Source: a virus
Lineage: Duplodnaviria > Caudoviricetes
Virus record (IMG/VR): IMGVR_UViG_3300044266_000149
Location: 1 to 40,315 of that record
Length of the DNA: 40,315 nt
Direction: 5' to 3' (one strand)
Shown here: piece by piece, positions 1 to 40,315 of the stretch
Position numbering within the stretch: position 1 is the first letter of the stretch
How the letters are laid out: every line of letters begins with the position of its first letter
Position numbers and translations under genes: made by a program
The notes under the pieces: model-generated
Seen by the model: only the letters and a program-made list of their open reading frames with translations
Told to the model about the DNA's origin: nothing
Databases searched by the model: none

Positions 1-2
1 GT

Positions 3-890
3 GATGACGATGACTTAGATGACGACCACGGCGACGGGAGTGATGATCCCCAGCGTGAAGCTATTCGTCAAGCTCGTCGTGAAGAGCGCAAGCTGAAGAA
101 ACAAATCCATCGTGAGAAGGCTCGTGAATCTAACCACCTGATCAATATGCTCAAACGTCAGAATGAGCAGATGGCTCAGCGTGTAGCTGAACTTGAACGC
201 CGCTCCGCTGGCGCTGATTCCGCTCGTCTGGATAAGGCGATCGAAGACGGCCAGTTGCGCTTGCAATACGCCAAGATGAAAATCGCTGAAGCGACGAAAG
301 CCGGTAACGGCGAAGCGTTGGTCGAGGCGCAAGAAGCTTGGTACGAAGCTCGCCGACAAGTGGAGGCTCTCGAAGCAACTAAGAAGCGTGCATCAACCCC
401 CGATTCTTCAGGCGTGCCCCGCGCTCCTGATCCTCGGTTGAAGAAACATGCCTCTGACTGGATGGCCCGTAACGACTGGTATGATCCTGAAGGCCGCGAC
501 GTTGATTCTAAGATCACCGTCAAGCTGGATGAAGCTCTGGTTGAAGAAGGCTGGGATCCAACGACCCAAGAATACTGGGAAGAGCTGGATTCTCGCGTGT
601 CGAAGTATTTGCCCCATCGCGCCAGCCGTCGCTCTGATGACGGTGATGACGGTGACGGTGAATTCCGCAGCCAAAACCAGCAGCAACAACGCCGCACGCG
701 CCCCCGCTCGCCCGTAGGCAGCTCTGGCCGTGACAACCAAGGCGGCTCCAATACTCGCGCTGGCGAGTTCCGCTTGTCCCCTGATCGCGTGAAGGCGATT
801 AAAGACGCAGGCAAGTGGGACGACCCAGTCGAACGCCAGAAAATGGCCCGCCGTTACGCTGAGTACGACCGTGCTCACAACATTCGGTAA
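3..890 (+). CDS. Putative capsid scaffolding protein (5'-truncated by window edge)
   Basis: The frame of ORF 147..890 is open back to position 3 (DDDDLDDDHGDGSDDPQREAIRQARREERKLKK...). Acidic then coiled-coil, with a C-terminal RLSPDRVKAIKDAG...YAEY tail; lies upstream of the capsid genes. Confidence 0.65.
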   Translation, partial: DDDDLDDDHGDGSDDPQREAIRQARREERKLKKQIHREKARESNHLINMLKRQNEQMAQRVAELERRSAGADSARLDKAIEDGQLRLQYAKMKIAEATKAGNGEALVEAQEAWYEARRQVEALEATKKRASTPDSSGVPRAPDPRLKKHASDWMARNDWYDPEGRDVDSKITVKLDEALVEEGWDPTTQEYWEELDSRVSKYLPHRASRRSDDGDDGDGEFRSQNQQQQRRTRPRSPVGSSGRDNQGGSNTRAGEFRLSPDRVKAIKDAGKWDDPVERQKMARRYAEYDRAHNIR

Positions 891-891
891 T

Positions 892-904
892 TTGAGGTTA
901 AAAT
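892..904 (+). promoter_or_regulatory. Putative promoter -10-like element TTGAGGTTAAAAT
   Basis: Intergenic; TAAAAT hexamer; 12/13 identical to the minus-strand element at 35803-35815. Confidence 0.4.
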
Positions 905-951
905 TTCATCAACTCAACCGCTGAACGTACAGTTCGGCAGAGGAAACAAAC

Positions 952-1548
952 ATGACAGACGAAACTAAAAAGCCCGCTGAAGTCAAAGCCGCAACCGCAG
1001 CTGACAAAGGCGCGGATGACCGTCTCAAAAAAGATCTAACCGCTGGTGGTCGTGAGTCCCGCGCATCGCAGGACCGTCGCTCCGATAAGGAATCACTGGC
1101 AAGCGCACAGGAACGTCGCAGAATGTTCCGGAACGAGTGGATTCAAGAATCCTTACCGTCACCCCCGCCCATACCTGGTTTCCACGTATGCTGGCTTTCA
1201 ACAACCAATGGCTACGATCCAATCCACAAACGTACGCGTATGGGCTACACGCCCGTGACGATCGATGAAGTACCAGGATTTGAGAACTATCGCGTCAAAG
1301 CGGGCGAGCACGCCGGATTTGTAGCTTGTAACGAAATGCTTCTGTACAAGATCCCTGAAGAAATCTATCAGGAGATCATGGCTGAATTGCACCACTACGC
1401 ACCTCAGGATGAAGCGGACAAGATCCGTATTCAAGCTGAACAAGTGCAAGGCGGTCAGCGAGACAGCAACGGTCGCGCGTTGGGTTCACTTGAAGGCGAT
1501 GGCATCCGTAACCTTGATGAGGCAAAGCCCGTTCCGGTATTTACCTGA
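952..1548 (+). CDS. Conserved phage hypothetical protein (head module)
   Basis: 198-aa ORF with SD GAGGA; PPPIPGFHVCW...GYTPV...MLLYKIP pattern; located between scaffold and capsid genes. Confidence 0.7.
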   Translation: MTDETKKPAEVKAATAADKGADDRLKKDLTAGGRESRASQDRRSDKESLASAQERRRMFRNEWIQESLPSPPPIPGFHVCWLSTTNGYDPIHKRTRMGYTPVTIDEVPGFENYRVKAGEHAGFVACNEMLLYKIPEEIYQEIMAELHHYAPQDEADKIRIQAEQVQGGQRDSNGRALGSLEGDGIRNLDEAKPVPVFT

Positions 1549-1579
1549 TCGGATTCACACCATCAACTGGAGATAGACT

Positions 1580-2164
1580 ATGTCTGCAACGAATGCTCCG
1601 TTTGGTCTGCGTCCCGCCTTCCATCCCTCTGGTTTGGATCGCGCTCAAGCGCTGGCCAACGGTATCGCAAGCGGCTACGCCTCAAACATCTTGAAAGGCC
1701 AAGCCGTCAAATATCTGGCATCTAACGGTGTCATCAACGCTGTCACTGGTACTGAAGCATTCTCTGGCGCCTTCGCTGGCGTGGAGTTTACTGATACTAC
1801 CGGTCGTCGCCGTGTGTCTAACTACTGGCCCGCAAGCACCACTTTCCAAGCTGGTTCTTGCATTGCTTATTTCTACAACGACCCCAACATCGTGTACGAA
1901 ATCCAAGCTGACGGCTCTTTGGCTCAGACCTCCATCGGTAACGAAGCCAACTTGACCACTGCTAACTTGGCAGCTGGCTCCACTGTTACCGGTCTTTCCG
2001 CTAGCACTTTGTCTACCACCTTGGTTGGTAACGGCGTGCAAGGTCAGATGCGCATCGTGGATATCGCCCCCTACGTTGACAATAACTGGGGTGACCCCTA
2101 CGTTGTTGTCCGTGCGGTTATCTCTAACACTCAAATGTTCGGTGCATTCACCGCATTTGCATAA
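1580..2164 (+). CDS. Putative capsid cement/decoration protein
   Basis: SD GGAG; N-terminal NAPFGLRP motif; small G/A/T-rich beta protein immediately upstream of the major capsid gene. Confidence 0.6.
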   Translation: MSATNAPFGLRPAFHPSGLDRAQALANGIASGYASNILKGQAVKYLASNGVINAVTGTEAFSGAFAGVEFTDTTGRRRVSNYWPASTTFQAGSCIAYFYNDPNIVYEIQADGSLAQTSIGNEANLTTANLAAGSTVTGLSASTLSTTLVGNGVQGQMRIVDIAPYVDNNWGDPYVVVRAVISNTQMFGAFTAFA

Positions 2165-2179
2165 TAGGAGGAAGCTAAA

Positions 2180-3094
2180 ATGGCAGCCCCAATGCGCAGT
2201 ACGGACTTCCGTAGTATTGTTGAGCCGATTCTCAACGAATGCTTCGATGGAGTCTATGACCAACGTAAAGACGAATGGTCACGTGTGTTCCGCGAGGAAC
2301 AAGGTATCCCACGTAACTACCACGAAGAACCCGTCCTCTACGGTTTCGGTGCAGCCCCCGTGTTGCCTGACGGCACCCCCGTCAGCTACCAACAAGGTGG
2401 CGTTCTGTTCCTCAAACGCTATGTCTACCAAGTGTTCGGCTTGGCGTTCGCCCTCACGAAAGTGTTGGTCGAGGACGGTGACCACATCCGTATCGGTCAG
2501 GTTTACGCCCGCCACTTGGCTCAATCGTTGATTGAAACCAAGGAAACTTTGGCAGCCAACGTTCTGAACCGCGCTTTCAACTCCAGCTACGCTGGTGGTG
2601 ACGGTGTGGCTTTGAACAGCAACGCTCACCCCATCGTTACTGGTACCGCCAGCAACTTGTTGAGCACCGCTGCTAACTTGTCGCAGACCTCGCTTGAGCA
2701 AATGCTCATCCAGATCCGTCAAGCAGTCGACAACAACGGTAAGAAGATCCGTTTGGTTCCCCGCCAGTTGGTGGTGGCACCAGGCAACGTCTTCCAAGCT
2801 GAAGTGTTGCTGAAGTCGGTTCTCCGCGCTGGTACAGCCAACAACGACATCAACCCTGTTAAGTCTATCGGCCTCTTGGACGAAGGCGCAGCAGTGTTGT
2901 CTCGTTTGACTAACGCCAACGCATGGTGGGTTCAGACCGACGCTCCTGAGGGCATGAAGCTCTTGATGCGTCGCGCTCTTGAGAAGACCATGGAAGGTGA
3001 CTTCGAAACTGACTCGATGCGCTACAAGGCCACCGAGCGTTACGACGTCGGCTTCACCGACTGGCGTGCAATGTACGGCACTCCTGGCGTCTAA
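2180..3094 (+). CDS. Major capsid protein (HK97 fold, Mu gpT-like)
   Basis: Strong SD AGGAGG; 304 aa; motifs GFGAAP..PDG..V.Y, GDGVAL.S.AHP, LVVAP, RYKATERYDVGFTDWRAMYGTPG; strongly biased codons. Confidence 0.88.
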   Translation: MAAPMRSTDFRSIVEPILNECFDGVYDQRKDEWSRVFREEQGIPRNYHEEPVLYGFGAAPVLPDGTPVSYQQGGVLFLKRYVYQVFGLAFALTKVLVEDGDHIRIGQVYARHLAQSLIETKETLAANVLNRAFNSSYAGGDGVALNSNAHPIVTGTASNLLSTAANLSQTSLEQMLIQIRQAVDNNGKKIRLVPRQLVVAPGNVFQAEVLLKSVLRAGTANNDINPVKSIGLLDEGAAVLSRLTNANAWWVQTDAPEGMKLLMRRALEKTMEGDFETDSMRYKATERYDVGFTDWRAMYGTPGV

Positions 3095-3112
3095 TCAACG
3101 CCAACAGGCTTC

Positions 3113-3141
3113 GGGGGGAGCCTTAATCCCCCCACTATTTT
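3113..3141 (+). terminator. Putative rho-independent terminator after capsid gene
   Basis: GGGGGGA-gccttaa-TCCCCCC stem followed by ACTATTTT. Confidence 0.6.
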
Positions 3142-3177
3142 CAACATCTGAACAAACTTTTCAAGAAGGAGTTCAAA

Positions 3178-4152
3178 ATGCAAGTTTCTGACGATCTGTT
3201 CTTGGGCACGGCCCAGACATTCATGGGTTTGACCCGCCAACAAAACGTAGCAACCTTCACAGGCTCTATCGCTACAACTACCCTTACAGTGACCGCCCTG
3301 TTGAACGGCGTTCCTCTGCAAGTCGGTATGCAAATTAACGGTTCCGGCGTAACTGGCGGCACCTACATCACAGGTTTTGGTACCGGTGTCGGCGGCGTCG
3401 GCACTTACACTGTGAACAACTCTCAAACTGCAGCTTCTACCACCATCGTTGGGGGCTTTGAAGACTACCTGCCTGACCCCGCGCAGATGGAACTCGGCGT
3501 CGGTCCTCTGGGTCGCGTCTATGTCTGGGATACCGTTCCCGTGACCGCAGGTACTGCAACTGTTTGCGCTTCTCAAACTCCCGCAGCCGCTGGCGCTTTG
3601 AGCTTGCTCACAACTAGCACTCTCGGTAACCGCTATCTGCAACGTGCTGACGGTACCAACGTGGTGCAGCTTGACGTACCTCGCGCTCTCAACATCACGC
3701 TGGTTGGCGGCGGTACTTCTCGCGTTTACACGATCTCTGGCTGGGACATCTACGGTCAACCTATGACTGAGAACATCACCTCCAGCGCAGGTGCTACTGT
3801 ATCTGGTAAGAAAGCTTTCTTCCAAGTGGCCTCTGTCGTTGGCGCTGTTGGCGGTTCTGGTACGGCTATTACCGTAGGCACCACTGAACTTTTGGGTATC
3901 CCAGTCCGCGTTACTGATGCCGGCTACGTTATCCACGTCGGTTGGAACGGCGGCCTTGCTGACGCTGGCGGTACTGTTACCGTTGCTGATCAAGCTACCG
4001 CTACATCTACTACTGGTGACGTTCGCGGCACCTACACATTGCCTACCACCTCGAACGGTCAAGCCCGTCTCGTGATGTCTATCGCAATCCCCGCTATCGC
4101 GTGCGGCCCCAACGCAACCCGCTTGGGCGCTCTGGGTGTAACTCAAGCCTAA
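3178..4152 (+). CDS. Virion structural protein (beta-rich, T/G/V-rich)
   Basis: SD AAGGAG; 324 aa; follows the capsid gene; contains a small inserted beta module ([13 protein letters not shown]...[10 protein letters not shown]). Confidence 0.65.
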
Positions 4153-4163
4153 GGAGGCGTATC

Positions 4164-5099
4164 ATGAGTGAATTCAAGACAATGCCAAAGATGAGTTCTT
4201 CCGAGAACTCTTTGGCCAATGCCGGCAGCGGCTCTAGCCGCTCAGTCAACGGTAAAGTCAAGGTGGCGACTGCTAGCAATAGCAGCAAAGGCGTGCAGAA
4301 GTTCAAAGACGGCGGTAAGGTGAAAAAGGCTGACGGCGGCGCCATGGGCGCTCTGGCTGACGCTGCAACCTCTCGCATGGCTTTGAAGGGCCTCGCTAAG
4401 AAGAAGCCTCAACCTATGGGCGGTCGCCCTATGGTTGGCGCTCCTACTTCTATCGGCGGCCAACCTTCTCGCGGTCAACCTTTTGCCCCCGCACCTGCCC
4501 CTACCGGCATGGCTACCCCAGCTATGAAGAAGGGTGGAGCGATGAAGAAGGCTGAAGGCGGCAAAGCTGATATGGCCCAAGACAAGGCTATGATCAAGAA
4601 AGCCTTCAAGCAGCACGACGCTCAAGAGCACAAAGACGGTAAGGGTACGGACCTCAAGTTGAAGACTGGCGGTACGCCCCCAAAATTTAAGGGTGGCGGC
4701 TCTATCGGTGGAGCCTCCAAGGTGTACTCTTCGGGTACATCAGGCATGCCCCGTGGCACCGAACCAACAGCTACGAAGGCTGCTTTGAACTCTGGTGAGG
4801 CAGGTTTTGCTAAGACCCGCCACAAGACTACACAGGGCGTCACTTCTAGCGGCCTTACCAACTACGGCAGCGGTACAAAGGGCGTTGACAAGACCCGCAC
4901 AGGCGCATTTGCGTTTGGTGGCCCTGTCGGCAATGACCCGCAAGTCGTCCAAGGTAAAGCCAAAGGCGGTAAAGTCAAGAAGTACGCCAACGGCGGCACA
5001 GTGGCTGGTAAGCCTCTGCTCGGTGCGAAGAAGATGGAGGAGGGCAAGCGAGCCCCTTCCGCTCCTGTGCGTATCGATCGCCTCGCTGGTACGTTCTAA
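4164..5099 (+). CDS. K/G/A/M-rich low-complexity protein with repeated xGG motifs (possible internal head protein)
   Basis: Start reassigned to ATG 4164 (SD AAGGAGG); repeats FKDGG, KADGG, MKKGG, KAEGG, LKTGG, FKGGG, FAFGG, KAKGG, YANGG. Confidence 0.65.
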   Translation: MSEFKTMPKMSSSENSLANAGSGSSRSVNGKVKVATASNSSKGVQKFKDGGKVKKADGGAMGALADAATSRMALKGLAKKKPQPMGGRPMVGAPTSIGGQPSRGQPFAPAPAPTGMATPAMKKGGAMKKAEGGKADMAQDKAMIKKAFKQHDAQEHKDGKGTDLKLKTGGTPPKFKGGGSIGGASKVYSSGTSGMPRGTEPTATKAALNSGEAGFAKTRHKTTQGVTSSGLTNYGSGTKGVDKTRTGAFAFGGPVGNDPQVVQGKAKGGKVKKYANGGTVAGKPLLGAKKMEEGKRAPSAPVRIDRLAGTF

Positions 5100-5101
5100 T
5101 C

Positions 5102-5123
5102 AAGGGGGCTTCGGCCCCCTTTT
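5102..5123 (+). terminator. Rho-independent terminator
   Basis: AAGGGGGC-TTCG-GCCCCCTTTT: perfect GC stem, UUCG tetraloop, U tail. Confidence 0.85.
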
Positions 5124-5139
5124 CAAATACAGGTGAAAT

Positions 5140-7776
5140 ATGGGCGTTCTATCCTCAGCCGTAACGGCAATCTCTCGCGGGGACATGCAATCGGACGTGC
5201 AGTACGCTGCGCGGTCTTCTGCTTATGACCCAGTAGACAAAGTTCGGGTTTCTACCCCTCAGTCTTTGATCGACACTGACTTCGAATACGGCGTACAGCC
5301 TACGAAGTGGGAGTCGTTGTTCTTGCAGAACAATCGTCAAAGTACGTACTACTTCCCTCAGAGTCCTCTAAACCCTACCGCTACCCCCACTATCACAAGT
5401 GACGGGGCCTCACCCCGATCTCTGATCACAGTAACGATCAACGATACAGGTGGTATGGCTGCGGGTGACCCCGTTTTCATCCAAGGTACTTTGAACCCCT
5501 TGGCGAACGGCTGGTTCCGTATTGAAGCCCTTACGGCAAACACGTCGTTTACGTACTTTGCGGCTGGTCAGGTTACCAACGTAGCTGGCGGTATCTGGAA
5601 CCAAGCCAGTACGTATATCTACAAAGGGTTCTACTTCACAAACGCTGGTATTCAGCTGAGCGTAACGAACGCGTTTTCTCCGGCTGGTACCACTGTGACA
5701 GTGACTACAGCGAACCCCCACGGTCTTGCTCCCAACGATCAGATCTACGTTACCGGTGTGACTGGTACAAACCCTCCAAACGGAGCATGGGTAGTAGCTA
5801 CTGTACCTACTGCAAACTCTTTCACGTTTACGTCCATCAACGCTTCGTCAGGTCTTACTAACCCTGCAGGTAACGCATGCCTCTATGCACGTCCTACAGG
5901 CGGTGTGGACACTCGTCCTTTTGACGGCGGCGTGCAGTTTACTGCGGGTGCCAACGTACCGAACGCGCAGATGATCCGCCAGACTCGTCGCTATTTCCGT
6001 TACCAATCTGGTAAAGGTATTCAGTTTTCCACTGGCTCTAGCTTGAAACCTGCTATTCAGGTGCAGTCTTTGACTGCTTCTAGCTATACAGTCACCGTGA
6101 CAACTGTGTACCCGCACAACCTGACAGCGGGTACGGTAGTAACTGTAGCCAACGCGAACCAGACCGAGTACAACGGCACATGGACAATCTTGACTACGCC
6201 AACGTCAACCACGTTTACGTATCAAGCCACTACCCCTCCCTCTGTAAGCCCAGCTACAACCTCGTCAGCATTCCGCTTGAACCCCGTATACTGGTGGGGC
6301 TCTGCGAACCGTGTTGGTATCTTTGATCAACAGAACGGTTTGTTCTTTGAGTTTGACGGCCAGACTTTGTACGCATGCCGCCGCTCTAGTACAACTCAAA
6401 TTACCGGTGTTGTGCAGGTAACTCAGGGTAACGGCTTAGTCACCGGTATCGGTACTGCGTTCTCTAGCCAGCTGACCATCGGTGATTTCATCGTTATTCG
6501 CGGCCAGTCGTATCGAGTGATCAACATCGCCAGCGATACGCAACTGTACATCAGCCCTGAGTATCGCGGCGCTTCTTACACTGGCGCTACAACTGGCGGT
6601 TACCAAGTCTCGAAAACGATCGACACTAAGGTACCTCAGTCTCAGTGGTGGGATCCATGTGACGGCACAGGTCCTTCTGGTTACGTCTTGGATACTACCA
6701 AGATGCAGATGTGGTACATTGACTACAGCTGGTACGGCGCTGGCGTGGCTCGCTTCGGTTTCCGCGCTCAAGGCGGCGCAGTTACCTACGTGTACGCATT
6801 CCAGCACAACAACAACCAGTATGAAGCCTACATGCGTTCTGGCAACTTGCCTGCCCACTATGAGTCTAACGGCTTCTTGCCGATCACGACTCTTTCGGCC
6901 ACGCTGGCTAACACCGCAGCCGTAGGTTCGTATATCAGCGTCAACAGCACCGCAGGTTTCCCTCTTACCGGCCAGATCCGCATTACAAACGCAGGGCAAA
7001 CAGGTACAGCTGAAGTTATCAGCTATGACGTTCGAACCTCCAACTCTTTCCGCATTTCTGCACGTGCGCAGACTGGCGGTCAAGCGTCTGCTCAGACGTT
7101 TACATACAGCGCAACTGCACCTGTCGGAGTTGAATTGGTGTATCCAGATGCAGCCGTTCCTCTAGCTCACTGGGGATCGTCTTCTATCATGGACGGGCGT
7201 TTCGATGACGACAAGTCGTTGCTGTTTAACTATGGTATGACTACTTCGTTGTCTATCGCGGCAGCTGCTCAAGTACCGCTACTCGCGTTGCGTATCGGCC
7301 CATCGGTAGATACTGGTCAGGTAGGTTTGCTAGGTAACCGAGAAATCATCAACCACATGCAGCTTCAGGCGACTGAACTCGCGGTGATTACTACTGGTAC
7401 CTTCTTGATTCAAGCGATCTTGAACGGTTACACTACCACATTCTCCGGAACGTTCGGTAAAGTGAGTGCAGGTACTCAGACTTCCTCGTCTCTAGCTCAG
7501 ATCGCGGTGAACACAACTACAACTGCCTCTATCACTGGGGGTGAATCTGTAGCGGCAGCGTTTACAAACACTTCTGGACAAACGACTCTGGATCTGACGC
7601 AGGTGCGTGATATCGGTAACTCGATTTTGGGCGGCGGTTTGATCAACACCGTACCCACTTCGTATGCCGGCGTCTACCCTGACGGTCCTGATATCTTGTA
7701 CATCGTTGCTACCAACGTCGGCGCGTCAGCTGCCTCTGTGCAAGCTCGCGTGACTTGGAAAGAAGCTCAAGCGTAA
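5140..7776 (+). CDS. Large virion structural protein with repeated beta modules
   Basis: 878 aa, T/G/S-rich; repeated VTVTT..PH.L..G..(I/V).V....NG.W.(V/I)....T..TFT(Y/F) modules; IRQTRRYFRYQSGKG and WYGAG..RFG motifs seen in phage structural proteins. Confidence 0.7.
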   Translation: MGVLSSAVTAISRGDMQSDVQYAARSSAYDPVDKVRVSTPQSLIDTDFEYGVQPTKWESLFLQNNRQSTYYFPQSPLNPTATPTITSDGASPRSLITVTINDTGGMAAGDPVFIQGTLNPLANGWFRIEALTANTSFTYFAAGQVTNVAGGIWNQASTYIYKGFYFTNAGIQLSVTNAFSPAGTTVTVTTANPHGLAPNDQIYVTGVTGTNPPNGAWVVATVPTANSFTFTSINASSGLTNPAGNACLYARPTGGVDTRPFDGGVQFTAGANVPNAQMIRQTRRYFRYQSGKGIQFSTGSSLKPAIQVQSLTASSYTVTVTTVYPHNLTAGTVVTVANANQTEYNGTWTILTTPTSTTFTYQATTPPSVSPATTSSAFRLNPVYWWGSANRVGIFDQQNGLFFEFDGQTLYACRRSSTTQITGVVQVTQGNGLVTGIGTAFSSQLTIGDFIVIRGQSYRVINIASDTQLYISPEYRGASYTGATTGGYQVSKTIDTKVPQSQWWDPCDGTGPSGYVLDTTKMQMWYIDYSWYGAGVARFGFRAQGGAVTYVYAFQHNNNQYEAYMRSGNLPAHYESNGFLPITTLSATLANTAAVGSYISVNSTAGFPLTGQIRITNAGQTGTAEVISYDVRTSNSFRISARAQTGGQASAQTFTYSATAPVGVELVYPDAAVPLAHWGSSSIMDGRFDDDKSLLFNYGMTTSLSIAAAAQVPLLALRIGPSVDTGQVGLLGNREIINHMQLQATELAVITTGTFLIQAILNGYTTTFSGTFGKVSAGTQTSSSLAQIAVNTTTTASITGGESVAAAFTNTSGQTTLDLTQVRDIGNSILGGGLINTVPTSYAGVYPDGPDILYIVATNVGASAASVQARVTWKEAQA

Positions 7777-7786
7777 GGAGAAAACC

Positions 7787-7978
7787 ATGCCCGCAACTTC
7801 GAAAGCCCAGTTCCGCTTGATGAAAGCGATCGAACACAGTCCCAAGGTAGCAAAGAAATTCGGTATGTCTCAGTCTAAAGCTGCTGAGTACACCGAGTCT
7901 AATACCGGCAAGAAGGGCTATTCGAAGTTGCCCTCCCGCAAAACTACCGCTAAGAAGGCGGGCGGGAGCTGCTGGTGA
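7787..7978 (+). CDS. Small basic phage protein (MPATSKAQFRLM...)
   Basis: SD AAGGAG; 63 aa, Lys-rich; ends KKAGGSCW. Confidence 0.7.
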   Translation: MPATSKAQFRLMKAIEHSPKVAKKFGMSQSKAAEYTESNTGKKGYSKLPSRKTTAKKAGGSCW

Positions 7979-8007
7979 AACGCGGACTTTATCCAGGATG
8001 GTGATAT

Positions 8008-9075
8008 ATGGCGTACTCTGGAACTACAGGACAAACCCGAATCAACGTACAGACGCTGATTGACCACGGCGCTCGTCGTTGCGGTAAATTAGCGGCTGAG
8101 TTGACGTCGGAACAACTCTTGTCGGCCCGTGAGTCTTTGTTCTTTCTGTTGTCTAACCTAGGCAACATCGGGATCAACTACTGGGCTATCAATAAGACCG
8201 TGATCGGTTTGATGCCTGATCAGTATATCTATGAGCTTCCTGATGGAGCGATTGATGTACTGAACGGCCTCTATCGCACGATGACTCGCCCCGCAGGCAC
8301 CCCTACCTCATCGGCGGGGGGTGTAGCCGCAAACGCATTTGACGAAAATCTAGATACGTATTGCCAACAAAGCACGCCCAACGGCAACATATCTGTACAG
8401 TATACTGATGACCAGTACATCGGCTCTATCGGCATTATGCCATACATTGCTGGTGGCGGTTCTCAAACATGGAACATCGTGTACGAATACAGTATGGACG
8501 GCGTAACGTGGAGCACCTTAAATAACGTAGGCGCTGTGCAGGTGACTGATAAACAATGGCTGTGGACAGATATTGATCCTGGTCAGAGTGTCATGTTCTA
8601 CCGAATCCGCGCTACGGACGGCACAACCTTGTCGTTGCGTGAGTTCTACCTAGGTACAAACAGCAATGAGATCCCTCTAGCACGTTTGAACCGTGATGAC
8701 TACACGAACCTGCCTAAGAAGAACTTCACCGCCAACAATCCATACCAATACTGGTTCAATCGTACGATTCCGAACCCAGGTATGTATTTGTGGCCAACGC
8801 CTTCTAGCGCGTTTGTCCAGTTGACCGTGTGGTATTCTCGTCAAATCATGGACGTAGGAGCCCTGACAAACGAGATTGAGGTACCCCAACGCTGGTATGA
8901 GGCCGTCGTTATGATGCTCGCTCACCGCATGTCTCTTGAATTACCTGGTGTGCCTCTAGCCCGCGTCACGTACCTTGAGAATCAAGCAGAGAAGTACTTG
9001 TACATCGCTGAGCAAGAAGAACGCGATAAGTCACCAATGTACTTCGCCCCCAACATCTCTGTATATACGGAGTAA
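8008..9075 (+). CDS. Putative head-tail adaptor with inserted discoidin/F5/8-like domain
   Basis: Adaptor-like N- and C-parts (ARESLFFLL..L.N.GIN.W; LNRDDY.NLP.K...P.QYW.NR; LWPTP; VPQRWYEA) flank ANAFDENLDT...EYSMDGVTWSTL...FYRIRA...LREFYLG. Confidence 0.65.
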   Translation: MAYSGTTGQTRINVQTLIDHGARRCGKLAAELTSEQLLSARESLFFLLSNLGNIGINYWAINKTVIGLMPDQYIYELPDGAIDVLNGLYRTMTRPAGTPTSSAGGVAANAFDENLDTYCQQSTPNGNISVQYTDDQYIGSIGIMPYIAGGGSQTWNIVYEYSMDGVTWSTLNNVGAVQVTDKQWLWTDIDPGQSVMFYRIRATDGTTLSLREFYLGTNSNEIPLARLNRDDYTNLPKKNFTANNPYQYWFNRTIPNPGMYLWPTPSSAFVQLTVWYSRQIMDVGALTNEIEVPQRWYEAVVMMLAHRMSLELPGVPLARVTYLENQAEKYLYIAEQEERDKSPMYFAPNISVYTE

Positions 9076-9078
9076 CGA

Positions 9079-9354
9079 ATGCCCCGCTTTCTGGACACTC
9101 GCGGTAAGGCTTCACTGGCTATCGGTATTTGCGACCGTTGCCGGATGAAACGCGCCTACTCAACCTTGAGTCCAGATACTAATTTTCCTGGGTTGATGGT
9201 CTGTACAGAAGGCTGTAAAGACGAAAAAGACCCGTATCGCTTGCCCGCACGGCAAACTGAAAAGATCGCACTCAAAACTCCACGCCCAGATGTGGATTTG
9301 ACAGGAGTAGACGACCAGTCTCCCGAGTATGAAGGCAAGTATGGACCGACATAA
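9079..9354 (+). CDS. Small Cys-containing phage protein (possible Zn-binding)
   Basis: AIGICDRC...GLMVCTEGCKDEKDPY...PRPD pattern. Confidence 0.7.
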   Translation: MPRFLDTRGKASLAIGICDRCRMKRAYSTLSPDTNFPGLMVCTEGCKDEKDPYRLPARQTEKIALKTPRPDVDLTGVDDQSPEYEGKYGPT

Positions 9355-9368
9355 TTTGAAGGACTACT

Positions 9369-11300
9369 ATGTCTCAAGCAGGATACACCCCACTTCAGCT
9401 ATACTCTAGCTCCACAGCTAGCGCAGTACCATCAGCTGCGAATCTGAAGAATGACGCTCAAGGGTCTGAGCTCGCCATCAACATTACCGATGGTAAGCTC
9501 TACTACAAGGACAATGCAGGTGTAGTCCAGTTGCTGGCGTCTAAAGCCGCTGCAACTCAAACTACAATCAGCTTCGGGTCTATGGGGTTTACCCCTAGTA
9601 CGGCTACGGGCGGGGCGGTCACTGTATCGGGCACGCTGATCCCCGCAAACGGGGGTACAGGCTTCAGCAGCTATACTGTGGGTGATTTGATCTACGCCTC
9701 TGGGGTATCCACCCTTGCTAAGCTCGCCGTCGGTACAAACGGGCAGGTTCTCACTCTGGTGGGCGGGGTACCCGCTTGGGCAGCATCTACTGGCGGTGTA
9801 ACCTCGTTCAGCGCAGGTACTACAGGTTTTACCCCCAACACGTCGACTACTGGAGCCATCACTCTAGCTGGTACTCTTAATCAGGTAAACGGCGGTACAG
9901 GGTTTAGCACGTACACTACCGGTGATCTCTTGTATGCTTCTGCGTCCAATACGCTCAGCAAACTTGCAGCCGGAACTAACGGGTACGTACTCACTATGGC
10001 TGGCGGCGTACCTACATGGGCTGCTGGGGGCGGTGGAGGTGGCGTGACCTCTATCAGCTTTGGCACTACTGGACTTACCCCAAGCACTTCTACTACAGGC
10101 GCGGTGACTGTAGCGGGTACTTTAGCAACCTCAAACGGCGGTACGGGTCTCACCTCTTTCACCTCGGGAGGCGCAGTTTACGCTACGTCTACATCCGCAC
10201 TGACTACAGGTACCTTGCCTGCAACCGCAGGAGGTACAGGGCTTGCTACATACGCAACTGGCGATATCATTTATGCCTCTGCGGCTAACACGCTATCAAA
10301 ACTGACTGCGGGTACAAACGGATATGTTCTTACGTTAGCGGCGGGCGTTCCAACGTGGGCCGCAGCTGCGGGCGGGCTTACCGGCTTCACGGCTGCGCTC
10401 AATACGTCAGGTACAAACTCATCGGTCAACGTGAGTTCGTTGACAGCGAGTGGAGGCACGACTTCTCAAGGTCTAGCTTTGATTCCGAAAGGATCTGGCG
10501 GTTTCATTTCTGGCGCGATTCCAGATGGGACAGCTACAGGCGGCGACACTCGCGGGGGTTATTCTGTAGATCTTCAACTCAGTAGATCTGCTACAAACCA
10601 AGTGGTCAGCGGCTCGTACAGCTTTATGGGTGCGGGTTACGCTAACATCAACGGCGGTAACTACGCAGGTATCGTTGGCGGGTTATCGATCGCTTCGTAC
10701 GGCAACTACAACGGCGCCATCGGCGGGCAATCCAACACCCTCAACGCTGACTACCTAGTATCGCTCGGCGGTCTAGCTGGCTCACTCACGGGTTCAGTTT
10801 CTACGCTGTTGAACGGCTATTACGTTACTGACCGAGGAGTTCGCGGCTCTATAGTCGCAGGTACGATGTATGCGTTTGGGGGCGTTACAAACGGCGTGCT
10901 CCAAACTCATCGCGTTCTCTTAGCTACCCAGACTACAAGTGCTGCAGGTTCCATAGCCACTTCAGACGGGGCGGTGGCTTCTTCTAATAACCAGTTGATC
11001 CTAGGGAACAATACCGCCGTTTACATCAAAGGCCGCGTAATTGCTGGAGTTACCGGAGGCGGTAATACGAAGGCGTGGACTTTTGAAGGTGCCTTGAAGC
11101 GAGGCGCAAACGCAGCGGCGACATCTATCGTCGGAACAATCGCCACTAACGTAATCGCAGCTGATGCAGGGGCCTCTACATGGACTATCGCTATTACAGC
11201 TGACACTACCAATGGCGGTGTTACAGTGACAGTCACGGGTCAAGCCGCAACGACTATTCGTTGGGCCGCCGAAATCCAAGCTACTGAGATCGGGTACTAA
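9369..11300 (+). CDS. Tail fibre protein
   Basis: N-terminal ELAINITDGKLYYKD attachment-like motif; three ~80-aa Gly/Thr repeats; C-terminal half paralogous to the next two genes. Confidence 0.8.
   Translation: MSQAGYTPLQLYSSSTASAVPSAANLKNDAQGSELAINITDGKLYYKDNAGVVQLLASKAAATQTTISFGSMGFTPSTATGGAVTVSGTLIPANGGTGFSSYTVGDLIYASGVSTLAKLAVGTNGQVLTLVGGVPAWAASTGGVTSFSAGTTGFTPNTSTTGAITLAGTLNQVNGGTGFSTYTTGDLLYASASNTLSKLAAGTNGYVLTMAGGVPTWAAGGGGGGVTSISFGTTGLTPSTSTTGAVTVAGTLATSNGGTGLTSFTSGGAVYATSTSALTTGTLPATAGGTGLATYATGDIIYASAANTLSKLTAGTNGYVLTLAAGVPTWAAAAGGLTGFTAALNTSGTNSSVNVSSLTASGGTTSQGLALIPKGSGGFISGAIPDGTATGGDTRGGYSVDLQLSRSATNQVVSGSYSFMGAGYANINGGNYAGIVGGLSIASYGNYNGAIGGQSNTLNADYLVSLGGLAGSLTGSVSTLLNGYYVTDRGVRGSIVAGTMYAFGGVTNGVLQTHRVLLATQTTSAAGSIATSDGAVASSNNQLILGNNTAVYIKGRVIAGVTGGGNTKAWTFEGALKRGANAAATSIVGTIATNVIAADAGASTWTIAITADTTNGGVTVTVTGQAATTIRWAAEIQATEIGY
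9566..10375 (+). repeat. Three tandem ~80-aa coding repeats in tail fibre shaft
   Basis: Unit: (S/F)..G.TP.T.T.GA(V/I)T..GTL...NGGTG...Y..GD..YAS....L.KL..GTNG.VLT..GGVP.WAA. Confidence 0.8.
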
Positions 11301-11301
11301 G

Positions 11302-12381
11302 ATGGCGATTCAATTTGACAACTCCAACGGCGGCTCTCTCACGCTGAAAAACCCTTCGTCTGGGTCATATAACATAGTATGGCCCGCATCCAACGGATCT
11401 TCTGGGTATTTTTTACAGACTGATGGAGCCGGCACCCTGAGTTGGGCCGTAGCTTCCGGAGGCGTGACTGGGTTTACTTCGGCTCTGAACACTACAGGTA
11501 CGAACGCTACGATCAATGTCAGCTCTTTGACGGCGAGTGGAGGTTCTACCAATCAGCACGCAGCTATGGTACCGAAGGGTACCGGAGGTATTCTTGGATC
11601 TATACCAGATGGTACAGCTACAGGGGGTAACGCTCGAGGGAACTACTCTGTAGATCTCCAGTTATCCAGATTGAATGCTAGCGAAGTTGCGTCCGGTAAT
11701 TACAGCACTGTACTCGGAGGGCAATACAATACTGCATCTGGAGATTACTCCGCAGTCGTTAACGGGATGAGTAACCAAGCTACTGCAACTTACTCAGCCG
11801 TGCTGAACGGAACTAGTAATGCAGCATGGGGTAACTACTCAGTCGTCTTAGGCGGGTCTAGTAATATCTCCCAAGGACTATACAGTACGAACCTAGGGGG
11901 TAGGAACGGCACCGATCGCTCTGGTAACAATAGCCTAATCTTTGGATCTGCAGGCGGGGGTAGCGGTACATGGGGTTCGTACCAGATGGGTATTTATGTC
12001 CTAGGGGCTAACACAACCGACGCCACGGCTACTGTAATGGTCGTTGATGCTAGTGCTGCTGGGCAGTTTAATCAAGTGACTATGGCGGCCAACACTGCGT
12101 ACTACTTCCAGATGCGCGTCTGCGCTGGAGTCACAGGAGCAGCCAACACTAAGAGTTGGACTGTTACAGGTTTGATCACTAGAGGAGCAACCGTCGGTAC
12201 CACCGCTTTTATCGGTACTCCAACTGTAACTTCAGATTTTGCTTCTGCGGGGGCTTCTGCTTGGACTCTAGCTGTTACTGCTGACACTACAAACGGTTGC
12301 GTAAAAACTACGGTTACAGGAGCAGCCGCTACTACTATCCGCTGGACAGGGGTAGTTTACACTTCTCAAGTAGGGTACTGA
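11302..12381 (+). CDS. Short tail fibre/receptor-binding paralogue 2
   Basis: MAIQFDNSN start; 15-aa beta-roll-like repeats (ASGNYSTVLGGQYNT/ASGDYSAVVNGMSNQ); C-terminal ADTTNG...TIRW....QVGY shared with both neighbours. Confidence 0.78.
   Translation: MAIQFDNSNGGSLTLKNPSSGSYNIVWPASNGSSGYFLQTDGAGTLSWAVASGGVTGFTSALNTTGTNATINVSSLTASGGSTNQHAAMVPKGTGGILGSIPDGTATGGNARGNYSVDLQLSRLNASEVASGNYSTVLGGQYNTASGDYSAVVNGMSNQATATYSAVLNGTSNAAWGNYSVVLGGSSNISQGLYSTNLGGRNGTDRSGNNSLIFGSAGGGSGTWGSYQMGIYVLGANTTDATATVMVVDASAAGQFNQVTMAANTAYYFQMRVCAGVTGAANTKSWTVTGLITRGATVGTTAFIGTPTVTSDFASAGASAWTLAVTADTTNGCVKTTVTGAAATTIRWTGVVYTSQVGY
11413..11447 (+). repeat. 35-bp perfect direct repeat, copy 1 (copy 2 at 12494-12528)
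   Basis: TTACAGACTGATGGAGCCGGCACCCTGAGTTGGGC read in both paralogues. Confidence 0.9.
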
Positions 12382-12382
12382 T

Positions 12383-13450
12383 ATGGCTATCCAATTTGAC
12401 AACTCTAATGCGGGTACTCTGACGATTAAATCTCCAACTTCTGGAGCGTACAATATCGTCTGGCCGGCATCTAACGGCAGCAGCGGGCAGTTCTTACAGA
12501 CTGATGGAGCCGGCACCCTGAGTTGGGCAAGTATTGGTGGAGCTACAGGTTTTACCGCAGCATTAAATACTACCGGTACAAACGCTACTACGAACGTAAG
12601 CTCTTTAACCGCCAGCGGGGGGAGCACAAACCAGCATTTTACGTTTTCTCCAAAAGCTACTGGGGGGATCATCGGGTCTATACCAGACGGAAGTTTTGGA
12701 GGTAACACTAGAGGTACGAACGCTGTAGATCTTCAGCTATCTAGAAGTGCTTTCAACTATATCGCTTCAGGAGCTTACGCTGGACTCTTCGCTGGGCTCA
12801 ATAACTCTGCCGCTGGCGGTTATGGGGCGTGCGTCGGGGGGCAAACTAATGCTGCTAGCTCAACATATACTTCAGTGCTAGGGGGTACCAATAACGTAGG
12901 AGGTAATCAGTATTCTGCGGTAGTAGGTGGGGACAACCAATTAAATCTAGGTGTTTGGTCTTCTCTCTTAGGAGGAAGTTACACATATGATCGTGGAGCT
13001 TGGATGTCTTTTGTTTTCGGCAACCGAGTGTCTAGCGGTAGCTACGGGTTGCACCAGTTCCAAGTATATGTTCTAGGGGCTAATACCGCTGACGCTACAG
13101 CGACCGTTATGGTTAGCGACGGAAATCCGGCAGGAGGCGCAAACCAAATCGTGATGAACGATAATACGGTGGTATACTGTACTATCAGAGTTCTCGGGTA
13201 TGTTAGCGGAGGTAATGCTAAGAGCTGGAACGTCACGGTCGTAGGTCAACGAGGGTCTGGAGCTGCAACAACTTCTGTTGTCGGATCGCCTACAGTTACT
13301 TCTGATTTTGCGTCTGCTGGCGCCTCAACGTGGGGGTTAGCAGTAGCAGCAGATACTACAAACGGATGTTTGAAGTTAACGGCTACGGGGCAAGCTGCAA
13401 CCGCTATTCGTTGGACAGCTGTTGCGTACACGACTCAGGTTGGGTTCTAA
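12383..13450 (+). CDS. Short tail fibre/receptor-binding paralogue 3
   Basis: Colinear paralogue of 11302..12381 over its whole length. Confidence 0.78.
   Translation: MAIQFDNSNAGTLTIKSPTSGAYNIVWPASNGSSGQFLQTDGAGTLSWASIGGATGFTAALNTTGTNATTNVSSLTASGGSTNQHFTFSPKATGGIIGSIPDGSFGGNTRGTNAVDLQLSRSAFNYIASGAYAGLFAGLNNSAAGGYGACVGGQTNAASSTYTSVLGGTNNVGGNQYSAVVGGDNQLNLGVWSSLLGGSYTYDRGAWMSFVFGNRVSSGSYGLHQFQVYVLGANTADATATVMVSDGNPAGGANQIVMNDNTVVYCTIRVLGYVSGGNAKSWNVTVVGQRGSGAATTSVVGSPTVTSDFASAGASTWGLAVAADTTNGCLKLTATGQAATAIRWTAVAYTTQVGF
12494..12528 (+). repeat. 35-bp perfect direct repeat, copy 2
   Basis: Identical to 11413-11447. Confidence 0.9.
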
Positions 13451-13489
13451 GTAGCTATAATTTAAGACCTTCAAATCTAAGGACGCTCG

Positions 13490-13687
13490 ATGAATGCCCC
13501 AAAGACAGTAACAATTTCCGTGGACACCGCCAACGCAATCGTAGGCTACCTAGGAAAAAAGCCTTTCGAAGAAGTTTTTCAATTGATCAACCGCTTCGAA
13601 ACCGAAGTGCGCGCAAGTCTTGCACCTGCCGCACCTATTCCCCCTGAAACCCCTCCCTCAACCCCTGATGAAGGACAACAATCATGA
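13490..13687 (+). CDS. Small hypothetical protein (possible fibre assembly chaperone)
   Basis: SD AAGGA; ANAIVGYLGKKPFEEVFQLI motif; directly after the fibre genes. Confidence 0.6.
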   Translation: MNAPKTVTISVDTANAIVGYLGKKPFEEVFQLINRFETEVRASLAPAAPIPPETPPSTPDEGQQS

Positions 13688-13890
13688 CTGACGAAGTTCA
13701 AACTCCCGCAGAAGCTACAGAAGCTGAGCAAGCTCCCGTGAAAGCTGCAAAGGGCAAAGCCGCCCCCAAAGCCGAAGCAAAGGCCGCCGCCGTTGAGGTG
13801 GATCCAGCTTCTGAAGAGCATCCTGAGCACCCCTACCACAGCCAACGTGAGCTCCCCCCTGAGTCTCGCGTGTGGCCTCCTCAAGGCTGA
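13684..13890 (+). CDS. Small Ala/Glu/Pro-rich hypothetical protein
   Basis: ATGA overlap with the upstream gene; SD AAGGA. Confidence 0.55.
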   Translation: MTDEVQTPAEATEAEQAPVKAAKGKAAPKAEAKAAAVEVDPASEEHPEHPYHSQRELPPESRVWPPQG

Positions 13891-13892
13891 TC

Positions 13893-14090
13893 ATGGCAGA
13901 CGACGTTGAACTGAAACTCGCCGTTCACGAGGCGATATGCGCTGAGCGCTACAAGGGCATCAGTGATCGTTTAGAGAACGGCAAGGAGCGTATGCAACGT
14001 ATAGAGATAGTTCTATACGTCTTGATCGTTGCTGTGCTTCTCGGTCCTGGCGTCGCTGCCGAAGTCTTGAAACACCTAGTCGGTATGTGA
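13893..14090 (+). CDS. Small coiled-coil plus C-terminal TM protein (holin/XhlA-like)
   Basis: Start reassigned to ATG 13893; HEAICAERY motif followed by hydrophobic IVLYVLIVAVLLGPG. Confidence 0.6.
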   Translation: MADDVELKLAVHEAICAERYKGISDRLENGKERMQRIEIVLYVLIVAVLLGPGVAAEVLKHLVGM

Positions 14091-14094
14091 CGAT

Positions 14095-14871
14095 GTGGGT
14101 CCAGAGTTCTACCTTGCCTTCCAGACTGCGAAGCTCGCGCTATCGGGTATCCGATCGTGTGTGGAGCTGCTCAACGAAGGTAAGGGAGAACTTAAAGCGG
14201 TCACTTCAGAGATCAAGCAAGGCGTCGAGAGCGCAAAAGCGATCTACACCGAAGTCACTGGTTTCTGGGCTTGGCTCAAGAAGCTCTTTGATGGATTCTC
14301 TGACAAACCACGTTCAGATGTTCCTACAGTCGCATCAACAACTGCTACAGCAGCTACAGCAACTGTCGAACAAAAACAGGGCAAGGCCGCCCCAAAACCT
14401 GCAGACGAAGGGTTAAGTGAAGACGATGTAGTTGAAAGTTTTCTCACCCACTTCACCAATTTTATTGAGGCCCAGACTGTAATCCTCGATACAATTGCTG
14501 AAGAACGTGAGCGCATCTTGAATGTTTGGAATCCCAAGCAGAACAACAAGAAAGTCGCCATAGAACTTATCCGCCACGAACGCCGTATTAATGACATGGC
14601 GTTAGAGCTCAGCGAGCTGATGGCCGGAGCACCAAAGAAACTCGGCTCTGTACGAGAGCAGTTCCAAGAGAAGTTCAATGTTGTGCAGGAAGCGCAACGA
14701 AAAGCCCGAGACAAGCAACGTGCCAAGGAGGCCAAAGAACGCGCGACTATAAGTGCGAGGCGAAATGATCGTATAGACCGAAGTATGACAATCTTCTGGA
14801 CCTGCATCATCGTCTTGTACTTTTGGATGTTCATTGGGATGCTATGGGTAAATCTGAGTCTAATGCTATGA
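14095..14871 (+). CDS. Membrane-anchored coiled-coil protein in lysis region
   Basis: 258 aa, helical; C-terminal TM (IFWTCIIVLYFWMFIGMLWV); GTG start. Confidence 0.6.
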   Translation: MGPEFYLAFQTAKLALSGIRSCVELLNEGKGELKAVTSEIKQGVESAKAIYTEVTGFWAWLKKLFDGFSDKPRSDVPTVASTTATAATATVEQKQGKAAPKPADEGLSEDDVVESFLTHFTNFIEAQTVILDTIAEERERILNVWNPKQNNKKVAIELIRHERRINDMALELSELMAGAPKKLGSVREQFQEKFNVVQEAQRKARDKQRAKEAKERATISARRNDRIDRSMTIFWTCIIVLYFWMFIGMLWVNLSLML

Positions 14872-15059
14872 TCATATTTCACGGCGTCGTTCTCGGTATT
14901 TTGCTCGTCGTCATCGCGTTTTTCTTGTTCAAGTTGATGGTAGTAAACAAGAAGCTTGATTTGAGCACGGAAGCGAACCACAAAGCCGTGATTCTCTTAC
15001 GTGATGAGCGTGAGAAAACGGAGAAGTTGTTGAAACAGCTGAAGGAGAAGGAAGAATGA
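14868..15059 (+). CDS. N-terminal TM plus coiled-coil protein (i-spanin-like)
   Basis: Start reassigned to the ATGA overlap at 14868; MIIFHGVVLGILLVVIAFFLF then a charged coil; overlaps a lipoprotein gene. Confidence 0.5.
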   Translation: MIIFHGVVLGILLVVIAFFLFKLMVVNKKLDLSTEANHKAVILLRDEREKTEKLLKQLKEKEE

Positions 15060-15238
15060 AACCTTTGATCGTTGTCGCTTTGACTAGCGTGTTACTACTA
15101 GTCGGATGCGAAGATCGTTTTCGCTACCCTTGCCAAGACCCTAAAAACTGGGAGAAGGCCGAGTGTAAGCCCCCTATCTGCAATGCTACTGGCACTTGCA
15201 CCGAAATGTTAATCAAACCTGAGGAGACCTCAAAATGA
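15056..15238 (+). CDS. Small Cys-rich lipoprotein (o-spanin-like)
   Basis: Signal peptide with lipobox LVGC; CEDRFRYPCQDP.NW...CKPPIC...GTC. Confidence 0.65.
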   Translation: MKPLIVVALTSVLLLVGCEDRFRYPCQDPKNWEKAECKPPICNATGTCTEMLIKPEETSK

Positions 15239-15576
15239 AAGAACTCATTCTCAAGTGGATGGATCGCCCTCCCACACCTCGATTGACTGCCGATGAGTTA
15301 GAGGCTCGTCTGAAGTTTTTTGCGGGCGTGACCCTCATCGTTGTCTTTGGCGCCAGCATGCTCACCGTAGTTTACAGCTTGGTCTGGACTACGCAACCTA
15401 TGAACGGCATCGCCCCTGCAGACAAGCAGTTCTTCAAGTTGCTCGAGACGATGACAACTTTCCTTGCTGGTTCTATCTCTACCTTGGTTACTACCAAGAT
15501 CGCTGAGAAAGCGGCCCCGTACATTTCCGAATTCATGTCAACTCCCAAGGAGAAAAAAGATGAGCCTACTCAGTGA
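15235..15576 (+). CDS. Two-TM membrane protein (holin candidate)
   Basis: Two hydrophobic segments and a charged C-terminus; upstream of the endolysin. Confidence 0.55.
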   Translation: MKELILKWMDRPPTPRLTADELEARLKFFAGVTLIVVFGASMLTVVYSLVWTTQPMNGIAPADKQFFKLLETMTTFLAGSISTLVTTKIAEKAAPYISEFMSTPKEKKDEPTQ

Positions 15577-15724
15577 CGTAGCGAAAGTAGTCGGTACCGC
15601 AGTTGGAGGCCCAGTCGTGGGTATTCTCGCTGAGAAACTGGAAGAATCGCTAGAAGAAAAGATTGACGAGCAAGCGAAAGCTGAAGAAACCAAACCTGAG
15701 GAGAAAAAAGATGAATCTGTCTGA
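15560..15724 (+). CDS. Small hypothetical protein
   Basis: Start reassigned to ATG 15560 with SD AAGGAG; MSLLSDVAKVVGTAVGGPVVG followed by an acidic tail. Confidence 0.55.
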   Translation: MSLLSDVAKVVGTAVGGPVVGILAEKLEESLEEKIDEQAKAEETKPEEKKDESV

Positions 15725-16172
15725 ACATTTCACGCTTGAAGAAGCGACATTTTCACAAACCGCTGTTGATAAGCATATCCCGAACCAGCCTGATGAGCGT
15801 CAGTTGGAGAACATGAAGAAAGCCGCTGAGGGCATGGAGAAGGTGCGAGCTCTACTTGGCAAGCCGATCCACGTAAACTCATGGCTTCGGTTACCCGCCG
15901 TGAACGTCGCGGTTGGCGGCTCTGAGAAATCTTCTCACATGGACGGCTGGGCTATTGATTTTCGATGTGACGGCTTCGGTGACCCCCTCGCTATCGCGAA
16001 GGCCATCGCAGCGTCTGATATCAAATTCGATCAAATGATCCATGAGTTTGCGCGTTGGGTTCATATCAGCTTCGCTCCTGAGATGCGTCAGCAGAAGTTG
16101 ACCATCTTCAAACCTGAAAACAAATACAAGCCAGGACTCTTGTCCGAGGCTGAGTATCACGCTCAGGCTTGA
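15711..16172 (+). CDS. Endolysin, peptidase M15A family
   Basis: Start ATG 15711 (SD GAGGAG); MNLSEHFTLEE, S.LR...N.AVGG...SSHMDGWAID and WVHIS Zn-peptidase motifs. Confidence 0.9.
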   Translation: MNLSEHFTLEEATFSQTAVDKHIPNQPDERQLENMKKAAEGMEKVRALLGKPIHVNSWLRLPAVNVAVGGSEKSSHMDGWAIDFRCDGFGDPLAIAKAIAASDIKFDQMIHEFARWVHISFAPEMRQQKLTIFKPENKYKPGLLSEAEYHAQA

Positions 16173-16177
16173 TGCGC

Positions 16178-16183
16178 TATAAT
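16178..16183 (+). promoter_or_regulatory. Putative -10 box (GCTATAATT)
   Basis: Consensus TATAAT in the short intergenic gap; the same GCTATAATT occurs at 13454-13462; no good -35. Confidence 0.4.
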
Positions 16184-16209
16184 TAGCGGACTGAATTAAG
16201 GAGCGACTG

Positions 16210-16845
16210 ATGACAACCGCAGCCGTAATGACCTATGACTCGCTGGTGGAAGACGTACAGTCGTACCTAGAGCGTAGTGACGCCGCGACTCTCGCGAAAA
16301 TCCCTACCTTTATCATGCTAGCTGAGCAGATTATTGCTGCTGAGCTCAAGTTTCTAGGTAACCTGACAGTCGCTCAAAGCAACTTTACCACGGGGCAGCC
16401 CGTCATAGACAAACCAGCTCGCTGGCGTAAGACGGTATCGATGAACGTAGTTGTAGCGGGGCAACGTGTTCCCGTTCTGCTACGTAAATACGAATATCTT
16501 CGCGAGTACTGGCCTGATGCTACAAAGACGGACATCCCCGCCTTTTACGCTGACTACGACTACACGCATTGGCTTGTAGCCCCAACACCTTCTTCAGCTA
16601 TGGAGTTTGAGGTCACTTACTATGAGCGTCCTCAACCCCTAGACTCTACGAACCAATCTAATTGGTTTACTCAGTATGCTCCACAGGCTCTTCTGTATGG
16701 GACGTTGCTACAAGCGATGCCTTTCTTGAAGAACGACGGGCGTATCCAGATGTGGCAACAACAATACGCAGCGATCATGGCCGTACTCAAAGAAGAGGAC
16801 GTAGCCCGCATCGCTGATCGTCAAGCTATCGCGGTGGATTCATGA
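16210..16845 (+). CDS. Head-tail adaptor/tail tubular protein A-like
   Basis: TYDSLVEDVQSYLER...IPTFIMLAE...APTP...YY.RP..L...NW....AP.ALLYGTL..A.PFLKND pattern. Confidence 0.75.
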   Translation: MTTAAVMTYDSLVEDVQSYLERSDAATLAKIPTFIMLAEQIIAAELKFLGNLTVAQSNFTTGQPVIDKPARWRKTVSMNVVVAGQRVPVLLRKYEYLREYWPDATKTDIPAFYADYDYTHWLVAPTPSSAMEFEVTYYERPQPLDSTNQSNWFTQYAPQALLYGTLLQAMPFLKNDGRIQMWQQQYAAIMAVLKEEDVARIADRQAIAVDS

Positions 16846-18086
16846 CCTCATTCAACTCTCCTTTCACCGGAAACGTCATCCAACCGACCGATGTCGCTTT
16901 CCGCTCCATTACCCTCAGCGCGAACACTACGCTGAGTTGGCCAATCAACGGCAACGCAACCAACGACTATGCGGCTCGAATCATGGAGGTTACGGCCACC
17001 ACGACGAGTTTGTCGTTGCTCATGCCTCCAGCAAACCAAGCATCGGTAGGTCAAGATGCGTTGATCCGAAACAAAGGATCAAACACATTCACCGTAAAAG
17101 ACTATGCAGGTAACACGATCATCGCTATCCCCGCAGGTAGCAGCTACTACATCTACATCACGGCCAACCCAGACACCGCAGGAACATGGGGTATTATTGC
17201 CTACGGCATCGGCTCTTCTGGAGCTGACGCAGCGACACTGGCTGGCTATGGTCTCATGGCCATCAGTTCAACGCTGAATCAATCGCAGAACGTAGACACT
17301 TTCTCAGCGTCTTTTACTGTAGGCTCTACCAAACGAGCTTCAGTTCAGGTGTTCACGGGCGGTACTCAGACGATTACTTTGGCTGCGTCTAGCACTTTGG
17401 CCAACAATTTTTTCTTCTCGCTGCGTAACTCTGGCACGGGAGCGCTCACTGTAAACACTACAGGGGGTGATCTGATCAACGGCGCGTCAACGGTCTCTCT
17501 GCAACCAGGAGACTCTTGTATCATCGTCTGTTCTGGTACAACGTTCTACACCGTAGGACTCGGTAAATCTACACAGTTCAACTTCACAATCTTGACGAAG
17601 GCGGTGACCTCTGGCACCTACACGCTCACCAGCGCCGAAGCCTCAAACGTCATCATGAAGTTTACAGGCACTTTGACCGGTAACGTGACTGTAGTCGTAC
17701 CGGCTACGGTGCAGGTGTACTATGTGCAGAACTCTACAAGCGGCGGCGGGTCAGGTTACACCGTAACGATCTCTACGGGGGTATCGGGCGGGGCCACCGC
17801 GACTATCTCCGCGAACAACCAAGCTACCCTCATCTGTGACTCTGTCAACGTAGTGAACGCCAACACCGTGCTGGCGGGCCTGACTACGGTTAGTATGGGT
17901 AACGGCTCTGTCGGTTCACCATCGTTGTATTTCAGCTCTGAAACTTCTACCGGTGTTTACCGTAGCGCCGCAGGGCACTTTGATATCTCCATCTTAGGTA
18001 CGAACCTATTCTCGCTGACGTCTACAGGCTTGACTATCAGCGGTACAGGTACGTTCACAGGGGGAGTTGGCGGGGGTACGTTCTAA
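16842..18086 (+). CDS. Tail-associated structural protein (fibre/baseplate-like)
   Basis: T/S/G-rich 414 aa; FTGTLTGNVTVVVP..VQVYYVQNST and GSVGSPSLYF....TGVY motifs typical of tail proteins. Confidence 0.65.
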   Translation: MTSFNSPFTGNVIQPTDVAFRSITLSANTTLSWPINGNATNDYAARIMEVTATTTSLSLLMPPANQASVGQDALIRNKGSNTFTVKDYAGNTIIAIPAGSSYYIYITANPDTAGTWGIIAYGIGSSGADAATLAGYGLMAISSTLNQSQNVDTFSASFTVGSTKRASVQVFTGGTQTITLAASSTLANNFFFSLRNSGTGALTVNTTGGDLINGASTVSLQPGDSCIIVCSGTTFYTVGLGKSTQFNFTILTKAVTSGTYTLTSAEASNVIMKFTGTLTGNVTVVVPATVQVYYVQNSTSGGGSGYTVTISTGVSGGATATISANNQATLICDSVNVVNANTVLAGLTTVSMGNGSVGSPSLYFSSETSTGVYRSAAGHFDISILGTNLFSLTSTGLTISGTGTFTGGVGGGTF

Positions 18087-20320
18087 TGACGCAGAAGGTC
18101 TTTGCTCTTGACACGAAAGCTGGTATCCAGCGTGACGGCACCGTGTTTGACATGGACTTCTACACGGACGGCCAGTGGGTACGTTTCCAGCGCGGTCGCC
18201 CCCGTAAGATGGGCGGCTATCGTTTGATCTCTGGTAGCCTTCGCGGGCCTTCTCGCGGCGTCTGGATGAACCCGAACGACAACATCAACCGTATTTTCAG
18301 CGGCTACAGCGACGGTTTGCAAGAGCTGACGATCGACAACAACGGTATCGGTGCTGGGGTTACAGATCTAACCTTGAGCAACTTCACAGCCAATGACAAT
18401 AACATGTGGCAGTTTGACGGTTTCTACTCGCCTACTGGTGGAGTAGGTACGTTGATTGCCCATCCTGGTCAAAACTTATCCGCTATCGACAGTACTGTAA
18501 ATACTCCGGTTCTCTATGGAGATATCACCGGTACGACGATGTCGAAAGTGGGCGTGTTCTCTATCGCTGGGTGTACGCAGGTTGCAGGGCAAGACCACTT
18601 CAACTTGCCCGCCGCTGATGTTCGAGTTGCTGCTGGGCAGACTGTGTCTGGTGACGGATTACCTGCAGGTACTACAGTGACCTCAGTAACAACCACTACA
18701 GTAAAGATCAGTAACCTGACGACTAGTAACTCCACATTTACCGCAGTTTTTGACAACAACGTGGACGTGTCTGGAGGCTGCGTCTCTTTGCATCCATACC
18801 TCTTTGTTTACGGCAACAACGGGTTGATCCGTAATTGTTCAGCCAGCGATCTGACAGACTGGGTGACTTCTGATGCGAACGAGAACAACGTAGCTACTAC
18901 CAAAGTAGTCCAAGGGCTTCCCGTGCGCGGCGGCTCTAACTCGCCCGCAGGTTTGTTCTGGAGTCTTGACAGTCTGATTCGAGTCAGCTACTCACCGACT
19001 ACAGTGACGATCGGCGGCACCGCAGTGACTCAGTACTGGCGTTATGACACGATCACCGCGCAAAGCTCAATCTTGTCCAGCCAATCGGCGATCGAGTATG
19101 GCGGGGTTTACTACTGGATCGGGGCTGATTGTTTCTTGATGTACAACGGCGTCGTGAAAGAGATCCCGAACAACTTCAATCAGAACTATTTTTTCGACAA
19201 TCTGAACTACGCTCAACGTCAAAAAGTGTGGTGTACGAAGGTTCCCCGTTTTGGTGAAATCTGGTGGTACTATCCTAGTGGGGATTCCACAGAATGCAAT
19301 GACGCTATCATTTACAACGTTCGTGAGAACTGCTGGTATGACGCCGGAACTGCTCTAGGTGCAAACCGCTCTGCTGGTTTCTATTCTCAGGTTTTCCACT
19401 ACCCCATTCTCGCTGACTGGGAAGTCAGCACCGCAGCAACCGTAACTTCCGCAACGTATGACACCATTAATGGCAGTAGTCATCTGTATTCTGATTTTTA
19501 TGATCCTCTTTTGAGACCAAACTTAGCAGTATCAGGTACTGGTATCATATCAGGAACGATTCTGTCTGAAGTATCTGTAAACGCGATCAAAACTCTGAAC
19601 ACTTTGGTAGGCGGTGCAGGGTACACAAATGGAACCTACACAAACGTGCCTTTGACAGGCGGCTCGGGAGGCGGCGCAAACGCGACCGTTACGGTAAGCG
19701 GCGGGGCGGTGACTAGCGTTACATTCGTAACCCCCGCAACGAACTATCGCGGGTACGGCTACGTTGTCGGGGACACTTTAACGTGCGCCGCAGCTAGTAT
19801 CGGCGGTACTGGGGCAGGTTTCAGCATTAAGGTGAGCGCTCTGTATCTGCAAGTGTTGCATATGTCAACAAACGCAGGATCTACAGGTACCTACACTCTC
19901 ACGTTCTCTACCCGCGCGGGCTTCATCGGTTTGTGGCAGCACGAGATCGGCGTAGACCGAGTTGAGGGTCAAAATCTTACCGCGATTGACAGTTGGTTCG
20001 AGACAAACGATATCGGCTTGGTCTCCGGCGGCCCTTCACAACCTCAAATGGTCGGCGACAACGTGTGGATCCGGTTAGAGCGTATTGAGCCTGACTTCAT
20101 ACAAGAAGGTGAAATGACAGTAACCGTAACAGGTCGTCCTTTCGCTCAATCCCAAGATGTGGAGAGCGAGCCTTTCACTTTCGGCCCGAACGACGGTAAA
20201 GTAGATATGCGTGAGCAGCGTCGTGAGATGCGTTTGCGTTTCCGTAGTAACGTGCAGGGTGGGAACTACCAAACCGGTAAGATCCTACTTGATGCGGATA
20301 TCGGAGACGTGCGTCCATGA
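18086..20320 (+). CDS. Tail nozzle/DNA stabilisation protein (P22 gp10/tubular B-like) with inserted beta domains
   Basis: 744 aa; GIQRDGT...DGQWVRFQRGRPRKMGG start; YWIG.D.F.MYNG.V and FGEIWWYYPS..S.EC...IIYN..EN.WY beta-propeller-like motifs. Confidence 0.72.
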   Translation: MTQKVFALDTKAGIQRDGTVFDMDFYTDGQWVRFQRGRPRKMGGYRLISGSLRGPSRGVWMNPNDNINRIFSGYSDGLQELTIDNNGIGAGVTDLTLSNFTANDNNMWQFDGFYSPTGGVGTLIAHPGQNLSAIDSTVNTPVLYGDITGTTMSKVGVFSIAGCTQVAGQDHFNLPAADVRVAAGQTVSGDGLPAGTTVTSVTTTTVKISNLTTSNSTFTAVFDNNVDVSGGCVSLHPYLFVYGNNGLIRNCSASDLTDWVTSDANENNVATTKVVQGLPVRGGSNSPAGLFWSLDSLIRVSYSPTTVTIGGTAVTQYWRYDTITAQSSILSSQSAIEYGGVYYWIGADCFLMYNGVVKEIPNNFNQNYFFDNLNYAQRQKVWCTKVPRFGEIWWYYPSGDSTECNDAIIYNVRENCWYDAGTALGANRSAGFYSQVFHYPILADWEVSTAATVTSATYDTINGSSHLYSDFYDPLLRPNLAVSGTGIISGTILSEVSVNAIKTLNTLVGGAGYTNGTYTNVPLTGGSGGGANATVTVSGGAVTSVTFVTPATNYRGYGYVVGDTLTCAAASIGGTGAGFSIKVSALYLQVLHMSTNAGSTGTYTLTFSTRAGFIGLWQHEIGVDRVEGQNLTAIDSWFETNDIGLVSGGPSQPQMVGDNVWIRLERIEPDFIQEGEMTVTVTGRPFAQSQDVESEPFTFGPNDGKVDMREQRREMRLRFRSNVQGGNYQTGKILLDADIGDVRP

Positions 20321-20571
20321 GCAGCGTCGGCGCAATCTACGATCCGCGCGGGCACACGTGGGATTCGTGGTCCTCGCTTATGTGCGAACTCTATGCAGCG
20401 CAGGGCTTGGAGAGCAACTGCCCTGAGACTGAATGGAAACGCTGGGCCGAGGGGCTGAAAGGTATCGCCTCTTTTACCGCTCAAGGTATCCCATCCCCTG
20501 ACGGGTTTCAATCGTGGGATCTTTGGGCTCAAGAACTCTTGACAACTCTAGATGCTTGGACGTCTCAATGA
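20317..20571 (+). CDS. Small Trp-rich hypothetical protein
   Basis: ATGA-coupled on both sides; YDPRG.TW..W...WKRWA...P.PDGF..W..WA. Confidence 0.65.
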   Translation: MSSVGAIYDPRGHTWDSWSSLMCELYAAQGLESNCPETEWKRWAEGLKGIASFTAQGIPSPDGFQSWDLWAQELLTTLDAWTSQ

Positions 20572-20990
20572 CAAAAGAACCTTCTTCTCTTGCGATGCAA
20601 ACTGCTGAAATTCTCAAAATCTCTGTTCGCAGGGATTATGCGAAATCTGATCAACAAGCAGATCACATGCTTAGAGGCATCCTAGCTCAAGTGAAGCAAA
20701 AAGGATGTAAACTTGTTCCTATCGGGAATTTTGTCTTTCAAGTGACCGTAAAGGGTCAGGGCTTGGTTGAGATTCACCTCTTTTCCAAAGAACTCGGCGA
20801 TCGTGAGGGTATGGCCCAAGCCTTTGGCCACCTCGCTGATTACCTTCGTAGTATCGGAGTGAAAGTAGCCTACGCAGTCACAGACGATACTCGCTTGGAA
20901 GAAGTGGGTAAGATGACAGGAATCCCGTACAAACGCACCACGGTTGACGTCGCAGGTGCTAAAGTCAACGCATATTACGTAGAGTTGTAA
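20568..20990 (+). CDS. Hypothetical protein, possibly GNAT-like (P22 gp14 position)
   Basis: Start reassigned to the ATGA overlap at 20568; alpha/beta pattern VEIHLFS...LRSIGVKVAY; sits just before the ejection proteins. Confidence 0.5.
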   Translation: MTKEPSSLAMQTAEILKISVRRDYAKSDQQADHMLRGILAQVKQKGCKLVPIGNFVFQVTVKGQGLVEIHLFSKELGDREGMAQAFGHLADYLRSIGVKVAYAVTDDTRLEEVGKMTGIPYKRTTVDVAGAKVNAYYVEL

Positions 20991-20992
20991 AC

Positions 20993-23900
20993 ATGGGTGA
21001 TCCAGTAAGTTTGGCCGTAGTTGCTCTCAGCTATGCGGGCGCGGAAACAATCGGCACCGCGATCATAGCTACCGCGCTAGAAGATTACGTGGTAGATTCT
21101 GTAGCTACGGCTGCGCTATCTACGGCTGTCGGCTCAGCCGCGATTTCTGGCACCGCAGTCGCTCTCCAAGGGGGTACTGCAAATCAGGTTTTGAAAGCTG
21201 CTGTCATCAACGGCGTGGCCGCTGGCGCGGGTAGTTACGTAGGTAATACCGTAGGCAACTATGTAGGCGGGCTGACGGAGGTACGGGCCGCCCCCATCAT
21301 CGCTAAGAGCGTATCCACCAGCGTTACTGTCGCGGCAGTGAAGGGTACGGACATCGAGAAAGCAGCTCTGTCCGGCCTCGTCGTAGGAACTATCGCTGCG
21401 GTGAATGACTTGCCTTCTGTAAAAGGCTTACCAGACACCGTCAAGAACGTGATGAACAACGTAGTTGCGGCGGCATTGACTAAGCAAGATATCAAGACCG
21501 CAGCTGTGGCAGGTTTGATCCAGAGTACCAATATCTTAGGTACAGTGATCAATAGCAACGATACGTTGAAAGCTGCTTGGGCAAACCCAGACAACAAGGG
21601 CCTCGTCACTATGGCCCAGAACGCAGTAAGTTACGGACTGGCAGCCGCTATCCAAGGTAAAGATGTAAACGCTGCGGTTACTCAGTCGTTGTATACTACC
21701 TCTGCAAAGCTGCTAGGGGCGTCTATCAAGGGTGAGTTGAATGCGTACGTCAAAGATGTGCAAGATAACTACAAGAATGCTACGAAAGCTCAAGCTGATT
21801 ACAACGACGCTGCTACAAAACAGGCCGCAGAGTATAAGACCTACAACACCTATGCGGATAAAGTAAACGATTACTCTACTAAGCTGTCTGAGCTTTCGAG
21901 AGATTACCCCTCGATGTATCAGCAACAAAGTGATTTGCTGAATACAATCAAAAACGAAGAGCGTACCATTACGTGGTACAATAACCAGATGTCGGGTCTC
22001 AAGAGTGATTATGATCATCAGTACAACATCATTAAGGGTACAGTAGACGAGTATAACCACTATCTGTCGATCTACAACAACACTGGATATCCGGTTCAGA
22101 CTAGAAACGACGCTGCATTTATCTTGAACAGCGGAGGTACTACGTTACACAACGGGCATGATTTCCAGCAGATTATTCAGAACGCCCAGTTCATGATAGA
22201 CAGTATAAACGCTAAAGCAGAGCAGCTGCATACGTCGTATGCTCCTGTTATAGATGGATACCAGAAGGATACAGCCCAGTATAACGATCTCATCAAGCAG
22301 CTTAATACTATGTCTTCTACGTATGAATCGTTGAGCAACGATCTTGCTGCTTACGTAGACTCGAATAAGGCCGCCGCCGAAACTGCTCTGTCTAACGGTA
22401 GGGCTTATGACGGGGCTCTAGCCTCGTACAAAGCTACCCTAGATACGTCTGTCGCTTTGATGAATTCTAGCGCATCAAAGCTAGACGAAGAAGTGAACTC
22501 TTTGCAGAACGTAGCCGCTCTTGACTTCAAAAAGGTCATTGCTGAGGACGAGTTGAAAACGATGCAAAGTACGGCCAGCGCGCAAACGATCGCTGACAAG
22601 ACTGCAGAAATACGGTCTTTGGAGGCCCAATCGTACATAGAGTCTATGAGATCAGTCTCTGATGATTTCAAAAACATAGATTTCAAAGACCTTGAAGGTA
22701 AGTACGCATCAACCTCTGGTATGACTCTAGATCAACTGGCGAGCGAAGTTAAGATTCGCACGTTCGATCAAGTAGCGACTCCGGAAGAGAAACAGCAAGC
22801 TATCAACGTCGCGGCTCAGTACAAAGCCGCAAACGGAAGTCTACTTCCTACAGAGACCGTGCAGAATTATGCGATTCAGCAGGTGATGTCAGACTCGTGG
22901 GGAGCAACTACTGTAAACCCAGAAGCTGAGCAGCGCCGCTTGGAAGCCGGTAATCAAGCCTACAAAGACGCTCGCGCCGCAGGGCTGAACTACGATACAG
23001 CGTATGCGATCAGAGATGAGGTATTAAATCGAAGCCTCGGTGATTTTACTTCTTCTCAGCGTGTAATCACAGACGTTGCTCCTGATATCTTAGATGCGAT
23101 CACTAGTAGCGCGAATTCTGTAGAGCGTTTGCTGTCGTTTGACCCTATCGGTACTCAGTTTGCAGCTGCTTCTTCAAATACTATGTCAGATGCCGGCGCG
23201 GGCTGGGCTATGACAAAGCAGGAACGCATCCAATACTACTTAGAAAATGCTGCTGAAGTCAAGGGTAGCGGTATCACGTTTGACAGTAGTACAGGGCTCT
23301 ACAGGGTAGATGATGAGAGCGGAGGCAGGTCTTTGTTCTTCGACAAAGATGGTAACCCGACGGGCCAATCTATTTTGGTTACGGGTACCTCAGATACTCC
23401 TGGTGGTACTACAAACGAGATCGCTTCTGATTTCTTGACTCACGTATACGCCAACACCAAAGAGGGCGATGGCTTGAGCACTAAAGAAGAAGAGCGCTAC
23501 ACGTACGCTCAGAGCGTATCTCAAGCGGCTGAAAGCGCAAATACTAAAGAGGCCGTAGCGTATCTAAAATCTGAAAAAGGCTCTATACCTCAGGACAGAC
23601 TCGATGATTTGATCGGAAAAGTTCAGAGCGGCGCGATCTCTACTGGAGAAGCCTACATCGCCTTTAGAGACGAGGTTGCCGCTGAATACAACCGTAAGAC
23701 GGCGGCCAATGATCCGTTGGTCAAATCAACCTACGACCAAGCGTACAAGTACTTTAGCCAAGCTGCAGGTATGCAACCAGGAGATGCAGTGATTGCAGCT
23801 CAGGGCGTAGCTGAAGGATTGAGCACTAACGAGGCTCTGAATTTACCTAAAAACCTCAGAAACGCAGACAACCTAGCGGACGTATTCCAGAAAACCCAGA

Positions 23901-26900
23901 ACTTGACTGCGGAAGAAACTTCTCAGCTCAGAAACTACTTAAAGGCTGAAGCCAGTATCAGTAATAACGGAATCGCTTCTCCTCAATCTGTAGATAACGC
24001 CCTCCGCAATTATGAGACTGCTAAATACGTAGACCCCAACGCTAACATCATGGATTTCTTGGGGGCCAGTACTCGAGATAGCGGTATCGAGATGCAGTAC
24101 GTAGACAAGAAGCTTGATGAGTACCTCAGCAAGAATGACCCGTTCAAGTCAGCAGAGCAAAAGCAAGCCCTCACCCTAGAAGACAAAGCAATCATAGAAA
24201 ATACGATTTCTAACATCAAAGACACTATCTACACAGGTACAGTCAGCCAATTTGATGCTCAGAGCATGGTGAACCAAGCAGCATACAGATTCTCTGTAGC
24301 TCAAGACTTAAAAATCCGAAACTCAGATTGGGCTGATCTAGCCAAAGAAGATCCAGTGCGGATGCAAGAATATACTTCAGACTATATGGAGGGAAAGTAC
24401 ACTTTTAGCCAGTACGTAGACCACCTCACTTCTCAAGGCGTATCTGCAGAAAAATACTCAGCTGAGCAGGAATCTAAATTTCAGAACGCCTACATGAATG
24501 CGGCTCACCTAGACGCGAGTAAAGCTGAAGAGCTCGCTAAAGATTTTGCCGAAGGTAAGCTGAAAGATGTCACAGCGTTGGGTGAGCAGATTACGTATTT
24601 TGGTAATCGGCAGAACATGGAGAAAAGTTATCTTACGTCTCTAGAATCTGCTGGAGCTTCCGAAGATCAAATCCAAAAAGTAAAAGACTTATTCGGTTCA
24701 GAAAAAACAAATAGCGAGGTAGCTACCGAGTTTGGTAAGATCTATCAAGGTATCCTTAACCCAGTAGTACCAGAAACGCCTAAAACTCAAGAGCAACTCT
24801 GGACTGAGCAAGCCCAAAAAATGCTTGCTCCCTACCAAACGCTTCTTTCTAACACTCAGTATCGTGATGCTATCAACAGCTACGCTAAGACCGGAGATCT
24901 GGCTCTTGTCAATGAAGCGATCTCAGATGCAAAGAACAACAAACCTTTACCAGACAACGCATCCGCAGCTGATCCTACGTACGTTGCAGGTTATACCTCA
25001 GCTATGCAGTATATGCAGCAGAATCCGCTATCGTTATCAGACGAAGCGAAACGAAAACTCGCAGATGAAGTAGGCAATAAAGAGTTGTCTATGCCAGAGT
25101 TTACCGAGAAGTATCTAGATGAGGCCAATCGGTACAAGCTGGTGAATGCGTATGCGCCGCAACTGTTAGACCAAGGGTACTCTCCTGAGCAGATCAAAGC
25201 CTTTTCAGATAGCGTTCTCAACTCTGAAAAAACTCCTGCTGCAGCCGCGCAAGAGGCATATCAAACGATTGAGGGTTCAAAACCGCTGAACGCCCCGACA
25301 ATTACTTCCCCGACTCACACCGTCACAGACACCTCAGGCACGCCAGTTTCCACGCCTACTACACCAGCGGTCACTGCTCCTCAAGAGACATCTCAAAGTG
25401 CGACCTACAAAGCGCAGTATGACTGGGCCAATACGTACATTTCTCAATGGGGTTCAGCTATCCCCGAGTCGGTCAGAAACGAGCTCGCTGACAAGTACGC
25501 GAGGGGTGATATTCAGGCAGTCGGACAAGAGATGGTGGACCAGTCAAATCTGTACAGACAGGCCGAGTCTCTAGGTAACGCTCTCAAGGGTAGCGGAGCA
25601 ACTGATAAGCAAGTTGAGGATTTTAAAACTCAAGTTACATCAAGCCAAACTTTCAACAGCCAAGTTGTGGATGACTTGTTCAGACAGTACTACCAAGAGG
25701 CTCAAGCGAATGCAAAACAATCTACCACGACTCCTACAACCCCAAAAGAGTCTACAAGCGTCACAGCAAACGCAGACGGATCTCAAACTTCCGTCACTAC
25801 TCACTCTGACGGCACAACCACTACAGTTACCAGATATCCTGACGGCACAACAGTCACAGGAGCAGGAGGTACAGGGGGCACAGGGACATCAACTTCTGGA
25901 GCTGCAACAGGTACAAGTACAGGCGCTACCTCTGGGGCTGGCGCCAGTGGAACTTCTGGAACTGGCGCGGGTACAACCAACGCTGAGAACGGAACTAGTA
26001 CAGGTACAGGAGGCGGCGGCGGGGCCGGAGGTACAGGTACAGGGTCGGGTACAGGATTCGGCTCTGGAACAGGTACAGGTATCGGCATCGGAACAGGCGC
26101 AGGGAGCGGAGTCGGCGGGGGAACGAGCGACACCTCTACGTCCGGATCAGCTCCAACCGATACAACGACTTCTAGTACAACGACTACCCCGCCAGTAACT
26201 ACGGGCGGCGGCACCACGACTACGCCTACAGATACGACAACTTCTGGAGGTACTACATCGGAAACAAAACCGACAAGCCCTACCGCCACTACAAGCGGTT
26301 CAGGCGGGTCTGGAGGCTCTGGCACTGGTACAACTACCAAGCCTACAGGCGGGGTTCCCGTGGCTGGTACCCCTTCTGGGGTATCCATGGGGGATACAAG
26401 CTCTGGCGCTTGGAAAGCCCCCACACTGTTTGCTACAGGTTTGGTTAATACGTACGTACCTGAGGTAAAATTTGAATCACCTCTTGAAGCGGCAAACAAA
26501 GTCGAACTCCAAAAAGGAGCCATCGAAAGCGGCAATGAAGGAACTGATATGACAAACCTTGGACTTTCTCAACAAACTTCTCAACCAACCCAGAATGGGT
26601 ATTATAATTACGGTGTGGATAAGAGCCCTTTCGCTCTGTCAGCGTCGCCCTTCATGAACACTCCAAGTCAGAATGAAGTCCAGACGTTCAAGAGCGGCGG
26701 CCAGCCCAAATCAGCTCTCCAAGCCGCTATGAACGATGTCGAGCACAAAGGCTCTCATTATGTGCAAGGTGACGGTGGAGGTCAGGATGACCTGATTGAT
26801 GCTAAGCTGGCAGACGGTGAATACGTGTTTGATGCCGATATCGTGTCCGCGCTTGGAGACGGTTCAAATAAGGAGGGAGCCCGTAAGTTGGATGAGATGC

Positions 26901-26995
26901 GTGAAGCTATCCGCGCTCATAAGCGGTCGGCTCCAATCAACAAAATTCCTCCAATGGCTAAGTCCCCTCTGGAGTATCTGAAAGGACATAAGTAA
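20993..26995 (+). CDS. Giant internal virion/ejection protein (2000 aa)
   Basis: Hydrophobic Ala/Gly N-terminus, coiled coil, helical repeats, G/T low-complexity tract; C-terminal VQGDGGGQDD.I.A.L.DGEYVFDADIVSALGDGS..GA..L domain. Confidence 0.75.
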   Translation: MGDPVSLAVVALSYAGAETIGTAIIATALEDYVVDSVATAALSTAVGSAAISGTAVALQGGTANQVLKAAVINGVAAGAGSYVGNTVGNYVGGLTEVRAAPIIAKSVSTSVTVAAVKGTDIEKAALSGLVVGTIAAVNDLPSVKGLPDTVKNVMNNVVAAALTKQDIKTAAVAGLIQSTNILGTVINSNDTLKAAWANPDNKGLVTMAQNAVSYGLAAAIQGKDVNAAVTQSLYTTSAKLLGASIKGELNAYVKDVQDNYKNATKAQADYNDAATKQAAEYKTYNTYADKVNDYSTKLSELSRDYPSMYQQQSDLLNTIKNEERTITWYNNQMSGLKSDYDHQYNIIKGTVDEYNHYLSIYNNTGYPVQTRNDAAFILNSGGTTLHNGHDFQQIIQNAQFMIDSINAKAEQLHTSYAPVIDGYQKDTAQYNDLIKQLNTMSSTYESLSNDLAAYVDSNKAAAETALSNGRAYDGALASYKATLDTSVALMNSSASKLDEEVNSLQNVAALDFKKVIAEDELKTMQSTASAQTIADKTAEIRSLEAQSYIESMRSVSDDFKNIDFKDLEGKYASTSGMTLDQLASEVKIRTFDQVATPEEKQQAINVAAQYKAANGSLLPTETVQNYAIQQVMSDSWGATTVNPEAEQRRLEAGNQAYKDARAAGLNYDTAYAIRDEVLNRSLGDFTSSQRVITDVAPDILDAITSSANSVERLLSFDPIGTQFAAASSNTMSDAGAGWAMTKQERIQYYLENAAEVKGSGITFDSSTGLYRVDDESGGRSLFFDKDGNPTGQSILVTGTSDTPGGTTNEIASDFLTHVYANTKEGDGLSTKEEERYTYAQSVSQAAESANTKEAVAYLKSEKGSIPQDRLDDLIGKVQSGAISTGEAYIAFRDEVAAEYNRKTAANDPLVKSTYDQAYKYFSQAAGMQPGDAVIAAQGVAEGLSTNEALNLPKNLRNADNLADVFQKTQNLTAEETSQLRNYLKAEASISNNGIASPQSVDNALRNYETAKYVDPNANIMDFLGASTRDSGIEMQYVDKKLDEYLSKNDPFKSAEQKQALTLEDKAIIENTISNIKDTIYTGTVSQFDAQSMVNQAAYRFSVAQDLKIRNSDWADLAKEDPVRMQEYTSDYMEGKYTFSQYVDHLTSQGVSAEKYSAEQESKFQNAYMNAAHLDASKAEELAKDFAEGKLKDVTALGEQITYFGNRQNMEKSYLTSLESAGASEDQIQKVKDLFGSEKTNSEVATEFGKIYQGILNPVVPETPKTQEQLWTEQAQKMLAPYQTLLSNTQYRDAINSYAKTGDLALVNEAISDAKNNKPLPDNASAADPTYVAGYTSAMQYMQQNPLSLSDEAKRKLADEVGNKELSMPEFTEKYLDEANRYKLVNAYAPQLLDQGYSPEQIKAFSDSVLNSEKTPAAAAQEAYQTIEGSKPLNAPTITSPTHTVTDTSGTPVSTPTTPAVTAPQETSQSATYKAQYDWANTYISQWGSAIPESVRNELADKYARGDIQAVGQEMVDQSNLYRQAESLGNALKGSGATDKQVEDFKTQVTSSQTFNSQVVDDLFRQYYQEAQANAKQSTTTPTTPKESTSVTANADGSQTSVTTHSDGTTTTVTRYPDGTTVTGAGGTGGTGTSTSGAATGTSTGATSGAGASGTSGTGAGTTNAENGTSTGTGGGGGAGGTGTGSGTGFGSGTGTGIGIGTGAGSGVGGGTSDTSTSGSAPTDTTTSSTTTTPPVTTGGGTTTTPTDTTTSGGTTSETKPTSPTATTSGSGGSGGSGTGTTTKPTGGVPVAGTPSGVSMGDTSSGAWKAPTLFATGLVNTYVPEVKFESPLEAANKVELQKGAIESGNEGTDMTNLGLSQQTSQPTQNGYYNYGVDKSPFALSASPFMNTPSQNEVQTFKSGGQPKSALQAAMNDVEHKGSHYVQGDGGGQDDLIDAKLADGEYVFDADIVSALGDGSNKEGARKLDEMREAIRAHKRSAPINKIPPMAKSPLEYLKGHK

Positions 26996-28026
26996 TGGCT
27001 TCATTGACTCAAGGGTCTCCACTACCCGATGTAAATACGACGACCACGCAGACAACGACTGCTCCGGATTACTACACCAGTTATCTGAATGACGTTGCCA
27101 AGGCGGGGCAGACCGCGCTTTCGACAGACCCCTCTAAGCTGGTTGCCGGTTTTAGCGGTTTACAACAACAGGGTATCAACGCAGTAACCCCAGCGGCTAC
27201 ATCATATCAGCCAGGATTGTCGGCAGCTGAGCAAACTGCTTCTACAGTTGCTGGGGGTCTCAACCCGCAGAATATTCAAGCTCTGCTGAACCCCTACACC
27301 CAGAACGTAGTCGATGAGATGGGTCGTGTCCAACAGCAGAACATTCAGCGTAATGTTTTGCCTGGCCTCAAAGCCGCATTCGCAGGTACAGGGGGTATGG
27401 GATCCACTCGCTTTGCTAATGCAACTGGTCAAACTCTAGCTGATATGGAGGCAAACTTGCTCGGCCAGCAGACTGGAGCATTACAGAAAGGCTACAGCGA
27501 TGCGACTACCGCCGCGCTGCAGAATCTGTCATTGCAAAATCAGGCAGCTACAACGCAGGGTAACCTCGCTGCGCAAGAGCAAAACCTAGGATTGACTGGA
27601 GCTCAAGCAGAGATCAACGCTGGCGCGATGGAGCAAGCGCAAGAGCAAGCTAAGATTGACGCAGCTTTGAAGAACGCCACAAACGCAGCATCTTTGATGC
27701 GAGGCTACACCGTACCTACATCGACCACTCAGAAGTACACAGGCCCAATGCCTGGTGCCTACAGCGCATCGCCTTTGCAGCAAGCCGCAGGGCTGGCATC
27801 GTTGTTCGCTTCCGGCGCGGGCGGTACATCCGCAGCTGCTGGTGTAGGCAACGCGATCTCGTCGCTTGGTAACTACGTATCTGGGGCTTTGACTCCAACC
27901 GCAAGCACTGTATCGTTTGCCGGTACCAACGCAGATGGAACCAACGTCTACTATGACTCCAAGACAGGTAATTACATGGACTCTAGCGGTAACAATGTCC
28001 CAATCGCTGGCGGTGAAGGAGAATAA
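26995..28026 (+). CDS. Putative DNA-transfer/pilot (ejection) protein
   Basis: Q/A/G-rich; VAGFSGLQQQG, NPY.QNVVD and G.G.MGS.R motifs typical of podoviral ejection proteins. Confidence 0.7.
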   Translation: MASLTQGSPLPDVNTTTTQTTTAPDYYTSYLNDVAKAGQTALSTDPSKLVAGFSGLQQQGINAVTPAATSYQPGLSAAEQTASTVAGGLNPQNIQALLNPYTQNVVDEMGRVQQQNIQRNVLPGLKAAFAGTGGMGSTRFANATGQTLADMEANLLGQQTGALQKGYSDATTAALQNLSLQNQAATTQGNLAAQEQNLGLTGAQAEINAGAMEQAQEQAKIDAALKNATNAASLMRGYTVPTSTTQKYTGPMPGAYSASPLQQAAGLASLFASGAGGTSAAAGVGNAISSLGNYVSGALTPTASTVSFAGTNADGTNVYYDSKTGNYMDSSGNNVPIAGGEGE

Positions 28027-28029
28027 CCC

Positions 28030-29787
28030 ATGACGACTTCAGCCTCTGCATCTCCACTCAAAGCCTCAGGAGCCTTAGAGCCTGAGTTTTTCGGGGCCGG
28101 AGAAGAGTCCGATTACGCTCAGAAATACCGTGGGGCAAAAGAAGCTGAACAGAAATTGATGAACCTGCTTGAGCAGCGCAATCAGTCTCGCCTCAGCCCC
28201 TCTATGCTCGCCTTGGCTGGTGAGTTACTGGATCCTGGTCGTACAGGCTCTTTCGGTGAAGCCCTCGGTCGCGGAGCGAAAGCTTACGCAGGTATGCAAG
28301 GTGAAGAAGACCGCCAACGTCGTGAAGGCGCGATGGCTGAGCTCCAGCTTCGAAACATGCAACTTGAGAACGCTCAGGGTCAGCAGTTTGCCAACATGGC
28401 CAAGCCATTTGTGCAGGGAATGCTAGGTACAGGCGCTGGCCCAACTCCAGCCGCCCCCTCGGCTCTACCGCCTCAACCTTCGGTAGCCAAAGCGGTACCA
28501 GGAGTCGCTGGCTCAGCCCCTACATCGGTACCTACACCAGAACTCCCAGCATCCCGAACTGAGCCAGGACAGCCGCCCACTATCATGATCGGCGGTCGCC
28601 CCGTAAACCCTCAAGTGATCGCCGCGATGAAGATGATTCCCTCCATGAAGGGTATCGCCGACTCGATGGAGTACGCATATGAACAGGCGCTTAAAGAGCG
28701 TAAGTTCTATCAAGAGGGTATCAAAGTCCAGCCTGACTACATCGTTGATACGAACCAACTGGATGAGCAGGGCCGCCCCAGAGTCACACCGATCGTGAAA
28801 GCGGGCGAGGCCGACGTCGAGATTCGTTTCCCCGAGCTCGGCGGTAAAAAGTTCTGGGGTTCCAAAGAGGATCTCATGGAAGTTCGTGACGCCCGCGCAA
28901 AAGGTGACATGAGTCGTATTCAGACCGTGATCAACCGTCTACAGTACGGCGCTCAGGGTTCTCCCGCAGCGGCAGGCAAACCTCCAGCAGGAGGCGCAGC
29001 TCCAGCAGCCGTAGCTCAAGGCGCGGCCCCAGATATTCAATCTGAGGCTGCGGCAAAGCTTCGTGAAGATAAGATTGCAACGACTCAAGCTGAGAATGAA
29101 GTAAAAGCTACAAACGACGTGATGAACAATGAGAGCTCCAATCGTGAGACCGTTTTCACCTCAAGTCGTATCATCAAACTGGCCAGCGAGAAACCTCAGC
29201 TTTTCGGTTTGCTGAAGAACCCAACTATCGGCGGCGCTCTGTCCAACTTCATCAAGGAGCGCGCAGCTACAGGTGAAACGAACATCACCAAAGAAGCAGT
29301 TGAGAACTTCATGCGTCAATCGAAGTTTGACACCTCAAAACAAGACATGGCCGACGTGGCCCGTATGTCTAGCGATTTGGCCAAACTGCACTTCCAGTAT
29401 CGTCGCACGCTCTTGCAAGGCCAAGGTCAGGTTTCTGACCGTGAAGACGCCGGTATCACTAAGATCCAAGGTACTACCTCTGACCCCGCCGAGTTTTTGA
29501 TCGGTATGGCTCAGTTGGTGGGCCGTCGTTCTCAGTTTGACGTCGATGTCGCAAACGGTCTACGCAAGTATCGTAACCAGTTCGGCCGGAACAAGACGCT
29601 TGAAGATTACAAATCGGACGATAAGTCAACCTACGGTCAGCTGCTTCGCGGTTATGAAGGCTGGTTGACAAAAACATATGATCTACCCCCAGGACTGACG
29701 CCTGAAACGAAACCTGCAGCTCAAGCTCTCACGCAGAGCGCGATCAAAGCTGAAATTGAGCGTCGCAAGCAAGCGAAAAAGGAATAA
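28030..29787 (+). CDS. Putative internal virion/ejection protein
   Basis: 585 aa; L.PGRTGSFGE.LG N-terminal motif; GQGQVSDRE C-terminal motif; Pro-rich linkers. Confidence 0.65.
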   Translation: MTTSASASPLKASGALEPEFFGAGEESDYAQKYRGAKEAEQKLMNLLEQRNQSRLSPSMLALAGELLDPGRTGSFGEALGRGAKAYAGMQGEEDRQRREGAMAELQLRNMQLENAQGQQFANMAKPFVQGMLGTGAGPTPAAPSALPPQPSVAKAVPGVAGSAPTSVPTPELPASRTEPGQPPTIMIGGRPVNPQVIAAMKMIPSMKGIADSMEYAYEQALKERKFYQEGIKVQPDYIVDTNQLDEQGRPRVTPIVKAGEADVEIRFPELGGKKFWGSKEDLMEVRDARAKGDMSRIQTVINRLQYGAQGSPAAAGKPPAGGAAPAAVAQGAAPDIQSEAAAKLREDKIATTQAENEVKATNDVMNNESSNRETVFTSSRIIKLASEKPQLFGLLKNPTIGGALSNFIKERAATGETNITKEAVENFMRQSKFDTSKQDMADVARMSSDLAKLHFQYRRTLLQGQGQVSDREDAGITKIQGTTSDPAEFLIGMAQLVGRRSQFDVDVANGLRKYRNQFGRNKTLEDYKSDDKSTYGQLLRGYEGWLTKTYDLPPGLTPETKPAAQALTQSAIKAEIERRKQAKKE

Positions 29788-29790
29788 GCC

Positions 29791-31332
29791 ATGGATATGT
29801 CAAAACTGCTCAAGCAGCTGGATGACAAACAGCTAGAAATCGCGATGAAAGTCGCGGCCGAAGCTGAGGCTCAAGGGGTGAACCCTGACCATGTACTGCC
29901 TCTAGCATTCGCAGAAAGCAGTTTTAATCCGAAAGTCCCCAACTCTAGCGCGGGGGCTATCGGGGTCATGCAGCTGATGCCTAAGACCGCGAAAGGTCTC
30001 AAAGTAGATCCTCACAATCTAGACGAGAATATTCGCGGGGGCGTGACATATTTCAAAGAGTTGATGGGTCGTAAAGACATCAACGGAGATCTGAACAAAG
30101 CCTACATTGCGTACAACGCAGGACCAAACACGCCCTACATCACTTCAGGGAAGATCGAAGATATCCCCAGTGAAAGCCTCGGGTATCTTGACAAGATCTT
30201 GAGCCTGTCGGGTAATGGAGCTGAGTCCAGCCCTATGCGCCCCTCGCCTCGGCCTTCGGCAGCGGCCCCTCAGGCATCGTTAGAGCCGAATGAGCAAGTA
30301 GTTGAGCCTCCAGCTCCTACACCCACCCCAACGGCTGCAAACCCTGAAAATGTAGATGCGGGACAATTTGACTTTGATTACGAAAAGTTCAAGAAGTCTC
30401 AAGAAACTGCTCAAGCCGCCGAGCCGTATCATTTTGATCCTCTTGGAGATGTGATCGCGGGCGGGGCTGGCGCTACTGCGGGCGGTAGCCTCGGACTTGC
30501 GTACTCTACAGGTAAAGGTATGAACGCGCTGGCGCATGTACCGGCAGAGCTGAAGAGCGCACTCACAGAAGCTGCGAAAGCGGCAACACCCCCACCTCCA
30601 CCCCCTCCAAGCACCCCTACCCCCTCGGGTAGTCCTGCAGGGGTTAAGAACTGGGCCGCGTCCCAAGGCTATTCAGACCGCGGAGCGAAAACTTACAGCC
30701 AAGCTCATCAGTTTGAAACGGGCACTCGCCAAGGGGCGGGTATCCGTAACCCAACTACAGGTGAAGTAATCAAACCTACGTTCCGTGTTGCGAAGCCCCC
30801 CGTGTACGAGGCTCCAGCAGCGGCTGCCCCCGTAGTTGAGGCTGCCCCAGCAGTTGAAGCTGCTCCTGGCGCTCTGCAGAAAGCGGGCATGGCCGCCAAG
30901 ACGATCGCTGGACTCCCGATGGTTAGAGGTGCTCTGGGCGGTCTTGGGGTCGGTATGGGCGCGGCTGAAACATACAATCGTATGCAGCAAGGCGACAAGC
31001 TGGGAGCTACGTTGGCCGGTATCTCTACTGCAGGTAGCGCAGCGTCTATGGTGCCAGGACTTCAAATTCCTGGTGCTGCGGTAGGTATCGGCGGTATGGG
31101 AGCGCTGGCGCTTGCAGACTACGTTCGGAACAAACAGGCCGCACCTGATCAACCTGCTCAACCTGCTCAACCGAGCACCATCCAAGAAAAAGAGGCTGCG
31201 CTTCGTCAGATGCGGCAAGCCTCTCAGCAACAGGCGCAACAGCGTCCTGGTCGTGAAGTGTCTGGTAAGTTGGTTCGCGCGTTAGATGTGCAGATGCAAA
31301 ACTTCGTGAATCAACCAGTCCAGCAACCCTAA
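29791..31332 (+). CDS. Virion-associated lytic transglycosylase (SLT domain) ejection protein
   Basis: AESSFNP (catalytic Glu), GAIGVMQLMP, NIRGGVTY and AYNAG motifs; C-terminal Gly-rich hydrophobic segments. Confidence 0.88.
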   Translation: MDMSKLLKQLDDKQLEIAMKVAAEAEAQGVNPDHVLPLAFAESSFNPKVPNSSAGAIGVMQLMPKTAKGLKVDPHNLDENIRGGVTYFKELMGRKDINGDLNKAYIAYNAGPNTPYITSGKIEDIPSESLGYLDKILSLSGNGAESSPMRPSPRPSAAAPQASLEPNEQVVEPPAPTPTPTAANPENVDAGQFDFDYEKFKKSQETAQAAEPYHFDPLGDVIAGGAGATAGGSLGLAYSTGKGMNALAHVPAELKSALTEAAKAATPPPPPPPSTPTPSGSPAGVKNWAASQGYSDRGAKTYSQAHQFETGTRQGAGIRNPTTGEVIKPTFRVAKPPVYEAPAAAAPVVEAAPAVEAAPGALQKAGMAAKTIAGLPMVRGALGGLGVGMGAAETYNRMQQGDKLGATLAGISTAGSAASMVPGLQIPGAAVGIGGMGALALADYVRNKQAAPDQPAQPAQPSTIQEKEAALRQMRQASQQQAQQRPGREVSGKLVRALDVQMQNFVNQPVQQP

Positions 31333-31482
31333 TCTCTTGACCCGAGGGTCATAGAGGTAGCGGACAAACAAATCTTCTGGAGTCAGCTGGAGCGCGTAGG
31401 GGTCATAGCGACACCCTATCGCGATTCCAGATTTAGTCCTGACGCAGTTTAGATTTAAGGCGGGCAAGTGTGTCTGGTCCAT
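31282..31482 (-). CDS. Small hypothetical protein overlapping 3' end of SLT gene
   Basis: 66-aa ORF with RTKSGIAIGCRYDP; fills the otherwise empty 31333-31432 gap; start uncertain. Confidence 0.45.
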   Translation of the reverse strand: MDQTHLPALNLNCVRTKSGIAIGCRYDPYALQLTPEDLFVRYLYDPRVKRLGLLDWLIHEVLHLHI

Positions 31483-31669
31483 ACATCTGGGTCAACATAT
31501 CTACCAATTCGATCAAGCCATCTTGCAGCTTGTCGGCCCATTCATCGCCGTCTACGTTCACGTCAACGCCGACCAATACGGGGCGTTTCGGGATGAAACC
31601 GAAAGTGACGACGATATTTTCTTTTGCGCCCTCAAGTTCTTCTTGAGGAGTTTGATTTTCTGCAGACAT
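31433..31669 (-). CDS. Hypothetical protein
   Basis: 78 aa; SD AAGGA; packed in the operon. Confidence 0.65.
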   Translation of the reverse strand: MSAENQTPQEELEGAKENIVVTFGFIPKRPVLVGVDVNVDGDEWADKLQDGLIELVDMLTQMYGPDTLARLKSKLRQD

Positions 31670-31671
31670 GA

Positions 31672-32115
31672 TTATCCTTGGTTGACGTAAGATTTAGTCG
31701 CTTCGCCTTCATCGACAGAGTCTTTGGCGACTTGCACAATTCCGGCGGCGGCGTGTTCCTCGACGAGCAGCAAGTAGCGGCGCAAGTCGCGGATGTCGTC
31801 AATTATACCCTCAGGGCGGCGGTCGTGAGCGATAGCCTCAAAGATGTCGTAGTTGTGTTTTTTGACTTGGTTCTCAAGTCGATCCCACTTCCGAGCGAGC
31901 ATCATGAATGCGCCCACCCCGCCGCGATTACGCCAGCTGGTTCCGTAGCTTTCTTGAGCCTTGATTAGCCCCGCGATATCTGCGGCGCAAAGCCCGTTGA
32001 GGCCAGCTTCAAGCTTCGTACGTACGCCGTAGGGCGTGAGCGGGCTTTGGTGGTTAAGAGTTTGGGGGGCTTGAGGACCGCAGCCTGTGCAGCCCACGTG
32101 TTTATCTTCGCGCAT
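31672..32115 (-). CDS. MazG-like/Nmad1 (DUF1599-like) all-alpha nucleotide pyrophosphatase candidate
   Basis: K...YG.SW..RG..G.F..L.RKWDRL...EG..D...DL..YLLL pattern; adjacent to an HD hydrolase. Confidence 0.6.
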   Translation of the reverse strand: MREDKHVGCTGCGPQAPQTLNHQSPLTPYGVRTKLEAGLNGLCAADIAGLIKAQESYGTSWRNRGGVGAFMMLARKWDRLENQVKKHNYDIFEAIAHDRRPEGIIDDIRDLRRYLLLVEEHAAAGIVQVAKDSVDEGEATKSYVNQG

Positions 32116-32620
32116 CGAGTGCCAACCTTTCTGTGATAAGTTCGTCTAACAGTTCCAACCCTGCTTGGTGTGGGGTTAGCCCACGCAGGTACAATACACC
32201 ACGCTCAAAGACTTCTGAGATGGTTCTATTACCCATCTGGAGTTCACCCAGACAAGTGTAGAGCAAATCAAGCATATCTGCCCATTTTAGGATCAGATAC
32301 TCATCACCCGTGAGCTCAGGATGATTTATGTGGTGAGCTTTCAGCTTGCGGTGCTCTAATTCGTCTGAGGCCTTCTTCAAGAACTCAGATTCCCACTTCG
32401 CCGTGGCGGGGATGTCGCCCGTCCACTGCTCAGCTGTGTCGTGGATCAACGCAGCGTGAAGCAGGGGCGAGCTGATAGACATACCGCTCATAGCCATGAT
32501 GATCGCGATCACGTTTGCAGTATGCTCGCCTACGGTCTCATAGCGATGCATACGGCGCGTGTGCCAGCGCGTGACGGAGTTACCCGCACGGATCGTCTTG
32601 ATGATGCTATGCTGGATCAT
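32102..32620 (-). CDS. HD-domain deoxynucleotide hydrolase (YfbR/DatZ-like)
   Basis: V.RWH...ETVGEH...ALIHDTAE..TGDIP..K...KWADMLD motifs. Confidence 0.85.
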   Translation of the reverse strand: MIQHSIIKTIRAGNSVTRWHTRRMHRYETVGEHTANVIAIIMAMSGMSISSPLLHAALIHDTAEQWTGDIPATAKWESEFLKKASDELEHRKLKAHHINHPELTGDEYLILKWADMLDLLYTCLGELQMGNRTISEVFERGVLYLRGLTPHQAGLELLDELITERLALDARR

Positions 32621-33069
32621 TCTTGCACCTTCAGGGGGGCGCGGCGGATTTTAGCAACGCCTCGAGGGTACTTAGGTTCTTTGGGTTGAGCGTTGCCGAC
32701 TTGAAGGCCGCGCAAATCAGCAGCGGCTTGGCAAGCCTCGCGAGAACGGCGCTTCTCATCCCAGAGTTCCAAGATCAAGCCAGCAAGGGGGCGCATACTG
32801 AACTTGGGGTTCAATTCCTCAAATTCAGCGGCGGTAGCCCAGCCGTAAGCCTCAACGTAGGAGTTCCAATCGACTTTCAACTTACGAAGCAAGCCTTTGA
32901 CGCCCGCATCCGAAGGACGAACGTAGTACATAGGCAGATTGACGCCGGCATCGCGGGCCAGATCAACCCAGTAGTCATCATCCGCATGTTTGCGGGTGTA
33001 ATGGCTGCGTTGCAGATCAGACTGCTCGCGGGCTTTTGCGCTGGTTTCAGCAGAGAAAGGTTTAGTCAT
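32617..33069 (-). CDS. Hypothetical protein
   Basis: 150-aa ORF overlapping neighbours on both sides; SD GGAG. Confidence 0.65.
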   Translation of the reverse strand: MTKPFSAETSAKAREQSDLQRSHYTRKHADDDYWVDLARDAGVNLPMYYVRPSDAGVKGLLRKLKVDWNSYVEAYGWATAAEFEELNPKFSMRPLAGLILELWDEKRRSREACQAAADLRGLQVGNAQPKEPKYPRGVAKIRRAPLKVQE

Positions 33070-33556
33070 GATTTGAGTTCTCCAGTTTTGATTTCAAGTA
33101 TGCTGCAATCAACAGCGCCTCAGCGCGGTCAATATGCTTCTTCAAGTGCAGCTCGGCGTCAGGAAACATCTTGATCGCCAAGGCGCGGGCTTCTTCTTTG
33201 TCGCTAGTCAGTTTGTAGTGTTTCTTCCATTCTGTTGGAGTGATATACACGTAGGGATACCCCTGACAAGCTATCACCGATCGGCAAGCCCCGAAAGAAT
33301 CGCCGAGGCTGAACACGCTAGACACACCCTGACCAGGCATTGCGTTCACGCGCTCAATCGCGGCCGTAGGAGGGTAGTTAACATGCTTACGCAGTATGTC
33401 AGCCATTCCTTTGGCGTTGATCTCATTTTTAACAGTACCGGCCCCTTTCTGCATGATCGGGATATCGTGTACCTCGTACTTGTCACCTGAAATGATGGCG
33501 ATAGCGCCACTCAAACCAGGATCGATTCCGATGTAGCATTTCAGTACGGAGTCCAT
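33062..33556 (-). CDS. RuvC-like Holliday junction resolvase
   Basis: IGIDPGLSGAIA, IERV.AMPGQGVSS.FS.G, P.EWKK and DRAEALLIA; start 33556 has SD AAGGA. Confidence 0.88.
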   Translation of the reverse strand: MDSVLKCYIGIDPGLSGAIAIISGDKYEVHDIPIMQKGAGTVKNEINAKGMADILRKHVNYPPTAAIERVNAMPGQGVSSVFSLGDSFGACRSVIACQGYPYVYITPTEWKKHYKLTSDKEEARALAIKMFPDAELHLKKHIDRAEALLIAAYLKSKLENSNHD

Positions 33557-34377
33557 GCGTCGCATCCTTTAGATTGAAAGCCGTAGGGAATGACTTCGTC
33601 TGACCTAGAGCATACCCACTCACCCTTGTCGGCCACCTCAGCGTATTGACACGTGCGGCAGTTTTTGAGGATGGGTTTGTAGCCCCAGCATACGTCTTTC
33701 GCGTTACAGAACTTGCAGCGCCAGTCACCTTCTTTCTCAGCTAGACGGGGCGGGGGCGACATGATCGTGATCAGGCCGTTCAACTTACCCTCAATCTCAG
33801 CAAAGCACTCAGGATCAAACTCAACTCGCTCGATGTAGTACTGCTCATTGTCTTTACAAATAGCCAAGTATAGAGCTCTATGGATACCAGAAAGCCCCAT
33901 ACCTGACTGCATCTGCCAGTAGTGCTCAGGCTTTGCAACCTTCACACCGCGCTTTTCCAACTCTTTGAAACCGCTCACGTTTGTAGATTTGATCTCCAGA
34001 ACATGAGGCGTTTTCTCAGCGGATGGAACGCCTTTGGTCACCCCGTCAGTCTTACAAACAAAGTGGCCTCGGGCGGCAGTGTATGTCCACTGCTTGTTGG
34101 TTTCAGGATCAACCTCCCAAACCTGCAACCCCGCGTCTTTCAGATCTTGAACTACACGAGCTTCTTGGATGTGTCCTGTCTGAAACAGGCGAAGCATGCG
34201 GCCTTCAGGTACATCGATGTACGCACCGCGCCAGTCGTACCAGATTGAGCGAGCACACTCATCACCGATACTGGAGGCTCCAATACGCGTAAGGTACAGC
34301 TCGCCGCTTTCGCGGTTTCTGTACGCATTGTAGATCATATCCGCAAGGGCGGTAAGATGTTTAGGAAGCTGAGCCAT
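33541..34377 (-). CDS. Cas4-like PD-(D/E)xK exonuclease with Fe-S cysteines
   Basis: IGASSIG.EC.R..WY, F.TGH..E, DG...LEIKS, H..QMQ, C.FC....C and C..C motifs. Confidence 0.85.
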   Translation of the reverse strand: MAQLPKHLTALADMIYNAYRNRESGELYLTRIGASSIGDECARSIWYDWRGAYIDVPEGRMLRLFQTGHIQEARVVQDLKDAGLQVWEVDPETNKQWTYTAARGHFVCKTDGVTKGVPSAEKTPHVLEIKSTNVSGFKELEKRGVKVAKPEHYWQMQSGMGLSGIHRALYLAICKDNEQYYIERVEFDPECFAEIEGKLNGLITIMSPPPRLAEKEGDWRCKFCNAKDVCWGYKPILKNCRTCQYAEVADKGEWVCSRSDEVIPYGFQSKGCDAWTPY

Positions 34378-34396
34378 TGTTCTCTCTCAAGTAGGT

Positions 34397-34447
34397 GGGG
34401 TACTTACGGCCATTGCTAATAGGCAAAATCGCCGACCGTTTTCCCCC
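34397..34447 (-). ncRNA. Candidate cis-regulatory structured RNA with loop E (sarcin-ricin-like) motif
   Basis: Minus strand reads GGGG-GAAA-ACGGUC-[GGCGAUUUUGCC-U-AUUAGCAAU]-GGCCGU-AAGUA-CCCC. Confidence 0.55.
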
Positions 34448-34455
34448 GATTTAGA

Positions 34456-35019
34456 TCACTCGTCCCAAGGGGCCTTCTTACCACCAGCGGCGGGGGCCGC
34501 AGCGGGCTTAGAAGGGGATGCCGCAGCACTCGAGGCAGCCGCAGGAGGGGTAGCTTTTGCAGCAGGGGCGGCTGCAGGAGCAGAAGCTGCCTTCGGCGCA
34601 GCTGAATGCGCGTTTCCCTCGGGCATCTTGTAGCCGTTGATGCGGTTCTGGGGGCCGTACTGACCACTTGCTGGCTCAATGACGATGTCAGCGTAGAAAG
34701 GACGGTTCAGCAACTCATCGGTATCACCAGCGTTGGGGTAACCGCAAGCGGCGGCCCAACCGGAAACTTGACGACGGCCAATCTCTTGAGCTTTCGCACT
34801 TGGATTGTTGATGTTGAAGTTCATGAAGATGAAGCGGTCAGCGTGAGAAGGACCCAACACACGGAACTTGGCCTTGATGTAAGAGCCAGTGCCAGACGAA
34901 GTAGCCTTTTCCTCAGCTTCCTCACACATCAGCTGATATTCACCAGCAGGGATTGGTTCGTACGAGCCGGAGCCGGTATCTGGATCGTATTCACTCGCGG
35001 TAAAGCCTAATTTGGCCAT
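34456..35019 (-). CDS. DUF669-like single-stranded DNA-binding protein
   Basis: Start reassigned to ATG 35019 (SD AAGGAG); YEPIPAGEY, T.SGTG.Y....F.VLG, NPSAKA.EIG; Ala/Pro tail ending APWDE. Confidence 0.82.
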   Translation of the reverse strand: MAKLGFTASEYDPDTGSGSYEPIPAGEYQLMCEEAEEKATSSGTGSYIKAKFRVLGPSHADRFIFMNFNINNPSAKAQEIGRRQVSGWAAACGYPNAGDTDELLNRPFYADIVIEPASGQYGPQNRINGYKMPEGNAHSAAPKAASAPAAAPAAKATPPAAASSAAASPSKPAAAPAAGGKKAPWDE

Positions 35020-35029
35020 GGTTTTCTCC

Positions 35030-35770
35030 TTACAGTTTAACAGGGATGGCTTGCGCCAGTTTTTCAAAGGCCATAGGAATAGCCTCTGGGCAGTTGTAGC
35101 GGTTCTTCGCTACGTACGCGGGGTTTTCGATCACGTGGAGCTGACGCTCACCAGTGGTCACACCTCGAGATACTTTGTTGTTGAAGCCTACGTCAGTCTG
35201 CTTCACAATCACTCGGAAGCTTGCGAACGCGAGCACGTCAACCCACTCTTGGAGAAGAGCGTTGCATCGTGTAGGCAGCTTGGGCTGAAAACGGTCGTAC
35301 GGATCAGAGCGAGGGTCCTCATAGCGAACCACCGCAGCGTGAGCCAATAAGACCACGTTCATGTCACGTTTCTTACGAAGGATATCGAGGCCGTTCAGCA
35401 AAGTGCGGAATTCCTCAGCGATCATCATTTGACCCTTACCGTAGGCGAGCTCTTTGGCGTCGTGAGAACCCTCCACATCAGCAGTGATCAGCGGCTCAAC
35501 CAGCCAGTCTACTGTATCGACTACGACAGTTTTGAACTCATGTTCCTCTTTGACGAGTTTACCGATAGCATCAGCCACGTCTGCAGCGCTGGTCGCGCGG
35601 GGAAACGACACTACATCCAACGATGCGAGGCCGTCCTCGGTAGAAATGAAGATGGGGTTCGGAAACATGCTAGCGAGCGTGCTCTTACCGATACCGTGAC
35701 CTCCGTAAATACAGATGCGGGGAGGAAGCTCTTGCTTACCTCGCACTAGACTATCTTTCCAATCACTCAT
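35030..35770 (-). CDS. Sak4-like AAA_24 ATPase/recombinase
   Basis: Walker A YGGHGIGKST, Walker B VVVDTVDWL, YGKG and AKNRY motifs; adjacent to SSB and exonuclease. Confidence 0.88.
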   Translation of the reverse strand: MSDWKDSLVRGKQELPPRICIYGGHGIGKSTLASMFPNPIFISTEDGLASLDVVSFPRATSAADVADAIGKLVKEEHEFKTVVVDTVDWLVEPLITADVEGSHDAKELAYGKGQMMIAEEFRTLLNGLDILRKKRDMNVVLLAHAAVVRYEDPRSDPYDRFQPKLPTRCNALLQEWVDVLAFASFRVIVKQTDVGFNNKVSRGVTTGERQLHVIENPAYVAKNRYNCPEAIPMAFEKLAQAIPVKL

Positions 35771-35796
35771 ACATGCTCCTGTTGAAAATGAGTTAA

Positions 35797-35815
35797 GACG
35801 TTATTTTAACGTCAA
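35797..35815 (-). promoter_or_regulatory. Putative promoter/operator upstream of recombination genes
   Basis: Inverted repeat GACGTTA-ttt-TAACGTC (35797-35813) overlapping minus-strand TTGACGTTAAAAT. Confidence 0.5.
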
Positions 35816-35843
35816 GATTAACGCAAAGACGCTTTTTGGCCAT

Positions 35844-36140
35844 TTAAAATTTTAATGGGATAGCGTCGTATGATAGTTTGTTCTTGTCCCAACGTAGAAC
35901 ATTACAAACATCATTTCGCTCAGAGGCCACAGTTACGCAGATAGCGCAAAGGGCGTAGTCACCAGCCATCAAGATGTAGTCATCGTCTTGCATCTTAGAC
36001 AAGACACGACGAGCGTGCTCAATGGCGGCTTGGGGGCTGAAGTTACGTCCGATAGAGGAGAAAACCTCTTTCACTTCGCCGAATTCTTCTGCTGCCGAGT
36101 AATCTCGACGGCGGTCAGTCTGTACAATCCATACGGTCAT
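35844..36140 (-). CDS. Small alpha/beta hypothetical protein
   Basis: 98 aa; ATGA-coupled to the polymerase stop; DYILMAGD...LRWDK....Y. Confidence 0.7.
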   Translation of the reverse strand: MTVWIVQTDRRRDYSAAEEFGEVKEVFSSIGRNFSPQAAIEHARRVLSKMQDDDYILMAGDYALCAICVTVASERNDVCNVLRWDKNKLSYDAIPLKF

Positions 36141-37936
36141 TTGATATCTCCATAGACCTTACCGAACTTGACTTCAGCGCTCACTGGCAACGAAGGCCAC
36201 CAGCGGGGCGGGGTCTTCATCACCTCTAAGATGTAGTCACGGGCGGCGGGGCCTTCTTCCTCAGGAACCACTGCTACAAGTTCATCGTGAACGGTTAGAG
36301 CAACGGGGTAAGTTTCGTTTACAATAAGCAGCTGCTCCATCACTACGTGGCGGGCTACAGCTTGGATGATGTTCTCGGTGACGAGGCCGCCGTACACCCC
36401 TGAGCGACCCTCACCTCGAGACATATAAGACCAACGACGCTCAGAAGAACTGTAACGCAAATCAGGATACATCAGCGGGAAACCGACAGGTAGCTTGATC
36501 TCGTTCTGTAGCGTGTAGACGTCAAGGCTATCAGAGAGCCGTATAGACTGCCCGTTGAAGATCGACTGCAAGGCGCGGTCGCACGTGTCCCAGAACTTGA
36601 CGATCTTGTCGTTTTTCTGACGGTAGGCTTTGATCGCTCGCTGACACATATCCATGGGGCGGGGCTTACCCTGAGCGCGCAAGAATTCGAAGAACGTGTT
36701 CGCGGACATACCGTAACCTGCACCCAACACCGTCACTTTACCCAACCAGCGCTCATCCTCGTCAGCCTTTGTGATTTCGCGGCTGTAAATGAAAGACGCC
36801 ATATCGCAGTATGGATCTTTACCCTGACGAAACACCTCAACTAGATCCTCTTGCCCTGCAGCAGTAGCGAGAGCGCGAGCCTCAATCTGGGAGCTATCGC
36901 CTACGACTAGGACATGACCAGGAGGAGCGATGAGGCCTTTACGCAGTTTAGAGCCGCGAGTCAGGTTCTGCAGGTTGATACCCCCACTACCGCTGAATCG
37001 TCCTGTGTGAGCGCCGTAGTACAAGAGCGGCACAGGAAGCGGGCCAGTCTTACCGATGGCGCTGAGGCGGCGGGCGCGGCTTTCCTCAATCGTTGACTTC
37101 AGTTTCAAGCGAGCTGAAACTACGGTTTGAACGCGCGGATCCTCATGCTCTAGTAGATCAGTCAGCCCTTTGTCGTCCTTGGCAAACGCATAGGTAGCCT
37201 TGCCGGTGCGCTCGCTCATTTTCATCGGCGGCGTGACACCTAGACGCTCAAGAGCCTCGGCGAACTTTGGATTCGACATGATGACATCCATCGTGATACC
37301 TGCCTCAGCGAGCATTTTCTCACGATTCAGCCCGAGGTCAATCACGTACTGATCTAGCATGTCGTGGTCGATGTGGATACGAGGCTGCGTGACCGCGCGA
37401 ATAGACCATTGCAAGAGCAAGAATTCGAATCGAGAGCACTTGTTGATCAAGAGTTTGTACGCAGCGTGGCAAAGGTCTACGTCATGTTCGCAGTACTCAC
37501 CTAGGATGTTTCGTTCAAAACTCTGTAAGTCGGCCAAACGCTTCCCCTTGGATACGGCTAGACCGTTGAGTTTTGTACCAAGGCCGAGGGCCTCAGCTAC
37601 AGAGTTCAGACTGTACGAACGTAGACGCAGTTGAGCCCGAGCCAAACCGACGGTATCAGTCCACTGCTCAGGGTGCCAGTTGTAGCGATGCCCGCAGATA
37701 GCCCCGTCAAACTGAGAATTGTGAGCGATAGCCCGAACCTTCTGCCCGTAGAACTTGAAAGCCTTTGTAACGTCACCACCCCACGCAAGGACTGTAGGCT
37801 CATCGTTCATCTTGAACCCGCAGCACAATGTCTCAAATCGATCATCACGGATGTACTCCGTGGAGGTCATCTTTGAAAGCGAGTAATCTTTCGGATCGTA
37901 GAACGTTTCAAAGTCAAGAGTTAGAGTATCAATCAT
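36137..37936 (-). CDS. polA: Family A DNA polymerase with 3'-5' exonuclease, no 5'-3' exonuclease
   Basis: ExoI LDFET, ExoII AHNSQFD, ExoIII YCEHD; HTGRFSG...NLQN; motif A DSSQIEAR; motif B R.LGKVTVLGAGYG; motif C VHDE. Confidence 0.93.
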   Translation of the reverse strand: MIDTLTLDFETFYDPKDYSLSKMTSTEYIRDDRFETLCCGFKMNDEPTVLAWGGDVTKAFKFYGQKVRAIAHNSQFDGAICGHRYNWHPEQWTDTVGLARAQLRLRSYSLNSVAEALGLGTKLNGLAVSKGKRLADLQSFERNILGEYCEHDVDLCHAAYKLLINKCSRFEFLLLQWSIRAVTQPRIHIDHDMLDQYVIDLGLNREKMLAEAGITMDVIMSNPKFAEALERLGVTPPMKMSERTGKATYAFAKDDKGLTDLLEHEDPRVQTVVSARLKLKSTIEESRARRLSAIGKTGPLPVPLLYYGAHTGRFSGSGGINLQNLTRGSKLRKGLIAPPGHVLVVGDSSQIEARALATAAGQEDLVEVFRQGKDPYCDMASFIYSREITKADEDERWLGKVTVLGAGYGMSANTFFEFLRAQGKPRPMDMCQRAIKAYRQKNDKIVKFWDTCDRALQSIFNGQSIRLSDSLDVYTLQNEIKLPVGFPLMYPDLRYSSSERRWSYMSRGEGRSGVYGGLVTENIIQAVARHVVMEQLLIVNETYPVALTVHDELVAVVPEEEGPAARDYILEVMKTPPRWWPSLPVSAEVKFGKVYGDIK

Positions 37937-38243
37937 GTAGGATGTCTACTTTCTTGAGCACACCTGTTGAGCCGTCAAAGGTAGCGCGTATATTTGCCCC
38001 GACAATCGTAGCTCTACAGTCACCATCACGTAGGGCGTAGTAAAACTGATAGTCTGGCGTTGGTGTAGGTTTGACGCGATACCTCATATCAAAGTTCCAG
38101 CTCGGTTGATTGTTTATACAGTCTACCCAGCGGTGCTCTCGTGTTCTTTCGTCATAGAACTGAATCGTTGCACCGTCAGCCCACGCCTTGATAGTCGCGG
38201 CGTGAGGATGGGGACGCTTGGAAGAGTTTCCAGTAGTCATCAT
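37929..38243 (-). CDS. Conserved phage hypothetical protein
   Basis: PH.HA..IKAWADGA.IQ...W.D....PSW....YRVKP pattern. Confidence 0.7.
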   Translation of the reverse strand: MMTTGNSSKRPHPHAATIKAWADGATIQFYDERTREHRWVDCINNQPSWNFDMRYRVKPTPTPDYQFYYALRDGDCRATIVGANIRATFDGSTGVLKKVDILHD

Positions 38244-39217
38244 TGTTCCTTCTCAGCCAACCAGATACGGCAAGCTTCACGCCAGTCTGTAGCCTTGATG
38301 TCGTTGATATGCTTCAGACCGTCTCGGTTGCGTTTGTGCTGCCACCAAACCAAGCTGATCGGTTGAACAACGTCTTGGAAGTAAGGAGTGCGGTACAGGC
38401 GCTCGTCTTGAGGATCAAGCATGAAGTCTTGCAAGTCTTTTTCCCAGTCCTCAGGTGAGCAGCCCGAAAACATCGGGTAGGGCTTCGTTTGCAAGTCGGC
38501 GTACTCGGTGTCGTAGTAATCCAGAGGCAAGTACGAGGTGTTCTTGACCTTGTCCCAAACAGGGATCTCAGTGTAAACGTGCAGAGAATCCGAAACCTGC
38601 GTATAAGGGCCGACCTCATATCCGCAGCGACCAGCTACATACTCTTGAAGCATACTGAAATGTACAACGTTCGCCCCAAGCTTACCGTACAGCAGATCGT
38701 TAGAGCGGCAGCATACGGTCATGAACAGCTTATTGTCTCGCACTTTCCAGTAGATATGCGTATTGCAGGGGTGATCCAACTTCTTACCACCGAGGTCTAG
38801 ATCAGCGTCCCACATAGTAGTGACGACGCGGCGGTCGTTGGGGTTCGCGCGGAGAAGCTTGATCGCGTATTCGATCTGGTCCTCTTTGTGATGGCGCAGA
38901 CGCCAACCGTAGGCCCCCCAGAACGTATCACCGTCATCACTGTACTGCTTCATCTGAGAGTTGAAGTAGTCCAAGAACTCAACGTCACGGTAGCCGCCGA
39001 TAATCCAGAGGCCTTCCATACTGTGGAAAAACGGGTTACACATGCGGTCTTTGTTGAACAAGACGCGCTCCATCGGCTTGGAGTAGGTAGTAGCTACAGG
39101 CTCATTGAATTCGATGACGGGGCCGTTCCGTGAGTTACGTACGATGCCGTCTTTCCTGATAGCGTTGATCTCGAGCGGGAAAGCCTGATTGACGTTGGTT
39201 ACATTGAATGAAAGCAT
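38240..39217 (-). CDS. Thymidylate-synthase-family protein, probable dUMP hydroxymethylase
   Basis: SRNG, NPFF...E.LW, YSDDG....GAYG.R, RR.V..MWD, catalytic PCN, RSND..YG..GAN..HFS.LQE and SLHVY; adjacent to an aGPT-Pplase1 gene. Confidence 0.85.
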   Translation of the reverse strand: MLSFNVTNVNQAFPLEINAIRKDGIVRNSRNGPVIEFNEPVATTYSKPMERVLFNKDRMCNPFFHSMEGLWIIGGYRDVEFLDYFNSQMKQYSDDGDTFWGAYGWRLRHHKEDQIEYAIKLLRANPNDRRVVTTMWDADLDLGGKKLDHPCNTHIYWKVRDNKLFMTVCCRSNDLLYGKLGANVVHFSMLQEYVAGRCGYEVGPYTQVSDSLHVYTEIPVWDKVKNTSYLPLDYYDTEYADLQTKPYPMFSGCSPEDWEKDLQDFMLDPQDERLYRTPYFQDVVQPISLVWWQHKRNRDGLKHINDIKATDWREACRIWLAEKEQ

Positions 39218-39226
39218 TTGAGTTCC

Positions 39227-40138
39227 TTAGAATCTAGTTTCTGGGGTATACTTGGAGCGAACTTGCCCGCCGTTGATCAAACGGCAGTACTTGTCAAATT
39301 CGCAGAAGGTATTTTGGATGTCATGCAACGTGAACTTACTCACGTCCATGTACTTACTCAGCTCATTCCTGCAAGCGATGAGTTCTGAGTTGAACTGAGC
39401 TTGCTTGATGGGCTTGTCTAAGCCGCGCCCGAACAGACGGTTCAAACCTCTTGTAGAACCAGGACCGATGGGAGCGAATGTGTACAGGTCAGGAGCATGG
39501 CAAAGTAAGTGAGTGTAAGTCCAGTCAGCTACAACCTGCCCCGCCATGAACGTACCGAAATTGAACATACCCTTGAACAGGCCCATAGCTTCTTCTACAG
39601 TGCGGTACTCAGGTTTACGCTGGAAGAATGCATTGAACTTATCGCGATGGAACCACGCATTTTTGAGCGTGGAGTTCGCTATCCAATCACCCTTTGTACG
39701 CCCTTCAGGTAAAGTGCGGGCGGTGATGAGATAAGCCCCCGTCCAAGCCTTTTCACCGGATTGAACGCGGTGATCAATTTCAGCCCCTAGAGCGTCAAAC
39801 CAGTCCCCGTGCAACGTATCTTGCTCCCAAGCGTCATGCTGCAGCATCAGGTCAAGGGTTGGAGGCCAGTTGATCCAGCGGGCAACGATCGGCATGAACC
39901 AAAGTAGCGAGTAATCTCTGTACGGGCCGTACCAGTTATCGATGAGCCATCTAGATACGCGATCATCAGCGCGGCGCATGTTGCAGAACTTGTAGGTGTT
40001 TAGGATGTCATCCTCGCTCCAAGGGGCGGGAGCGCCAGCCTCTTTCTCTGTACGGATATGCTCACGCTCCAGTACGAAGTATACATACCGGTTACGCAGC
40101 TCAGGTATAGGCATACCTACTTGGTTTGGCTCAGTCAT
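39227..40138 (-). CDS. aGPT-Pplase1 family (alpha-glutamyl/putrescinyl-thymine pyrophosphorylase clade 1; 5-hmdU DNA kinase-associated helical domain)
   Basis: F..ERE.I...K..G...PWS.D.IL..YKFCN.RR.DDRVS.W, TGAY.I, G.FMAGQVVAD, GPGS.RGLNRL and DIQN..CEFDKY motifs. Confidence 0.85.
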   Translation of the reverse strand: MTEPNQVGMPIPELRNRYVYFVLEREHIRTEKEAGAPAPWSEDDILNTYKFCNMRRADDRVSRWLIDNWYGPYRDYSLLWFMPIVARWINWPPTLDLMLQHDAWEQDTLHGDWFDALGAEIDHRVQSGEKAWTGAYLITARTLPEGRTKGDWIANSTLKNAWFHRDKFNAFFQRKPEYRTVEEAMGLFKGMFNFGTFMAGQVVADWTYTHLLCHAPDLYTFAPIGPGSTRGLNRLFGRGLDKPIKQAQFNSELIACRNELSKYMDVSKFTLHDIQNTFCEFDKYCRLINGGQVRSKYTPETRF

Positions 40139-40272
40139 GCTAGGCGATCCGTCTTGAAAGCTTCATCGACGAGAAGCGAGAATGTATACAGATCTACCTT
40201 AGACAGATCAAACAGGTTTTCTGTCGCAGTAGTCCAGTACCAGAGGCGACGGCGTTCATTCAGATTTTTCAT
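40135..40272 (-). CDS. 45-aa hypothetical protein (not in ORF track)
   Basis: SD AAGGAG, ATG at 40272; MKNLNERRRLWYWTTATENLFDLSKVDLYTFSLLVDEAFKTDRLA; stop overlaps the next ATG (ATGA). Confidence 0.65.
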   Translation of the reverse strand: MKNLNERRRLWYWTTATENLFDLSKVDLYTFSLLVDEAFKTDRLA

Positions 40273-40315
40273 GGCCAAGCTCCTTCAAGATGATTTGTAC
40301 AGCTTCTTCAGAGGT
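40256..40315 (-). CDS. C-terminal fragment of upstream gene (truncated by window)
   Basis: Open frame TSEEAVQIILKELGHEKSE* from the window edge. Confidence 0.4.
   Translation of the reverse strand, partial: TSEEAVQIILKELGHEKSE

Follow-up and report, generated by a model that had tools for sequence, protein, structure and literature searches.

The window, the whole stretch of DNA analysed here, is an entire contig of 40,315 nucleotides, and it ends within a minus-strand gene block (Table 1). A TS-family gene and an aGPT-Pplase1 gene lie there with 9 nt between them; an earlier sequence-only reading had placed this pair just upstream of the DNA polymerase, and a 104-aa ORF lies in between. The 104-aa ORF has three weak PHROG matches, all to families of unknown function, and the 45-aa ORF on the other side has no match in a PHROG search and one clear homologue, in the related locus L005 (55% over 49 columns). 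The polymerase is 71-78% identical to those of syntenic relatives. That reading overlooked a 5-hmdU DNA kinase, whose C-terminus is encoded in the last 60 bases of the contig. A promoter and terminator scan performed no better than on shuffled sequence.

Table 1. Features of the 40,315-nt window discussed in the text.
Feature	Position	Strand	Basis or remark
Major capsid protein	2180..3094	+	likeness to G001, G005, G002, RW, HTVC023P
SU10-type adaptor	16210..16845	+	PF24175, E 1.7e-25
Nozzle-like tail protein	18086..20320	+	profile match to PDB 8zkk
Ejection-protein block, three genes, SLT domain in last	26995..31332	+	phrog_4287, PF01464
Nmad1/DUF1599-like small helical protein	31672..32115	-	Pam3_54 likeness
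HD-domain nucleotide hydrolase, homologue of M6 gp59	32102..32620	-	PF12917, E 2.3e-15
Family A DNA polymerase	36137..37936	-	PF00476, E 4e-27
104-aa ORF	37929..38243	-	overlaps both neighbours
Predicted dUMP hydroxymethylase	38240..39217	-	diagnostic residues and tree
aGPT-Pplase1 (HMUDK_hel), helical, homologue of M6 gp55	39227..40138	-	PF18723
45-aa ORF	40135..40272	-	overlaps kinase stop and Pplase1 start
5-hmdU DNA kinase (K2) C-terminus, 19 residues and stop	40256..40315	-	cut by contig end

The TS-like protein (325 aa) matches PF00303 (E 8.2e-19) and phrog_5131 (E 6.7e-101), with YuA/M6-like enzymes as its best cultured matches (42-43%). According to one study (PMC13326640), dUMP enzymes carry the catalytic Cys (E. 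coli C146) and an Asn at N177, an acidic residue at L143 admits water in hydroxymethylases, where canonical ThyA would have a bulky hydrophobic one, and an Asp kept at D169 indicates an enzyme that is not a dCMP hydroxylase. The window protein has Cys151 and Asn183 at the first two positions, the latter in the motif GANVVHFS, and Asp148 (in DHPC) and Asp174 (in RSND) at the other two, together with Arg171. Opposite Asn183, B. subtilis ThyA has Asn and the CMP hydroxymethylase PDB 5b6d has Asp. The Asn stands as the dUMP mark for which it had been taken, but ThyA has it too, and what separates a hydroxymethylase from ThyA is Asp148 and the tree. In that tree, a quick search in which branches are long and ThyA is represented by just two references, the protein falls in a 71-row group with M6 gp58, a SPO1-like and a ViI-like enzyme (SH-aLRT 95), apart from the two ThyA and T4 gp42. 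Profile searches (PF00303 and PF18723 for the pair) and phylogeny are consistent with the original assignment, and the gene is predicted to encode a dUMP hydroxymethylase rather than ThyA.

The 303-aa Pplase1 matches PF18723 over residues 15-287 (E 2.6e-38; 132 bits against a cut-off of 25) and M6 gp55 at 34% (E 7e-54). PF18723 is its sole Pfam match, with no P-loop kinase domain in the gene; Pplase1 is not the kinase, and the kinases are encoded by separate genes upstream. In published assays Pplase1 is dispensable for the M6 transfer step. A PDB sequence search gave non-significant matches only, a fold model from the single sequence reached a pLDDT of 35.6, and a metagenome scan returned 13 distant loci (26-38%) and did not extend the contig. 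Because Pplase1 also adjoins Asn-type TS genes in loci without a kinase or transferase match, the TS/Pplase1 pair is not enough by itself to fix the pathway.

The kinase remnant and the relatives of the locus provide further context. In 18 related loci the remnant matches the end of a kinase ORF that lies upstream of Pplase1 (best E 1e-6, the fetched loci being the search space); this ORF matches PF18748 in L006, L018 and L026, and the kinase genes of the relatives are complete, with P-loops. The relatives comprise 23 loci at 73-79% TS identity, which form about seven near-identical groups and are not independent samples. Among those reaching far enough, K2 lies upstream of Pplase1 in 19/19, a second kinase, K1, in 16/16 and the Pplase2 transferase in 14/14, and a methyltransferase-like gene comes next in 8/13. 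The expectation of kinase and transferase genes past 40315 is thus supported, by the remnant for the kinase and by the relatives for the transferase. PLP, radical-SAM or glycosyltransferase genes had also been anticipated there; none of these, and no flavin tailoring gene, was found in close relatives, which carry the methyltransferase-fold gene instead. A tblastn search of the 23 close loci for M6 PLP/radical-SAM and PaMx11-type FAD/acetyltransferase homologues likewise found none, in a weak screen that missed the divergent PLP-like gene of the related genome G005. The cassette ORF lists of G001 and G002, each genome about 90% complete and part of its ORFs Pfam-scanned, contain no unassigned enzyme-sized ORF.

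Other contigs point the same way. A 5666-nt contig from run X1 (depth 30.4) extends 2269 nt past 40315, and a second contig, linked to it by equal depth alone, has 41-nt pieces that fall, at a likeness of at least 80%, on the Pplase2 catalytic motif and K1 of L006; further relatives of similar depth are also present in the sample. A 20416-nt contig is listed for the closest TS (84%), for a Pplase2 and for a methyltransferase-like protein, equal size being the sole link. The Pplase2 and methyltransferase genes predicted for this genome would lie outside the window.

The relatives' Pplase2 keeps D24, E96, K159, E243, T244, C247 and D262 (M6 numbering), with the catalytic Cys and metal-binding Glu/Thr present in 14/14 informative relatives. 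Its pocket is distinctive. Glycine:DNA transferases of the M6/YuA/PaMx11 type are defined by Lys248, Tyr257 and Trp at M6 155, and diamine:DNA transferases of the PhiW-14/15599 type by Gly227, His230 and Asp238; neither set occurs in any of the 39 ETxxC-bearing homologues. Lys/Tyr is found in 0/39, with Tyr at M6 155, and four have Gly227 and Gln230 without Asp238. Instead, Met, Lys and Asp occupy 227, 238 and 243 in 31/39, with Met/Lys taking the place of Lys/Tyr in glycine enzymes and of Gly/Asp in diamine enzymes. The donor of a Pplase2 depends on a handful of pocket residues, and further donors are expected to be found (PMC13458397). Because the pocket differs from the glycine and diamine types, the donor is probably an amine not known as a substrate of any tested enzyme. 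For the serine type, defined by membership of the ViI gp247 cluster, a search with the L006 transferase at E 1e-3 returned no Salmonella ackermannvirus record, and motif search could not place the pocket of the Kuttervirus comparator; Maynard_142 and Maynard_144 were considered for the role of ViI-type transferase but rejected.

The methyltransferase-like protein has no match in cultured phages, PHROGs or PDB sequences. Its model (pLDDT 89.8) adopts a class I SAM methyltransferase fold, with Trm1 as best match (Z 15.5, rmsd 4.4, 220 aligned) and methyltransferases as its Foldseek and VIA matches, and its alignment conserves EVFCGFG, a motif I-like loop in a Rossmann-type fold.

Taken together, the genes, diagnostic residues, kinase C-terminus and gene order in relatives favour, with moderate confidence, a thymidine-hypermodification operon of which the contig end contains the downstream part and whose donor is probably not glycine, serine or a plain diamine. 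The phage would likely make 5-hmdUMP and replicate with it, placing hydroxymethyluracil where thymine would be, and the two kinases would likely phosphorylate 5-hmdU in DNA. In homologues the kinase yields 5-PmdU and Pplase2 swaps the phosphate for a nucleophile (PMC8989533); here a Pplase2 predicted just past the contig end would attach an amine. Because the Asp238 position of diamine enzymes is Lys in this clade, one guess is that the charge-swapped pocket takes an amine with a distal acid, such as beta-alanine, GABA, Asp, Glu or taurine. The protein with the SAM methyltransferase fold, which most of the nearest relatives couple to the transferase, would then methylate the adduct, and Pplase1 would be accessory. 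The HD protein (phrog_7076, dATP triphosphohydrolase, E 3.6e-14; 33% to M6 gp59) is a candidate remover of dT nucleotides. The Nmad1-like protein resembles Pam3_54 'nucleotide modification' (50% over 105 columns), and Atlas feature and structure leads to PF07659, below the naming threshold, make it a tentative candidate dNTP pyrophosphatase; both may lower the dTTP pool. The absence of a dCMP deaminase homologue from the window and the 23 syntenic loci counts against this reading. The post-replicative thymidine pathway proposed from the sequence alone gains support from the hydroxymethylase signature, the remnant and the relatives' gene order, and the accompanying suggestion that the final base may be new is supported as well; a new DNA base is the likely outcome. 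The fullest version, in which a short-tailed clade uses a charge-swapped Pplase2 to add an acid-bearing amine, a new SAM-methyltransferase family to methylate the adduct and two kinases to widen sequence contexts, is tentative.

The pathway could run as proposed with the methyltransferase-fold protein acting on 5-hmdU directly, on another base or on a non-DNA substrate, an alternative that is a serious minority possibility: its fold matches are spread over many methyltransferase classes, their Z values nearly tied, and the gene is optional. It is missing from 5/13 loci, among them L019, which shares the Met/Ala/Lys pocket, but occurs in L016 together with a Gly/Gln/Thr pocket, so it does not track the pocket. 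Against this, the gene overlaps or abuts the Pplase2 start in 9/9 fetched loci holding it, P0233, a distant family member of 609 aa, is fused to a Pplase2 domain, and the alignment lacks the (D/N/S)PP(Y/F) and PC motifs of ordinary DNA methyltransferases.

Less likely is a diamine transferase like those of PhiW-14 and phage 15599, with putrescinyl-T or a closely related diamine adduct as the base. The best cultured match of Pplase2 is PhiW-14 gp109 (E 2e-36), it has the Asp243 of the diamine type and, at M6 position 155, that type's Tyr, and PhiW-14 makes putrescinyl-T without a tailoring enzyme. The Pplase2 tree, another quick search with long branches (Maynard_144 and the G005 row were left out of its second version as long branches), joins the clade with gp109, nACB2 and P26218 at support 99, which counts against the preferred reading. 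Identity to gp109 is, however, only 30-33%, and Gly227, His230 and Asp238 are all replaced in the clade; G227K, H230A and D238K in the 15599 enzyme each lower diamine transfer by 75-85%, the roughly 20% that D238K keeps also counting against the preferred reading (PMC13458397).

Less probable again is a pathway that stops at 5-hmdU or 5-phosphomethyl-dU, or an upstream cassette different from that of the relatives. Cassettes do swap on this capsid lineage, and the window Pplase1 diverges more from most relatives (46-55%) than the TS does (73-79%). The remnant nevertheless matches K2 of the clade, the nearest Pplase1 relative whose context is available (L089, 67%) likewise carries methyltransferase-like, Pplase2, K1 and K2 genes, and the run X1 pieces land on Pplase2 and K1. 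An ordinary thymidylate synthase making dTMP, which would share Asn183 and the Pfam and PHROG labels, is very improbable given Asp in place of the Leu of phi3T ThyA and RB43 Td three residues ahead of the catalytic Cys, the position of both references outside the hydroxymethylase group that holds the window protein, and the adjoining Pplase1 and kinase genes.

Restriction-site avoidance was set aside as modification evidence, since the M6 control stretch strongly avoids T-containing sites (0.39 and 0.06) and hosts differ. In the window, six-base palindromes without T are depleted (31 seen, 77 expected) and those with T are not (290/322 and 172/207), a pattern with which G001 and G002 agree. 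T-containing sites are lower (0.43-0.68) in the cassette-free MW202545 and 35 kb of Caulobacter phage RW, and about 0.67 in Rhodoferax phage P26218.

Gene content supports a short tail. Pfam and PHROGs scans of 45 window proteins found adaptor, DNA-ejection and SLT matches (phrog_4287 DNA ejection protein, E 1.7e-11; PF01464, E 1.1e-16) and no tail tube, sheath or tape-measure family, and a 4-row alignment profile of the 744-aa protein matches PDB 8zkk 'nozzle gp16' (E 2.7e-9); portal and terminase were seen in relatives G002 and G005 only. The capsid protein is 93% identical to that of G001, 88% to G005, 86% to G002, 77% to RW and 42% to HTVC023P, which resembles podoviruses by TEM; MW202545 (88%) carries the record label Siphoviridae sp. 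On this lineage G005 has a PLP and ViI-type cassette, and neither MW202545 nor the 35 kb of RW examined has any. The short-tailed arm proposed earlier is supported by the adaptor, nozzle and ejection genes, but the context is not new at gene level: P26218, a freshwater podovirus by EM (PMC4657236), carries Pplase2 (PF18724, E 5.7e-48), a kinase-like gene, an Asn-type TS, HD and DUF3310 in one run. Passages of its description make no mention of DNA modification. P26218 differs in having one kinase, no Pplase1 or methyltransferase match and a Val/Gln/Tyr/Arg pocket, and its capsid is not among the MCP matches of the window.

Among characterised systems, Delftia phage PhiW-14 (gp37 kinase, gp72 Pplase1, gp109 putrescine transferase) and Acinetobacter phage SH-Ab 15599 (dapT; PMC13458397) have the same gene classes (hydroxymethylase, kinase, Pplase1 and Pplase2), likewise lack a PLP, radical-SAM or flavin step, and share a major Pplase2 branch with the relatives. 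They differ in pocket (Gly/His/Asp against Met/Ala-Ser-Gly/Lys), and the relatives add two adjacent kinases and an optional methyltransferase-fold gene in a compact operon on 51-59 kb short-tail-type genomes, whereas PhiW-14 is a 157 kb myovirus. The Pseudomonas phages M6/YuA and PaMx11 (5-NedU, 5-AcNmdU; PMC8989533) have the closest cultured hydroxymethylase and Pplase1, the same order of transferase, kinase, Pplase1 and hydroxymethylase, and an HD homologue; they are siphoviruses, and their glycine set of Lys248/Tyr257/Trp155 is absent from the relatives' transferase. Salmonella phage ViI (5-NeOmdU) has two paralogous 5-hmdU DNA kinases, like the relatives, which lack its PLP decarboxylase; the ViI-type transferase occurs in G005 instead.

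The system would be a variant of the known kinase and Pplase2 pathway, its new parts being the pocket and the methyltransferase family with Pplase2 fusion. The short tail is by itself a modest point. The clade offers a gene set that is compact and clonable, whose pocket differs from those of the glycine and diamine types, together with a methyltransferase family for which there is fusion evidence, and a capsid lineage bearing its own cassette, a ViI-type one or none is a natural comparison for the gain and swap of base modification. If the proposal is correct, the methylation step would be an addition without counterpart in characterised thymidine-hypermodification pathways.

The adjoining TS-family and aGPT-Pplase1 genes claimed in the sequence-only reading are both real ORFs lying side by side in this entire 40,315-nt virus contig, which carries a virion arm on the plus strand facing a replication arm on the minus strand. 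Top cultured matches are in YuA/M6-like phages, at 42–43% identity for the TS-like protein and 33–36% for Pplase1. Motif B of the window polymerase (RWLGKVTVLGAGYG) carries Leu at the counterpart of position 762 in E. coli PolI. In the related genome G001, a DUF3310 gene occupies the place of the window's Nmad1-like gene, suggesting that their roles are interchangeable.

Coordinates of features in the window and in related viral loci
Feature	Sequence	Position	Strand	Match or content
2000-aa protein gene	window	20993-26995		
Nmad1-like gene	window	31672-32115		
Polymerase gene	window	36137-37936		
TS-like gene	window	38240-39217	-	thymidylate synthase family match
Pplase1 gene	window	39227-40138	-	PF18723, E 2.6e-38
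DUF3310 gene	L072 (G001)	17607-17912		
ADP-ribosyltransferase gene	L076 (G002)	16892-18637		ART-PolyVal
Cassette	L080 (G005)	11771-19719		ViI type
P26218 gene run	L068	9773-13265		transferase, kinase-like, TS, HD
170-aa gene	L018 (and equivalents)	5502-6020		phrog_624

In the accessible part of PMC13326640, dUMP specificity is marked by N177, hydroxymethylation by an acidic residue at L143, and dCMP hydroxylases by D169N (E. coli numbering). Alignment gives Asn183, Asp148, Asp174 and Cys151 as the diagnostic residues of the window protein; Leu at 143 is confined, among 74 aligned proteins, to the two ThyA references. In a quick-search tree where long branches meet, the protein falls in a 24-row clade (support 100) nested in a 71-row group (95) that includes M6 gp58 plus one SPO1-like and one ViI-like enzyme, with ThyA and T4 gp42 outside; a 16-row subclade (100) unites it with all eight loci encoding a ~250-aa methyltransferase-fold orphan. 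The product is read as a predicted dUMP hydroxymethylase. This earlier proposal is supported by residues and by tree position, the phylogeny that it called for having placed the protein with the hydroxymethylases and outside ThyA.

The pair had also been taken as a mark of hypermodification. The window Pplase1 is a homologue of M6 gp55 (34% identity) and not a counterpart of the M6 kinase, gp54. According to the available text of PMC8989533, transfer in M6 does not need gp55: gp54 is enough when combined with gp51, a clade 2 protein. Distant loci L028–L038 and L047 place Pplase1 beside an Asn-type TS and have no match to kinase or transferase; they also hold ORFs judged by eye to be glycosyltransferase-, methyltransferase-, FkbM- or radical-SAM-like, and are probably other 5-hmdU pathways. 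Because gp55 is dispensable in the M6 assay and the pair occurs without a kinase or transferase match, the pair cannot settle the pathway. The pathway is decided instead by the kinase remnant and the upstream genes of relatives, on which the hypermodification claim stands.

The final 60 nt of the window encode TSEEAVQIILKELGHEKSE and a stop codon, corresponding to the C-terminal end of the kinase (K2) upstream of Pplase1 in relatives. A viral contig scan gave 60 loci, of which 23, at 73–79% TS identity and forming about seven near-identical groups, are syntenic with the window through polymerase, Sak4, Cas4-like and HD genes. Wherever these reach far enough, K2 (19/19), a second kinase, K1 (16/16), and a PF18724 transferase (14/14) lie upstream; the orphan is found in 8 of 13, missing from L019, L022, L024, L025 and L026. 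The transferase expected beyond 40315 is borne out in relatives. The PLP or radical-SAM tailoring genes expected with it are not: queries for the PLP, radical-SAM, Nmad5 and dCMP deaminase genes of M6 and for PaMx11-type FAD and acetyltransferase genes drew no match in any of the 23, in a screen that is weak because the divergent PLP-like gene of the related genome G005 escaped it. The conserved 170-aa phrog_624 gene lies directly before the cassette in 12/12 loci reaching it, L089 included.

One public sequencing run contains the window and may be its source. A 5666-nt contig from it (depth 30.4) runs 2269 nt beyond 40315, which, given collinearity, leaves room for the missing part of K2 as well as for K1 and the transferase. 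In a comparison with the related locus L006, a contig of depth 30.4 has pieces on the transferase catalytic motif and on K1; it is assigned to the window genome by depth only, in a sample that contains other relatives. A contig of 20416 nt is listed for each of three proteins: P0093, the nearest TS found (84%); P0105, a transferase; and P0020, an orphan homologue. The closest Pplase1 with context (L089, 67%) is accompanied by orphan, transferase, DHH phosphoesterase, K1 and K2. The window genome very likely carries the transferase, and fairly probably the orphan.

The nearest cultured proteins to the relatives' transferase are PhiW-14 gp109 and P26218 gp14; the tree joins these with nACB2 and the relatives (99), the latter in their own subclade (98), glycine enzymes being separate. 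As described in part of PMC13458397, donor is set by positions 227, 230 and 238 (Gly/His/Asp for diamines), the glycine enzyme carries Lys248/Tyr257, and two residue swaps suffice for a donor switch. ETxxC is present in 39 of the 40 homologues taken; these 39 have Met/Lys/Asp at 227/238/243 in 31 cases, Gly227 with Gln230 in four, Met227 with a non-Lys residue at 238 in four, and a glycine or diamine set in none. By membership tests, the relatives' transferase has the residues of neither type. Window-clade enzymes have Tyr in place of the Trp that binds the glycine carboxyl (PMC11472151, in part). The clade's Lys in place of the diamine-enzyme Asp suggests an amine donor with a distal acid; against this, D238K retained about 20% diamine activity (PMC13458397, same portion). 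Cluster logos in Fig. S6B of that paper may already cover this clade. The minority Gly227/Gln230 pocket within it (L015, L016; P0113, P0126, P0129, P0131) suggests a donor switch between close relatives.

No Pfam domain occurs in any of the orphan's 28 close homologues. Fold searches with its AlphaFold model (26-row alignment, pLDDT 89.8) returned class I SAM methyltransferases, Trm1 on top (Z 15.5, rmsd 4.4, 220 aligned) and others close behind. In 9/9 loci fetched, the gene either runs into the beginning of the transferase gene or directly adjoins it. Its profile search gave 274 representatives; among the 150 matches listed, P0233 is the only long protein, with an orphan domain and a PF18724 domain (E 6.5e-12), a fusion that supports a putative functional link between them. 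P0233 (609 aa, on a 111,642-nt contig) has a Pplase2 pocket different again, in which Asp follows the catalytic Cys.

The window encodes adaptor, nozzle-like and ejection proteins, and none of its 45 proteins scanned matches a long-tail family in Pfam or PHROGs, so that gene content supports the proposed short tail. Its suggested novelty does not hold at gene level: Rhodoferax phage P26218, a podovirus by EM in the accessible text of PMC4657236, has transferase, kinase-like, TS and HD genes. P26218 is a cultured podovirus whose thymidine-modification gene run was previously unrecognised (pocket Val/Gln/Tyr/Arg); its kinase-like gp15 and M6 gp54 are both annotated 'terminase small subunit', a label borne by phrog_800. 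'Podovir' is absent from the main text of PMC5889632 and PMC8989533. The window capsid is 77% identical to that of Caulobacter phage RW and 42% to that of HTVC023P, podovirus-like by TEM in an excerpt of bioRxiv 2019.12.14.876532. This capsid lineage has a ViI-type cassette in G005 and none in MW202545 or the examined 35 kb of RW. In G005, a complete genome with a capsid 88% identical to the window's, the cassette is a different one, with a single kinase, a PLP-like gene, a transferase of ViI/Kuttervirus type and Pplase1, TS, HD and DUF3310 genes; the polymerase of this genome has weak matches to family B, and polymerase and cassette appear to have been exchanged as one. The window's 2000-aa protein, Thr/Gly-rich near residues 1590–1800, is encoded between nozzle and ejection genes and has homologues of 516–1171 aa in G001, G002 and G005. 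In G002, a 581-aa protein with an ADP-ribosyltransferase domain is encoded between terminase and portal genes.

A literature search, with most subscription papers outside its reach, found no report of a podovirus with hypermodified thymidine or of a methyltransferase tailoring a Pplase2 adduct. Window-clade residue sets match neither the glycine-type transferase of M6 nor the diamine-type transferase of PhiW-14. The system probably belongs with the PhiW-14 and M6 pathways and would work as they do.
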